Under the pieces are notes generated by a model, which was given only the letters and a program-made list of their open reading frames with translations, made no database searches and was not told the DNA's origin. The position numbers were made by a program, and so were the translations under genes. DNA of 61,637 bases, filler included, from Candidatus Fermentibacterota bacterium (lineage in GTDB: Bacteria; JAFGKV01): the NCBI GenBank assembly GCA_016928395.1. It is 3 parts of 3 records of this genome, joined end to end, with 100 filler letters (N's around TTAATTAATTAA, not from the genome) between each part and the next. Parts side by side here need not be neighbours in the genome. Positions count along the whole stretch, not along the records: positions 21,668 to 47,021 come from JAFGKV010000173.1; 2 more parts are not named here. One strand, given 5' to 3'. This document shows positions 1 through 61,637 of the stretch, piece by piece. Position 1 is the first letter of the stretch. Each line of letters opens with the position of its first letter.

Positions 1-121
1 AGCCGAGAGCCAACTGCCGGCTGTACTCTCAACCCTGAGAATTCTGAGGGAGCCCGGCGTCCTCAGAGGCCGCACTGAACCCTGAACACGGAGCCTTGAG
101 ATCTGCTCCCGCAGTGCGGCG

Positions 122-628
122 TCACACCAAGTCGTCGACCAGGCGCATCATCTCGCCCGGGGTCTTCACCTCGAGTACGCGTTCCACCAGACTACCGTAG
201 GTGACGGCGATGGCCAATTGCTTGGCGAATCTCCGGTAGATCTGATCCTCATAGGGGGGAGCCACCATGGAGAAGAACACATGCACCGGTTCTCCGTCGG
301 GGGAGTCGTAGTCCAACCCCGGGGTGCTTCGACCTATGGCGAACACCAGCGTTCGGGTATGCATCGTGCGGACATGGGGAAAGGCGACGCCGTGACCCAG
401 CGCGGTCGACCACTGCTTCTCACGATTGTGCAGATCAAGGAAGAGCTTGTTCTGGTTGCGGATGTCGGTTGAGGTCAGCAGGAGGTCGCAGAGCTCACGA
501 ATGACGCGCTCCTTCAGGGTGGGAAGCCACCGATCCCGGGGGATTCCCTCGCGTTCCTCCTCGGAGGGCATGGTCGTCTCTAGTTCGAGCCTTACTCTTG
601 ACTCGCTCAAGTATCGCATGAGACCCAT
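122..628 (-). CDS. Stand-alone PTS EIIA-domain protein (EIIA-Ntr/fructose-mannitol-like)
   Basis: Motif REKQWSTALGHGVAFPHVR with the phospho-His, followed by GLDYDSPDGEPVHVFF. ATG at 628 preferred over the ORF-track start at 793, which overlaps the upstream gene. Confidence 0.85.
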   Translation of the reverse strand: MGLMRYLSESRVRLELETTMPSEEEREGIPRDRWLPTLKERVIRELCDLLLTSTDIRNQNKLFLDLHNREKQWSTALGHGVAFPHVRTMHTRTLVFAIGRSTPGLDYDSPDGEPVHVFFSMVAPPYEDQIYRRFAKQLAIAVTYGSLVERVLEVKTPGEMMRLVDDLV

Positions 629-705
629 TTTGCGCTCCGTCGCCTCGTGTTTGAGCAATCGCTCGCAGGGCTTCTTTGCCTGCTCTTGGAAAAGGAGCCC
701 GCAAT

Positions 706-1908
706 CTATCCCTTCCGTGCGCTGGTGCAACCGGCTGCAATCCGGGGCAGATTCGCGTAGACATCTTCGACCTGATCCAGGGCTCTCGCCCACGACAGGG
801 TCTTCAGTGCGAAGTCCCGGGCGGCCGCACCCAACCGGGTCGCCAGGTCACGGTCGCGGAGAAGCAGAAGAATGGCTTCGGCGAAAGCTTCAGGCTCAGA
901 CTGATCCACTATCAACCCGGTCTTCCCGTGGATGATGCCATTGGCGCATGCCCGGCTTGCCACGACGGCACGGCCAGCCGCGAGGTAGTTCACCAGCTTG
1001 ATGGGATAGCCGCAACTGGGCAACCTGGTGCACACCGCGACTGCAGAGCGGAGTATCCAGCGCTGGACAGCATGGAATCCATGGGCCAACACGAAATCTA
1101 CCGATCCGCTGAGCCCGCGGTCGCGGGCCAGAGCCTCCAGCTCTACGCTACGGTGATGGCTCACGATGGTGAGAGTGGCGGCGGGCATCTGTCGGGTGAC
1201 CAGAGCCATGCTATCGATCAAGACGGAGAGGTTCTGGTAGTTGTCGAGGTTTCCCGTGTAGACGATTGACGCGGTCTGCGGGGGCTCCTCCACAAGTTGC
1301 CACTCGTCGGGCCATACGCCGGGCGGCACGACTCTGATCGCGGCTGCACGGACACCCAATGACTCCAGCTCGTACCGCAGCGTGTCGTTGAGGGCAATCA
1401 CGGCATCGGCGCACGCCGGAATCCGACGGTCAAGCATCATCCCCGCCCGTCCCGCGATACTGCGGATGAGCGGGTTACGGTAGTAGGTAGGAAGCTCCTC
1501 GTGCAGCACATTGTGCGTGTGATACACCAGCGGAATGCCCAGTCGTCGCGCCACCAAAGCGCCGATGAGCGCACCTTCGTAATTGTGGCCGTGGACCACG
1601 TCAGTCTGCTCCAGGCGACCGACGACCAGGCACTTCCTCCACAGGAGTATGTCCAGCCAGATTTTGCTGATGCTGGGACCCGCTCGCAGGCGCCCGCCGC
1701 CTGGAAGTCGGGCCGTCCTGTGGATCTGGAACGGGACCCGGGCTGGATACTCGCTGTGGTGGTAGGTCGCCAGATGGATCTGATGCCCCCGGTGTGCAAG
1801 CCCCGTGGCCAGCTGCCGAATGAGGGTCTGAGAACCTTGGCTCGTAGGGAATGGGCAGGGAGCGATCATAAGAATGGATCGCTGCGCGCCTCCCGTGGTC
1901 TCAGTCAA
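706..1908 (-). CDS. Glycosyltransferase family 4 (GT-B fold)
   Basis: N-terminal ILMIAPCPFP..GSQTLIRQLA, DVVHGHN, IVYTGNL and C-terminal GYPIKLVNYLAAGRAVVAS GT4 motif. Confidence 0.9.
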   Translation of the reverse strand: MTETTGGAQRSILMIAPCPFPTSQGSQTLIRQLATGLAHRGHQIHLATYHHSEYPARVPFQIHRTARLPGGGRLRAGPSISKIWLDILLWRKCLVVGRLEQTDVVHGHNYEGALIGALVARRLGIPLVYHTHNVLHEELPTYYRNPLIRSIAGRAGMMLDRRIPACADAVIALNDTLRYELESLGVRAAAIRVVPPGVWPDEWQLVEEPPQTASIVYTGNLDNYQNLSVLIDSMALVTRQMPAATLTIVSHHRSVELEALARDRGLSGSVDFVLAHGFHAVQRWILRSAVAVCTRLPSCGYPIKLVNYLAAGRAVVASRACANGIIHGKTGLIVDQSEPEAFAEAILLLLRDRDLATRLGAAARDFALKTLSWARALDQVEDVYANLPRIAAGCTSARKG

Positions 1909-3562
1909 GGTAGCCCAGTTCTTTCAAACGCCGTAACCTGTCCCACTCCCACGAGGTCTCATCGGCATGGATTCGAGGCGAGGGTGCACCCTTCTTGCCA
2001 TCTCTCGGGGCATGAGGCAGTTCGGCGGGAGGCAGACTCATGGAAGCCGGCACGGGCACGGCAAGGGATGCCAGTATCGAGGCAGCGACCTGCTCGGAAT
2101 GGATCGTCCCCGCGATTCGTCCCGCCGTGAGGCTTCCTCCTGTTGCCACGAAGATTCCTTCCCTTCGGTGGGTGCCATTCATTCCCCACCCCTTTGCGCC
2201 CAAAACGCGGGGGTCAAGGCGAACCTGGACCGGGCCCATGCTCCCCCCCGATGATGCAACCACGTAGGTGTAGCCGCCCGGTATGGCAAGATCGAGTAGG
2301 AGGTCGGGCATGGCGGATACTGCAGGCCCCTGGTAGGCCTCTTCCCGCCGCAGCACCCTCCGGACCACCATGGCGCCGGTTTCTCTGTCCCTCCAGTTCT
2401 CCAAGGCTTGGGCAATCTCATCGCGTACCGACTCATACCGGGAGGGAGCCACCGTTCCGCGACCTTCGCGGCCGCGCACGTTGAGACGAACGGCCGGAGC
2501 GTAGGGGAGCTCTTCGGAGAACGCCGTTGTTTCGTCCCAGACGATACCTCCCAATCTCCTCCGGCTTTCCAGGCGTCCGGCGAGCCCCTTGGCCCGGCGG
2601 AACAGCCGCTGCTGCGTACCTCTGGGCAGCAGGGATGCGGCCTGGAGGACGGAAGGGACACGGGGGGACGGCTGCGACTTCGCCCCGAAACGGAGGAATC
2701 CTCGCTGGGCAAGGAACCGGTTGATATGGATGGCGTCGATTCCGGCACCGCCGAAGCCGTGATCAGACACCACCATAACCAGCTCTGGATCAGAAGCGGC
2801 ACTTACTATCCGCTCCAAGGCCGTATCCAACCGAGAGTATATGTCCCTGATGGCGGCATCGAGACCGGCAGTCTCACCCTCTCGCCTTCGCGGGCTTTCG
2901 GAATCGGCGAAAGGCCAGAAGTGATGGCAGACGGTGTCGGATTCTCCGAACACCATGACGAAGAGGTCGGGGCGCAGTTCGCGCAGCACGAGTTCGGCGA
3001 TGCGAGTCTTGCCCTCGATGCTGCCCTGCAGTGCTTGCCAGGCCTTACGGTGCCAGCCCGGGCCGATCCGCAGCTCTTGCACAGGGGTCAGTGGGAAACC
3101 GCCCGCAGCCGCCAGCCTCTTCCGCCACGAGGGCGGATGGATGAACGAGGGCTCAGTGCTGGTGGTGACCGGCGTATCAAACCCTGCCACCATAAGGTCG
3201 ACCGCCGTGTCGGGAGGGAAGGTGCCGGGTACGCCCAGCACTGCACAGACCCTGCCCGCACGGTGCGCCAGTTCCCAGATCGCCGGAGTGCGTCGCGATG
3301 AGGACTCAATGAACCGCACGGAATAGGTTGGCGGATCAAAGGCAGTGAAGTCCAACATGCCGTGAACGCCGGGGGATACGCCGGTCATGATGCTCGTCCA
3401 CGAAGGGAAGGTTGAGCCCGGCCAGGGGCTGCGCAGGTCTCCCCGGACGCCGGTCGTCACGAGACGGGCCAGAAAGGGCATTGAGCCAGAAGCGATCAAC
3501 GGTTCGATCACGGGCCACCCGGCCCCATCGAGGCCAAGAACCAGTACGGGCCCAGTACTCAT
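1901..3562 (-). CDS. Alkaline-phosphatase-superfamily phosphodiesterase/nucleotide pyrophosphatase
   Basis: VLVLGLDGAGW, STFPSWTSIMTG, DTVCHHFW, VVSDHGFG, NGTHRREG and terminal RLKELGYLD. Start at 3562 (MSTGPVLV); stop overlaps the GT4 start. Confidence 0.85.
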   Translation of the reverse strand: MSTGPVLVLGLDGAGWPVIEPLIASGSMPFLARLVTTGVRGDLRSPWPGSTFPSWTSIMTGVSPGVHGMLDFTAFDPPTYSVRFIESSSRRTPAIWELAHRAGRVCAVLGVPGTFPPDTAVDLMVAGFDTPVTTSTEPSFIHPPSWRKRLAAAGGFPLTPVQELRIGPGWHRKAWQALQGSIEGKTRIAELVLRELRPDLFVMVFGESDTVCHHFWPFADSESPRRREGETAGLDAAIRDIYSRLDTALERIVSAASDPELVMVVSDHGFGGAGIDAIHINRFLAQRGFLRFGAKSQPSPRVPSVLQAASLLPRGTQQRLFRRAKGLAGRLESRRRLGGIVWDETTAFSEELPYAPAVRLNVRGREGRGTVAPSRYESVRDEIAQALENWRDRETGAMVVRRVLRREEAYQGPAVSAMPDLLLDLAIPGGYTYVVASSGGSMGPVQVRLDPRVLGAKGWGMNGTHRREGIFVATGGSLTAGRIAGTIHSEQVAASILASLAVPVPASMSLPPAELPHAPRDGKKGAPSPRIHADETSWEWDRLRRLKELGYLD

Positions 3563-4110
3563 GGCGCCATGGTTTTGCGTGTCCGACACCGATGCACCGA
3601 GACAGCACGCACCACAAGGGGGAGAGAAAGGCATGCCGAGAGTATCATCGCGGCGGCTGTGTGCATGGTTGAGTTCCCACGGCCAAGGTGTACTGCGTGG
3701 CCGGCTGTACCGCTCCCACTGCATGAGACGTTTCGCACGGCCCAATGTACGGCTCGATGACAGTCTGTGCAGCTCATACGGCGTCCCTCAGGAGAGACCC
3801 GGTACTCGTGCTCCTGAGAACTGCCGCGCACAAAGGACGATGGGGCGGTCAATCCGCACGGCCCGCGAGGAACGGTCGCAGCCGACGAAGATCGTGAAGA
3901 CCGCGCTCGCGGGGTGAGTGACTGCCGCCCGGTTCGCCCCGCCGAGTCGCGAACCGCAGCAACGCGCGGCCGCAATGACCATGGGTCGAGTGCACGGCGC
4001 ACTTGCGCAGCCGGGACGCCGTGAGCATTGTATAGCGTTACCGTGTTGGGCCATGGATGGATGCCCGAGGCAGGCGTTTGGGCAGCCCGCCAAGGAGGAG
4101 GCGAGCCGGA

Positions 4111-5814
4111 ATGCACTACCTGAGTGAGCAACACATCCTTCTGTTTCTGGTTCAGGTCTTCATCCTCTTGCTGCTGACTAGGGGTCTGGGTGAACTGTTC
4201 AGGCAGCGGAATCAGCCGCCACTGACCGCCGAGCTTCTGGTGGGCGTCATACTGGGCCCCACGGTCTTGGGGAGGTGTGCGCCTTCGGTGCACGGCATGC
4301 TCTTCCCCACCGATCTCGTCCAGCAGACCATGCTCGAGACGGTGTCCTGGATCGGTGTGCTCTTTCTCTTGCTGGCCACGGGGCTGGAGATCGATTTCTC
4401 CATAGCATGGCGTCAGCGGGGTTCGGCTCTGGTCATCGCATTGTCGGATATCGTCATCCCCATGGCGCTGGCGTTTATACCCGCCCTGCTGCTGCCGGCG
4501 AAGTACCTCGTCGACGTGGATCAGAGGCTCATCTTTGCATGCTTCATGGCCACGGCCATGACCATCAGTGCCATGCCGGTCTCCGCTCGCATCCTCCATG
4601 ATTTTGACATTCTTCGGGCCGATCTGGGGCTGCTCATCATGTCTGCTCTGGCAGTGAATGATACCTTGGGCTGGGTTGTCTTCACCATCGTTCTTGGCCT
4701 GTTCACCCAAGCCACGCACACCGCGGGATCAGTCCTTGTGATTCTGGCAGGTACCATCGGTGTGTGCGTCGCGGCGCTGACCTTCGGGCGGCGTCTCTCC
4801 ACCGCGGTTCTCGGCACGCTGCAGCGTCGAGGATTTCCTGAACCGGGTACCTCATTGACCTTCGCCTGCATTCTGGGCCTATTCCTCGGTGCATTGACGC
4901 AGGGCCTTGGCATTCATGCGCTGTTCGGGTTCTTCATAGCCGGCATTGTCATGGGCGAATCGCGAGCTCTCTCGCAGGAGACGCGCATCACCATCGAGCA
5001 GATGGTGCATGCCATCTTCGTGCCGCTCTTCTTCGCCAATATTGGTCTGAAGATTGACTTCGCCGCCAACTTCGATCTGGGACTCGTGCTCCTCGTCACC
5101 TCTATTGGCATTGCAGGGCGATATGCGGGCGCATGGATCGGGGCCACATTGGCGCGGGTCAGGAGACGTGACCGAGACGTCATCAGCATCGCCCACACCC
5201 CCGGCGGAATGATGGAGATAGTCGTCGCACTTCTGGCGCTGGAGACCGGGCTGATCACCGCCCCGGTATTCGTGGCGATCGCCCTGGGTGCCTTAGGTTC
5301 CTCTGTAATTCTGGGGCCCTGGATGCACCGGGCGCTGAAACGCCGTGCGCCGGTGTGTGTCGCCGACTACATCCACCCCGCATCCGTAGTGGCCCATGTG
5401 CGCGCGGCGACTCGTCTTGGCGTTATCGAGGAACTGCTCGCGAAGGCAGGCGACCGTTTGGGCGATGCCGCCCGCGCATCGGTCTTGGCTGCAATGGCGC
5501 ACCGAGAGGCGGATTTCAGTACCGCTTTGGCTCATGGCCTGGCGGTCCCTCATGTACGGGTCGAGGGGCTGCGAGAGCCTGTGCTCATGTTCGGGAGATC
5601 CGTCGGAGGTATCGACTGGGATGCTCCGGACGGCCATCCGACACACTACGTGTTTCTCATTGTCTCTCCCGCAGACCTCAATGACGTCCACCTTCAGCTC
5701 TTGGCTGCCATAGCTAAAGGAATGCGGAAGTCCGAGACCAGGGCGGCCATCGATGCCGCCATGGATGAGCAGGCCCTGTGGAAGGGGCTCAGTGAGGGTT
5801 TCTGCACGGCGTAG
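4111..5814 (+). CDS. Cation:proton antiporter (CPA2/Kef-like) fused to a C-terminal PTS EIIA domain
   Basis: About 12 hydrophobic segments with ELLVGVILGPTVLG, FLLLATGLEIDF and FVPLFFANIGLKID; C-terminal READFSTALAHGLAVPHVR. SD GGAGGAGG upstream of ATG 4111. Confidence 0.88.
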   Translation: MHYLSEQHILLFLVQVFILLLLTRGLGELFRQRNQPPLTAELLVGVILGPTVLGRCAPSVHGMLFPTDLVQQTMLETVSWIGVLFLLLATGLEIDFSIAWRQRGSALVIALSDIVIPMALAFIPALLLPAKYLVDVDQRLIFACFMATAMTISAMPVSARILHDFDILRADLGLLIMSALAVNDTLGWVVFTIVLGLFTQATHTAGSVLVILAGTIGVCVAALTFGRRLSTAVLGTLQRRGFPEPGTSLTFACILGLFLGALTQGLGIHALFGFFIAGIVMGESRALSQETRITIEQMVHAIFVPLFFANIGLKIDFAANFDLGLVLLVTSIGIAGRYAGAWIGATLARVRRRDRDVISIAHTPGGMMEIVVALLALETGLITAPVFVAIALGALGSSVILGPWMHRALKRRAPVCVADYIHPASVVAHVRAATRLGVIEELLAKAGDRLGDAARASVLAAMAHREADFSTALAHGLAVPHVRVEGLREPVLMFGRSVGGIDWDAPDGHPTHYVFLIVSPADLNDVHLQLLAAIAKGMRKSETRAAIDAAMDEQALWKGLSEGFCTA

Positions 5815-6035
5815 ATGGCAGGAACCAGGATTCTGTCCGCCCTGTTAGGTGAAGGATTGAAGAGGCTGGTGATTTTCGGCGGAAGCTCCGCGGGCCGTGA
5901 CCTGCCCACCGTCAACCGAGACTCCCAACCCAGGGAAGGATTTCCAAATTCCCCGCTCCCGGGTGACCATGGATGGTGCCCCCCGAGCACGGCGCCTTCG
6001 ATGCGACGAACCATCGGCCGGTGCGTGCGTCGCTC

Positions 6036-6065
6036 TTGACTGCCCGCATAGCCAGGATATTAGAT
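6036..6065 (+). promoter_or_regulatory. Candidate sigma70 promoter of the hutU operon
   Basis: TTGACT at 6036-6041, then AT-rich TATTAGAT 16-18 nt downstream, about 50 nt before the hutU start. Confidence 0.4.
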
Positions 6066-6110
6066 CATCAGAAGACCCAGACCTGAGCTGAACTGACCGA
6101 GGAGGATACC

Positions 6111-7772
6111 ATGACCGGCCCCATCCGGGCACCGCGCGGTGCCACCATCACGTGCAAGGGATGGATTCAAGAAGCGGCCATGCGCATGCTTATGAACAAC
6201 CTCGACCCCGACGTTGCGGAGAATCCGGATGATCTGGTGGTGTATGGGGGACGGGGAAAGGCCGCCCGCAACTGGGAGGCGTACCACGCCATCGTGCACA
6301 GCCTTACCGAGCTGGAGAACGACGAGACTCTCCTGGTGCAGTCAGGCAAGCCCGTTGGGGTGTTTCGTACCACCAGCGATTCGCCGCGGGTGCTGATCGC
6401 CAACTCCAATCTGGTGCCGAACTGGGCCTCATGGGAGAAGTTCTGGGAGTTGGAGCGCCTCGGTCTCATCATGTATGGCCAGATGACGGCAGGCAGTTGG
6501 ATCTACATCGGTACGCAAGGCATTCTTCAGGGTACGTACGAGACATTTGCTGCTCTGGCACTCAAGCATTTCGGAAGCGATTTGGCTGGCCGATTCGTGC
6601 TCACGGGCGGGCTGGGGGGAATGGGCGGTGCCCAGCCTTTGGCCGCTACTATGAACGGTGCTGCCTTCCTGGGTGTGGAGATCAATCCGGACCGCATCAA
6701 GAAACGCATCGACACTGGCTACTGCGACAGGATGACCTCAAGTCTCGACGAAGCCCTGGCATGGGTACACGAGGCGAAGAGCCGCAAGGCCCCGCTCAGC
6801 GTCGGGTTGGTCGGCAACACGGCTGATGTTTTGCCTGAGCTAATGCGGCGGGGCGAGATTCCCGATGTCGTGACCGACCAGACCTCATCCCATGATCCCC
6901 TCAATGGCTATGTTCCCAACGGCATGAGCCTTGCGCAGGCCCTTGCGTTGCGGGGGAAAGACCCGGCCACGTACATACGAGAGGCCTATCGTGCCATGGG
7001 CGAGCACGTCGAGGCTATCCTGGCCATGCAGAAGGCAGGAGCCATTGCCTTCGATTACGGCAACAATCTGCGCGGAGCAGCGCTGAAGGCAGGCGTCGCG
7101 AATGCATTCGACTATCCGGGCTTCGTGCCAGCCTATATTCGGCCATTGTTCTGCGAAGGCAAGGGACCCTTCCGTTGGGCGGCCCTCTCGGGAGACCCAA
7201 AGGATATCTGGGCCACCGATGAGATGGTGCTGAAGCTCTTCCCGGAGAATGAGCCGCTCCGCCGCTGGATCAGTCTGGCTCGCGAAAAAGTGCACTTCCA
7301 GGGGCTGCCTGCCCGTATCTGCTGGTTGGGGTATGGCGAGCGTGACCGTTTCGGCAATGCACTAAACAGAGCAGTGGCTGCGGGCAGGATCACGGCGCCA
7401 GTGGTGATTGGCCGGGATCATCTGGACTGTGGATCGGTGGCAAGCCCCAACCGGGAGACCGAATCCATGCGTGACGGCAGTGATGCCATCGCCGACTGGC
7501 CTCTACTGAATGCACTGCTGAATGTGGCCAGCGGCGCCTCATGGGTTTCGATTCACCATGGTGGCGGCGTAGGCATGGGGCTGTCGATCCACGCCGGCCA
7601 GGTCATCGTGGCTGATGGAACCCCCGAAGCTGCGCGTCGCATTGCCCGCGTTCTGACCAATGACCCCGGATCCGGGGTCATGCGGCATGCCGACGCGGGC
7701 TATCCCGAGGCTGTGGCCTTCGCGCGGGAAAAGGGTATACGCCTGCCCATGATTCCGGCAAAGAACTCATGA
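6111..7772 (+). CDS. hutU: Urocanate hydratase
   Basis: [54 protein letters not shown] and HHGGGVG; SD GAGGAGG. Confidence 0.98.
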
Positions 7773-7833
7773 GGTTGGCTTTCCTTATCGCATTCTTGGG
7801 CCGCACGGCGTCGTGGATGAAGAAGGCACTGCT

Positions 7834-9072
7834 ATGAACGTGCTGGTGCGCAATGCCAGTATGCTGATAACGTGCGCCGGCGATTCACGTCCCCGAGCGG
7901 GTGCCTCAGCCAATGATCTGGCTATCATCCGTCAAGGCTCGGTGGTGGTGCGCGACGGCCGGATTGCGTGGGTCGGGGAAGACAGGCACCTTCCCGCCGG
8001 GCTCGCCGAGTGTCGTGAGGCCGATGCCGGAGGGATGGTGGTCACGCCTGGGCTTGTGGATTGCCATACCCATGCCCTGTTTGCCGGGTCGCGAGCCGGC
8101 GAATTCGCCATGCGGGTGGCCGGAGCCACCTATGAGCAGATCATGGCCGAAGGCGGCGGTATCAGTGCGTCGGCCCGCATGCTGCGGGAGGCGCCTGATG
8201 GCGACATCGTGGATCAGACCGTGGGAAGGCTGCGGCGGATGCTGCGCCTCGGCACTACCACGTGTGAGATCAAGAGCGGCTACGGACTGTCTACTGATCA
8301 GGAGTTACGGAGTTTGCGCTTGATTCGTCAGACGTCACACCGGGTGCCCATGAGTATCGTACCCACCTTCATGGGCGCCCACGCCCTTCCGCCGCCATGG
8401 CGTCACGATCGGGCAGGCTTCATAGACATGGTCGTCCACGAAATGCTCCCCCGCGTGGCAGATGAGAAGCTGGCGCGCTTCTGCGATGTATTCTGCGAGC
8501 GCGGGGCATTCACCGTGGACGAAAGTCGCCGTGTCTTGGAGGCTGCCCGCGGTCACGGCATGGGTCTGAAGATCCACGCCGACGAGCTGGCAGGCTCGGG
8601 CGGTACGCGTCTCGGAGCAGAACTGGGTGTGTGCAGTGCCGACCATCTCCTTCGGGCGACGCGTGAAGACCTCCAGGCGCTTCGTGACAGCGGCGCCATC
8701 GCCGTCATTTTGCCCGGTACCTGCCTGGGGCTGGGCAAGACCGCATTCGCCCCGGGGAGGATGATGGTCGAGATCGGGCTGCCTGTTGCCATCGCGTCGG
8801 ATCTCAATCCGGGGAACTGCTACTGCGAGAACCTCCCTCTCATGGTGACCTTAGCGTGCTTATACGGTGGACTCAGCATTGAGGAGGCATTGATCGGCGT
8901 TACCGTGAATGCGGCGCATGCTCTCGGTTTGGCACGTGAAGTCGGGAGCCTGGAGGTCGGCAAGCGCGGGGATCTTGTGATCTGGGATATCGACGACTAC
9001 CGCGAGATTGCCTATCATTTTGGTGTTCAGTTGGCCCGCACCGTCATCGTCGGCGGAGCCCACAGCGACTGA
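7834..9072 (+). CDS. hutI: Imidazolonepropionase
   Basis: PGLVDCHTHALF, EIKSGYGL, DVFCERGAF, KIHADEL and ASDLNPG; directly follows hutU. Confidence 0.96.
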   Translation: MNVLVRNASMLITCAGDSRPRAGASANDLAIIRQGSVVVRDGRIAWVGEDRHLPAGLAECREADAGGMVVTPGLVDCHTHALFAGSRAGEFAMRVAGATYEQIMAEGGGISASARMLREAPDGDIVDQTVGRLRRMLRLGTTTCEIKSGYGLSTDQELRSLRLIRQTSHRVPMSIVPTFMGAHALPPPWRHDRAGFIDMVVHEMLPRVADEKLARFCDVFCERGAFTVDESRRVLEAARGHGMGLKIHADELAGSGGTRLGAELGVCSADHLLRATREDLQALRDSGAIAVILPGTCLGLGKTAFAPGRMMVEIGLPVAIASDLNPGNCYCENLPLMVTLACLYGGLSIEEALIGVTVNAAHALGLAREVGSLEVGKRGDLVIWDIDDYREIAYHFGVQLARTVIVGGAHSD

Positions 9073-9079
9073 TCCCGCC

Positions 9080-9958
9080 ATGCAACGTCGAACCAGGGCT
9101 GTGAGAACACGAGAACTGCCCTGGCGGGCCGATCTCCATACCCACACGACGTTTTCCGACGGGCTCCTCAGCCCGACGGCCTTGGTGGAGCGGGCCGCGC
9201 ACTGCGGATTGGCGGCCATTGCCATCACTGACCACGATGCGGTGAGCGGAGTGCAGGAGGCCCTGACCAGTGGCGCGCAGCTGGGGATCGAGGTCGTTCC
9301 CGGTGTCGAGATCAGCGCCGGGATCGACACACAGGAGATTCACGTTCTGGGCTACTGGATCGATCATACGAATGCCGAATTCGATTCCTGGCTCCGCCGT
9401 TTTCAGGCCATACGGGTCGATCGCATCGGCAGCATTCTGCAGCGGCTTGACGATATCGGCATCCACATCGACTATGACTATGTAATCGCCTTGGGCGGCC
9501 CAGGGGCCGTCGGGAGGCCTCATATCGCCAAAGCGCTGGTCGAGTACGGTTTCGTGGGCACCGAGGCCGAGGCTTTCGAGACTCTGATCGGTGACGGCTG
9601 TCCTGGGTACACGGCTCGCGAGCGAGTCAGTCCGGCTGATGCTATCCGCATCATCAACACGGCCGGCGGTGTGGCGGGATGGGCCCATCCTGCCGTGGAG
9701 GGCCATGACGAGTGGCTGGAGTCACTTGTCGACATGGGACTTGAGGCACTGGAGGTCGTTCATCCCGATCACTCACGGGATGACGTCCAGCGCTACCGTC
9801 GCCTGGCGGGAAGGTTTGGCCTTATCATGACTGGAGGATCCGACTTCCACGGGAACGACAAGGAGGGGGCCCAGACCTTGGGGAGATACACCGTAGACAA
9901 CGCGATCGTGCGCCAACTCGAGGATTCGGCATCCTCCCACCGCGAGGCGCCCACATAG
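9080..9958 (+). CDS. PHP-domain phosphoesterase (YciV/TrpH-like)
   Basis: DLHTHTTFSDG, AITDHD, GVEIS, GRPHIA, AHP and TGGSDFHG motifs. Confidence 0.92.
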   Translation: MQRRTRAVRTRELPWRADLHTHTTFSDGLLSPTALVERAAHCGLAAIAITDHDAVSGVQEALTSGAQLGIEVVPGVEISAGIDTQEIHVLGYWIDHTNAEFDSWLRRFQAIRVDRIGSILQRLDDIGIHIDYDYVIALGGPGAVGRPHIAKALVEYGFVGTEAEAFETLIGDGCPGYTARERVSPADAIRIINTAGGVAGWAHPAVEGHDEWLESLVDMGLEALEVVHPDHSRDDVQRYRRLAGRFGLIMTGGSDFHGNDKEGAQTLGRYTVDNAIVRQLEDSASSHREAPT

Positions 9959-11883
9959 CCTCGCTGATCGCCTGCCTTGCGCTCCTTCTGGCGAGCGGAC
10001 CCGCGACCAAGGCCAGAGCCCCCACAGACTCCACCGCGGTGTCGCTTGCTGACTCTGTGAGTCTTCTCGCGGGTCCAGTCCTTGGCCTCATAGTGCCTCC
10101 CATGGGTATCGTGACCACGGACAGCATGAACTGGTGGCCTCCGGGTGTGGAGGAGGTGCTGGGTCATTCCCCAGTTACCACGGAAGGGCGGGAACGAGGG
10201 CTCGGATGCGTCGTTGTCGGAGAGCTCACGCCGGGTACTCCAGGAGTGGTGTGGCACGGCCTGCCTCTGGAGTGGTACGCTGAGCTGGGTGGCGACATAA
10301 GCCCGATGGCTGGCGCGGCGTGCGCTGAGCTGCGCACCGGCCGGGTTCCACCCTGGATGGGTTCAGGGTCCGGAACCATCCGCGTGGAGCCGTGGGAAGC
10401 GGTGGTTGCCTCACCCCTGACCGGAGTGCAAGTGTTGCGAGGCGACCACAATGACCGCTCCTATGGCGTGGGACTTTCCACGGGGGTCAGCACCTCGGTA
10501 TTCTCGTTGTTCTCCGTTGCGCTCAGCAAGGGTGATGGGGCTCGCACAAACGCCGACTACAGCCGAACCCAGTATGATCTTCGCCTGGATCTGAGGCTTC
10601 CGGTAGTGGACGCCTGCCGGATCACGATCCAGCGCGGTAGTCTCGACCGAGGAGATCCAGGGCCTGATCCTCGTCTGTGGCCCGACGATGGCACTGGCGA
10701 CCCCCGTAGCCCGTGGTTCTGGGTCTCGCAGCAATCCGGTGCCCGGGACGCCATGTGGTTGGATGATCGCGAGAGTATCGACAGGACGCTCCTGGCCCTT
10801 CAGCTCGATGTGCCACTACGCCGCCGGCCTTTGTCGGCAGTGATCTTGGAAGAAGAGCTTGATGTCGAACGGGTGCAGAGCGTTCCGATCATGGGGGATC
10901 AACCCGTGCGACGGATTGCCCAGGGAGATCTGAGGGCACGTCGCAGGGCTCTGGTCTCGCGAGTATCGCTGGTTGCCGCCGACGAAGAAAGCCTCTGGGC
11001 GGGGTTGTCGCTGGAGCATGTTACCCGGGATGTGCACCTGGCATGGTCTGAGGGTGATTCAGCCTGGACGGAGAGCCTGAGCGATGAGTTGCGAAGGGTG
11101 CGCGCCGGCGTAGGGTTCGGATTACCGGGGATCCAGGCGACCTTTACTGCCACCAATTCACCCTGGGGAACTGCGTTCTCGTGGGGCGGTACGGCAGAGC
11201 GCAGCTTTGGAGCGCTCGTTGTGGATGCCGGCATGTCCGCCACGGCGGAGGAGCGGCGGCTCGAAGACCTATGGGAAGACCGCCTTGCGGGAGGCGACAC
11301 GTCCCCCCGGCCCCGCGGCACTTTGGGATCGGCATGGCTTGAAGTCGCGCGGGAGTCGGTTCTTGGCAGCATTACCGCGGGCATTGCGGCGGGGTGGGGA
11401 AGAGAGGTGTGGGGGTGGTGCCAGGATGAGAATCTGGCGCCCGGAGCTATGCGCCGTTGGGGACCGGTTTCGACCACCGCGACCGGTGTCACTGCCGCAT
11501 GGTATGCCGCGCCGGCACGAGGGGTCGAGATAGGTGCACGGGCACGGGTCCTTCCGTGGCGGGTCGGCGATGACCCACTCGCCCGGTGGCCCGAGACGAT
11601 GGGGGCCGGTACGGTCACGCTACAGCGGGCAATTGGACGCGCCGCGACGCCAAAGATCAACCTGACAGTCAAGTACGTAGGGACGCGCCATGCCGGCGAG
11701 GGAGGCACACTTGCCCTCGATCCTTATTGGCAGGTCGATGGCCACGCAGCCGTGGAGATCGGTGATTTCGTCCTTCGGCTGGTGGTCGAGAATCTCACTG
11801 GCGCGCGCCATGAGGAGGAACGAGGCTATTCGGTAGACGGCCTTCGCTTCCGCGCCGGGTTCACTTGGCTGTTCTGGGATTGA
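9955..11883 (+). CDS. Putative outer-membrane beta-barrel (TonB-dependent-receptor/porin-like), probable non-canonical start
   Basis: Alternating amphipathic strands; C-terminal VENLTGARHEEERGYSVDGLRFRAGFTWLFWD resembles TBDR ends. A signal-peptide-like stretch lies in frame upstream of the first GTG (10039). Confidence 0.6.
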   Translation: MASLIACLALLLASGPATKARAPTDSTAVSLADSVSLLAGPVLGLIVPPMGIVTTDSMNWWPPGVEEVLGHSPVTTEGRERGLGCVVVGELTPGTPGVVWHGLPLEWYAELGGDISPMAGAACAELRTGRVPPWMGSGSGTIRVEPWEAVVASPLTGVQVLRGDHNDRSYGVGLSTGVSTSVFSLFSVALSKGDGARTNADYSRTQYDLRLDLRLPVVDACRITIQRGSLDRGDPGPDPRLWPDDGTGDPRSPWFWVSQQSGARDAMWLDDRESIDRTLLALQLDVPLRRRPLSAVILEEELDVERVQSVPIMGDQPVRRIAQGDLRARRRALVSRVSLVAADEESLWAGLSLEHVTRDVHLAWSEGDSAWTESLSDELRRVRAGVGFGLPGIQATFTATNSPWGTAFSWGGTAERSFGALVVDAGMSATAEERRLEDLWEDRLAGGDTSPRPRGTLGSAWLEVARESVLGSITAGIAAGWGREVWGWCQDENLAPGAMRRWGPVSTTATGVTAAWYAAPARGVEIGARARVLPWRVGDDPLARWPETMGAGTVTLQRAIGRAATPKINLTVKYVGTRHAGEGGTLALDPYWQVDGHAAVEIGDFVLRLVVENLTGARHEEERGYSVDGLRFRAGFTWLFWD

Positions 11884-12008
11884 GCCTGGCCTCCCAGGTG
11901 TGCAGGGGTGCGTAGACGTCACTCTACACTGCCCACGCTACGAGGGCAGGCTCAAGGGTCCATGGTCCAGGCACGCCCCCGCAGCCCTCCGTTGTGCGAT
12001 TCTTCCTC

Positions 12009-13580
12009 TTACCGTCGATAGATCTGATCCAGAAAGATCTGGACCGGTGGCGGCGAATCGGTGCGACCATCAATGAAGAACACAGGGCAAGGGAACAGCG
12101 TGTCTTCAAGGGCGCCCGCAAACGCCATGTCGTGCCGGGTCATTGATGTCTCGTATCCGTTCTGCTGCATGAACTCCCACCATGACATGACATCTTCCTG
12201 GCATGATACCACGATGCGTGGGGCACAGGCCTCGTCGGCGCGGTATGGTCGCATCAGGAATGTACTGCCGTAGATCATCTCTCGGCTGCCGCCCACGCAG
12301 CGGGCTCCGGCTTCATACTCCAGGCGAAGGGGTATGTGATCCCAGAATGGTGCCGGCATGAGAATGAGCGATGCAGGGGTGGACCTCTGCGCTGCAACCA
12401 CGGTGTCGATGAGGGATGACTCCTGGAAGAGGGGGCCTTTTCCCCACCACCGGAACCCCTCATGAGCCGCCCCACCGGCACAGGGCCTGGCCATAGCTCC
12501 GCTCACCAGCGCGTAGCACAGGATAAGCATCACCACAGGCCGCAGCCGTTTCCTCCTCCACAAGCCTCCCAGGACGACTCCTGCCATGACGCAGCCGGTG
12601 ACCAGGCACAGGGAAAACCGGTAGATTCTGAACTCCAGATCGATGAAGGAGAAGACCGCAACCAGAAACCAGAAGGCCACGAGACAGAGCCGGACAAGGG
12701 GATTGGCCCGGTGCGTGATCAGGCACGCGGCCGACGCGGCAAGCAGAATCGCACCCATGGCCGGATCGACGTGGTTCAGCTCGAACCGCGGCCACTTCCG
12801 GATATCGCTCAGCCCTCCGCCTATCAAGAACTCCATGAACCGCCCGTTTATGGCGCGCTTGGCGAGCACCGTCGATGCGATGTGCTGCTGAGCGATGCTG
12901 ATCCCTCCCAGCGTCGCGAAACGCTCCCGAGCGCCGAGATTCCAGGCGAAGTACGGCATGATGAGAATGCCCCACAACAGCACGGCAACCCACGGGCCAG
13001 GAGTGCGCAGCCACCGGCGCGACTGGGAGGAGGCCAGGAGATAGAGCCCCGCCATCGGCGCCAGAAGCAGGGCAAACTCGTGGGTCCAGAACGACAGAGC
13101 CAGAAGCGCAGCTGCGCCCAGTGCTTCGACGGTAGACCTCCTGTATTCCGCGCGGAGTACCAGCATGAAACCCACAATCCCGAACAGCAGGTAGAGCATC
13201 TCCTGCATGAAGTATGCCGACCATGCGATCAGGAAGTTGTTGGAGGCTGCCAGCAGGCCTGCGACGAGCCCGGCGGCAGGGTTTGCCCAGCGCCACAGGG
13301 ACCAGGCCACCAACACCGGTATGAGGGCTCCGGCCAGCAATGACGGGACTCTGAGCACCCATGGGTCGTGGGGAGCCATGCGATACAGAGGCCATGCGGC
13401 GATGACAGCCAGGGGAGTGTGATCCCCTACCTTTGGGGGCAGATAGAAGGAACGGGGCGAGAGTGAAATGTCCCTCAGGCCAGGCACGAGGTCACGTTCC
13501 TCCCAGCGCAGAGGGCCGCCGATGTGGGGGATTCGGAGGCCAAGGGCCACCACGAACAGGCAGACGAGCCAGGGCTTCAC
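12009..13580 (-). CDS. GT-C membrane glycosyltransferase (ArnT/PMT-like)
   Basis: Multi-TM protein with LRWEE, DHTPL, RVPSLLAG and a soluble C-terminal domain; GTG start overlaps the upstream TGA. Confidence 0.75.
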   Translation of the reverse strand: MKPWLVCLFVVALGLRIPHIGGPLRWEERDLVPGLRDISLSPRSFYLPPKVGDHTPLAVIAAWPLYRMAPHDPWVLRVPSLLAGALIPVLVAWSLWRWANPAAGLVAGLLAASNNFLIAWSAYFMQEMLYLLFGIVGFMLVLRAEYRRSTVEALGAAALLALSFWTHEFALLLAPMAGLYLLASSQSRRWLRTPGPWVAVLLWGILIMPYFAWNLGARERFATLGGISIAQQHIASTVLAKRAINGRFMEFLIGGGLSDIRKWPRFELNHVDPAMGAILLAASAACLITHRANPLVRLCLVAFWFLVAVFSFIDLEFRIYRFSLCLVTGCVMAGVVLGGLWRRKRLRPVVMLILCYALVSGAMARPCAGGAAHEGFRWWGKGPLFQESSLIDTVVAAQRSTPASLILMPAPFWDHIPLRLEYEAGARCVGGSREMIYGSTFLMRPYRADEACAPRIVVSCQEDVMSWWEFMQQNGYETSMTRHDMAFAGALEDTLFPCPVFFIDGRTDSPPPVQIFLDQIYRR

Positions 13581-14389
13581 GCGATGTGGACACTCTGTTC
13601 CCGCGCCGCCCACACGCGGGGGAACTCTCGGGCGGCCTGTCGCTCCATCTCCTCCAGAGCTTCATCCTCATGGGACGGCTCGTGATGGAACAGAACCAGT
13701 TGGCGTACTCCTGCAGCATGGGCCAGCTCTACTCCATGGCGCCATGTCGAGTGCCCATGACCAATGTGTGCCGGGTACTCCTCGGGAAAATACGTGCAAT
13801 CATAGAACAGGAGATCGGCGCCCGTGGCCAAGGCGGCAAGGTTGGTGTCGATGCCGGAGGGGAAGTGCTCCGTGTCGGTGGCGTACACGAGAGAGGTTCC
13901 CTCGCACTGGATGCGATAGGCGAATCCACCTCCGGGGTGGTTGGTCTGCGCGCGGGAAACCAGAAAAGGTCCCATCTGCCACCTCGCTGCATTGGGCCAT
14001 TTCTGGAAATCAAGAGAGGCATGGAGGGCGGACAGCGGTACGGGGAAGTATGGGTGCTGCATCTGACCACACAAGGCCTGCTCCCACGTCCCGCCGGCAG
14101 TTGGTCCTCCCATGATATGCAGGCACCCCCCGGCATCATAGGCGGGGCCGAAAAAGGGGAACCCCTGGATGTGATCCCAATGCACGTGAGAGAACAGGAG
14201 ATAGATATCGCGGCGGGGACCGGCCTCGGCCAACTGCCTTCCCAGAGGGAAGATGCCGGTGCCCGCGTCGAGGATCAGCACCGCGCCGGAAGCGGCGGTG
14301 CACGCAACGCACGGGGTGTTGCCGCCGAATGCGGAGGGACGACTGCCCAATGGCAGGCTGCCCCGTGCACCGAAAACGCGGATCTCCAC
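13577..14389 (-). CDS. MBL-fold metallo-hydrolase (RNase Z/phosphodiesterase-like)
   Basis: GARGS, GGNTPC, DAGTG, SHVHWDHIQG, TDTEH, GHST and FHHEP motifs. Confidence 0.9.
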   Translation of the reverse strand: MEIRVFGARGSLPLGSRPSAFGGNTPCVACTAASGAVLILDAGTGIFPLGRQLAEAGPRRDIYLLFSHVHWDHIQGFPFFGPAYDAGGCLHIMGGPTAGGTWEQALCGQMQHPYFPVPLSALHASLDFQKWPNAARWQMGPFLVSRAQTNHPGGGFAYRIQCEGTSLVYATDTEHFPSGIDTNLAALATGADLLFYDCTYFPEEYPAHIGHGHSTWRHGVELAHAAGVRQLVLFHHEPSHEDEALEEMERQAAREFPRVWAAREQSVHIA

Positions 14390-14550
14390 GGACGATTCCT
14401 CCTGCTAGGGTCTGATGCCCCCTTCTGACAACGGGGCTATCAGTGCCCGGGGCGGGCACTGCTGGGGTTGTCGAAGGGCCAAAGTGTAGAGGAGGAGGCC
14501 TCGCGGTCAAGGAATCATCTCGCGGGGTATCGATGCGCCGGACAAAAGGG

Positions 14551-14580
14551 TTGACACAGGCGCGGGTGGTATGCATAACT
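14551..14580 (+). promoter_or_regulatory. Candidate sigma70 promoter of exbB-exbD-exbD-tonB
   Basis: Perfect TTGACA at 14551 followed by TATGCATAACT; the -10 match is imperfect. Confidence 0.35.
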
Positions 14581-14680
14581 GGCTTGTTGTCGTTGGCGGT
14601 GGATGGTCCGCAGGAACAAGCCAGCGGAGCCGGGCCATCTCGTGTGTCCTGAGAGGTACAGGAGAGAAGGAGGGAATGGC

Positions 14681-15319
14681 GTGGTCAAGTTCTTTCACGA
14701 TGGCGGAGACCTTATGTGGCCGTTGCTCGCATGTGCGATCTTCGGTATCGGTGTCATCTTCTGGAGACTCGTCGTGCTCACCCGAGCCGGCGCTTCATCG
14801 AAGAGGGTGATCAAGGCGCTCCGACAGGCTATCAGCGACGGCAATATCCAGCAAGCGATTGAGATCTGTGAGAATGCCAGTGGTCCGGTGGCAGTGATCA
14901 TGCTCGCCGGCCTCAGAAGGGTTCAGCGAGGGCCGGAATCGGTGGCCAAGGCCATCGAGAACTCCGGAACTCTCGAGATGGCCTTCCTGGAACGGGGGCT
15001 CATCTGGCTGGCCACCATCTCCACCATCGCTCCGATGTTGGGCTTCCTTGGCACGACATTGGGCATGGTGTCGGCCTTTAACGCTATCGAAGTGGCCGGC
15101 GAGGTTGAAGCTACGCTGGTGGCCGGCGGTATCAAAATCGCCTTGATCACCACCGTCACGGGCCTGGCGGTCGCCATTCCCATGAACATCTTCTACAACT
15201 ACTTTGTGACTCGGATCGACGCATTGATCCTTGATATGGAGGAAAGCTCTGCGCACCTTCTGGATACCCTGGAGCGTACCACCGGAACCCAGACGGCGGA
15301 GTCGGGGGTGCTGATCTAG
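14681..15319 (+). CDS. exbB: MotA/TolQ/ExbB proton channel protein
   Basis: GGDLMWPL, LATISTIAPMLGFLGTTLGM and GIKIALITTVTGL; SD GGAGG before GTG 14681. Confidence 0.92.
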   Translation: MVKFFHDGGDLMWPLLACAIFGIGVIFWRLVVLTRAGASSKRVIKALRQAISDGNIQQAIEICENASGPVAVIMLAGLRRVQRGPESVAKAIENSGTLEMAFLERGLIWLATISTIAPMLGFLGTTLGMVSAFNAIEVAGEVEATLVAGGIKIALITTVTGLAVAIPMNIFYNYFVTRIDALILDMEESSAHLLDTLERTTGTQTAESGVLI

Positions 15320-15332
15320 GGGGGAGGACACC

Positions 15333-15761
15333 ATGAAGCGCAGGACAAGGGTTGCTGCTGAGATCCCGACTGCTTCTATGGCAGACATCGCGTTCCTGCT
15401 GCTCGTCTTCTTTCTCGTCACGACCAACTTCATGGAGGAAAAGGGGCTTGGGCTCATCCTTCCGGAGCCCACCACCGACCCTTCGGTATCCGTCAGGATT
15501 CCGAAGAAGAACATGATGTATTTCATAGTCTACGCCAAGAACAGGGTTGTGATGAAGCATCAGGACGAGGAGCGGCAGATGCCCGTTAGCGAGATCCGTG
15601 GTTTCGTGCGTTCCAGCCTGGAACTCAACGAGAACCTCATCGTTAGCCTCAAGCCGGCACCCGACGCTCCCTACGAAGCAATGATAGATGTGCTCGACGA
15701 GCTGCGGGCCGCGGATGCCAAGCGGATCTCCTTGAGTCAGCTCAAGCCGACCGAGGGCTAG
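15333..15761 (+). CDS. exbD: Biopolymer transport protein ExbD/TolR
   Basis: EIPTASMADIAFLLLVFFLVTT with the conserved TM Asp. Confidence 0.92.
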   Translation: MKRRTRVAAEIPTASMADIAFLLLVFFLVTTNFMEEKGLGLILPEPTTDPSVSVRIPKKNMMYFIVYAKNRVVMKHQDEERQMPVSEIRGFVRSSLELNENLIVSLKPAPDAPYEAMIDVLDELRAADAKRISLSQLKPTEG

Positions 15762-15771
15762 GAGGGGGACG

Positions 15772-16185
15772 ATGGGAAGCTTCAAACGACGGACCAAGGT
15801 CGATACATCGATCCCTTCGTGCTCTTTAGCGGATATGGCGTTTCTGCTGTTGATCTTCTTTATGGTTACCACGGCGTTTAAGACCGAGGAGGGTCTGAAG
15901 ATCGTGTTGCCCCAGGCCGAGATGACCAAGAAGATCCAGAAGAAGCAGGATATTCAGCACGTATGGGTCAATCGGGCGGGCGCCATATCGGTCAATGATT
16001 TGCCGGTGAGCCCCTACCAGATGGCCCAGATTCTGAACAAGCGCTTGCAGACCACCCCCGCCATGGTCGTTGGCTTGCGGGCGGATTCCAATGCTCCCTA
16101 CAATGTGGTCAATGAGATCTTGGAGAACTGCCGTATTGCGGGAGCATATCGCGTCCAGTTCGCGACTCAGAAGCGGAAGCAGTAG
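15772..16185 (+). CDS. exbD: Biopolymer transport protein ExbD/TolR (second copy)
   Basis: SLADMAFLLLIFFMVTT and LRADSNAPY. Confidence 0.92.
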   Translation: MGSFKRRTKVDTSIPSCSLADMAFLLLIFFMVTTAFKTEEGLKIVLPQAEMTKKIQKKQDIQHVWVNRAGAISVNDLPVSPYQMAQILNKRLQTTPAMVVGLRADSNAPYNVVNEILENCRIAGAYRVQFATQKRKQ

Positions 16186-16201
16186 CGCCGGAGGGCTATC
16201 T

Positions 16202-16834
16202 ATGGCAGAGATCAAGACATTCCTCCTGAGGCGGGAGGCGCCTGAGATCCTGAAAAAGGGAGTGCTCCTTTCACTTCTGCTTTGCCTGTTCACGCTCCTG
16301 GCTGTTCCCGAGTACAAGATCAAGATTAGAACGATGCAGGAACGCAAGATCGAGACTCTGGATCTTCCGCCGGAATTGACGGTACCGCAGAAGGAGAAGG
16401 CGGAAGTCCCCAGGCCGACCATTCCGGTGGAGGCCGAGGAAGACGAGGATGTCCCTGAGGATGTCACCATCCAGGAGACCATTCTCGACGCGGAAACCGC
16501 TGCCGTTCTTCCCACCGAACCGCCGCCTCAGCTTCCGGAATTCGGCAAGTTCGTTGCGTACGACACCAAGCCTGAGTTTATCCGCTATGCCACGCCCGAC
16601 TATCCCGAGATGGCCAAGAAGGCCGGCATAGAGGGCACGGTACTGGCGCAGCTTCTGGTAGGCGCCGATGGCAAGGTGTACGATGTGCGCGTCATGAGCG
16701 GCCCGGATATCTTCCACGAACAGGTGAAGGCGGCGGCGCTTTCATCACTTTTCTCTCCCGCCAAGCAGCGGGACAAGCCCGTGGCGGTCTGGGTCGCGGT
16801 GCCGTATCGTTTCAGCCTCAGGGATGCTCGCTGA
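16202..16834 (+). CDS. tonB: Energy transducer TonB
   Basis: N-terminal TM, Pro/Glu-rich linker and TonB_C motif PDYPEMAKKAGIEGTV...PAKQRDKPVAVW. Confidence 0.9.
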   Translation: MAEIKTFLLRREAPEILKKGVLLSLLLCLFTLLAVPEYKIKIRTMQERKIETLDLPPELTVPQKEKAEVPRPTIPVEAEEDEDVPEDVTIQETILDAETAAVLPTEPPPQLPEFGKFVAYDTKPEFIRYATPDYPEMAKKAGIEGTVLAQLLVGADGKVYDVRVMSGPDIFHEQVKAAALSSLFSPAKQRDKPVAVWVAVPYRFSLRDAR

Positions 16835-17011
16835 ACTGTGGTTTGTACCCGAGGCTTCGTGACGTTTCCAACTGTGACGGAATCTTTCATGGGTGCGTCG
16901 CGAGGATTGCCTTCTGTGTGGTGGCTCCTCGTGGTGCATCGTGTTCCATGAACGCCACAGGCAACGGATTCGAGTAGGAGAAGGAGTCTTCCACCGACAG
17001 GAGGTGTACGC

Positions 17012-19276
17012 GTGAGACTCACAGTGTTAAGTGTCATTGTATCCTTGATGCTGGCCGGCACAGCATCGGCCACTCTGCATCAAGACGCCAAGGCGCCGGC
17101 GCCGGGCCGAACCTCCGTCGCCATGCCTCGCGACGGCCTCGCCCAGGATCCCAATGGCCCCCCGTCACCGGCCATGCCTCCTGCACAGGAATCGCAGCGT
17201 TCGCCCGCCGATTTTCCCGATGCAGGGTTTAACTGGGTGCTGGGCCAGGGGATCATGTATCCGTCCACAGCCACCGGCAGCAAGATGCTCGGCCCCCTCT
17301 GCTACTACAATACCCGCAAGGTTGTTGGCGGCGATGACGAGGTGTTCGTGGCCGGCTGGGAAGCCGGCTCCGACGCCGATAATGAAATCATGATCACCAG
17401 TTGGGATTCGTTCTTCGGTCTATGGAGCCCCCCGGCTCCTATCAGCGAGTCCCCCACCGATGCCGGGCGGGTGGATCTGGCGCGGGGCGCGGACGGTACG
17501 ATTCACGCGGCATGGCATCAGAACTACAGCGCCTCCACCAGCGTATACGAGATCTTCTACGCCCAGCTTCCCGCGGGCGGGTTTCAATGGAGCGCACCGG
17601 TTCGGGTCTCCTTGGCGGACGCCACGGAATCCAACTTCCCCAATGTCGGCGTCGACAATGCCGGCAACGTGACGGTCCGGTGGGCAGAGCTGCTCCGGGA
17701 TGCGTCGGGCGGGATCGCGGAGTACCGGGGCTACGCGGTCAACACCTCCACCGACAATGGCGTGACCTGGAGCGATGACAATGTGCGGGTCGCCGCTCAG
17801 GGAGGAGAGAGGATCTACGGTGCTATGTGCGTGGATCCGATCTCCGGGGATATCTATCTCGTCGATTTCGATCCCGACGTGGATCCCGCGGACGAGTATG
17901 ATGACCTTATCGTGTATCACTACAACAAGGCCACCGATACGTGGGAAGGCCCTGAGATCATCGTCTACGCCGGTGGGCCGGATGAGCCGCTTCTCCACGC
18001 CGTCATGTACCCGTCGGCAGCGGTGGGCCCCGACGGGACAGTGCATGTTCTCTATGCCCAGACGACCAACACCGACCCAGGCTACATCTGGGTTGATACC
18101 CAGGTCGGAATGCCCGTGGCGGCGCAGCTCTACATGATCAGCGGCACCTATGGGAACTGGGGCGCCCCCGAGGCGATTTACCCCGGCACCGATGGAATCT
18201 ATGAGGGCTATGAAGGCGTCTATCCTGATTCCACCTGGCTGCAGTTCTGCAGCTTTGCCCAGGTTGGTCTCGATGCCAACAACCGCATCTACGTCGCGAC
18301 CCGTGCCTACGAATACTACAATGGCGGGTATCTGACCGGATTCAGTGACATGAACTCCGATCTGGCTGGTGGCAACTGGCAGCCTGAGGAGTGGATCGCG
18401 GCCAAGGATCTGAACCGCAACGGCGAATGGGTGTGGACCCGCGGATCCGACATCAACCTTCGCCCCGACAGTATCGGCGTGAAGTACTCGAAGGTTCCGG
18501 AACGCATGCCGACCGGCGGCGCCTGCGCCGTGTGGGACGAGACCTACACCGGCTATATGCCCGAGAAGGTTATGTTCGTTCGTCTCACCGACTTCACAGC
18601 CCCCGGGCCTCTGACCGATATCGTCCCCACTCGACCCGTTGAGAACGGCCCGGTGACCTTCACGTGGACTAATCCTGCAGATGAGGATCTGGCTGGCGTT
18701 CAGGTTATCCGGCTGACCACGGGGAAAGGTCATCTGGTCGGCCTGCGGCGTGGCCTCATTCCGCTGAACGACGCGGGTGAATGGTTGTACGATCAGGAGA
18801 ATGACGTCTTCGTGCTGGAGCCGGAGGAGGGTGAACCTATGCCGACGGAGTGGACCGATGAGACTGCTCCCGCAGGCACGGTCTACTACACGTTCGTACC
18901 CTACGACGTGAATCTGCATCACCTCTATCCCATACCTGATCACGCCTGTGTCCGCGTGGATTCCATAGTGGTGGGTAGCGGCCCGGCCCAACGTCCTTCC
19001 AGCCTCCAGTTGGATGGGTTGTCGCCCAACCCGGCCATATCCGGTACGGACATTCGTTTCGCAGTAGCCGAGGCGGGGCAGGTGCGCATCGCGATGTACG
19101 ACGTCAGCGGCCGCTGCGTGGCAACGCTGATGGACGGGCGCGTTGATGCCGGCCTCGACACCGTACGTTGGGATCTCACCGCCACTGACGGCTCGCGAGT
19201 CGGCAATGGCGTGTATGTCTGCCGTCTCGAGCAAGGATCCAGGAGCACCTCACGGCACGTGGTAGTCGTGCGCTGA
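17012..19276 (+). CDS. Secreted protein with BNR/Asp-box propeller-like region and FlgD-Ig/T9SS-type C-terminal domain
   Basis: Signal peptide (..AGTASA), Asp-box STDNGVTW, and C-terminal SPNP...MYDVSGRCVATL...WDLTATDGSRVGNGVYVCRL; SD AGGAGGT. Confidence 0.8.
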   Translation: MRLTVLSVIVSLMLAGTASATLHQDAKAPAPGRTSVAMPRDGLAQDPNGPPSPAMPPAQESQRSPADFPDAGFNWVLGQGIMYPSTATGSKMLGPLCYYNTRKVVGGDDEVFVAGWEAGSDADNEIMITSWDSFFGLWSPPAPISESPTDAGRVDLARGADGTIHAAWHQNYSASTSVYEIFYAQLPAGGFQWSAPVRVSLADATESNFPNVGVDNAGNVTVRWAELLRDASGGIAEYRGYAVNTSTDNGVTWSDDNVRVAAQGGERIYGAMCVDPISGDIYLVDFDPDVDPADEYDDLIVYHYNKATDTWEGPEIIVYAGGPDEPLLHAVMYPSAAVGPDGTVHVLYAQTTNTDPGYIWVDTQVGMPVAAQLYMISGTYGNWGAPEAIYPGTDGIYEGYEGVYPDSTWLQFCSFAQVGLDANNRIYVATRAYEYYNGGYLTGFSDMNSDLAGGNWQPEEWIAAKDLNRNGEWVWTRGSDINLRPDSIGVKYSKVPERMPTGGACAVWDETYTGYMPEKVMFVRLTDFTAPGPLTDIVPTRPVENGPVTFTWTNPADEDLAGVQVIRLTTGKGHLVGLRRGLIPLNDAGEWLYDQENDVFVLEPEEGEPMPTEWTDETAPAGTVYYTFVPYDVNLHHLYPIPDHACVRVDSIVVGSGPAQRPSSLQLDGLSPNPAISGTDIRFAVAEAGQVRIAMYDVSGRCVATLMDGRVDAGLDTVRWDLTATDGSRVGNGVYVCRLEQGSRSTSRHVVVVR

Positions 19277-19297
19277 TCCTCGGACGTTCTACACACT

Positions 19298-19333
19298 ACG
19301 GCTCCCGGCTTCGGCCGGGAGCCGTCTATGTTT
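19298..19333 (+). terminator. Stem-loop, probable intrinsic terminator
   Basis: ACGGCTCCCGGC-TTCG-GCCGGGAGCCGT, a 12-bp perfect stem with cUUCGg loop, followed by CTATGTTT. Confidence 0.75.
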
Positions 19334-19351
19334 CGTTGAAGGGACCCTGCC

Positions 19352-20155
19352 GTGACCTACGAGCAGTTTCTTCGTACAGCACTACCGCTGCTGGGGTACA
19401 ATTGGCAGTGCTTCATGAGCAGAGGCATGCGTCGGAGGATCGCGAGGGCACTGCAGGCGTGGGGCGCCTGTTCCTGGGAGGGCTTCAGCCGGAGTCTTTA
19501 TGATCCAGGTGCACAGCGCGTCCTGACTCGGGCTCTCACGGTGACACTCAGCCTGTTCTGGCGGAACGGGGCCGTGTTCAGATACCTCCAGCAGGTGGTT
19601 CTCCCGGAAATCATGCGCGGACTTGGACCAGGGGAACCGCTGATCGCCTGGTCAGCGGGAACCGCGTCGGGCCAGGAAGCCTATAGCCTGGCCATGGCGG
19701 CCTCAGGGCTCCCAGAGGAGCAGGAAGAGCACCGCCCGGTCTACATCATAGGGAGCGACCTCGACGCCCCCGCGCTGCGTCGAAGTTCAGGCGAGGAATG
19801 GACGAGGGGAGAACTGAAGGAGATTCCTCCGGATCTTCGAGACCGGTTCTTCTCGGACTCGGGCGGCACAACCGCGCTCGATCCTCTACAGCGCCGCAAG
19901 GTTATCCTAATCCAGGCGAATCTCTGGGAATCTCCCCCGCTTCGGTACGCCCACCTTGTCCTTTGCCGCAATGCCATCATGACCTACTTCCACGGAGCAC
20001 CCCGGGAGGAAGCCATGGAACGCATTGTCAGCCTGCTTTCACCCGGGGGGTGGTTGGTGTTGGGGCGGAAGGAGCATTTGCCGAAACGCTGGGCGGCCCG
20101 GTGGGGGCTTGTCCACGCGGGCCGCCGCATCTACAGAAGGGGTGCGGGAGGCTGA
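19352..20155 (+). CDS. CheR-type SAM-dependent methyltransferase
   Basis: VTLSLFWRN, WSAGTASGQEAYSLA, GSDLD, LVLCRNAIMTYF and LSPGGWLVLGRKE match the CheR family. Confidence 0.85.
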   Translation: MTYEQFLRTALPLLGYNWQCFMSRGMRRRIARALQAWGACSWEGFSRSLYDPGAQRVLTRALTVTLSLFWRNGAVFRYLQQVVLPEIMRGLGPGEPLIAWSAGTASGQEAYSLAMAASGLPEEQEEHRPVYIIGSDLDAPALRRSSGEEWTRGELKEIPPDLRDRFFSDSGGTTALDPLQRRKVILIQANLWESPPLRYAHLVLCRNAIMTYFHGAPREEAMERIVSLLSPGGWLVLGRKEHLPKRWAARWGLVHAGRRIYRRGAGG

Positions 20156-20352
20156 CTTTCAGGGTTCAGGCGCCGGGCAGGCCTCGGTATCACCCTTGTG
20201 TTGCCGTTCCGGGTGCGGCCCAGTAGCCGCGCACCCTGTGGGTGGGCTCCGGCGTCCCACCCGGAATAGTCCGTTTTCCTCCGGACCTTCCCTCCCCACC
20301 AGTCATCAGGATATCCGGCAGTTGCTTCTCTTTCCCGTGTGTTCCAAGGAGA

Positions 20353-21567
20353 TCAGTCCTCCCACTCCTCGACGCATTCGATCCTCAGCCCCTTGAGTTC
20401 ATCGAGGATCGGCTCATACAGCTCGCGCACCACCGGAATATGCACACCGGTCAGGCGTATGTGACCGTCCAGCAGTAGCTTTGTGCCCACCGCCGCCGGA
20501 AGACTCACAGTCTTGGACATGGCGGAATCGCCTTCCGGCTCACCACAGGCGACCAAGGTTGAGGTGATACGCCGCAGGGCGGACCGGCCCGGATAGGAGA
20601 CGAGGAACTCGTGCAGGAGCACGATCATGTCCTTCTCACCTTTCCGGTAGGGCATCATCTCGGCCAAGCGCATCGCCAGTGCATCCGCCAGGGACTCGGC
20701 GCCGCGCGGGATGGGCCGGTTGTCCAGCAATCCCATCCAGGCGATGTTGTTCATCTCAAGACTCTGTGGGTGGAGCGCCAGGAAGCGGGCCACGGCGCCG
20801 CGGGCGTCTTCGCCGGGCATCCTGCCTGCCATCTCCCCCACCAGCGAACCGAAGGTAAAAGTGTGCAGGTCGGCGCGTGGCGTTGGATTCACGATCCCCA
20901 ACTCCACCAGTTTCTGCCACGTGGCGCACCAGCCCAGGTTCCGGAGCGTGCCGCGAAACATGGTGTGCACGCCATGGAGGCCATACGTCTCGATGTAGCT
21001 CACCGAGTCACGATTGGGGTAGCCTTCCAACTCGCCCACGCCGGCCGCGAACACGGGCCAATGGGTGGCGAAAAGGCGAGTATTGGGGATCTCCTTCAAA
21101 TGCCCATCCTCGATGAACTTCGCGCTATTGGTCCCTGCCAACACCACGCCCTTGGGGCTCCAGGAAAACTTGTACCCAAGTGGGTTGTCGTTGTCGTCGG
21201 GAGAGGGGAGACCTCCGCAGTAAGATCGGAATGACACCACGGTCCCGCCGCCATCCTTCACTGCCTCGATCACCCGCATGGCCGACATGTGATCAATGCC
21301 GGGGTCCAAGCCCAGTTCATTGAGGAACAGGAGGCCGGCTTCCTTAGCCGCCCCGTCCAGAGCCTGCATCTCGGGCTTCACATAGCTTGTGGTGACCAGA
21401 TGACGCTTGTGGGCAAGGCATTTCCGGGCAACATCGAGGTGAAACACATAGGGCAACAGGCTGATCACGACGTCGCTTTGGGCGATGAGGGCGTCCAGGG
21501 CAGCCATGCCGCCCGAGGCATTGACATCCAGGGCTACAGCACTTCCCCGGGGGTGTGCGCCCAGGAT
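20353..21567 (-). CDS. Saccharopine dehydrogenase family protein (5' truncated at contig end)
   Basis: VISLLPY, VTTSYV, NELGLDPGIDHMSA, SYCGGLP, YKFSWSP, YPNRDS and RGTLR; frame is open to the gap. Confidence 0.93.
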   Translation of the reverse strand: MLGAHPRGSAVALDVNASGGMAALDALIAQSDVVISLLPYVFHLDVARKCLAHKRHLVTTSYVKPEMQALDGAAKEAGLLFLNELGLDPGIDHMSAMRVIEAVKDGGGTVVSFRSYCGGLPSPDDNDNPLGYKFSWSPKGVVLAGTNSAKFIEDGHLKEIPNTRLFATHWPVFAAGVGELEGYPNRDSVSYIETYGLHGVHTMFRGTLRNLGWCATWQKLVELGIVNPTPRADLHTFTFGSLVGEMAGRMPGEDARGAVARFLALHPQSLEMNNIAWMGLLDNRPIPRGAESLADALAMRLAEMMPYRKGEKDMIVLLHEFLVSYPGRSALRRITSTLVACGEPEGDSAMSKTVSLPAAVGTKLLLDGHIRLTGVHIPVVRELYEPILDELKGLRIECVEEWED

Positions 21568-21667
21568 NNNNNNNNNNNNNNNNNNNNNNNNNNNNNNNNN
21601 NNNNNNNNNNNTTAATTAATTAANNNNNNNNNNNNNNNNNNNNNNNNNNNNNNNNNNNNNNNNNNNN
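21568..21667. other. Artificial contig-joining linker
   Basis: 100-nt N run containing TTAATTAATTAA (21612-21623), which gives stops in all six frames. Confidence 0.97.
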
Positions 21668-21824
21668 ATCCGGCATCATGCGCCCTCACCCCGCACCCGC
21701 GGATGCGGGGGATGAGGGTGATGGGTGCCGCGTGGAGTGAAGTTACAGCTTAGTCGGGCCTCTGAGGGCCAGGTCTCCGTTGCGATATCCCCCGCCGAAC
21801 CGTTCCCCGATCTTCGTTCGTGCT

Positions 21825-21853
21825 TTGACGTTAGACCCGATGAGAGCTACCTT
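21825..21853 (+). promoter_or_regulatory. Candidate sigma70 promoter of glnA-gatE-gatD
   Basis: TTGACG (21825-21830), 17-nt spacer, TACCTT (21848-21853); SD AAGGAG precedes ATG 21912. Confidence 0.55.
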
Positions 21854-21911
21854 GAAGCCCCCTTGCCGATATGCCGTGTATGGCTCGTCTCGATTGATAA
21901 AGGAGCCCCCG

Positions 21912-23345
21912 ATGTTCTCCTCGCTTGAAGAACTCCAACAGTATGTGAAGTCTGAAGAGATCCAGGCCATCGATCTACGTTTCGTGGATCTGTTAGGCGC
22001 CTGGCATCATATCACCATCCCGGCCCGAGCCGCCAATGATGAACTGATGGAAAAGGGCGTCGGGTTTGACAGCGGAAGCATTCCCGGCTTCCGCACGGTG
22101 GAATCAGGCGACATGGTGCTCATTCCCGATCTCTCCACGGCATTCGTTGATCCGTTTCCCTCAGTGGCCACCGTGTGCCTGATTTGCACCATCGCTGAGG
22201 CTGATACCCGCGCGACCGTGCCCAATGATCCACGAACCGTTGCCTTGGCTGCGGAGCGCTACCTGGCCGGCAGCACATTCGCGACGAGTTCCATCTGGGG
22301 GCCCGAGTTTGAGTTCTACGTGTTCGATCGGGCCCGCTACAATGACTCCGGCACCTTCCTGCTGGCCGACGTCTTCTCCCAGGAATCGCACGCATTCCTC
22401 GAAGGAGAGATGCTGGCGCACGAAGGCTATCAGATGGGCGCCCAGAAGGGATATCACGCCATTCCTCCTCTCGACAGCCTGGCCGACTGGCGCAGCGAGC
22501 TCATGGAACTCCTGGAGGATGCCGGAGTACCCGTCAAGTACCATCATCACGAAGTGGGGGCATCCGGCCAATGCGAAGTCGAGGTCGATATGGGGCCTTT
22601 GACTGTCATGGCTGACCGTACGATGATTCTCAAGTACTTCGTTCACATGCTGGCCGCGCGCTACGGCAAGCTGGCGACCTTCATGCCCAAGCCCATTTAC
22701 GGCGAGGCCGGCAGCGGTATGCATTTCCACCAGATGCTACGCCGGGGTGACGAGCCGGTATTCTATGATGAGAAGGGGTATGGAGGGTTCAGTGGGCTTG
22801 GGCTTTCCTATATCGCGGGGATCCTCGATCACGGACGCTCTCTGGGCGCCATCACCAACCCCAGCACCAACTCCTATAAGCGCCTCATTCCCGGGTTCGA
22901 AGCGCCCGTCAAGCTGTTCTTCAGCCTTGCCAACCGCAGCGCGGCCATCCGTATCCCCAAGTATGCAACGGCACCCCTTGACAAACGCATGGAGTATCGG
23001 CCGCCGGATGCGACGTGTAACCCCTATTTGGCCATGTCGGGAATGCTTCTCGCCGGCATCGACGGGATGCGCCGCGGCCTCGACCCCTCCGCTATGAACT
23101 TCGGGCCCTTCGATCAAGATCTCTTCCACCATCCCGACGAGGAGTTCAAGAGGAGCATCCGCTCGGTCCCGGTCTCGCTGGAGGAAGCCATGGAGGCGCT
23201 CATGGCGGATCAGGGATACCTGGTGGATGGCGGCGTGTTTCCCGCATCTCTCCTGGCAACGCTGGTGAGCATCAAGTCCAAGGAGGCACGATCGGTCGCG
23301 GATCGCCCCCATCCCCATGAGTTCGCGCTGTACTTCAATGCGTGA
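21912..23345 (+). CDS. glnA: Type I glutamine synthetase
   Basis: GPEFEFYVF, HHHEVG, ATFMPKP..GEAGSGMHFHQ, NSYKRLIPGFEAP, NRSAAIRIP and EYRPPD. Confidence 0.97.
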   Translation: MFSSLEELQQYVKSEEIQAIDLRFVDLLGAWHHITIPARAANDELMEKGVGFDSGSIPGFRTVESGDMVLIPDLSTAFVDPFPSVATVCLICTIAEADTRATVPNDPRTVALAAERYLAGSTFATSSIWGPEFEFYVFDRARYNDSGTFLLADVFSQESHAFLEGEMLAHEGYQMGAQKGYHAIPPLDSLADWRSELMELLEDAGVPVKYHHHEVGASGQCEVEVDMGPLTVMADRTMILKYFVHMLAARYGKLATFMPKPIYGEAGSGMHFHQMLRRGDEPVFYDEKGYGGFSGLGLSYIAGILDHGRSLGAITNPSTNSYKRLIPGFEAPVKLFFSLANRSAAIRIPKYATAPLDKRMEYRPPDATCNPYLAMSGMLLAGIDGMRRGLDPSAMNFGPFDQDLFHHPDEEFKRSIRSVPVSLEEAMEALMADQGYLVDGGVFPASLLATLVSIKSKEARSVADRPHPHEFALYFNA

Positions 23346-25254
23346 TCTTCCTAATCCGGACTTTCTGCAGGAGGGATTTCCGCTTGGCGATCTCATACCC
23401 CCGGCACGGCGTATCCCCCGCCCGCTTTATCTCAGCGCGGAGGAATATGCCGCCTTGGGGCTCAAGTGCGGCATCGAAGTACACCAGCAGCTCCTGACCG
23501 CCGGCAAGCTGTTCTGCCGTTGCCCGGCGCGGCGTTACTCCCTTGATCACCATGCGTCGGTCCTGCGCCACATGCGACCGACCCTGAGCGAGCTGGGAGA
23601 ATATGACGGCACCGCGTTGATGGAGTTCAAGACCAAGAAGAATATCACCTACATGTTGAACCGGGAATCCGTCTGCACCTACGAGATGGACGACACGCCT
23701 CCCTTCCCCATGGACCAGCGCGCACTGCAGATAGCCATCGAGATTGCTTTGGTACTGCGTTGCCGCATGGTGAGCGAGATCCATATCGCCCGGAAGCAGT
23801 ACCTGGACGGCAGTATACCTACGGGATTCCAGCGCACCACCATCGTCGGCGTCGAAGGCATGGTACCCTTCGGCGACAGGGCCATCAGGATTATTCAGCT
23901 CGGACTGGAGGAAGATGCCTGCCGGGAGGTGAGTGATCGCGGGCACGACCGGTATTACCGAACTGATCGATTGGGCATGCCGCTTATCGAGACGGTCACC
24001 TATCCCGAGCTCTTCACGCCGTGGGAGGCGGTCTGGTTTGGACAGCTTCACCGCTTGCTGCTTCGAACCACGGGCAAGGTACGACGCGGCATCGGGGCCG
24101 CCAGGCAGGATGTCAATGTCTCAGTCGCAGGTGGCAGAAGGGTCGAGATCAAGGGCGTCGAACGAATTCCTTTGTGGGGGCCCCTCATCCATTACGAGGC
24201 CCTGCGCCAGAGAGGGCTCTTGTCCCTGAGGGATGAAGCCTCACGCCGTGGCAATCCGGCCCAGTGGCTCACCACCACCGTACCTGTCGATCCCGGCACT
24301 GTGTCGACGCTGTTGCCGCCGTCATGGGACACTGCCAAACCCATGGCGGTGGTAGTCTTGCCCGGATTCCGCAGCTTGCTCGCGTGGCCCTTGGGCGGTA
24401 CCCGGACATTCGCCCACGAGATCTCCGATCGCGTGAGAGTGGTGGCCTGCATCGACCGCCCCAATCTCGTCCATTCTGACGACGTGCCCGAGGCCTGGAC
24501 TGCCCTGCGGTCCCTCGCGGGCGCAGGAGAGGATGATGCACTGGTACTCCTGGGAGGCAATGAAGAAGACCTTGTCACGGCCTGCAGGGAGGTCGCCGAC
24601 CGTTGTCGCGAGGCGTGGGACGGCGTCCCGTCGGAAACCCGCCAGGTGCTGCCTGACGGGACGACAGGCTTCGAGCGAATACTTCCCGGCCCCGACCGGA
24701 TGTACCCCGACACTGATCTTCCGCCCATTGAGGTGCCGCCTGAGCGGATCGAGTCAGTCCAAAGGGACCTTCCAATGCCTCCGTGGGAGCGTGCGAATAG
24801 ACTCAGAGCTGCGGGCCTGTCTACGCGTAGTGCGGGATACCTGGCCAGACGGCGCGACGCAACTGCAGTTTTTCGGGTTCTTACGAACTCAGGGCGCGAT
24901 CTCTCTGAGGCTCTGGTGCAGGCCTTTGTCGCCATGTGGGACTCTGGGGGGAATCGTGACGAACGGGTGGCCTGCCAGGTGATCGAGGCGGCCTGCGACG
25001 GAGTGATTCACCCCAAGGCCATGCCTGCCCTTTTCCACCTCCTGCGGGCGAAGCCCCATGATGACTATGAAGCACTAGCCCGCGAGCATGGCCTCAGTCT
25101 GCTTTCAGCGGACGACATCGGTCCGATGATCGCTGAGGAACTGAGCGAAGGCAAGAAGGAGGGCCTGTTCGTGCGCATCATGAAGAGGCTCGGCCCTCGG
25201 GTTCAGGCACATACGGTCCTCGATCTCCTGGAAGATCAGGGAGTGGCGCCATGA
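23338..25254 (+). CDS. gatE: Glu-tRNA(Gln) amidotransferase subunit E (archaeal-type GatE)
   Basis: GLKCGIEVHQQL, LRHMRPTLSELGEYD, YEMDDTPP, RKQYLDGSIPTGFQRT, LEEDACR, DRLGMPLIE, GKVRRGIGAARQDVNVS, RVEIKGV, AspRS-like insertion LPGFRSLL and PGPDRMYPDTD. These are GatE rather than GatB signatures. Confidence 0.93.
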   Translation: MRDLPNPDFLQEGFPLGDLIPPARRIPRPLYLSAEEYAALGLKCGIEVHQQLLTAGKLFCRCPARRYSLDHHASVLRHMRPTLSELGEYDGTALMEFKTKKNITYMLNRESVCTYEMDDTPPFPMDQRALQIAIEIALVLRCRMVSEIHIARKQYLDGSIPTGFQRTTIVGVEGMVPFGDRAIRIIQLGLEEDACREVSDRGHDRYYRTDRLGMPLIETVTYPELFTPWEAVWFGQLHRLLLRTTGKVRRGIGAARQDVNVSVAGGRRVEIKGVERIPLWGPLIHYEALRQRGLLSLRDEASRRGNPAQWLTTTVPVDPGTVSTLLPPSWDTAKPMAVVVLPGFRSLLAWPLGGTRTFAHEISDRVRVVACIDRPNLVHSDDVPEAWTALRSLAGAGEDDALVLLGGNEEDLVTACREVADRCREAWDGVPSETRQVLPDGTTGFERILPGPDRMYPDTDLPPIEVPPERIESVQRDLPMPPWERANRLRAAGLSTRSAGYLARRRDATAVFRVLTNSGRDLSEALVQAFVAMWDSGGNRDERVACQVIEAACDGVIHPKAMPALFHLLRAKPHDDYEALAREHGLSLLSADDIGPMIAEELSEGKKEGLFVRIMKRLGPRVQAHTVLDLLEDQGVAP

Positions 25255-26639
25255 GTGCAGACGAACGCTTCAAGGGGTATCGCGGCCCCGCGCGCGCACT
25301 TCTGGAGCGGGAGAATGTCGGCGTCTGGTCTGATGTGGAGGTTGCCACCTCCCGGGGGCCCTTCGCCGGCATTATTTTGCCGAGGAGCGAACAGGCGGAC
25401 GATCGCCATCTCGTCATCAAGCTCCGAAACGGCTACAATGTAGGTCTCGCCACCAATCTGGTGGAGCGCATCACCGAAATTGGGCGACGCGAAGCCCACT
25501 ACAAGATTCCCGAGAAGGAGTTCCCTTTCGATCCCGGGAGACCACGGGTGAAGCTCATCGGTACGGGCGGTACCATCGCCAGCAGGCTCGACTACCGGAC
25601 CGGGGCCGTGATCCCGGCGTTTTCCCCTGGTGAGTTGTATGGGTCGGTACCTGAGCTGGCGGACATCTGCAATCTGGAGACCGAGAAACTCTATGCCGTG
25701 TTCAGCGAGAATATGGGGCCGGAGCAATGGCTGGGCACGGCCCGAGCCATCGCATCGGAGATGAACAAGGGCGTCGCCGGCATCGTGGTCGGCCACGGCA
25801 CGGACACCATGCACCATACCGCGGGCGTCCTCTCCTTCATGCTCCAGAACCTCCCGGCGCCGGTGGTGATCGTGGGATCCCAGCGGTCCAGCGATCGGCC
25901 CTCGTCCGATGCGGCCCTGAACCTCATTCATGCAACACGAACCGCGGCGTGGGGCGACATCGCGGAGGTCATGGTCTGCATGTTCGGCCCCACCAGCGAC
26001 GAGTATGGGTTGCTGCATCGCGGCACCCGTGTGCGCAAGATGCATTCATCCTACCGGTCGACCTTCCGAACCCTGGGTGACATTCCCCTGGCCCGGGTCG
26101 ATCGGAAGGGGGTCTATCCTCTCCGGGATGACTATCACCGCCGCGGCGCGTCGCCCAAGGTGCACCTGGCAGATCACTTCGACGACCGCGTTTCCATCGT
26201 CTACTACTATCCCGGCATGAAGCCCGACGTCATTGACGCGCTCATCGACCACGGGTATCGCGGCATCGTCATTGCCGGCACCGGTCTGGGACACGTCAAT
26301 AAACCGTTGTACCCGGCACTGAAGCGGGCCCAGGAGGCGAAGGTCGCCATCTTCATGACGGTGCAGACACTCTGGGGCTACGTGCAGATGTACGTCTATG
26401 ACACCGGGCGCGACATGATGGCCCTGGGCGTGGTACCCGCCGCCAACATGCTCCCCGAGGTTGCGTACATGAAACTGGGCTGGGCTTTGGGAAAGACAGA
26501 CGACCTGGAGGAAATCGGCCGCATCATGCTGACTCCCGTGGCTGGCGAGATCACCGCCCGTGAGCCCTTCGACGGCTACCTGATCTACCAGGGGGGCATT
26601 CCGGAAATCGAGGCCTTCCTCAAGGGTGTGCTGCGCTAG
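25251..26639 (+). CDS. gatD: Glu-tRNA(Gln) amidotransferase subunit D (archaeal-type GatD)
   Basis: GatD N-terminal domain (GIILPR..VIKLRNGYNVG), then GTGGTIASRLDYRTGAV, VFSENM, HGTDT, GSQRSSDRPSSD, HRGTRVRKMHSS, GTGLGH and MLPEVAYMKLGWALG. Confidence 0.95.
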   Translation: MSADERFKGYRGPARALLERENVGVWSDVEVATSRGPFAGIILPRSEQADDRHLVIKLRNGYNVGLATNLVERITEIGRREAHYKIPEKEFPFDPGRPRVKLIGTGGTIASRLDYRTGAVIPAFSPGELYGSVPELADICNLETEKLYAVFSENMGPEQWLGTARAIASEMNKGVAGIVVGHGTDTMHHTAGVLSFMLQNLPAPVVIVGSQRSSDRPSSDAALNLIHATRTAAWGDIAEVMVCMFGPTSDEYGLLHRGTRVRKMHSSYRSTFRTLGDIPLARVDRKGVYPLRDDYHRRGASPKVHLADHFDDRVSIVYYYPGMKPDVIDALIDHGYRGIVIAGTGLGHVNKPLYPALKRAQEAKVAIFMTVQTLWGYVQMYVYDTGRDMMALGVVPAANMLPEVAYMKLGWALGKTDDLEEIGRIMLTPVAGEITAREPFDGYLIYQGGIPEIEAFLKGVLR

Positions 26640-26776
26640 CCCGGGTCACGTTCCGTCGGCCTGTCTGAGTCAGCCCTCCATCGGTCGGAGGCGTGTGGTG
26701 CGAGAGGCGACGGAAGTCAGAGTTTTGGCGGGGCTCCCAGAGGCCGTGCCCTCAGAAGCCCGGCGCAACGGCGTTC

Positions 26777-26810
26777 CTGGCCACTATTCTAATATTAGAA
26801 TAGTGGCCAG
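26777..26810. repeat. Perfect 34-bp palindrome
   Basis: CTGGCCACTATTCTAAT|ATTAGAATAGTGGCCAG is its own reverse complement. Confidence 0.97.
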
Positions 26811-27012
26811 AGACCACCTCCGGGCTGTGGGCTGCCGGTGGCCCACGCTCAGTATCGGGTTCATTCGTACGGCCACGTAGTGAGAGCAGGGCGACCGAGC
26901 AACGGGCGAGCGATGAGGGCAACTACCCGCTGCGATATCTCACCGATCGAGGGACACAGTGTGTTGGGATAAGGCGACGGTCGAAGGCGCGCAGTAGGGT
27001 GAATCCGAGGAT

Positions 27013-28113
27013 CTAGAACAACGGAGTCGGCAAGCTCAGTTCGGCCATGCTGTCCAGCACGAACAGGTCGGTCATGCCCGCCATGAAATCGATGACACGG
27101 CGTGAGGCTGGGGCGTTTTCTGCGTCGTGTACCGCTGCATAGCGGTTACGGTAGTGTGCATACACCTCCTCCAGCCGTAGTCGCGGTCTGCTGCGCCGCA
27201 GCTCGTCCGCTTCAAACTCAAGGAGGAACTGAAACAGCCACTTGAGGATCCGTTCGCAGTGCTCGTGATACGCCAGAAGCCTCTCGTTGCGGTAGATGTG
27301 CGCAAAGCTAAAGGCAAACAGCTCACGCATGAGATCGTACTTCTGCTCTGACAGGGCGATGCCCCGATCTGGCGACGATGTGCCGATGAGGTCCACAACG
27401 AACGCGTCGATGATCTCCCCATTGCGCGTCCCCAAATTGGCGCGCACCGCGGCGGGAACCGACCCGAGCTCGATGATGCCTGCCTCCACGGCGTCTTCCA
27501 CGTCACGGCCCAGATAGGCCACCTTGTCTGCCATGCGCACAGCGCACCCTTCCCAGGTGATGGGGTAGGTCTTGAGCCAACGATCGCGATCCACCGTCTC
27601 CAATGCCAACGGCTCCTCTCGGGGGCACAGGCTCTGTTCGAAGCGTTCGCCGCAATGGAACAGCACGCCGTCCCGCACCGCGTAGGTAAGATTCAGGCCT
27701 TTGCCGCCATTGCACAGGCAATCGAGCACCCTGAGGCTGTGAATCTCATGGACAAACCCGCCGCACTCTTCGGCCAGGGAATCCAGTATCTCCTCTCCGG
27801 TATGACCAAAAGGTGCATGGCCCACGTCGTGACCCAAGCCGATGGCTTCGGCCAGCTCCGGATCCAGGGAAAACCCTTTGGCATTGAGACCCTTGCAGAT
27901 GGTGGCGCCGATGGTGGCCACGTGCAGCACATGCTCGATGCGCGTGCAGATATGATCGTTCCTCGGCGCGAAGAACACCTGGGTCTTATGCTTCAGGCGG
28001 CGGAAAGGCGAACTGTGGATTATGGCAGTCTGGTCTCGGAAGTAGGGGCCCCGGGCGTCGTCCGCCCTGGCCACGAAACGGCGCCTGGCCTCGGGTGAAC
28101 TCCCCGCCAACAT
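27013..28113 (-). CDS. dgt: HD-domain dNTP triphosphohydrolase (dGTPase-like)
   Basis: FRRLKHKTQVF, TRIEHVLHV, GHDVGHAPFGHTGE, ADKVAY and IDFMAGMTD. Confidence 0.9.
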   Translation of the reverse strand: MLAGSSPEARRRFVARADDARGPYFRDQTAIIHSSPFRRLKHKTQVFFAPRNDHICTRIEHVLHVATIGATICKGLNAKGFSLDPELAEAIGLGHDVGHAPFGHTGEEILDSLAEECGGFVHEIHSLRVLDCLCNGGKGLNLTYAVRDGVLFHCGERFEQSLCPREEPLALETVDRDRWLKTYPITWEGCAVRMADKVAYLGRDVEDAVEAGIIELGSVPAAVRANLGTRNGEIIDAFVVDLIGTSSPDRGIALSEQKYDLMRELFAFSFAHIYRNERLLAYHEHCERILKWLFQFLLEFEADELRRSRPRLRLEEVYAHYRNRYAAVHDAENAPASRRVIDFMAGMTDLFVLDSMAELSLPTPLF

Positions 28114-28167
28114 CAGAAGACTCCCCCATCTGCGCGCGGTGTCGGAGAAACGCTCATCATGGGCGTC

Positions 28168-28833
28168 TTACCACGCGGAACCAACGGTCATAATCCCACT
28201 GTGGGATGCCCATCTCTTGGCCTCACCCACCGTCGTGAACTCGCCGTGCCCGGGCAGCAGAACAGTTTCGGGGGATAACGCGAACATGGACCGTAGTGAT
28301 TCGACCAGATGGTCCCATGAGCCACCCCAAAGATCGGTGCGCCCGACGCCTTCATGGAACACGGTGTCGCCGGAAAGCACCGCACCATGGCCGCGCAGTA
28401 GAAACGCCACGCTGCCCGGCGAATGTCCCGGGGTGTGCATGGTCTTTAGTGACCACCCCGCCTCATCGATAACCTGCCCGCCGGTAATCTCCTGGATCTC
28501 GTTCGGCAATGACGGTACCTGTACTCCCAAGAACTCCGCCTGCAGCCCCATGGCCTCCCACAGCGGCCGGTCATCCCCGTGAAGCAGGATAGGTGCCGGG
28601 CCCATCGCCTCCAGCAGCTCTGGCAGGCCAAAGAGATGATCGATATGACCGTGGGTCAGCACCACAGCGCCGAGGCGCAGATTTCTGCGGAGAAGCTCAT
28701 GCGCGATGAGCCGTCCATCGCCGCCGGGATCCACGACCACTGCCGGGTCTTTCGCTTCGGGCAGGAGGACAAAGCAGTTGGTCTGAAGCTCTCCCACCAC
28801 GAGATGGACTATGCGATGCGGAAGTCGGATCAC
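28168..28833 (-). CDS. MBL-fold hydrolase (glyoxalase II/YcbL-like)
   Basis: TNCF, VDPGG, LTHGHIDH, HTPGHSPGS, GVGRTDL and LPGHG; GTG start overlaps the upstream TAG. Confidence 0.9.
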   Translation of the reverse strand: MIRLPHRIVHLVVGELQTNCFVLLPEAKDPAVVVDPGGDGRLIAHELLRRNLRLGAVVLTHGHIDHLFGLPELLEAMGPAPILLHGDDRPLWEAMGLQAEFLGVQVPSLPNEIQEITGGQVIDEAGWSLKTMHTPGHSPGSVAFLLRGHGAVLSGDTVFHEGVGRTDLWGGSWDHLVESLRSMFALSPETVLLPGHGEFTTVGEAKRWASHSGIMTVGSAW

Positions 28834-29954
28834 TACAGCTCCCAGTCCAGGGAACAGAGGTCGCGGCATCCGGTGGACGTCACCACCACGACATCCTCAA
28901 TGCGTACCCCGCCGACTCCCGGGTAGTAGAGCCCTGGCTCCACAGTAACGACGTCCCCCTCTTCCAGAATCAAGCTGTCCTTGGAGATGCGGGGGGCCTC
29001 GTGAATATCCAGGCCAAGGCCGTGACCAGTGCCGTGGATGAATCCCTGAGGTTTTCCGTCAACCGTCTCAGTCACGAAACCCCGGTCGTCGAAGATGTCC
29101 AGCACCCGCTGGTGAAGGTCCTTACCGTCAACCCCTGCCTTGATATTGGACAAGACGGCAATCACGGCGTCGGCCACCGTTCGGTGCATCTTGACCACCT
29201 GTGTCGAAGGCGTGCCGTGCACCACCGTGCGTGTGGTATCTGCACCATACCGTGTCGCTTGCGACAGAGGAAACACATCAAGGATTATGGTCTCGCCCGT
29301 GCGCATTGGGCCGTGACCGAGCTCGTGGGGGAGGGTCGCGTGGTCGCCGCAGGATACAATGGGAGGAGCACCTGCATATCCCGCTTTCAGCAACTCGACC
29401 TGGATGAAGCTCCGCACCCGCTCCGAGGTGAGGATGTCCCCGTCTGAGTAGAGCACACCGCCGCGCACCGAGGCGCCGCGGATCATGTGCCGGGCCATGT
29501 CGAGAACCCGTTCGGTCTGACGCATGGCCTCGGCCATCTGCTGGATTTCCCACGCTGTCTTATGCCGCCGCTGAGGCCAGAATGGGGAGTCACCTAGCGT
29601 CACCATATGGCCAAGCTCGCGAAGCCGGTCCACATGACGAGCCGCCGTGGCGCCCGGCATGCACAGGGGCAGGGCTCCCGACGCTGTGTCCTGCAAATAG
29701 GCGTGCAGGATGTCGGCCAGGGTCGGGATTCCTTGGAGCGACTCCTTCAGCTTCTCCCGATACGGCGCCATCGCCACAACCTGGTCTACCCGGGCTGTCT
29801 CCTTCGCCCTCCCCAACTCCAAATCGCTGACAATCAAAGTCTTGGTGTCGCCGACCTCTAGATACACCAGCGGATCAGGGGCAAGGAAACCGGTTCGCCA
29901 GTAGAGGTCGGCATCCTTCTCAGGATTGGCAATCATGGCGCGAACTTCACTCAT
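28833..29954 (-). CDS. Xaa-Pro peptidase, family M24
   Basis: LPH, DTTRT, HGTGHGLGLDIHEAP and TVEPGLYYPGVGGVRIED. Confidence 0.93.
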   Translation of the reverse strand: MSEVRAMIANPEKDADLYWRTGFLAPDPLVYLEVGDTKTLIVSDLELGRAKETARVDQVVAMAPYREKLKESLQGIPTLADILHAYLQDTASGALPLCMPGATAARHVDRLRELGHMVTLGDSPFWPQRRHKTAWEIQQMAEAMRQTERVLDMARHMIRGASVRGGVLYSDGDILTSERVRSFIQVELLKAGYAGAPPIVSCGDHATLPHELGHGPMRTGETIILDVFPLSQATRYGADTTRTVVHGTPSTQVVKMHRTVADAVIAVLSNIKAGVDGKDLHQRVLDIFDDRGFVTETVDGKPQGFIHGTGHGLGLDIHEAPRISKDSLILEEGDVVTVEPGLYYPGVGGVRIEDVVVVTSTGCRDLCSLDWEL

Positions 29955-30095
29955 CATATTCCTCCAGGGTATGTGGCATCGCAACAGCTCGGCTGGTGGG
30001 GTTCAATGAAGCGACAAGATCCGTTCGTCGAGGTCTCGCCGTGTTCAGCGCTCCCTCGCGATGAAGAGCACGCAGCCCGCCACCAACCGCAACAG

Positions 30096-30932
30096 TCAGC
30101 CCTTCACGCTTCCTAGAGTCAACCCGCCCACCAGCCATTTGGAAAGGGAGAGAAACAGCACCATGACCGGCACGGCGACCAGCAATGCACCCGCCGAGTA
30201 GAGACCCCATTCCGTGCTGAAGTTGGATTGAAACTGCTTCAGGCCAAGAGGCAGTGTGTACAGCCGTTTGTCGCTCAAGACTACCGCCGCCACCAAGTAT
30301 TCACTCCATGCCGCCATGAAACTGAACAAGGCGGTGATGACCAGGGCAGGCAGGGCCAGTGGCAGGACGACCTTGTGGAACGCCCTGAAGGGGCCGCATC
30401 CATCGATGGCGGCAGCTTCCTCAAGGCTTGAGGGTATGGTATCGTAATAGCCTTTCATGGTCCATATGCAGAATGGCAGAGCGGTGGCCGAATAGATGAT
30501 CACCAGACCCCCGAAGGTGTTCCACAAATGCAAGGTCCGCAACAGCAGAAACATGGGGAGCAGGAGCATGGTCGCCGGGAACATCTGAGTCGTGATCAGG
30601 CTGATCATTGCAGCCCGCCTTCCGGGGAAGGAAAACCGACTGATCGCATACCCTGCGGTGGATGCCAAGGTGACACCCAGCAGGGTCACGAAAAGGCTTA
30701 CGATAGAGGAGTTGGTGAGCCACCGCAGGAAGTCCGTTTTTGTGAACAGCGTTACGTAGGAGGTAAGGGTGGCATTGTCGGGTATGAGTGCCAGACTTCT
30801 GCTGTGGAGCTGATCTCCGGGCCGGAGACTCACGGTGACCACCCGGAGGACCGGGTAGATGCTGAACGCGACAAAGATGAAAAGCACGGCATAGATGACG
30901 ATGGTCATCCACAGAGGGTCTTTCTGATGCAT
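30096..30932 (-). CDS. malG: Sugar ABC transporter permease (MalG-like)
   Basis: TQMFPA, MKGYYDTIPSSLEEAAAIDG (EAA loop) and GGLTLGSVKG. Confidence 0.88.
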   Translation of the reverse strand: MHQKDPLWMTIVIYAVLFIFVAFSIYPVLRVVTVSLRPGDQLHSRSLALIPDNATLTSYVTLFTKTDFLRWLTNSSIVSLFVTLLGVTLASTAGYAISRFSFPGRRAAMISLITTQMFPATMLLLPMFLLLRTLHLWNTFGGLVIIYSATALPFCIWTMKGYYDTIPSSLEEAAAIDGCGPFRAFHKVVLPLALPALVITALFSFMAAWSEYLVAAVVLSDKRLYTLPLGLKQFQSNFSTEWGLYSAGALLVAVPVMVLFLSLSKWLVGGLTLGSVKG

Positions 30933-30934
30933 GG

Positions 30935-31813
30935 CTAGTACACCGCCTCGGTTCCCTTCGTCCCTTTGATGAACCTGATGGAGAAGAGCAATAGAATGCC
31001 GAAGATGACCATGGATAAGGCTGCTGCATACCCGAATCGGTAGAGATTGAACGCGGCCCGATAGACATAGGACACGAGAATGTGTACCTGGTCGGCCGGG
31101 CGCCCGCCATTAGACACAAGCCAGATGACATTAAAGTTGTTGAATGTCCAGATGACACCCAACGTCACCGCGGGAACCAGAACCGGCCTCAGCAAGGGTA
31201 TGGTGATCCTCCACAGCCTCTGCCATCGGCTCGCACCATCGACTACCGCGGCTTCGTACAGCTCCGCCGGGATGCTCTGCAGTCCGCCCAGGGCAACGAT
31301 CATCATGAAGGGAAACCCCAACCAGATATTGGTGATCAGACACGCGGCAAAGGTGCTGACCGGTTGCGAAAGCCATGCTACGCCGGGCAATCCAAACGCC
31401 TTGTCGAGCACCAGATTCACTGCGCCATACTCGTAGTGAAACATGCCGCGCCAGGTCAGTGCGGTGATGTACTGAGGAACCGCCCAGGGAAGCACCAGAA
31501 GCGTGCGGATCACCGCCCGCCCGGGCAGAGGACGATTCAGCAACAATGCGAGACTCACACCGATCACGACGTGGAAGACGACATTGATCACCGTCCACAA
31601 GACGGTCTTGAGCAACGTGCTGTAGAAGATGCCTTCGCTAAAGACGCTCACGTACTGCCCGAACCCCGTGATGCGCCATGTCCAGAAGTGCTTCATGCTC
31701 ATGTTGGACAGGCTGACCACGACATTGTAGACGAAGGGAAACACAACCACCAGCGCCAGAATCCCCAGAGCGGGGAAGGCAAAGGAGTATGCGATGCGTT
31801 GTTCTCTCGTCAC
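30935..31813 (-). CDS. malF: Sugar ABC transporter permease (MalF-like)
   Basis: LPWAVP, NIWLGFPFMM, LQSIPAELYEAAVVDGA and FNNFNVIWL. Confidence 0.88.
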   Translation of the reverse strand: MTREQRIAYSFAFPALGILALVVVFPFVYNVVVSLSNMSMKHFWTWRITGFGQYVSVFSEGIFYSTLLKTVLWTVINVVFHVVIGVSLALLLNRPLPGRAVIRTLLVLPWAVPQYITALTWRGMFHYEYGAVNLVLDKAFGLPGVAWLSQPVSTFAACLITNIWLGFPFMMIVALGGLQSIPAELYEAAVVDGASRWQRLWRITIPLLRPVLVPAVTLGVIWTFNNFNVIWLVSNGGRPADQVHILVSYVYRAAFNLYRFGYAAALSMVIFGILLLFSIRFIKGTKGTEAVY

Positions 31814-33090
31814 CGGTTCATCTCCTCAATGGCCTTCTCTGCCGCCCTCTGGGCGTCCTGGGCCGCCTGCTCCGGCGTCTTTGTTCCGTTCAGAACCGAT
31901 TGGTAGTTGGGGCGCAAGGTATCCCAAATAGCCCGGAGCTCCGGGTCCACCGGCATGGGCTTGCCGACTCGGGCTTGCTCCATACTCAGCTGGATCATCT
32001 CGTCGTCGGCTATCGCCGGATCATCCATACAGTCGAGACGAGACGGTATGGTCTTCATCGCTCGCGCATAGACCAGTTGGGCGTCACGGGAGGTAAGGTA
32101 GGTGAGGAGATTCAACACCATGCGAAGCCGTTCACCGTGGAGATGGACATTCACGCTATACCCCTGGGTGGACACCATGGGCGTTGCCCAGAGCCCGGTG
32201 GCGCTGACCTTGGGAATGAGGGCCAACCCCATATCGATACCCATGTTCAAATACGACGCCCAGGACCATGGCCCATTGATGATCATGGCCGCACGGCCTT
32301 CTTTGAACAGAGCGTCTGCGGTATCGTAGTCACTCTCGGGCGGCAGAATGCGATGGGTAAACTTAAGATCGTACATGAAGCGGAAGGCAGCCACGGTCGC
32401 CGGGGTATCCAAGGTGGGCCGGGCCTCGTCATCCATCACCCATCCGCCGAATCCCCCGAGAAACGGCACGAAGAAAAAGGGCTCCTCGAAGTTCCATGCC
32501 ATTCCATAGTAGTCCATCCGGCCGTCGCCGTCTTCGTCTCTGGTAAAATCGCGGGCGATCTGGATCATCTCATCGGTGTCCCGAGGCGGCTGCGGAACGA
32601 GGGCTCTGTTGTACACCAGATGCAGGTGATTGCCGATCTGGTCGCTGAGCTGGTACAGATGCCCGCGGCGCCACACCAGCCCTTCCGGCAGGAATGCATC
32701 CACCACCTCTCGGGAGAGAAGCTGTTCGAGAGGAGCGACAAGTTCCATCTCGCTGAAAGGCCCTACCTGGTCTCCCGGGCCATACACGAGATCCGGGCCG
32801 CTGCCCCCCAGCGTGGCGATCTGATAGTTGCTGCGCAGCTCTTCCGGCTCATAGTACACTTGGGCGCATGATACGCCGTGCATCCGCCCGAACTCCGTGA
32901 GCAGAGAGTCGAGGATCGCCCGGCCCTCAGGCCTCATCGTGTTCCACACCACCAAGTCCCCCGCTCCTCGTGGCCCGCAGGATACCATGACGAGGGAGCA
33001 AAGAAGACCGCCGAATCCTACTAACCCTCTGACGCCCATGCCCGAGCCACTCGCCCGTGTGTGAGACCCGGCGGATCGCGACTGAATCAC
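31810..33090 (-). CDS. malE: Maltose/maltodextrin-type ABC substrate-binding lipoprotein
   Basis: Lipobox-like LVMVSC, GPDLV, LVYNRAL, AMIINGPW and PMP..PEL..IWD. Confidence 0.82.
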   Translation of the reverse strand: MIQSRSAGSHTRASGSGMGVRGLVGFGGLLCSLVMVSCGPRGAGDLVVWNTMRPEGRAILDSLLTEFGRMHGVSCAQVYYEPEELRSNYQIATLGGSGPDLVYGPGDQVGPFSEMELVAPLEQLLSREVVDAFLPEGLVWRRGHLYQLSDQIGNHLHLVYNRALVPQPPRDTDEMIQIARDFTRDEDGDGRMDYYGMAWNFEEPFFFVPFLGGFGGWVMDDEARPTLDTPATVAAFRFMYDLKFTHRILPPESDYDTADALFKEGRAAMIINGPWSWASYLNMGIDMGLALIPKVSATGLWATPMVSTQGYSVNVHLHGERLRMVLNLLTYLTSRDAQLVYARAMKTIPSRLDCMDDPAIADDEMIQLSMEQARVGKPMPVDPELRAIWDTLRPNYQSVLNGTKTPEQAAQDAQRAAEKAIEEMNR

Positions 33091-33356
33091 CGTATTCCTC
33101 CATCCGGCACGGGGATATGCGCCCCACAGAGCGCGGACAAAGCCTTGGAGCTGGCATTATGCATCGCCTAAGCGTCTGGCTCAAGGGTATCGGTGCACTC
33201 ACCCATAAGAACCCACGGTATGCTTGCGGGCCTCACCGTTGGGAATGATCTTGTGTGGCCACGTCACCATGTAGTGGTCTGAATTGGCACGCGGGCTGAA
33301 TGCACGCTGGCGATATCGCGCTGCACATGAGCCTGCCATCGCGCTGGAGCTTTGGT

Positions 33357-34016
33357 ATGAATCGATTTCTCACGGTTTCCCTCACTCTTCTCTTCCCCCT
33401 CTCGGCTGCGTTTGCCTTGGACATGTCGGATCGCGGCATGCTTACCGGTCAACTCCGCCTGGGCCTACGCGGCAATGACAAGTTTGGCAACACTATAGGC
33501 CATGAACTCCCCGCCGAACATGAGCTGCGCATGCAACCGCTGGAAAGCGACCCCGGGTTCGGCGTTTCCTTCTCGTATCGCCGTGGCATCACCCCCAGCG
33601 TACTTCTGGGGTTCTCATTGGACTATCTCAAGAGCGGCGTCATGGAGGGCAAGGGAGTGGAGGATGTAGAGAATCGTCTGGCCCAGACCGATTCGCTAAG
33701 CACGTCTCTCGGCGCCTATTCACTGTATGGCGTGGGGGTCTCCCTCTACCCGGGGGTAAGCATCGGCGAGAACCTGATGGTCTTTGTTCAGATCGGTGTA
33801 GGAGGATACACGGCCAGAATCGCGGGAAACAGCGAGGAACTCAATGCTGCACTTAACCTGGGACTCTCCGCGGGATACTACCTGAACGATTCCTGGGGAA
33901 TTGAGCTGGCCGCCCAGATGCCTCTGTTTCTCGCCGAGTTCAGGTACTTGGAGGAAGGGTACAGCTTCGACCCCTCTCCTCTGCAGCTCTGTGCGGGCGT
34001 GGCCTGGCTCTGGTAG
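33357..34016 (+). CDS. Small outer-membrane beta-barrel protein
   Basis: Signal peptide ending AAFA, amphipathic strands and C-terminal aromatic residue (GVAWLW). Confidence 0.65.
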   Translation: MNRFLTVSLTLLFPLSAAFALDMSDRGMLTGQLRLGLRGNDKFGNTIGHELPAEHELRMQPLESDPGFGVSFSYRRGITPSVLLGFSLDYLKSGVMEGKGVEDVENRLAQTDSLSTSLGAYSLYGVGVSLYPGVSIGENLMVFVQIGVGGYTARIAGNSEELNAALNLGLSAGYYLNDSWGIELAAQMPLFLAEFRYLEEGYSFDPSPLQLCAGVAWLW

Positions 34017-34052
34017 AAGCTCTGATCAAGGCCAGGTCGAGATAGAAAGCCG

Positions 34053-34086
34053 AAGCGGGTGAAGGGCTCGCCCTTCACCCGCTTTT
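34053..34086. terminator. Bidirectional intrinsic terminator between the OMP gene and rpsA
   Basis: AAGCGGGTGAAGGGC-TC-GCCCTTCACCCGCTT inverted repeat with T/A runs on the flanks, between convergent genes. Confidence 0.8.
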
Positions 34087-34100
34087 CTACTCCCGGAAGT

Positions 34101-36113
34101 CTACGCCTCGGGCGGCGTTACCGTGGTCTCTTCAGTGCCACCTTCGTCGACCGGGGTTTCCCCCTTCCTGGTGGCATCTGCATCCGAAACATCTACCTCG
34201 GTACCATCTGCATCGGTATCCTCTATCTCTGAGGCGTCTACCTCTTCCTCTCCGATTTCCTCGTACACGTCGTCGTCCTGCTCCAGGTCGGCGTTCTCGA
34301 CGAGATCCTCCATGGTCAATGGCCTCACGGGATGATCCTGTTTCCACGCATCAAGATCGGCCTCATCGCGGCTGGAGAGCGCCGCTTTGACCGAGAGAAC
34401 GATACGACGGTTCTTGGGATCCACGTCGATCACTTGCAGGGGCATGACATCGCCCACCTCGAATGCCGCGGCGGGTTTAATCAGCTCCGGAATGGCCAGT
34501 TGGGAGACAGGAACGAATCCCTCGACGTCCCGGCCCAGGTCGACGACCACGCCTCGGTCCAGCAGTCGAACCACGGCACCTTCAGCCTCGGTTCCGATGG
34601 CGAATTCCAGAGCCAGCCGATCCCACGGATCAGGCTCCGTCTGCTTGAGACCCAACGAGATGCGGCGAGAGGCGGTATCGATCTTCAACACCATTACCTC
34701 GACCTTGTCGCCCTTCTTGAGGACCTCACCCGGATGGCGGACCCGCTTGGTCCACGACATGTCGGAGATATGCACAAGCCCGTCGATGCCCTCTTCAATC
34801 TCCACAAACGCCCCGAAGTTCGTGAGGTTGCGAACCCTGCCGCTCACCTGGCTCCCCACGGGGTACTTCTCGTCGAGCGTGAGCCATGGATCGGGCTCAG
34901 TTTGCTTGAGACCCAACGAGATCTTCTCGTTCTCCTCGTCGACCTTGAGAACCACCGCTTCCACCGAGTCACCAATCGCCAGCACCTTGGACGGATGGCG
35001 TACGTGGCGCGTCCATGACATTTCGGAGATGTGAATGAGACCTTCGACACCTTTCTCCAACTCGACAAACGCGCCGTAATCCGTGATGCTGACCACTCTG
35101 CCTGTCACCCGGCTTCCGACCTGGTAGCGTTCCGCGATGTCCTTCCAGGGGTAGGGCGTCAATTGCTTGAGGCCCAAGGAAATCCGCTCACGGTCCTTGT
35201 CAAAACTCAGCACCTTAACCGTCAACTCATCGCCGATGGTGACAACTTCAGACGGGTGATTGACCCGCCCCCATGACATATCGGTGATGTGCAGCAGTCC
35301 GTCGATTCCGCCCAGGTCGATGAAGGCACCGAAGTCGGTGATGTTCTTCACCGTGCCGCTCCGGACATCAGTCACGCCCAGAGTCTTCATGGTTTCAGTC
35401 TTGAGGCGCTCCCGCTCCTCTTCAAGCACAACCCGCCGTGACACCACTATGTTGCGGCGCCGCTTGTTCAGCTTGATGATGCGGAACTGGAGTGTTTGGC
35501 CGAGATAGGCATCAAGGTTGGGAACCTGACGCAGCGCCACTTGTGAGCCGGGCAGGAATGCTTCCACGGCAAACAAATCCACCACCAGGCCACCCTTGAT
35601 GCGACGCAGCACCCGGCCCTCCACCACGTTCTGCTCATCGAACGCGTCCTTGATGTGACCCCACACCTTTACGAAATCAGCGCGTTGCTTGCTCAATACT
35701 ACGAGGCCGTCCTGGTTCTCCATCTTCTCCAGGAAGACATCCACCTCGTCGCCAACGCGAATAGTAACCGGCTCCTTGAACTCAGACAGCAGAATCACGC
35801 CCTCTGACTTGAAGCCGACATCCACCACCACCTCGGTCTCCGTGACATCCACAACCCTCCCGGTAACCACTTCACCCTCACCGCGGGGTTGCATGCCTTG
35901 GCGGTAGAAATCCATCATCTGCTGATACTCGTCCTCCGAGTACTCCGGAGCATCCAGCAACTCCAGCTCTCGTTCCTCGGCGAGTACCGCTTCACTCACG
36001 GAAGGCGTCATTTCATCGTGATCATCGCCCGTCATCGTCATGCGTTCGTCCTTGCTCACCATCGAAGAATCGTTGTGCGGACCATCGTCCGCGTGTGTTA
36101 ACGACGGGGCCAT
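34101..36113 (-). CDS. rpsA: 30S ribosomal protein S1 (true start may be ATG 36041)
   Basis: Six S1 repeats (DVGFKSEG, FLPGSQV, FGAFIDLGGIDGLLHITDMSW, GLIHISEMSW, GLVHISDMSW) with acidic N- and C-terminal tails. Confidence 0.97.
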   Translation of the reverse strand: MAPSLTHADDGPHNDSSMVSKDERMTMTGDDHDEMTPSVSEAVLAEERELELLDAPEYSEDEYQQMMDFYRQGMQPRGEGEVVTGRVVDVTETEVVVDVGFKSEGVILLSEFKEPVTIRVGDEVDVFLEKMENQDGLVVLSKQRADFVKVWGHIKDAFDEQNVVEGRVLRRIKGGLVVDLFAVEAFLPGSQVALRQVPNLDAYLGQTLQFRIIKLNKRRRNIVVSRRVVLEEERERLKTETMKTLGVTDVRSGTVKNITDFGAFIDLGGIDGLLHITDMSWGRVNHPSEVVTIGDELTVKVLSFDKDRERISLGLKQLTPYPWKDIAERYQVGSRVTGRVVSITDYGAFVELEKGVEGLIHISEMSWTRHVRHPSKVLAIGDSVEAVVLKVDEENEKISLGLKQTEPDPWLTLDEKYPVGSQVSGRVRNLTNFGAFVEIEEGIDGLVHISDMSWTKRVRHPGEVLKKGDKVEVMVLKIDTASRRISLGLKQTEPDPWDRLALEFAIGTEAEGAVVRLLDRGVVVDLGRDVEGFVPVSQLAIPELIKPAAAFEVGDVMPLQVIDVDPKNRRIVLSVKAALSSRDEADLDAWKQDHPVRPLTMEDLVENADLEQDDDVYEEIGEEEVDASEIEDTDADGTEVDVSDADATRKGETPVDEGGTEETTVTPPEA

Positions 36114-36307
36114 AGCCCCAGCCAGCCGGGATATCCCCTGGCCTCATATGCAGACCAGATGCGGCCCGCTAGAAAACGCCATATCAGGACACCAGCACCA
36201 CCACGCGCCTCACGGCGACCGCCGCGGGTCGTTGTTCACATCTCCGAAATCACGAATCGGGAATGCGTCGGCGTTCGGTGTGTCTCAGCCGTTCATGAGA
36301 ACCGTGC

Positions 36308-36336
36308 ATATTAGGTGGAATCGAATCAGAACACAA
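36308..36336 (-). promoter_or_regulatory. Candidate internal promoter for rpsA
   Basis: On the minus strand: TTGTGT, 17-nt spacer, TAATAT. Confidence 0.45.
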
Positions 36337-36386
36337 GAACAGCGTTCATCTGCCTCTACAATAAAGGCCCACGTCGAGCCTCTCCG

Positions 36387-37076
36387 TCACGATGAGACGT
36401 AACCTCGCTCTCTCACGAGCCGCACGACAGCGTCCACCTGGCCTGTGATACTCAGATTGGTGGTATCAAGGCGAACGGCGTCCGTCGCTGCAGCCATCGG
36501 AGCGACCTCGCGGGTGGAATCTGCTGTGTCCCGCCTCGCCAGTTCCCGAAGAATCTGTCTTTCGTCCAAGCCGTCGGCGTGACGTGAGCGTTCCCGTGCA
36601 CGCCGTCGCGCCCGTGTTGCCAGCGACGCCTCAAGGAAAATCTTGATCGGCGCGTCAGGGCACACCACAGTGCCGATGTCACGCCCCTCCATGACGACAT
36701 TGCCCCGTTCGGCGATCCTTCGTTGCCAGCGGACCAAGGCGTGGCGTACCTGCCGCAGACTCGACACCTGCGATACGAGGCCGGTCACATCATCGTCGCG
36801 AATCCGCTGGCTCACATCCTCGCCGCAGAGCAAGACCCGCAAGGTTGACTCTCCTGGGACGAGATCAACGGTGAGGGTGCCAAGCGCCTCCTCTATCGCT
36901 TCGCCGGCCACGGGCGCAATGCCGTGGCGAAGCAGCCACAGAGTAACAGCGCGGTACATCGCGCCGGTATCCACCCAGAGAAGGCCAAGACGAGATGCCA
37001 CCTCCCGGGCCGTCGTGCTCTTGCCGGCACCTGCCGGCCCGTCGATGGCGATGACGAGAGGAGGCAGGTTCTTCAC
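36387..37076 (-). CDS. cmk: Cytidylate kinase
   Basis: IAIDGPAGAGKST, DTGAMYR and VMEGRDIGTVV. Confidence 0.97.
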   Translation of the reverse strand: MKNLPPLVIAIDGPAGAGKSTTAREVASRLGLLWVDTGAMYRAVTLWLLRHGIAPVAGEAIEEALGTLTVDLVPGESTLRVLLCGEDVSQRIRDDDVTGLVSQVSSLRQVRHALVRWQRRIAERGNVVMEGRDIGTVVCPDAPIKIFLEASLATRARRRARERSRHADGLDERQILRELARRDTADSTREVAPMAAATDAVRLDTTNLSITGQVDAVVRLVRERGYVSS

Positions 37077-37642
37077 GCCTCACCCGAAGCGGTACCCGGA
37101 CCTCGGGGATGGTCAGGCTCCTGAAGCATGGTCCGCAACTCCTCTGCCGATGGAAGGGCCTCGATAGAAGGCAGACCGAAGTGTATCAGAAACTGCTCGG
37201 TGGTGCGGTAGAGCAGCGGGTGCCCCGGCTTGTCGGCCCGGCCGGCCACGCGAATCAACCCCAGTTCCATGAGTCTTCCCAGACCATGGGAGCAATCCAC
37301 TCCCCTCAGCGACTCGACTTCCGCCCTGGTTACCGGCTGCCTATACGCAACAGCAGCGAGGGTGTGAAGCAGGGCCGGGCTCAAGCGTGTTCGCTCCTCC
37401 TTCAGAGCGCGAACCAAGTCCGCAAACTGCGCTCTTGTCTGGGCGACGAGCACGCCTCCTCGCTCCTCAACGGTGAAGCTGTGTCCTTCTGCCAGGTTGC
37501 GGCGGTTGAGGGCATCCGCTGCAGCACGCACCTCCTCGGGTGAGATGCCGAGAAGATCGCCGGCCTTCGTGAGGCGCAGAGGAGCACCGCCGGCCAAGAT
37601 CAGGCACTCCAGCTTGAACTCCATGGGAGAGCTGTCGCTCAC
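37073..37642 (-). CDS. scpB: SMC-Scp complex subunit ScpB
   Basis: TLAAVAYRQPVTRAEVESLRGV and PGHPLLYRTTEQFLIHFGL. Confidence 0.93.
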   Translation of the reverse strand: MSDSSPMEFKLECLILAGGAPLRLTKAGDLLGISPEEVRAAADALNRRNLAEGHSFTVEERGGVLVAQTRAQFADLVRALKEERTRLSPALLHTLAAVAYRQPVTRAEVESLRGVDCSHGLGRLMELGLIRVAGRADKPGHPLLYRTTEQFLIHFGLPSIEALPSAEELRTMLQEPDHPRGPGTASGEA

Positions 37643-38325
37643 GCTTCGCCTCTCACCGCAGCGCCCGGGTCGATCCAGACTGTGTGAGACTCGACCCGAA
37701 TCCGGTACCAGCCCAGACGCACGATCTCCAGGAGTGCCAGGAAGTAGCTGAGCAGTTCAAGCAGACCGTGGGCGCTGCCGAGAAGATCAGCAAGCGAGCA
37801 CGACCCTCGAGCCAGCAGGGCACTCACCCGGGCGCGGGCTTCTTCGGGCGACATGAACTCCCCCACTACTGGCTGCAGCCCAGTGGCGGTCAACGATCGG
37901 ATAATCTCTCCGGCCGCCTTCAGCAAGGCGCTGAGCGAATCTGCCTCAGCCAATACCCTGCGAGTGGAGGGGTCATGCTCGAGAGTGCAGAGCGCAAAAT
38001 CCTGCTGGCGCGCCTCCAGCATGGCCAGTCGATCACCGAGGCCGCCGATGATCCCCGGGTCGACCGGTACCGTCATTAGGGGACCCTCGTCGTCGAGACT
38101 GGGAAGGAGAAGTCGAAGCTTGAGCACCACAAGCCTCGATGCCAATGCGAAGAAGAACCCGGCCACGTCAAGATCCCCCCATCCCTCTGAGTCCAAGGTG
38201 CAGATCCACCCGTGCACAACATCGATGAGAAGAATCTCATGCGGCTGCCGAGACCCGCGTTCGGCTTCGCCCACCAGCGCAGTCAGATCGCCCAGGCGGT
38301 AAGCCCAGGGTTCCGTGCCGCTCAC
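37639..38325 (-). CDS. scpA: Segregation/condensation protein ScpA (divergent)
   Basis: DLDVAGFFFALASRLVVLKLRLLLP and YFLALLEIVRLG; position upstream of scpB; GTG start overlaps the upstream stop. Confidence 0.72.
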   Translation of the reverse strand: MSGTEPWAYRLGDLTALVGEAERGSRQPHEILLIDVVHGWICTLDSEGWGDLDVAGFFFALASRLVVLKLRLLLPSLDDEGPLMTVPVDPGIIGGLGDRLAMLEARQQDFALCTLEHDPSTRRVLAEADSLSALLKAAGEIIRSLTATGLQPVVGEFMSPEEARARVSALLARGSCSLADLLGSAHGLLELLSYFLALLEIVRLGWYRIRVESHTVWIDPGAAVRGEA

Positions 38326-39041
38326 AGCCCTCCCGCAAAGCGTAGGAGCACAGTGGCCAGACTCAGCACAGGATACAGCACCCATCGCAGGATCCCCGAG
38401 GCGACCAGAGCGATGAGCACGATCATGCTATAGGGACGCAGGGTGTCGACCAGCCTGCCGACAGTGCTCGGAAAGAGATGACCGAAGATCCACGACCCGT
38501 CCAGCGGGGGCACGGGAAGCAAGTTGAACGCCGCCAGCAACAGATTGATGAAGACCCCTTGGCTGAAGAGGACGACAAGGCTGTAGCCCAAAGGGCCGCC
38601 GAGCCCGACGGCCCGAACCGCGCCATAGCCCAAAGTGAACAGCACAGCCAGCAGGAGATTGGCGCCCGGTCCCGCGAAGGAAACCCAGGCATAATCCGAG
38701 GGCGTACGAAGCATGCGGGGATTCACGGGAACGGGTTTGGCCCATCCAATCACCGGCGCGCCGGTGACAATGCCCAACAACGGCAAGAGCACGCTGCCGA
38801 CCGGATCAAGGTGAACCAGTGGATTCAGACTCAACCGCCCCGCCAGATAGGCCGTGGCATCTCCCTTACGGTAGGCCATCCACGCATGAGCCGCCTCATG
38901 GCATACCAGACTGAACAAGAGAATGAAAATGGACACAATCCAGTAATTCACACCCAACTCCGTGAAAAAACGTGCCAAAACGTGATTGCCTGGGATTCTG
39001 CGCTCAAACCGAACACCAGCACCCACCGGTTTCAGGATCAC
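38322..39041 (-). CDS. Site-2 protease (M50); true start probably 38978 or 38951
   Basis: HEAAH, GRLSLNPLVHLDPVG, GWAKPVPVN, AGPGAN and FNLLPVPPLDG. Confidence 0.93.
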   Translation of the reverse strand: MILKPVGAGVRFERRIPGNHVLARFFTELGVNYWIVSIFILLFSLVCHEAAHAWMAYRKGDATAYLAGRLSLNPLVHLDPVGSVLLPLLGIVTGAPVIGWAKPVPVNPRMLRTPSDYAWVSFAGPGANLLLAVLFTLGYGAVRAVGLGGPLGYSLVVLFSQGVFINLLLAAFNLLPVPPLDGSWIFGHLFPSTVGRLVDTLRPYSMIVLIALVASGILRWVLYPVLSLATVLLRFAGGL

Positions 39042-39241
39042 CGCGCATAGTATGCATGGCGTGCTGCGGTTGACCTAGATCGCACCGCCCATAGCGCGGC
39101 AGGTTGCCTTCGTTTTCACACTCCACAGTGCCACATCGACTGTCCGACCTGATGACTTGTCTGAGAGTCCGCCTTCACAGGGCTCGTGCTGAACCCTGAA
39201 CCCATCATTCTTACAACGCTGCCCACGCCAGTAGACTGGCA

Positions 39242-42073
39242 CTACGGTGAGAAGAGCCCGGCCGGAGGGCCACTCTCACCGAATAGTCCCTGCCGCACGC
39301 TCGTCATGACGGTGGCCACCGTGGGCGACGCGTCGGGGCTGGCCTGAAGGAATGGGTCCACCATCAATGCGAGCCGGAACGCCCCGCGGGCAGTCTCTCC
39401 ATGAGCCGCGCCCCGGGCCACGGCGCACCAGCCAAGCAACTCATAGGCCCTGCTGAGGTCGGCGTACGGAACACCCCGGGCTGCGATCAGACGTTCCATG
39501 CGCTCCTGGGAAACCGAGAAACGCGCCTGCAGGTAGTCCTCCATGGCTCGATCAAATTCGGCCACTGCGCCGACTGCGGAACTGTCGGGAGGTGCTGCCG
39601 TCAAGACTGCGGTCCCGCAGCGGACAGTCTGCCCTTGCTCAACTGCCACCGGCGCCAGCGAGGTGTCGGGGTAGAATCCCTTGGTCCGCACCACAATGGC
39701 GTACAGCCCCGGATCAAGATCATCGAACTCAAAACGACCCAAAGGTTCCCGGTCTTCATCCGACAGATCATCCAAAGGTTCAGGGCCGCGCACGGTGAGT
39801 AGGAGCCCGTCTCTCAGCAGCCAGATCTCCTGATCAGGCGCCATCGGCTTCACGTATCCCTTGAGACTCCCAAGCATGATCAGCCTTATAGGCGGTATCC
39901 GGGCGACCGCCCCGGCATCGACGGTGAACCGGGTAGCGGATGATTCAGCGCGATAGCCGGGTGCGTCGATGGCGATTTCGTACTCCCCGGGGATGATGTC
40001 CTCGAACGTGAAGCTCCCCGTCTCATCGCAGGCCACGGTTGCCATGGCCTTGCCGGCCCGTACCGCGCTGACCCGGGCACTCACTCCGGGTGGATAAACC
40101 TGGCCGATGGCACCCCCGGCCGGCTCCATGGTCACCCTTCCCAGATCCGTCACCCGAAGGCTCTTCAACCACACTGGAGATTCGCCCCTCAAGGTCAACC
40201 ACCCTGGCGCGTCGATCTGCCAGTCATACATGCCCGGTACGATGCCTTCGAGGGAGAATGGCCCAAGCTCCAATGAGACAGTCCTCTCGCGCCCCTCAGG
40301 GCTCAGGGGCGCCAGATGCAGATCAAAAGAGCCTGATCGAGGCGCTGCAATGTCGCCCATGACGCCGGCCCGGCCCGCATTCTCCACAGTGAACCCGGCA
40401 ACACGGCCATCATCGGTCACCACGGCGATCAGACTGTCGTCTGCCGCCAGATCGATCACTCGTAGGGCCAAAGGAGACACTGCCGCGGAAACGCCGCCAA
40501 GAAAACGCACCTCGCCCGACCAGCTCATTCCTGTGAACCCACCTTCGTCTGCTGCAGCGGTGAGGCCTTCCCCATGGGTCAACGCTGCCCTGAGCCGGCG
40601 GAAAGGAGCAGTGGGCGCCGTTTCCAGAATGCCGCCCGACGTCACTCGAGCCGGCGACCCGTCCGCAAAGAAAAACACGATGTCTCCTTCGGGAGTCGTT
40701 CCCAGGTCTATGACCTCACCCTTCGGGTTCACCGGCACGCTGGCCTCACCTGTTCCCGTGACAATGGCCAGGGCCTTGTGACCCCGATCCCATATTACCA
40801 TCGCGTCACCGGGGCCGCGGATCACCCGATGTGGCGATTTCCATGACCCCATGGGGCAGGGAACCGGCGTCGAAGTCTCGTGCACAACGTCGACTGCCAC
40901 GACGGCACGGGCACCTTCATCAGTCACAAACACGAGCCCGTCATGGGCGAAGGCGACATCGGATACGGTTTTGAGTCTCCCCGCCACGGAGGCTATAGGC
41001 TGGATACTCTCCGGACCCGCCTTCCAGGCACCCACCGACAGGGTCTTTCCGTCGGTGCCGACCAGCGCCAGGCCTCCGTCATGAACGTCAATCCGGCTCG
41101 CCTTCCACGACCACGTCTCAGCAGGGCTGCACCGCACGGCAAGGAACCGGTCCTCGGGCGGGATGCTCCGCCGTACCTCGGCCAGCCCGGGGATCTCGAA
41201 TACCTGAACCCGCGGAGGATCCGCATCGACGATCACCAGGTCACCCGAGGAGGTGGTCGCCATGGCCACCGGCTTCTGCAGTTGCCCGGGCCGCCGTCCC
41301 AGGGTGCCAAACATGGCCGCCGTTGAGGTATCGGCCATGACAACACACCGCCCCGCTGCGTCTGCCACATAGAGGAGCCCTGCGTCGTCACATGCGGCGC
41401 ACTGCGGAACCTGGAGCGGAGTCAAACCTGAGGTGGATGCGGTCCAGCGATGCCGCAACACACCCCACGAATCAATCCTGCATACTCCACCGCCGCTGCC
41501 GTCAATCACGTACAGATACCCTGTTCGATCAACGGCCACATCGATTGGATCGTCGAAGGTGACGCCCCGGGAATCGGTACCCCGAACATGCGCCCGTACG
41601 ACACCGTCGCCGTCGAGGAAGATGATCGCCTTGCGGGACCGGTCAGCGACCACGAGGGCGCCGTCCGGGGCGATGGTCATAGCTGACGGGCGCCCGAGGG
41701 AATATGCGCCCTTCCCGGAAAGGTTGAGCTGGCCCGTGGGAATCCCCAGCGGGTCAAACTGCGTCAACACGCCCCCTTCGTCGGCGATCCAGAATGCACC
41801 ATCGGAAGCAACAGCAATGGCTGCGGCCCGGCCGATCTTCGCAGCGCCCTTCTTGAGATCATACACTGCCAATGGCCTCTGAAGGTCCCCGCTGTAGACG
41901 ATCACGCTTTCGCCCCGACCATCCAGCAGATACACCCTACCCTCCGGTCCGACGGCGACATCGGCAAACACCCCCTCCAGTGCGGCGCGCACGCTGAAGT
42001 CCAAGGCGCCAACGACCTGACCTGCCGCAGATCCCCATGCTACCAGCGTTATCAGAAATATTCGGGTAATCAT
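39242..42073 (-). CDS. Secreted NHL-repeat beta-propeller protein with carboxypeptidase-regulatory-like Ig domains and a helical C-terminus
   Basis: Signal peptide; NHL repeats (PIDVAVDRTGYLYVID, GQLQKPVAMA); repeated FTFEDIIPGEYEIAIDAPGY-like domains. Confidence 0.75.
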   Translation of the reverse strand: MITRIFLITLVAWGSAAGQVVGALDFSVRAALEGVFADVAVGPEGRVYLLDGRGESVIVYSGDLQRPLAVYDLKKGAAKIGRAAAIAVASDGAFWIADEGGVLTQFDPLGIPTGQLNLSGKGAYSLGRPSAMTIAPDGALVVADRSRKAIIFLDGDGVVRAHVRGTDSRGVTFDDPIDVAVDRTGYLYVIDGSGGGVCRIDSWGVLRHRWTASTSGLTPLQVPQCAACDDAGLLYVADAAGRCVVMADTSTAAMFGTLGRRPGQLQKPVAMATTSSGDLVIVDADPPRVQVFEIPGLAEVRRSIPPEDRFLAVRCSPAETWSWKASRIDVHDGGLALVGTDGKTLSVGAWKAGPESIQPIASVAGRLKTVSDVAFAHDGLVFVTDEGARAVVAVDVVHETSTPVPCPMGSWKSPHRVIRGPGDAMVIWDRGHKALAIVTGTGEASVPVNPKGEVIDLGTTPEGDIVFFFADGSPARVTSGGILETAPTAPFRRLRAALTHGEGLTAAADEGGFTGMSWSGEVRFLGGVSAAVSPLALRVIDLAADDSLIAVVTDDGRVAGFTVENAGRAGVMGDIAAPRSGSFDLHLAPLSPEGRERTVSLELGPFSLEGIVPGMYDWQIDAPGWLTLRGESPVWLKSLRVTDLGRVTMEPAGGAIGQVYPPGVSARVSAVRAGKAMATVACDETGSFTFEDIIPGEYEIAIDAPGYRAESSATRFTVDAGAVARIPPIRLIMLGSLKGYVKPMAPDQEIWLLRDGLLLTVRGPEPLDDLSDEDREPLGRFEFDDLDPGLYAIVVRTKGFYPDTSLAPVAVEQGQTVRCGTAVLTAAPPDSSAVGAVAEFDRAMEDYLQARFSVSQERMERLIAARGVPYADLSRAYELLGWCAVARGAAHGETARGAFRLALMVDPFLQASPDASPTVATVMTSVRQGLFGESGPPAGLFSP

Positions 42074-42110
42074 CGCTGAACGGTCCCTCCCTCGGCGCTG
42101 CCCGGGCGCC

Positions 42111-43709
42111 TCACTGCTCCAAAGGCTCCAGTGTCAGACTGAGTGCAATGCGTTGTCCCTGGTTGAGCTGCAGCGTGTGTACCAAAGGCGAATACCCTTC
42201 CCGTTCCACGCGAAGCGTCACCTCGCCCGGCGGCAACTCGAACTCACCCGGGCTCTCCCCCAGCAGACGTGACCCTACCCAGACGGTGGCCCAGGTGGGC
42301 CGCCCGCTGAGGCTGTCACGGGTTGCGATGGAGAGCACTGCCGGCGTGGCAGCCCCGACGGTCAGAGGGGTCGGTGTCGCCCGCTTGGGGTCCAGCCGCA
42401 CCCGCTGCCGGATGATCGATCCGTCGGGCCTCTTGAACATAGCCTCGTGATCGACCCCGGTAGCCAGATCACCGGTGGTCAGGGGCGTAGACCCCAGGCT
42501 GTCGCCGTTCACAAACACGAAGGCCCATGGTGTCGCATTGATCTGCAGCTTTCCAAAGTGATATCGCGTCCACAGGGTGATCGTGGTATCGCACACGTCG
42601 CCGGGTGCGATATGAACGTCCACCCATTCCGGCACTTTCCCGTCGGCGGTCAACATGATCCGATAACGCCCCGGCGCCAGCGAAACCTCAAGGGGCGTCG
42701 TGCCGAGACGACCCGAACCATCCAAAAGGGCCTCCGCCCCCTGGGGCGAAGAGTGCAGCGCCAGGGTTCCCACGGCGGGAAGGACAGGGGCAAGGGAAAT
42801 GGTAGCCGCAGTACTCTCGGCAGCAGCGATACTCACGACCCACGTAGTGTCCTGGAAGCCGTCGGCAGTAATCCGCACGGTGTGTGTGCCTGCTGGCAGC
42901 ATGAGAGCTTCGCCCGCCAATCCCAAAAGCGCACCGCTGCCGTCGGCAATCTCTGCTTCTTCAGGCACGGTATGGATCACAGCCCACCCCATGTCAGGTG
43001 GCTGGGGGAGGGGTGCCGGTTCGGGATCGTGAGCAGGCGTCGCCGTTGGCCCAGGCGCTTCCACCGGGTTTGGCGACACCACGCCGCGCAGAGTGTACAC
43101 AGCCCCTGCCAACACCACCGCGCCAATGAGAATAAATACCCATCGGGCCGCATTATGGGGCTGGACCCCGTCTCTGTCAGGCCGAGCAGTCTCCTGCTCA
43201 ATGAGCCTGCGGAGCCCATCCCGCCGGAGAACAAGATCGTGATCGTCCAGGGGAAGGCCGTCAAGGCTTCGCAGTAGATCCCTCGCTTCCCGCTTCCGAC
43301 CTGCAGACCACGCCTCCTCCGCCCTGCGAAGAGTCTTCTCACGGACATCCAACTGCTCTTCGGCTATGGATCTTTGCCGATGGCGCACAAGGTCGCCACA
43401 GGCTTCCACGCGTTTCTGTACTTCGGGGTTCAGGTGGCCTACACTGCGGAGCATTGCCAGCGATTTCTCGGCCGAATCCCATTGGGATGCGTGGACCGCA
43501 GGCTCGATGACCTCGGCGAGGTAGCGACTCTGGACTAACACCAAGGCCTTGCCCAGTGATTCATCATCCGGGTCGGCGGCCAACCCAGCGGCTATCTCCT
43601 CTAGACAAACATGCAGATCGCCGCTGCGAAACGCGTCGTTGATTCTCCGCCGGCGCTGCCGCGCTTCGTCGGCGGCTACATCATCTCTGGTGTCGTCAAT
43701 GTGTGACAC
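42111..43709 (-). CDS. Membrane-anchored PEGA-domain protein
   Basis: Helical N-terminus, one TM, Pro-rich linker and about four PEGA repeats (SSPQGAEALLDG..LGTTPL, ATPWAFVFVNG..LGSTPL). Confidence 0.8.
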   Translation of the reverse strand: MSHIDDTRDDVAADEARQRRRRINDAFRSGDLHVCLEEIAAGLAADPDDESLGKALVLVQSRYLAEVIEPAVHASQWDSAEKSLAMLRSVGHLNPEVQKRVEACGDLVRHRQRSIAEEQLDVREKTLRRAEEAWSAGRKREARDLLRSLDGLPLDDHDLVLRRDGLRRLIEQETARPDRDGVQPHNAARWVFILIGAVVLAGAVYTLRGVVSPNPVEAPGPTATPAHDPEPAPLPQPPDMGWAVIHTVPEEAEIADGSGALLGLAGEALMLPAGTHTVRITADGFQDTTWVVSIAAAESTAATISLAPVLPAVGTLALHSSPQGAEALLDGSGRLGTTPLEVSLAPGRYRIMLTADGKVPEWVDVHIAPGDVCDTTITLWTRYHFGKLQINATPWAFVFVNGDSLGSTPLTTGDLATGVDHEAMFKRPDGSIIRQRVRLDPKRATPTPLTVGAATPAVLSIATRDSLSGRPTWATVWVGSRLLGESPGEFELPPGEVTLRVEREGYSPLVHTLQLNQGQRIALSLTLEPLEQ

Positions 43710-43733
43710 AGTCTCCCCCCGGAAGCTGGTGGG

Positions 43734-44580
43734 TCATGCCGCAGATCCCCGCACCCGAAGGTCTGCCTGGTATGAACTGCGGACCAAAGGTCCGGCTTGT
43801 GCATCCAAACCCAAAGACACGGCCGTCTTCCGAATCTCGTCGAATTCCTCCGGCGGCCAGTAGCGCGCCACCGGAAGGCATGCGGCCGACGGCCGGAGAT
43901 ACTGCCCCACGGTCACCATTTTGACCCCGGTGGCGGCCAGATCACGCAGAGTCTGGGTCACTTCCTCCATGGTCTCTCCCAGACCGACCATGAGGCCACT
44001 CTTGGTCACACAACCTCTGGCCGCGGCCCGTTCCAGCACGCCCAGTGAGCGACGGTAGCTCGCCTGGGGCCGGACCGTGCGCTGGAGAGATTCCACCGTT
44101 TCCACATTGTGAGAGAGCACATCAGGCCACGCCTCGATGACTCGGTCCAACGCGGGGGTCGCCCCGCCGAAATCTGAGATGAGAGCCTCGACATAGACCT
44201 CGGGACACGCCGTTCGCACCGCATGGATTGTGGCGGCCCACAGGCCCGATCCGCCGTCGGGGAGATCGTCGCGATCCACCGACGTCAACACCACGTAGCG
44301 CAGGTTTAGTCCTGCAAGCAGCTTTGCAACGCGAATGGGCTCTTCCCGATCCAATGGGCCTGGGGTACCGTGCGCGACGCCGCAGAACCTGCATGCTCTG
44401 GTGCAGGTATCGCCCAGGATCATGACCGTGAGGAAGCCCCGGCTCCAGCATTCACCCAGATTGGGGCATGATGCGCTTTCGCACACGGTGGCAAGCCCGC
44501 TGGCTCTCACCATGCGACGCAGCGCGAAGAACTCAGGATCCTTGCCTATCGGGCGCTTGAGCCAGGAAGGGCGCCGCATC

Positions 44581-44588
<8 letters not shown>
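43734..44588 (-). CDS. lipA: Lipoyl synthase
   Basis: TVCESASCPNLGECW, CTRACRFC and C-terminal GPLVRSSY. Confidence 0.97.
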
Positions 44589-45972
<1,384 letters not shown>

Positions 45973-46156
45973 ACTCAACCTCCCTACTCGACCGCGTGTG
46001 CCGCGGCCTTCGGCTGGCGGCAGCGGTTTCCGACCACTATTTGCATGAGTAGCTAGACTAAGGTATTTACTCTGCGGGCAGAGAGCAATGTTGCTGCAGT
46101 CCCTCGGATCGATTCCTCAGTGGGCGGCTGTTGCAGCGTGCACGGCGCGGAGGTGA

Positions 46157-46891
46157 ATGATGGATATGCGGGAAGCTGCGGCTCTGGTAACCGGCGCCGG
46201 GTCCGGGCTGGGCCGCGCCCTTGCCGAAGCTCTGGTGGCGAGGGGGGCTCGCGTCGCCGCCCACTACCACGGCAGCGCCGATGGTGCTCGATCGGTCGTG
46301 GACAAGGCAGGGGGAGGCGCCCGGGCCATAGCGATTCGGGCAGACCTGCGGCTGCCTGGGGAGATCCGTGTTCTCCTGGACTCTGCCGTGAGGCATTTCG
46401 GGCGGGTGGACATTGTGGTGAACAATGCCGCGGTTCTGGTACGCACACCCGCGGATGACCTCCGTTCGGAGACCTGGGATGATGTGCTGGCCCTGAACCT
46501 CAGGGCGCCCGCATTGCTTTCGGCGTGGGCGGGATCCCAGATGCGGGCCGCGGGAGGCGGCGCCATCGTGAACATCGGCGACCTGGCCGGTCTTGAGCCG
46601 TGGCCGGCGTACGTGGCTCATGCCGCAGCCAAGGCCGGCCTCCATCACCTCACCAAGTGCCTCGCGCTGGCTCTGGCGCCCGAGGTTCGGGTCAATGCCG
46701 TCGCCCCCGGCCTGGTGGACCCGCCGCCCGGCTGGAGTCCTGAGCGCATCGAGCGATTCCGCCGGCGCATACCCCGCGGCCGGCTGCCCACCGTAGACGA
46801 GGTGGTCGCCGGGGTGTTCTCCCTCTTGGAGAACGACGCGCTCACGGGCCAGATCCTGGTCATAGACGGCGGTCAGAGCCTCTCGCTGTAG
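46157..46891 (+). CDS. SDR oxidoreductase (pteridine-reductase/FabG-like)
   Basis: VTGAGSGLG, VNNAA, HAAAK in place of YxxxK, and LAPEVRVNAVAPG. Confidence 0.85.
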   Translation: MMDMREAAALVTGAGSGLGRALAEALVARGARVAAHYHGSADGARSVVDKAGGGARAIAIRADLRLPGEIRVLLDSAVRHFGRVDIVVNNAAVLVRTPADDLRSETWDDVLALNLRAPALLSAWAGSQMRAAGGGAIVNIGDLAGLEPWPAYVAHAAAKAGLHHLTKCLALALAPEVRVNAVAPGLVDPPPGWSPERIERFRRRIPRGRLPTVDEVVAGVFSLLENDALTGQILVIDGGQSLSL

Positions 46892-47021
46892 CGCGGCCGG
46901 CAGATGCCCTCCCACGGATCCGGGGCCATCGCCGGAGTGAGTGGATGAATGGACGAGTGGATGGTTGGGTTGAGGGGCAGAGCTTCAGAAAGGCATCGCA
47001 CTCCTCGACGTGAGGAGACGC

Positions 47022-47121
47022 NNNNNNNNNNNNNNNNNNNNNNNNNNNNNNNNNNNNNNNNNNNNTTAATTAATTAANNNNNNNNNNNNNNNNNNNNNNN
47101 NNNNNNNNNNNNNNNNNNNNN
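47022..47121. other. Artificial contig-joining linker
   Basis: 100-nt N run containing TTAATTAATTAA (47066-47077). Confidence 0.97.
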
Positions 47122-48615
47122 ATAGTCAAGGGTCTCGGCCAGCGTATCCAGCCCGCCCTGATGCTCTATCACGCGGCATCGAGCGGGAGGCAATGCTCTG
47201 ACTGAAAGGTCCATGCCCTCCGGCGCGTCCGCCGTGATTACGCCGATCATCATGGTGAACCTGGCCCGCAGACCGGGACCGTCCAGCACCGCTACATACT
47301 CCGCATCAGGTTCTGTGATATGCCTCTCCAGGATGCCAAGCCCTTCTTCCACCACAGCCTTGATCCGTTCGCCGCACTCATGGATGGTGCATTCCCCCTC
47401 GACGCCGGCAACCGTGAGCGGCGGCCGGTCATGCATTCGCAGGGGTTCTTCATCGCGGGCCGCATAGAGCGGTGCCGGGATGGGAGGGAGTTCGGCTATC
47501 CAGGGCTGATCCCCCACGCCGAACATGAACGACAGCGGTCGCCAGACCCGCTCCGCCCAGGCCTCTTCGTTGTGTTCTGCCTCGATGTCTTGGAACCAGA
47601 TGAGGTTTTCACCCACCACCATCCCCTTGCGCTGGAGAATCTCCAGCATTCGGTCACATCCGGCCTGCAGCCAGTGTTCCAGGCCGATGCCGCCATTGTC
47701 CAGGTATAACCGAACAGGGAGGGCTGGTGCCGGTCCCGCGGAGGTCTTGCGGAGGTCGTCGAGAAAGAAGGCAGGGGAGAGGCACGCAGCCCGAGAGAAT
47801 ACGTCGGCATGATGCCAGACCAGGAGGAAGGCTGCCAGACCCCCCATAGAGGATCCCATGACCGCGGTGTGCTCACGATCGGGCAGGGTTCGGTAGGTAC
47901 GATCGATGAACGGCTTGAGGGTGCTGATAACGAATCGCCGGTACGCCGCGCCCTTGTCGGTATCGGAGTACTCGGCGTAGCGGTCTCCCGTATTGTTGAT
48001 GGCCACGACGATAATGCTTGGAAGTGCACCCATCCCTATGAGCTCGGACGCGACTTCATCCACGCGCCAGTCGGCCCCGAACGACGAGGTGGTGGGATCG
48101 AAGACCTGCTGGCCGTCATGCATGTAGATCACCGGGTAGCCGACGGTCTCCTCGTCATAGCCCGGGGGCAACCAGACATGGATATCTCTGGGGAGAAGGC
48201 CTTTCCCCCGCATCGCAGGATGGGTGTGGGTCGTACCGGTAATGCCGCCGCTAAGCGGCCTCTCCTCTTTCCAGGCCGGCACAACAGTGGTGAGGACGGT
48301 GTCACCAATCACCGTATGCATCGAGTTGTCGGGCACTGACCCATCACCCCTTAGGGCCTCATGATCCCATGAACCCAAGGTGATCTTGTATTCCAGAAGA
48401 GTCCCTACCGGGAAGAAGAACGAGCGCTCCCACGCACCGTCAGCTTGGATGAACAGGGGCGTGGCGCCGGGGCGCCAGCTTCCGATGGAGGACAGGTTGC
48501 CCACAACATAGACTTGGGCGTTCTCGGGCAAGGAGTCAGGCTCCACCCTGAACGTGACGGTGGCTGCACTGGCGGTCATGGCGGCAATCAACGTCGCACC
48601 CAATCCAGGAAGCAT
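47122..48615 (-). CDS. Secreted CBM20 + alpha/beta-hydrolase esterase + GyrI-like domain (3' truncated)
   Basis: Signal peptide; VYVVGNLSSIGSW..LEYKITLGSW; VWLPPGY, YMHDGQ, GSSMGG and HNEEAW; C-terminal RALPPARCRVIEHQG runs into the gap. Confidence 0.82.
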
Positions 48616-48654
48616 GCTCTGGCTCTTCGAATTCGGGTCAGGGGGTGTAGATTA

Positions 48655-48962
48655 AGGGTTCAGGGTTCGGCTCGCTCTGCGAGCAGGTTCCAGGGTTCAG
48701 CTCGCTCTGCGAGCAGGTTCCAGGGTTCAGGGTTCAGTCGGGCCTCTGCCGCCTCTCCCATCTCCTATCTCCTATCTCCTATCTCTGTCGCCGCCCGCCG
48801 GGGATCGGTATCGGTATCGACATCGTTTGTCGTAGTCGACGAGCTTGAGCAGTCGAGCACGAGCTTTGGATGTACTCTCACACAAGGGTTCAGGGTTCAG
48901 TGCGGCCTCTGCCGCCTCTCCTCCCTCCTCACTCCTCACTCCTCACTCCTATCTCCTCACTC
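48655..48962. repeat. Composite short-repeat region (30-bp hairpin tandem, CAGGGTT, CTCCTAT and CTCCTCA heptamers, hexamers)
   Basis: 48661-48720 holds two near-identical 30-mers; AGGGTTCAGGGTTCAG..GGCCTCTGCCGCCTCTCC plus a heptamer run occurs twice. Confidence 0.9.
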
Positions 48963-48979
48963 TATTGCTGACTGCCGAC

Positions 48980-49056
48980 TGGGGTGGGTGATGGGGATTG
49001 AACCCACGACGACTGGATCCACAGTCCAGCGCTCTACCAGCTGAGCTACACCCACC
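48980..49056 (-). tRNA. tRNA-His (GTG)
   Basis: GGTGGGTGTAGCTCAGCTGGTAGAGCGCTGGACTGTGGATCCAGTCGTCGTGGGTTCAATCCCCATCACCCACCCCA: cloverleaf, GTG anticodon, encoded G-1:C73 and CCA. Confidence 0.97.
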
Positions 49057-49136
49057 GATGGCCCGCTTCCGCAGGGTGCGGGAAACTCGTATATGGAAAC
49101 CCGAAGCCGGATGCTTGTTCCAGACTCGCCGAAGCC

Positions 49137-50009
49137 CTAGCCCGCCTTTCGTTCAGCAGCCACGACAACGTTGTGCATGAGCATAGCCACTGTCAAGGGG
49201 CCGACACCCTTGGGCACGGGCGTTAGGGCCGCAGCGACTGAACGAACGTCGTCGAAGGCGACGTCTCCCACCAGTCGGTCATCCACGCGGTTAATGCCGA
49301 CATCAACCACCACGGCGCCTTCTTTGACCATGGAGGCGGTGACGAACCGGGGTTTTCCTATGGCCACCACCAGAATGTCGGCCTGGCGGCACAGTTCTGG
49401 AAGACTACCGGTCCGGGAGTGCGCGATGGTCACCGTGGCGTCCGCCTTGGTCAGCAGCAGGGCCATGGGCATCCCCACGATATTGCTACGGCCCAGCACC
49501 ACGGCTCGTGCGCCGGCAGGGTCGATCCCGTAGAAGGCCAGCATCTCCATGACGCCCGCAGGGGTGCAGGAGACGAACATCGGCGAAAACCCTTTGAGTG
49601 CCAAAGCCCCCATGTTCGCCGGATGGAACCCATCGACATCCTTGTCGGCCCGCACGGTTTGCTGAACGCCAGCCGTGTCGTAGCCTGAGGGAAGGGGCAG
49701 TTGCACCAGGATCCCGTCAATGCCGTCGGCGTGATTCCACTCATCGATGACATGGCGGATCCTCGCCTCGCCCGCGTCAGAGGGCAGGTGCTCCTGAATG
49801 GAGGCGATACCGAGTTTCTCCGCCGCATTGACCTTGCCACGCACATAGGAGAGAGACGCCGGGTCGTCTCCGACCACCAGAGTCGCCAGGGTCGGCACAT
49901 GACCGGCGGCAGACGCCGCAGCGATGCGTGGCGCCAAATCCGCGTAGATTCGATCGCGAACCGGCGCGCCCTCCATCAGGATGAACGGAGATACCACCAG
50001 GTTACTCAC
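49137..50009 (-). CDS. folD: Methylenetetrahydrofolate dehydrogenase/cyclohydrolase
   Basis: [38 protein letters not shown] and [11 protein letters not shown]. Confidence 0.97.
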
Positions 50010-51255
50010 TAGTCAGGAGATCGGAGTAGAGCGGGAATGCCTCGCACAACTCCCTGACCTTGGCCTTTACCGTGTTCATTTCGCTCTCGTCATCGATGTG
50101 GGTCAAGACCCGATCGATGAGTTCGGCGATGTGGCGCATCTGGGGCTCCTTCATGCCGCGGGTGGTCACCGCCGGCGTGCCGATGCGGAGCCCACTGGCG
50201 ATGAACGGCTTCTCGGGGTCAAAGGGTATGGTGTTCTTATTGACCGTGATGCCGGCCTTGTCCAATGCCTCCTCGGCCACCTTGCCGGTGAGCTTCTTGG
50301 GAATGAGGCTCACGAGGAAGAGGTGCGTATCGGTGCCGCCGCTTACGATGTGATAGCCCAGCTCAGCCATGGCCTGGGCGAAGGCGGCGGCATTGCGGCG
50401 CACCTGCTTCTGGTATGCGCGGAACTCCTCGGTCATGGCCAGCTTGAAGCACACGGCCTTTGCGGCGATGACGTGCATGAGGGGGCCGCCTTGGGTGCCG
50501 GGGAAGTTCTGAGAGTTGATCCCTTTGGCGAACTCCTGTTTCATGAGGATGAGCCCGCCCCTCGGTCCGCGCAATGTTTTGTGGGTCGTGCTGGTCACGA
50601 TGTCGGCAAAGGGAACCGGTGAAGGATGCTCACCGGCCGCGACCAAACCCGCGATATGGGCCATATCTACCACCAGGCGCGCGCCCACCTCATCGGCAAT
50701 ACTGCGGAAGGCGGCGAAGTCTAACGTGCGTGGATAGGCGCTGGCTCCGGCAACGATAAGCCTCGGGCGGGCCTCCTGCGCCACCTTGCGCAGCTCGTCA
50801 TAGTCGAGTTGCTCCGTGGCCTGACTGACGCCGTACTGCACCACCTTGAAAAAACGGCCCGAGAAGTTGACGGGATGCCCGTGGCTCAGGTGACCGCCGT
50901 GGGAAAGGTTCATTCCCAACAAGGTGTCGCCGGGATTGGCCACGGAGAAGTAGGCGGTCATGTTGGCCTGGGTGCCCGAGTGTGGCTGCACATTTGCGGC
51001 GTCTGCCCCGAAAAGCTCCTTGGCTCGTTCCCGGGCGAGATTTTCAGCAACGTCAACGTTCACGCACCCGCCATAGTAACGCTTCCCAGGATAGCCTTCC
51101 GCGTACTTGTTGGTCATCACCGAGCCCGTGGCTTCCAGCACGGCACGGCTGGTGAAGTTCTCGCTGGCGATGAGCTCCAGGGTCGTGATCTGGCGCACGA
51201 CTTCAGCACGTATCGCCTCGAAAATCTCAGGATCGACCATCTTCAGGTGCTTCAT
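50002..51255 (-). CDS. glyA: Serine hydroxymethyltransferase
   Basis: [29 protein letters not shown] and [12 protein letters not shown]. Confidence 0.98.
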
Positions 51256-51272
51256 TCCCAGGCTCCTTTAGG

Positions 51273-53174
51273 TCACGGCCCTTCGAGGGCCGGCGTTGCG
51301 CAAGGGTCGGTCTCACCGGGTTGGCTGCGGGCATCCGTGGCCAACACCCGGTAATACCCCTGTGTGGTATTCAGAAATGGCTCACGTACAAGAAAACACG
51401 TATCGGCGACGGCTGCCAGTAGCCTGCCCGGTTCGACGGCGTATGGCATCGGGATCTGATAGACGAGATACCTGGCTGCTCCGTTCATCCGCCGCCACGA
51501 CAGGAGTAGGTCGTGTCCGGTCTTCTCGCAGCACAACTCCAGCGGCGGATTCCCATTGGCGAGGGTGACCGTCATTGAGTCTACGGCGGCATTGCCGGAG
51601 GCATCGCGGGCCGTGACTCGCACCACGTACTGGCCGTCCGGCAGGAGGGCGGTGTTGAAGGAATTCGCGTCGTCGCTGGGTTCGGGGATACCGGTGCCAT
51701 TGCTGTTGGTGAGAATGTGGTAGAAGCGGCGGTCATCGTAGTCACCGGCCGTGGGGCATACCGTATCATGTTTCCAGAGGACGGGAACGATGAGTTCATC
51801 GAACGCGCCACCCTGATAGACGTCGATTTCACCGTCGAAGTAGACCGCCAGGCGGTCGTCGACCACCGGGAATGACGGGGCATCCTGCGGATAGATATGG
51901 TAGCGGATTTCCTGGGCGCAGACGACCCATGAGCTCTTTATTCGATCGCCGACATGGGCGATGATATCCACGAGGCCGGCGAGTGAATCTGGGGCCAAAT
52001 AGGTCGATGTGTTGTCGTCGCAGAAGGCCAGGAGGGCGCCGTTGGCCTCATCGAAAAACGGCGGATCCGTCTCCTGGATCTCGGTGGCCAAGAGCAGGGG
52101 GTTCCCGGTGCAAAGCCATTGACCGTTCCACGTGGTTCCTTGGTCGGCGATCCGCGCGAAATGGAGATGGGTGAAATCAGCCACGGGCCACGGTATCAAG
52201 GCACCGAGGTAGTCGCCCTGGGCCACCGTGTCTCCTACACTCACTGCGATGCTGGGCAGGTCTAGATGGGCGTACAACCACCCCTCTGAGGGGGCCGGCC
52301 CTGCCGAATCGCCGATGGCCACCCGCCAGTGATACGACCCTGAGGTAGTAAGCACCGCTTTGACCGCCCCGGGCGCGACGGCATACACGGGCTCGTAATG
52401 GCTTCCCAGGAGGTCCACGCCCGGATGGCGGTAGGGGGTGACTCCGTACTTCTGATACTCACCGTAGCTGTTGCCGATGGGCGGCAGCGTGTCAGGAAGG
52501 AATGGCGATGGGAATCCACGGGAACGAACCTTGCGTGGAACGGGTGACACGGCCCGCATTGAATCCCGTCTCATGGCAGTGCCGTCCCATTGTGCCCATA
52601 CTACCCAGTCGTTGACGCGGGAACAACCACGGATGATGCATCGGGCTGCGTGCGCGTCACCTCCACACCAGGTGATGCGCTCACCGGGTTCGATCCGCAG
52701 TACTGAGGCTCTTCCATTGCCGTCAACCAGATAGGCCTCTGCACTCGTTGCCGCCAGGAGTCCCTCAGGGGTCCATGTCATGCCAACCACCGGGCGGGGC
52801 AAAACCGTGGATCTTTGAACGCCGCCTGCTTGGATTCTGATCGCGGATCCTTGCGCAATCGCCACGGCGCCCGAGCTGACTGCATAGGGAGAACCGGCCG
52901 CATAGGCCGCCACCGGCCTCCCTTGCCCGTCCAAGACCTCAAGGCGATCGCCGGCCAAGAATGCAAACAACAGACGGTCAGGGGAGACCTGTGGGCTGCG
53001 GAATGCAGAGCGCGTCAGGGTGTGCAGCGTGTCACCGGCGCGGGTGGTGAACGCCATCCGGCAGAAGCCCCCCGCGTTCACCTCCACCCGCACCATGCCA
53101 TGGCGGGTTGAGAATGAGTCGGTGTGTGCCGCAAGGGAGACGCAGACGAGCAAGGCTGCGGCGCAGCTAGTCAT
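51273..53174 (-). CDS. Secreted M23-family metallopeptidase with accessory beta domains
   Basis: Signal peptide; HPGVD (HxxxD), YAHL and HLH; C-terminal Ig/Fn3-like LPDGQYVVRVTARDASGN. Confidence 0.78.
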   Translation of the reverse strand: MTSCAAALLVCVSLAAHTDSFSTRHGMVRVEVNAGGFCRMAFTTRAGDTLHTLTRSAFRSPQVSPDRLLFAFLAGDRLEVLDGQGRPVAAYAAGSPYAVSSGAVAIAQGSAIRIQAGGVQRSTVLPRPVVGMTWTPEGLLAATSAEAYLVDGNGRASVLRIEPGERITWCGGDAHAARCIIRGCSRVNDWVVWAQWDGTAMRRDSMRAVSPVPRKVRSRGFPSPFLPDTLPPIGNSYGEYQKYGVTPYRHPGVDLLGSHYEPVYAVAPGAVKAVLTTSGSYHWRVAIGDSAGPAPSEGWLYAHLDLPSIAVSVGDTVAQGDYLGALIPWPVADFTHLHFARIADQGTTWNGQWLCTGNPLLLATEIQETDPPFFDEANGALLAFCDDNTSTYLAPDSLAGLVDIIAHVGDRIKSSWVVCAQEIRYHIYPQDAPSFPVVDDRLAVYFDGEIDVYQGGAFDELIVPVLWKHDTVCPTAGDYDDRRFYHILTNSNGTGIPEPSDDANSFNTALLPDGQYVVRVTARDASGNAAVDSMTVTLANGNPPLELCCEKTGHDLLLSWRRMNGAARYLVYQIPMPYAVEPGRLLAAVADTCFLVREPFLNTTQGYYRVLATDARSQPGETDPCATPALEGP

Positions 53175-53190
53175 AGCGTGTTTTCCAGCG

Positions 53191-55107
53191 TCACGAGGCG
53201 CCTCCGTGTCGCTTCGGCAGGCGGCCCGCCAAAGCCGTCGCGCCTCCCGAGCCACCTTCGGGTTCGACCGGGCACGGCAGCTCGAGGGTCGCCGTCGTGC
53301 CCTTGCCCACGGTGCTGCTGATATCGAGCTGGCCGTTGTGATCCGATATGATGCGGTTGCAGATGGACAGCCCAAGCCCGGATCCCTGGGCCTTGGTGGA
53401 GAAGAACGGAGTAAAAACGTGGCCGAGGTTCTCGGGGGCGATGCCCTCTCCCGTATCGCTGACCTCGATGCGCACGGTAGCGGTCTCCGGCCGCTCTCCG
53501 GCCCGCACCATCAGCTCCCCACCTTCCGGCATGGCTTCCACTGCATTGAGGAAGAGGTTCAGCAGCACCTGCTGGATCTGTGCTTCATCCATCAGGGCAA
53601 CGGGGGAGGGCGTGGGCAGTTCCAGGCGAACCGTTACGCCCTGATCAGACGCTCTTGTACCCATGCCCTGCACAGCGTGCGCAACGGCCTTGTCAATAGG
53701 GCAGGGTTCAATCTTCGATTTGGCCGGTCGGCCCAAGGTGAGCAGATCCTGTACGATGCGGTTTACCCGGGTGATCTGTTCGACGATGGTCTCGGTATGG
53801 CGTTTCGCACGAGGATCAGAAGGGGAGAGACTCCCAAGGATTTGCACACCGGTCAGCATGCTGGCCAGCGGATTTCGTATCTCATGGGCCATGCCTGCGG
53901 CCATTGCGCCCAAAGAGGCCAACTGGTCGGCGCGGCGGACCCGTTCCTCTAGCCGCTTCACCCCTGAGAGATCCTGAAAGACCAACACCGAACCGCTCGC
54001 CACCTCGTCGTCCGGCTCGATGGGAGCCACGCTCACGCCTAACATCATCGATTTCCCACCGGGCAGTCGTACCTTCTGTTCCATACGCATGGCAGGCTCA
54101 CCCGTCTTGATGGCCCGGACCAAGGCATCGTCCTTCTTCAAGCCCAGAAGCGACGCCGCGTCCCGTCCCAGGGCTTGTTTCTCGGTGAGGGCTAGCACCG
54201 AGACGCCCTGACGGTTTATGGAGAACACCGTGCCTTCGCTGTCCAACACCATGATGCCCGAGGGCACATGGGCCAGAAGCCTGGCGACGGTTCGCTTGAA
54301 ACTTGACTCACCAGCTCCGGAAAAAAGGGCGCCAGCCAATGTGGATAACGCGGCGGCCCTGTGTCGCTCCCCCGCCCCAAACGGTGAGCCGTCCAAGCCC
54401 TGCACGAGAAGCAGGTATGCCCTGGTCCTTCCCAGTCTCAGTGGCGCCACCAAGACCTCACCACGGGAGCGGAGTTCATACTCATCACTGGGCAACCGTT
54501 CCCTGACGATGTGCGGTTGGGTGGCATCAACCAGTCCCTGCAGCGGGCAGCCGGGGTACACCACTCGATCCACCAAGGCCGCGCCCGAGAGGTCGCCGCA
54601 TTCGGCCAGAGTCACCAAGGCTGAGTCCCGGACTTCGGCCAGTCGCGCAAAACGGCAGCCCACCAGCTTTCGCGCTGCCTCAACAATGATCTCGTCGGTG
54701 ATCCCATTCGTCGAGCCTTGGGGCCGGGTGGCTGAAGGAGGCTCCCAGACCAGGCCATTACTCCACAACCTGGTGAGTCGGAAATACAGCTCCTCCGGCG
54801 TGTACGGCTTGATGAGGACTTCCCACCCCGCAATGGTGGCACGGTCGAAGACCTCTTCGTTTCGGGAAGAACTCCCAGTCAGCACGACACATTGCGAGGA
54901 GGCTTCCAGTCTCGCCAGGCCATCCGCACCGGTCTGATCGATGTCGACGATGGCAGTGGCACCCACCCAGCGTGGGTTGCCGGGATCAGGGAGATCGGCC
55001 ATCGAACGGCAGACCAACACAGATGCACCCTTGGAGGCCAAGAAGCCTTCGACCCACGTCTCGAAATGCCGTGTCTCCAGCAGGTAGATTTGCGCGAGCT
55101 CAGGCAC
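53191..55107 (-). CDS. Hybrid sensor histidine kinase (degenerate REC-GAF-PAS-HisKA-HATPase)
   Basis: AHEIRNPL, QVLLNLFLNAVEAM, DTGEGI, PFFSTK and GSGLGL; N-terminal IVDID..VLTG..KPY. Confidence 0.92.
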   Translation of the reverse strand: MPELAQIYLLETRHFETWVEGFLASKGASVLVCRSMADLPDPGNPRWVGATAIVDIDQTGADGLARLEASSQCVVLTGSSSRNEEVFDRATIAGWEVLIKPYTPEELYFRLTRLWSNGLVWEPPSATRPQGSTNGITDEIIVEAARKLVGCRFARLAEVRDSALVTLAECGDLSGAALVDRVVYPGCPLQGLVDATQPHIVRERLPSDEYELRSRGEVLVAPLRLGRTRAYLLLVQGLDGSPFGAGERHRAAALSTLAGALFSGAGESSFKRTVARLLAHVPSGIMVLDSEGTVFSINRQGVSVLALTEKQALGRDAASLLGLKKDDALVRAIKTGEPAMRMEQKVRLPGGKSMMLGVSVAPIEPDDEVASGSVLVFQDLSGVKRLEERVRRADQLASLGAMAAGMAHEIRNPLASMLTGVQILGSLSPSDPRAKRHTETIVEQITRVNRIVQDLLTLGRPAKSKIEPCPIDKAVAHAVQGMGTRASDQGVTVRLELPTPSPVALMDEAQIQQVLLNLFLNAVEAMPEGGELMVRAGERPETATVRIEVSDTGEGIAPENLGHVFTPFFSTKAQGSGLGLSICNRIISDHNGQLDISSTVGKGTTATLELPCPVEPEGGSGGATALAGRLPKRHGGAS

Positions 55108-55365
55108 ACCCGCCTCCGGGCTTGGGTCGCGAGGAGTTGCCGGTTCTCAGTTTCGGAATCCATCAATCCATTCATCCAGCGCGCCGGACGAGCGGATGAC
55201 TGGATGGTATCCGTGCCTTCATCATTCCATGCGGAGACAAGATAGACACAACCAAAGGCGCCGCCACTTGTGTCGCCTCACGATGTTCTTGACCTACTGC
55301 GCCGGGGGCCTACCTTTCAACACTTGCCGCCAGTGATGAGGGGTACGCAGTACGAGGTAATCGCG

Positions 55366-56637
55366 ATGGAAGAGTACGACAGTAGTGACCATGCACCGGG
55401 CAGCGCTCGCCGGGCGGTCCTCATAGTAGACGATGAGGTGACCTTTCGTCGTTCGCTGGCCGAGGGGATTTCGCTTCTCAGTGGGGACAGGTACCAGCCG
55501 GTATGCGTGGGTTCCGTCGACCAGGCATTGGCCCTGTTGCGGAATCGCCAGTTTGCCGCATTGGTGACCGATATCCGGATGCCGGGCAAGGACGGGCTCC
55601 AGCTTCTCCTGGAGATGAAACGCCATTCGATTCGGGTGCCAACCTTGGTGACTACTGCATACGGATCGCCAGCGGTGCACGCCCAGGCGGCCCGGAGCGG
55701 GGCAATACGCTACATAGAGAAGCCCTTCCCCCTGGAGCAGCTTATCGACTTCCTTGATGGTGTGATGGAGAGCGCCTCTGCAGGACGGGTGAAGACGCTG
55801 GACCTGATCGAGGTGGTGGAAATGCTCTGCATGGGGGGGCGGGACATACGTGTCGGGGTGCGCACGAGGGATCTGCAGGGATCCATTTTCATCAAGAGCG
55901 GCGAAATCGTACATGCGGTTGTCGGTGACCGTACCGGTGGCGACGTATTGCTGGAACTTCTGGCATTACCCCAGTCTCAGATATCGACCGATCCCGGTGA
56001 AGAGCCCCCGGCAGTCACCATTAATCAACCCTGGCGGGAGCTGACGGAAGAAGCGTGGCGTCGGCGGACTCTGGCGTTGCCCCCCCGCCCACTCGTCGCA
56101 CCGACACCCGTCTTGACCAGACAGGAAGAGGCCCCGGCGGAGCGATCGATCGAAGAGTATCCCGAGGAGTCTGGCTCCGGAACCGAGATTGCGCAGGAGG
56201 CGCCGGCCCCCGCAGAGCATCCGGCGCCGCAGACCGAGCCGTTCTGGGCGAGCGTGGCAATGGGCGATCTGGCGGCACGGCTCGGCTCCGCGCTGGGACT
56301 CATTCGTGCGCCGGTAACCGTCCGGCTCGATGATGCCGAGCATGCCGGAGTGCTCCTGGTTATCCAGGGGAGCGACCGCGTTGGCTCAGCCTTGGGAGCG
56401 GGCGCGTTGCTGGGCGCTGTAGTCAAGACTGCGGATGCGACGATGGTGTATGCACCCACAGGGGAGTTTCTTGCCACGAAGGCCATTTGCGTGGGGCCAT
56501 CTCTGCCCGAACGTAGGCTGTATGGGCTGGCCAAGGGGCTTTGCCCCTCGGGGCTTGGGCCGGCAGACACAACGCGGTGGAGGTCGTTGACCAAGGAAGA
56601 GAATCAGGAACAAGGGGGTACTAATGGAGCCCCGTGA
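55366..56637 (+). CDS. Response regulator with DUF4388 (PATAN-like) domain
   Basis: LIVDDE, VTDIRMPGKDG, TAYGS and EKPF; then LIEVVEMLC..GSIFIKSGEIVHA and a Pro/Glu-rich linker. Confidence 0.85.
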   Translation: MEEYDSSDHAPGSARRAVLIVDDEVTFRRSLAEGISLLSGDRYQPVCVGSVDQALALLRNRQFAALVTDIRMPGKDGLQLLLEMKRHSIRVPTLVTTAYGSPAVHAQAARSGAIRYIEKPFPLEQLIDFLDGVMESASAGRVKTLDLIEVVEMLCMGGRDIRVGVRTRDLQGSIFIKSGEIVHAVVGDRTGGDVLLELLALPQSQISTDPGEEPPAVTINQPWRELTEEAWRRRTLALPPRPLVAPTPVLTRQEEAPAERSIEEYPEESGSGTEIAQEAPAPAEHPAPQTEPFWASVAMGDLAARLGSALGLIRAPVTVRLDDAEHAGVLLVIQGSDRVGSALGAGALLGAVVKTADATMVYAPTGEFLATKAICVGPSLPERRLYGLAKGLCPSGLGPADTTRWRSLTKEENQEQGGTNGAP

Positions 56638-56953
56638 AGTCGTTGAGGCCTTGGGGGGATTTGCCGGGGTATCCGGCGCTCTGATATGTGACGGAAGCGC
56701 CACCATCCTGGCGGAGAGCGGCACGGCCAATGCGGGGGCCGTAGCCGCGGCCACGGCATTTGTGCTAGCCTGCGGCACGAAGCTCGGCGATGCGCTGGCC
56801 TTGGGTGATGTGCTCTATGTCGTTGCGGGATCGACACAGAGGCGAGTCGGGTTCATTCGGGGACCCGCGAACCTCGTCGCCTTGGAGGCTTCATCCCCGG
56901 CTGCTGCGACTCGGGCATGCCAGGAGGCCAGGGTCGTGCTGCGGGAACGGTAG
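56624..56953 (+). CDS. Roadblock/LC7 (MglB-like) protein
   Basis: 109 aa with the alpha-beta-beta-alpha pattern LGGFAGVSGALICDGSATIL..GDALALGDV. Confidence 0.6.
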   Translation: MEPREVVEALGGFAGVSGALICDGSATILAESGTANAGAVAAATAFVLACGTKLGDALALGDVLYVVAGSTQRRVGFIRGPANLVALEASSPAAATRACQEARVVLRER

Positions 56954-56980
56954 CCGTCACACTGAAAGGAAAGGAACCAC

Positions 56981-57652
56981 ATGGTACGAGAGCAGATGGC
57001 GCAGGTGGCGGCCACATCCGGCGTCATGGGATGCTGCCTCTTGGCACGGGATGGGAACGTTCTGGTGAACATGCTGCCGGCGTTTCTCTCATCGGAGGAG
57101 ATCCACACTGCGGCGGATACCGTGGTGGAGACGCTCCTGGGCCTGGAATCTCTGGAGGAAGGCGCCTGGGAGGTCGACATGGCCTTCGCCGAGGTCTTGT
57201 GCGTGGTGCGGCCCGTGGGCAATGCGATACTCGTGCTGCTGTGCGACCCAGACGCCAACCTCCCTGTGCTGAAACTCAGCATGAATGTGGCGGCCAAACG
57301 TATCGCCGCGGCACCCCACCAGGAGTTCGCCGAACTCCTGAGAGCGGCTTCCGCGGAGCCGCCGGGCCCGGTGGATGCTTCGTCAGATGAACTGCTGCCG
57401 GCTGAGGCCGTTCGCGCGGTGATCGCCACGGTGAGGGGCCAATTGGTGCAAGGCGTGGGGACTGACGCCGTGGTGGACCAGATCCTGCGGGCTACCGGGT
57501 TGAATCTCGATGCGCCGACGCGGCCAGGCCTCAGGGCTGCGCTCAACGATATTTTAGAGAAGGGGATCGGGATATCCATGGGCCGCGCCGAGGCGACCCG
57601 GTGGTTGAACCAATTGGTGAAGCAGCACGGTCTCGCCAAACCTGGATCCTGA
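56981..57652 (+). CDS. Roadblock/LC7 (MglB-like) protein with helical C-terminal extension
   Basis: SGVMGCCLLARDGNVL and LVLLCDPDANLPVLKLSMN. Confidence 0.7.
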   Translation: MVREQMAQVAATSGVMGCCLLARDGNVLVNMLPAFLSSEEIHTAADTVVETLLGLESLEEGAWEVDMAFAEVLCVVRPVGNAILVLLCDPDANLPVLKLSMNVAAKRIAAAPHQEFAELLRAASAEPPGPVDASSDELLPAEAVRAVIATVRGQLVQGVGTDAVVDQILRATGLNLDAPTRPGLRAALNDILEKGIGISMGRAEATRWLNQLVKQHGLAKPGS

Positions 57653-57751
57653 GAATCCCCCTGTGTTTCCCGGGGCACGGTGCAGCGCCGGCCGAATCCG
57701 CGCCGCTACGTTGCTCTCGTACGCCCCCTTTCCATCTCATTTCGGAGGATG

Positions 57752-59248
57752 ATGGTCGTGAGAATTCTCATCTGTCTCGTCTGCACATTTCTAACCCTGG
57801 CCACGGCCGCCCGGGCCGATTCCTACCGCGATCTCGAGAAACGGGTGACGGAGTACCGGCTGCCGAACGGCCTCACCTTTCTGTTTCTTCCCCGCGGCTC
57901 TGCCCCGGTGTTCTCCTTTGCCACCGTGGTCAATGCGGGGGCGGTCAATGAGCAGTACGGCATCGGTGGCCTGGCCCACATGATGGAGCACATGGCATTC
58001 AAGGGCACCAAGGTTGTGGGTACTACCGATTACCCCGCCGAGGAAGAGGCACTGCGGCGTGTAGATGGCGCGTATGTCGCCCTTTTGGAAGAGCGGCGAC
58101 AGGGCGTCCGGGCCGATTCGACGGCCCTGGCGCGGCTCCTGGCCGAGTTCCGTGAGGCCCAGCACACGGCGGATGAGTTCGTCGTCCACAATGAGTTTTT
58201 CAAGATCCTGGACGAGCATGGGGCCGAGGGTGTGAACGCAGGCACCGGTGCTGATCTGACCATGTACCACTATGCGCTTCCCTCCAACAAGCTGGAGCTG
58301 TTCGCCATGCTGGAGAGCGACCGCATGGCGAATACCGTGTTTCGTGAGTTCTACAAGGAGAACGAGGTGGTTCAGGAGGAGCGCCGGATGCGGTCGGAAT
58401 CCACGGCCGGCGGCCGCCTTATGGACGAGTTCCTCTCGGCAGCCTACAAGGAGCACCCTTACGGGCACGGCATTATCGGCACGCCTTCGGATCTGCAGAA
58501 CTTCACCAGGGCCGACGGGGCTCGCTTCTGGAACACCTACTACATAGCAAACAACATGACCGTGGCCGTGGTGGGCGATGTGAATATTGCGCAGGCCCAG
58601 GAAGACGTGGAGCGGTATTTCTCAATCGTGCCGTCCGGGCCGCCGCCGCCGCCGGTTGTCACCGAAGAGCCGCCCCAGATGGCTGAGCGCCGGGTCATCA
58701 TCGAAGATCCCGCGCAGCCGTTTCTACTCATCGGCTATCACGTGCCCGATGAGAATCATCCCGACTTTCTCGCATGCCAGGCGGTGATCGACGTCTTGGC
58801 AGAGGGAAGGAGTTCCCGGGCATACCGCCGGCTGGTCAAGGAGAGCGCACAAGCCGTGCAAGTCGGCGGATTCGTGGGTTACCCTGGATCTCAATATCCC
58901 ACCATCGCTCTGGTCTACGCCGCAGCGTCATCAGGCACGTCAATCCATGACCTTGAGGCAGCCGTCCACGAGGTGGTGGCGACCATGGTGAACGATCCCG
59001 TCACGGCAGAAGAACTTGCCGGCTTCAAAGCCCGGGCCAAGGCGCGCTTTCTCAAGGGGCTGCGCTCCGATGCCGGGCTGGCCATGCAACTGGCGCGTTT
59101 TCAGGAGTTTAGGGGCGGGTGGCGAAATCTCTTCACCTATCTGCGAGAAGTCGACGCCCTGACCGAGGCCGACTGCGCTCGGGTGGCAGAGCAAGTCCTA
59201 CGGCGCACTAATCGTACCGTCGGGCTCATCCAACCGCCGCAGCAGTAG
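57752..59248 (+). CDS. M16 zinc peptidase, catalytic subunit
   Basis: Signal peptide; LPNGL, GLAHMMEHMAFKGT (HxxEH), LESDRM, EERRMR and HPYG. Confidence 0.93.
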   Translation: MVVRILICLVCTFLTLATAARADSYRDLEKRVTEYRLPNGLTFLFLPRGSAPVFSFATVVNAGAVNEQYGIGGLAHMMEHMAFKGTKVVGTTDYPAEEEALRRVDGAYVALLEERRQGVRADSTALARLLAEFREAQHTADEFVVHNEFFKILDEHGAEGVNAGTGADLTMYHYALPSNKLELFAMLESDRMANTVFREFYKENEVVQEERRMRSESTAGGRLMDEFLSAAYKEHPYGHGIIGTPSDLQNFTRADGARFWNTYYIANNMTVAVVGDVNIAQAQEDVERYFSIVPSGPPPPPVVTEEPPQMAERRVIIEDPAQPFLLIGYHVPDENHPDFLACQAVIDVLAEGRSSRAYRRLVKESAQAVQVGGFVGYPGSQYPTIALVYAAASSGTSIHDLEAAVHEVVATMVNDPVTAEELAGFKARAKARFLKGLRSDAGLAMQLARFQEFRGGWRNLFTYLREVDALTEADCARVAEQVLRRTNRTVGLIQPPQQ

Positions 59249-59263
59249 GAAGCGAGGACAACC

Positions 59264-61384
59264 ATGAAGATCTCCCAGCTCGTGACGGCCCTTCTGGCAA
59301 TGGCGCTCGTGTCCGGTGTGTCGGCGGAGCGATCCACGCCGTGGGATGACCTGGTGTTTCCGCCGCTGGCCTCGCTGGATGTGCCGGATGTGCCTGAGCA
59401 TACTCTGCCCAATGGCCTTACCTTGCTTCTCTTGGAGGACCACGAACTTCCTTTGGTTGACGTGACGGCCTACCTCCGGGCCGGGAAGGTCAATGATCCC
59501 GCCGACAAGGCTGGGCTGGCCGAGATCACCGCTCAGGTGGTCCGCACCGGCGGTAGCGCATCCATCGGCGGCGACGAACTGGATACCTACCTTGAATCCA
59601 TTGGCGCCAGCATCGAGATCGCCTGCGATCGGGACATGGCGACGGTTACGGTTTCGTGCCTTTCCCAACATGCTGATGCGGTGCTCTCGCGGCTGGCCGA
59701 TCTGCTCATCAATCCTGTGCTGCCCGACGACAAGCTCGAACTGGCAAAGGTGGGCCAGCGTACCGCAATTGCCTCGCGCAATGATGAGCCCTTTGATATG
59801 GCTATCCGGGAATACTCCAAAGTCGTATTCGGGACCACAAGTCCCTATGCCCGCCATCCTGAGTATGCGACCATCGAGGCCATCACCCGGGATGATCTGG
59901 TGGAATTCCACCGGCGATTCTACCGGCCCGATGCCATGGTTATGGTGATTACGGGAGACTTCAAGGCCGCGGCGCTGCGGCGATCAGTGGAGCGGAAGCT
60001 GAGCAGTTGGAAGGCGCCGCAGGAGCCCCTGCCTGCTCTTCCTCCCGTGCCCGAAATGCAGCCCAAGGGTCTCTACTTTGCGTCGAAACCTGATGTGACC
60101 CAGTCGACAATACTCCTGGGCCATCTCGGGTATCGAGCGGACGACCCAGACTATCCAGCTATGAGCCTGATGGATCAGATTCTGGGTGGTGGGTTTTCGT
60201 CGAGGATCATGAACGAGGTGCGGACCAAGCGCGGTCTTGCCTATGTGGCCCAATCCATTCCGGGCCACGCCTTTCCCCGGCCGGGCATTTTCGGAGCCTT
60301 CGCGGGCACCAAGTCGGAGTCGACGCTGGTCAGCATCCGGGTCATGGAGGAGGAGATCCGAAGAGTCACTGTGGAACCGGTTTCGGAGGAGGAGCTGGAG
60401 CGAGCGCGGAGTTCGATCCTGAATTCCTTTGTGTTCAGGTTTGACTCCCCAGAGAAGGTCGCCAAGCGCATCGGCTACTACAGATTCCATGACTACCGCC
60501 GCGATTTCCTGCAGTGGTATGAAGAGGCCGTGCGATCCGTGACACCGCAGATGCTGCTGGAGGCCGCGCAGCGCAAGATCAGGCCGGAATACCTCTCGGT
60601 TCTGGTCATTGGCAACAAGGACCAGCTCGGTGAGACTCTGGACGCGCTGGGCACCGTGACGGAGTTGGACATCGCCATTCCTCCCCCTGCCTCGAAATTG
60701 GGTGAGGTAACCACCACGGACGAGGGCCGTGCCGCTGCCTTGTCTCTACTGGCCCGAGCAGAAGAGACCGCCGGTGGAGGGGCGCTGCGGTCGGTGCAGT
60801 CGCTGAAGACCGTCACCGATGCCGTTGTGAACGTACAAGGCATGAGCCTGAATGTGGCGGCCACCGAAATCCGTGTCTTCCCCGACCGCGTCTATTCCTC
60901 ACAGAAGCTGCCTTTCGGAGAGGTGGTGACGGTGATCGATGGGCAGACGGGCTGGATGCGCGATCCCCGAGGGGTGCAAGACCTCCCAGGCTCGATGTTG
61001 GATGAGGCCGAGGCGGATCGCATGCGGGAGATGCTCTGGATCCTCACGAACTACACTGATCTGGCGCTGGAAGCGCTCGACCCGGTAGAGGAAGAGGGGC
61101 GTTCCTTCACGAGGGTCTTCGTCTCCTCCGAGGTCGTGAAGGATTGGGTGCTGTATTTTGACGAGGCGGGCAACCTGGCGGGGATGGACTACCAAAGCGT
61201 GGATCAGAGCGGCCCAGCGGACATGGCCGTCCGCTATGACGAGCTTACCGAGGTCTCAGGGATTCGTTTTCCCTGGAAAGTCGCAATGCGCCGAAACGGC
61301 GAACCCTTCCTCACCGGAACCGTACAGAGCATCGAGGTGAACCCGGCCATCGACGAGACCATCTTCCAGCGACCGGCTTCCTGA
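59264..61384 (+). CDS. M16 peptidase partner subunit (no HxxEH) with LolA-like C-terminal extension
   Basis: LPNGLTLLLLEDHELP and ILGGGFSSRIMNEVRTKRGLAY; extra C-terminal domain of about 230 aa ending VNPAIDETIFQRP. Confidence 0.85.
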   Translation: MKISQLVTALLAMALVSGVSAERSTPWDDLVFPPLASLDVPDVPEHTLPNGLTLLLLEDHELPLVDVTAYLRAGKVNDPADKAGLAEITAQVVRTGGSASIGGDELDTYLESIGASIEIACDRDMATVTVSCLSQHADAVLSRLADLLINPVLPDDKLELAKVGQRTAIASRNDEPFDMAIREYSKVVFGTTSPYARHPEYATIEAITRDDLVEFHRRFYRPDAMVMVITGDFKAAALRRSVERKLSSWKAPQEPLPALPPVPEMQPKGLYFASKPDVTQSTILLGHLGYRADDPDYPAMSLMDQILGGGFSSRIMNEVRTKRGLAYVAQSIPGHAFPRPGIFGAFAGTKSESTLVSIRVMEEEIRRVTVEPVSEEELERARSSILNSFVFRFDSPEKVAKRIGYYRFHDYRRDFLQWYEEAVRSVTPQMLLEAAQRKIRPEYLSVLVIGNKDQLGETLDALGTVTELDIAIPPPASKLGEVTTTDEGRAAALSLLARAEETAGGGALRSVQSLKTVTDAVVNVQGMSLNVAATEIRVFPDRVYSSQKLPFGEVVTVIDGQTGWMRDPRGVQDLPGSMLDEAEADRMREMLWILTNYTDLALEALDPVEEEGRSFTRVFVSSEVVKDWVLYFDEAGNLAGMDYQSVDQSGPADMAVRYDELTEVSGIRFPWKVAMRRNGEPFLTGTVQSIEVNPAIDETIFQRPAS

Positions 61385-61396
61385 AGGGTGCCAGGA

Positions 61397-61633
61397 GCTC
61401 GCTTCGCGAGCAGGGTTCAGCTCGCGTTGCGAGCAGTTTCCAGGGTTCAGGGTTCGGGGCTGTCGACTGGAGTCACCAGCTCTTTGGCAAAGGGAGGTTG
61501 GGAGGGATTTGGAATGGTGGAATGATGGGGATGGCTGGACGAATGGATGGATGGATGTTTCGCTTTCGCGACCAGGGTTCGGGGGGCTACCGACCAGCCC
61601 CTCCCTTTGGCAAAGGGAGGTTGGGAGGGATTT
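61397..61633. repeat. Composite short-repeat region at the window end
   Basis: Copy of the 30-bp GCTCGC-nnn-GCGAGC/CAGGGTT unit, a GGATG-type run, and a 29-bp direct repeat at 61482-61510 and 61605-61633. Confidence 0.88.
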
Positions 61634-61637
61634 TCTC

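Follow-up and report, generated by a model that had tools for sequence, protein, structure and literature searches.

An archaeal-type GatDE amidotransferase in a Candidatus Fermentibacterota genome, a member of a bacterial family found beside GlnRS

The window that we analysed, a stretch of 61,637 nucleotides (filler included) from a Candidatus Fermentibacterota bacterium (GCA_016928395.1), carries a glnA-gatE-gatD cluster within the part derived from JAFGKV010000173.1 (positions 21,668 to 47,021), in which gatE and gatD encode a complete archaeal-type GatDE. What is new here is that among related bacteria GatDE is not the sole route to Gln-tRNA. We consider it probable that the cluster specifies a working heterodimeric GatDE that is adapted to bacterial tRNA-Gln and acts beside GlnRS and GatCAB. 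GatD would free ammonia from glutamine or asparagine, and GatE would phosphorylate the glutamate carried by Glu-tRNA(Gln) and then amidate it, giving Gln-tRNA(Gln). In a bacterial host the enzyme would have to take a tRNA-Gln with a U1-A72 first pair; it would work alongside GlnRS and, in the window's lineage, GatCAB as well, and the cell probably does not depend on it alone for Gln-tRNA. Its likely task is to convert Glu-tRNA(Gln) produced by a GluRS that is non-discriminating or a second copy.

The assignment of the two subunits rests on family profiles, solved structures and motifs. The gatD product scored 510 bits against TIGR02153 (gatD_arch, cut-off 324) and 504.8 bits against NF003217 (cut-off 310), with 374.4 bits on the type I asparaginase subfamily model; compared with PDB chains, it gave 417.9 (Pyrococcus 1zq1_A) and 406.8 bits to GatD and at most 138.8 bits to any asparaginase. 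It has the GatD_N (residues 27-73), Asparaginase (99-288) and Asparaginase_C (313-426) domains of Pfam, and its GTGGTIASR, HGTDTM and VRKMH segments align residue for residue with 1zq1_A, so that the GGT, HGTDT and RKMH motifs read from the sequence beforehand are real. The Thr, the Thr-Asp pair and the Lys in these motifs are the catalytic residues of the asparaginase active site. The gatE product reached 352.7 bits against TIGR00134 (gatE_arch, cut-off 319.55) in the family profile search and missed the cut-off of NF003107 by 19 bits (437.1 against 456); it failed the GatB models, the best of which gave 129.4 bits against a cut-off of 338. Both proteins thus belong with GatE and GatD in a check against GatB and asparaginases. 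GatE is collinear with the archaeal chains 1zq1_C (301.9 bits) and 2d6f_C (286.9 bits), with which its GIEVHQQ, LEED and PLIE segments align, and the EVHQQ, LEED and PLIE motifs noted earlier therefore hold against solved archaeal GatE. An AlphaFold2 model of GatE (pLDDT 82.4) found 1zq1_C as its best fold match (E 2e-39, TM by target 0.76), then 2d6f_D and 2d6f_C, with GatB chains next at E values of about 1e-20. The Pfam GatB_N match is spread over residues 50-478 for 277 model positions, which points to an insertion of about 150 residues.

These features are those of the archaeal enzymes of Methanothermobacter thermautotrophicus (2D6F) and Pyrococcus abyssi (1ZQ1), which likewise have two subunits encoded by adjacent genes, a GatD with the GatD_N domain, asparaginase fold and Thr, Thr-Asp and Lys motifs, and a GatE whose cradle has a large insertion and which has a basic loop and a helical C-terminal region. 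The window proteins differ from them in their bacterial host and in sequence, GatE being 32-34% identical to archaeal proteins and GatD 35-52% identical to representatives outside the bacterial clade. GatCAB performs the same chemistry on U1-A72 tRNA-Gln, and in GatB, a paralogue of GatE, the cradle domain is homologous and the tail helical and YqeY-like. The window GatE differs from GatB by its insertion of about 150 residues and by the lack of the 3-10 turn segment; its amidase partner is GatD, of asparaginase fold and with no GatC, rather than the amidase-family GatA with GatC.

Two parts of GatE bear on its reading of the tRNA. The basic loop is kept in the window protein (TGKVRRGIG), in the consensus of 41 bacterial sequences (STGkVRTGiG) and in archaeal GatE (KKVKRGLG, RVKRGLG). 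We take the KVRRG segment to lie opposite the 3-10 turn of GatB, a placement that combines the text of PMC2811023 with the GatB motif. That paper describes the short basic loop of archaeal GatE as replacing the turn, beside the first base pair. The tail is less like its archaeal counterpart. It is the least conserved part of GatE, with no invariant column past W490, and gave no Pfam match in a search of the full protein and none at E<=10 in a search of the last 165 residues; the model is helical over 475-640, with block-mean pLDDT of 71-92. In archaeal GatE a YqeY-like tail domain with a GXXAXGX motif senses the D-loop. That motif (GMGAMGP in Methanothermobacter) does not appear to be kept in the window protein, which has IMKRLGP at the site, and the window tail is also shorter than those of the bacterial clade and departs from their consensus lMG.vM..lrGrv.G.

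All three genes of the cluster lie on the plus strand. The first, glnA (21912..23345), encodes a type I glutamine synthetase (TIGR00653 GlnA, 482 bits, cut-off 429.15); its frame is open from a TTG at 21780, but since the match to the model begins only at residue 51 of that frame, the start is likely to be the ATG at 21912. The kinase/transamidase subunit is encoded by gatE (23317..25254, 645 aa), for which an in-frame ATG at 23338, the start taken in the sequence-only reading, is a second possible start, and the glnA stop (TGA, 23343-23345) overlaps gatE from either one. The asparaginase-fold amidase subunit is encoded by gatD (25251..26639, 462 aa), which shares an ATGA with the end of gatE at 25251-25254; same-strand ORF calls bear out the sequence-only reading on this arrangement. 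In most of 80 related loci gatE and gatD are neighbours, and in four of the 80 glnA lies directly upstream of gatE too, a linkage that is specific to the window's lineage and through which gatED may be co-regulated with glnA. A scan of 21400-27200 returned two promoter-like sites and one terminator-like site, at or below shuffle means; the SD and sigma-70 signals claimed for the contig were not confirmed, the promoter-like matches near the locus being at chance level. A weak hint of expression comes from RNA-library contigs that match stretches of gatE and gatD with 0-4 differences (X3 records 18-20; X5 record 26). There is no tRNA-Gln gene in the window, nor near gatED in the flanks, as retrieved, of 60 related loci.

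The window GatDE is an ordinary member of a large and under-studied bacterial family, not an oddity. Among the best 120 database hits to its GatD, 119 show 73-77% identity and the remaining one 91%; this last lies on a 562,803-bp contig and has a cluster member labelled Candidatus Eisenbacteria. Proteins named 'Glu-tRNA(Gln) amidotransferase subunit GatD' are listed by NCBI in Calditrichia, Ignavibacteria, Krumholzibacteria, KSB1, Kapabacteria, Cloacimonetes and Eisenbacteria. We sampled 81 species from the phylum of G001, which holds the window's nearest relatives (Krumholzibacteriota / Eisenbacteria-like, FCB group), and found GatD at E<=1e-60 in 72, in 68 of them above cut-off. Stop-free frames of 1075-1245 aa in this sample resembled GatE-GatD fusions; the two examined were rejected because nothing but GatD models matches them, over the C-terminal part, with gatE read in a different, overlapping frame, and such long frames are simply open frames in high-GC DNA.

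In GatD trees a branch with 100% support splits bacterial from archaeal sequences, and the window GatD nests within the bacterial clade. The bacterial stem attaches, in these unrooted trees, beside a small group that includes a sequence labelled Sigynarchaeota (Asgard archaea); of 20 tree representatives looked up, four returned an organism name, so that few labels stand on the archaeal side, and without a root we claim no donor lineage. GatD is under strong purifying selection: dN/dS is 0.015-0.136 for gatD in six of seven close pairs and 0.108-0.223 for gatE in five of seven, dS being saturated in the remainder. Across phyla GatD is 64-76% identical where rpsA is 38-65% identical, and GatE identity within bacteria is 44-57%. 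The sequence-only reading had called GatDE archaea-specific, which is how reviews describe it (PMC9499178, PMC2811023); for databases the statement does not stand, as NCBI already names bacterial GatD. These reviews use archaea-only GatDE in arguments on the last universal common ancestor and on co-evolution with archaeal tRNA-Gln. Our search of openly available article texts found no paper describing a bacterial GatDE.

The gene content of the relatives places GatDE next to other routes to Gln-tRNA. GlnRS was above cut-off in 31 of 35 GatE-bearing genomes (27/30 and 4/5 in the two sets searched) and GatB in 15 of 35 (12/30 and 3/5). The closest relatives of the window, G001, G013, G035 and G041, have GatDE, GlnRS and GatCAB together, and G032 has GlnRS with a partial GatB. 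Among the 81 species, GatD is accompanied by both GlnRS and GatB in 39, by GlnRS alone in 23 and by GatB alone in 10, and the GatD-negative species comprise three with GlnRS and GatB and six with GatB only. Each of the 81 thus has at least one amidotransferase, and all 23 genomes that lack GatB have GatD; these associations are uncorrected for shared ancestry or MAG incompleteness. For the window organism itself, the complement of GlnRS, GatCAB, GluRS and tRNA-Gln is deduced from relatives whose rpsA is only 58-65% identical to its own. Archaeal GatDE, in contrast, is described as the sole route in its hosts, serving a tRNA-Gln with an A1-U72 pair and having a glutaminase that Glu-tRNA(Gln) activates.

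On the substrate side, U1-A72 is present in 56 of 57 distinct tRNA-Gln genes from 34 GatE-bearing bacterial genomes, the lone A1-U72 gene being a UUG tRNA-Gln of G020. An archaeal-like tRNA-Gln, one of two alternatives offered by the sequence-only reading, is therefore not what the relatives have, and the other, a GatE that would accept U1-A72, is the one that remains. Two GluRS genes occur in nine of the 34 genomes, including G001, G013, G032 and G041, and one in the other 25; in eight of the 34, gltX and a tRNA-Gln gene are no more than about 0.7 kb apart. Aligned with solved chains (top alignment only), GluRS matched well over the catalytic half and poorly over the anticodon-binding half. 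A single residue of Thermus GluRS is reportedly tied to discrimination of tRNA-Gln. In E. coli a mischarging GluRS is toxic if no amidotransferase is expressed with it.

We tentatively suggest, as a more specific proposal, that these proteins form an old and distinct bacterial branch of GatDE that was retuned to U1-A72, and that its retention alongside GlnRS is due to continued mischarging of tRNA-Gln by the GluRS of these phyla. If so, GlnRS, a mischarging GluRS and GatDE would make up a third, undescribed arrangement for Gln-tRNA, and where GatCAB has been lost, no amidotransferase but GatDE would protect glutamine codons from misincorporation of glutamate. A conserved GatDE is present throughout entire bacterial phyla, where it meets U1-A72 tRNA-Gln alongside GlnRS, so that both the reading of the first base pair by GatE and the reason for an amidotransferase in bacteria with a direct glutamine route are now testable; the window adds one further ordinary member to this clade, with its lineage-specific glnA linkage.

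The strong conservation of an enzyme that seems redundant with GlnRS and GatCAB could also reflect a non-routine role, such as a conditional back-up under glutamine limitation with glnA co-regulated, or a substrate other than tRNA-Gln. The position of glnA, here and in L001, L004, L008 and L010, is in keeping with this, and so is the tendency of GatD to accompany GlnRS, which is present in 62 of 72 GatD-positive and three of nine GatD-negative species (Fisher p=0.0014, uncorrected for ancestry). We regard such a role as improbable, however, given that all catalytic and architectural features of a tRNA amidotransferase are retained, that the glnA linkage is confined to four of 80 loci, and that no result points to an alternative substrate.

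About equally doubtful is a changed or widened specificity, in which GatDE would amidate Asp-tRNA(Asn), alone or in addition, and so supply tRNA-bound asparagine in the manner of GatCAB in Thermus and Deinococcus. In G001 tRNA-Asn has U1-A72 just as tRNA-Gln does, so that the first pair cannot separate the two, and neither AsnA nor AsnB was found in the GatCAB-less, Aminicenantes-labelled genomes G003 and G007. Yet AsnRS passes its cut-off in 29 of 30 genomes and AsnB in three of five GatCAB-less genomes tested, the window's relatives have GatCAB for this task, and no second, archaeal-type AspRS is evident, except possibly in G014. Archaeal GatDE, moreover, is specific for glutamate. Bacteria that retain an amidotransferase despite having both AsnRS and GlnRS are known from PMC4206432, where Bdellovibrio, Thermus and Deinococcus resemble the present case in combining direct synthetases with a tRNA-dependent enzyme; theirs is GatCAB, retained for synthesis of Asn-tRNA and asparagine, whereas here GatDE would amidate Glu-tRNA(Gln).

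Slightly less likely still is the view that neither GlnRS nor GatCAB is present in the organism, whose Gln-tRNA would all come, as in archaea, from a non-discriminating GluRS and GatDE. It draws on the fact that the organism's gene content is known through its relatives only, and on two genomes, G027 and G042, in which GlnRS and GatB both fail to reach cut-off. These two are fragmentary MAGs, however, and G027 retains a GlnRS fragment (139.7 bits) beside gltX, arranged as in relatives; the other 33 of the 35 GatE-bearing genomes have GlnRS or GatB above cut-off, the window's closest relatives have all three systems, and in the 81-species sample no species has GatD without GlnRS or GatB. The sequence-only reading had proposed an archaeal-type route to Gln-tRNA for this lineage, and these counts, with those for GlnRS and GatB given above, speak against it.

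The presence of a complete archaeal-type GatDE in a bacterium, the central claim of that reading, stands: the family cut-offs and motifs are joined by an uninterrupted bacterial stretch. The same contig carries rpsA (768 bits), a T9SS sorting domain, cmk (219 bits, cut-off 135.55) and scpB (95 bits, cut-off 89.2), so the bacterial context described for it holds for rpsA, cmk and scpB; scpA gave no NCBIfam match at E<=1e-10, and the outer-membrane barrel was not confirmed. The only N runs are at 21568-21611, 21624-21667, 47022-47065 and 47078-47121, with none in 21668-47021, and the stretch from gatED to rpsA is therefore uninterrupted. Logan contigs from four runs, with about 56% of run X1 read, are short, and no piece among them spans 21700-36200; the joints have short sides, and uncovered stretches are not evidence. 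That archaeal DNA was mis-joined to a bacterial contig is very improbable: it could appeal to this lack of a public contig piece across the 14.5-kb stretch and to two short N runs 1.7 kb upstream, but the sequence is N-free, its codon usage and GC are in line with the rest of the window, and all of the nearest homologues come from bacteria, some of them on contigs of 1-4 Mb and complete chromosomes, with the window GatD inside the bacterial clade and its 91% match on the long contig described above. An old resident gene, rather than a recent island, is also what the distribution of GatD in its relatives and its place in the tree indicate. As anticipated from the sequence, there is no compositional break at the locus: in codon-usage distance gatD ranks seventh and gatE 19th among the 27 genes of the window, and the GC and GC3 of both fall within the window range.

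The two overlapping open reading frames of the window are confirmed as a real, resident and selected GatDE, the Glu-tRNA(Gln) amidotransferase, belonging to a large bacterial clade of which the pair is an ordinary member and not an oddity. The first, gatE (23317-25254, plus strand, 645 aa), shares an ATGA at 25251-25254 with the start of gatD (25251-26639, plus strand, 462 aa), as had been read from the sequence. An alternative in-frame ATG at 23338 was the gatE start chosen in the sequence-only reading, and with either start gatE includes the TGA stop codon (23343-23345) of the gene before it, which encodes a type I glutamine synthetase (482 bits to TIGR00653, cut-off 429.15) and probably begins at the ATG at 21912. 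Downstream of gatED, on the opposite strand, are a dGTPase-like gene, an MBL-fold hydrolase and a Xaa-Pro peptidase-like gene, and profile searches of the same window detected rpsA (768 bits), cmk and scpB, among the bacterial neighbours that had been claimed, together with a T9SS sorting domain. The only runs of N in the window lie near 21.6 kb (21568-21611 and 21624-21667) and 47.0 kb (47022-47065 and 47078-47121), so the glnA-gatED-rpsA stretch is uninterrupted; each run is 44 bases long, pair members are 12 bases apart, and the regular form of these pairs, about 25 kb from each other, suggests masked copies of one short element and not scaffold gaps, their positions being also those of the filler between the joined records. 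The absence of a compositional break also held, in that GC is even along the window and gatD and gatE rank 7th and 19th among its 27 genes in codon-usage distance. Public run X1 contains 99% of the sampled window words and could be where the window comes from, and the public contigs matching the window are all short pieces; a few RNA-library contigs match parts of gatE and gatD with 0-4 differences, a weak hint of expression.

The GatE product clears the gatE_arch equivalog threshold (352.7 bits against 319.55), lies narrowly under that of NF003107 (437.1 bits; cut-off 456) and is well short of the cut-off of every GatB model, while GatD is above both of its equivalogs (510 versus 324 and 504.8 versus 310) and carries the Pfam GatD_N and both asparaginase domains. 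The Pfam GatB_N cradle domain is drawn out across residues 50-478 of GatE, which therefore has an insertion of about 150 residues. GatE is collinear with the archaeal structures from Pyrococcus and Methanothermobacter (301.9 and 286.9 bits), its GIEVHQQ, LEED and PLIE motifs lining up with theirs, and GatD keeps the archaeal GTGGTIASR, HGTDTM and RKMH, so that the full motif sets first seen in the sequence now stand aligned with solved enzymes. Grouping of the window GatD with ordinary asparaginases is not borne out, as it scores 417.9 and 406.8 bits against archaeal GatD structures and at most 138.8 against any asparaginase. An AlphaFold2 model of GatE from 41 sequences (pLDDT 82.4, pTM 0.82) has 1zq1_C and 2d6f as its top structural matches (E ~1e-39, 32-34% identity), whereas GatB structures trail (E ~1e-20, 16-20% identity). 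A complete GatDE in a bacterium is thus upheld by the equivalog cut-offs reached by both subunits and by bacterial genes on the same stretch free of N.

The host is an FCB-group bacterium of the Krumholzibacteria/Eisenbacteria neighbourhood, since among 40 genomes the window rpsA shares 58-65% identity with those labelled Krumholzibacteria or Krumholzibacteriota or neighbouring them, against 38-55% for the rest, and since the best GatD match in a large protein collection (91% identical, on a 562,803-bp contig) belongs to a cluster with a member named Candidatus Eisenbacteria bacterium. Two large secreted-type proteins also fit such a host, one of 754 aa (17012-19276) with a T9SS C-terminal sorting domain and one of 943 aa (39242-42073) with weak NHL-repeat-like matches. 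A GatE scan of species-representative genomes gave 590 candidate stretches, of which 585 are relatives; every one of the best 80 comes from a bacterial MAG or chromosome (Krumholzibacteriota, Aegiribacteria, Aminicenantes, Ignavibacteria, Bacteroidota, Phycisphaerae, KSB1, Cloacimonetes, Calditrichota and others), in some cases from a contig of 1-4 Mb, and the order is mostly gatE then gatD. GatD has at least 8000 relatives, and among the best 120 all except the 91% match are 73-77% identical; the NCBI names, where given, read 'Glu-tRNA(Gln) amidotransferase subunit GatD [... bacterium]'. GatDE is described as archaea-only in two reviews (PMC9499178; PMC2811023), and the literature searched yielded no paper on the bacterial enzymes; the clade is thus already named in databases but not discussed in that literature, and as a whole merits biochemical work.

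Of 484 GatD-like representatives (50% clustering, E<=1e-30), 150 were listed, and the 119 of these with lengths of 400-490 aa were combined with the window and 62 bacterial loci in a FastTree tree of 182 rows (31 dropped for length); a second tree, of 68 rows, was built with IQ-TREE (LG+C20). In both, one branch with full (100%) local or SH-aLRT support, about 0.43 long in the IQ-TREE tree, separates every bacterial locus, the window and three representatives from the rest, and the clade so delimited, which the phylogeny proposed earlier now places around the window, is sorted internally roughly by phylum. Organism names for four of 20 representatives queried (Sigynarchaeota, Thermococcus, Desulfurococcaceae and Thermoplasmatota) are all archaeal and all outside it, the Sigynarchaeota-labelled GatD falling in the first group beyond the bacterial stem in both trees, which are unrooted with few labels. 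These trees point to a separate bacterial GatD clade and, being unrooted and thinly labelled, no donor is claimed. Both genes are clearly in use, as close pairs with unsaturated dS give dN/dS values of 0.015-0.136 (gatD) and 0.108-0.223 (gatE), and GatD identity stays at 64-76% across phyla in which rpsA shares 38-65% identity with that of the window.

That this lineage relies on an archaeal-type route to Gln-tRNA, as had been proposed, finds no support in its relatives. Among 30 GatE-bearing genomes, GlnRS, GatB and AsnRS are above cut-off in 27, 12 and 29 respectively, and five more genomes near the window add GlnRS in four and GatB in three plus one partial GatB; the suggested glnS/gatCAB survey, run in relatives, thus finds GlnRS in 31/35 and GatB in 15/35 beside GatDE. 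One or the other is above cut-off in 33/35, the exceptions (G027 and G042) being fragmentary, the former with a GlnRS fragment, and the closest relatives G001, G013, G035 and G041 have GlnRS, GatB and GatDE together. An even sample of 81 species from the phylum of G001, sharing five genomes with the 35, has GatD in 72 at E<=1e-60 (over cut-off in 68), GlnRS in 65 and GatB in 58. All three occur in 39, GatD with GlnRS in 23, GatD with GatB in 10, GlnRS with GatB in three, GatB by itself in six and GatD by itself in none, so no sampled genome depends on GatDE alone and each keeps at least one amidotransferase. GatDE is present in all 23 genomes without detected GatCAB, and GatD accompanies GlnRS (62/72 versus 3/9; Fisher p=0.0014); all counts of this cross-table are uncorrected for shared ancestry and MAG incompleteness.

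An archaeal-like tRNA-Gln, one of the two options proposed for this route, is likewise not part of the bacterial system. Both tRNA-Gln genes of G001 (CUG and UUG) have U1 paired with A72; 41 of its 45 tRNA hits were typed, and the remaining four (82-85 nt) are too long to be tRNA-Gln. With a covariance model from these two genes run over 34 GatE-bearing genomes (all hits of at least 65 bits plus the best hit of G005, numbered from the T-loop), the first pair is U1-A72 in 56 of 57 distinct genes. The lone A1-U72 gene (L156, G020:C7:71719-71893; anticodon UUG) still scored 86 bits with this bacterial-type model, so others would have been seen; the CUG isoacceptor of G020 has U1-A72 with A73. The discriminator is G73 in 51/57 and A73 in six (L115, L152, L150, L130, L133 and L128, in G001, G013, G008, G010, G011 and G020). 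E. coli GlnRS uses G73 as an identity element, so the isoacceptors with A73 might be served poorly by GlnRS and rely on the indirect route. GatE, if it acts on the bacterial-type tRNA-Gln of these hosts, must accept U1-A72. The loop placed beside the first base pair in PMC2811023 is kept (KVKRG in archaeal structures, KVRRG in the window, kVRTG in the bacterial clade), and on this comparison only a small change of GatE readout need be assumed; divergence is greatest in the tail domain, which senses the D-loop.

GluRS is present in 34/34 GatE-bearing genomes and is encoded by two separate genes in nine. In four of these the second gltX has tRNA-Gln(CUG) no more than about 90 bases downstream, with tRNA-Glu(CUC) next (G001, L118, G001:C1:920300-922300, GluRS of 536 aa; G013:C3; G032:C36; G041:C101), and gltX is at most about 0.7 kb from a tRNA-Gln gene in 8/34. 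This closeness fits a GluRS serving tRNA-Gln, and the second GluRS could be dedicated to, or shared with, that tRNA. In two GatDE-bearing genomes glnS and gltX are immediate neighbours of a tRNA-Gln gene (G025:C19:36495-39866 and G031:C12:36279-39721), and glnS and gltX also adjoin in Aminicenantes- and Ignavibacteria-labelled genomes. Most likely, GatDE would amidate Glu-tRNA(Gln) bearing U1-A72, working alongside GlnRS and GatCAB.

GatDE might conceivably act in the synthesis of Asn-tRNA or asparagine in lineages that lack GatCAB, AsnA and AsnB, since the tRNA-Asn of G001 is likewise U1-A72 and neither AsnA nor AsnB was found in G003 and G007 (Aminicenantes-labelled genomes without GatCAB, behind L013 and L066); however, AsnRS is nearly universal (29/30), AsnB is found in three of five genomes tested, and the relatives of the window possess GatCAB. 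G003 and G007 have AsnRS and GatDE, with GatB not found, and their asparagine is either imported or formed on tRNA through some enzyme that is not GatCAB. Finally, a predicted library protein of 943 aa (P0124) carries the first ~470 residues of a GatE (tail missing, 43% identity to that of the window) joined to an entire GatD (60% identity), which reflects either a fusion that occurs naturally or a frameshift in that record.
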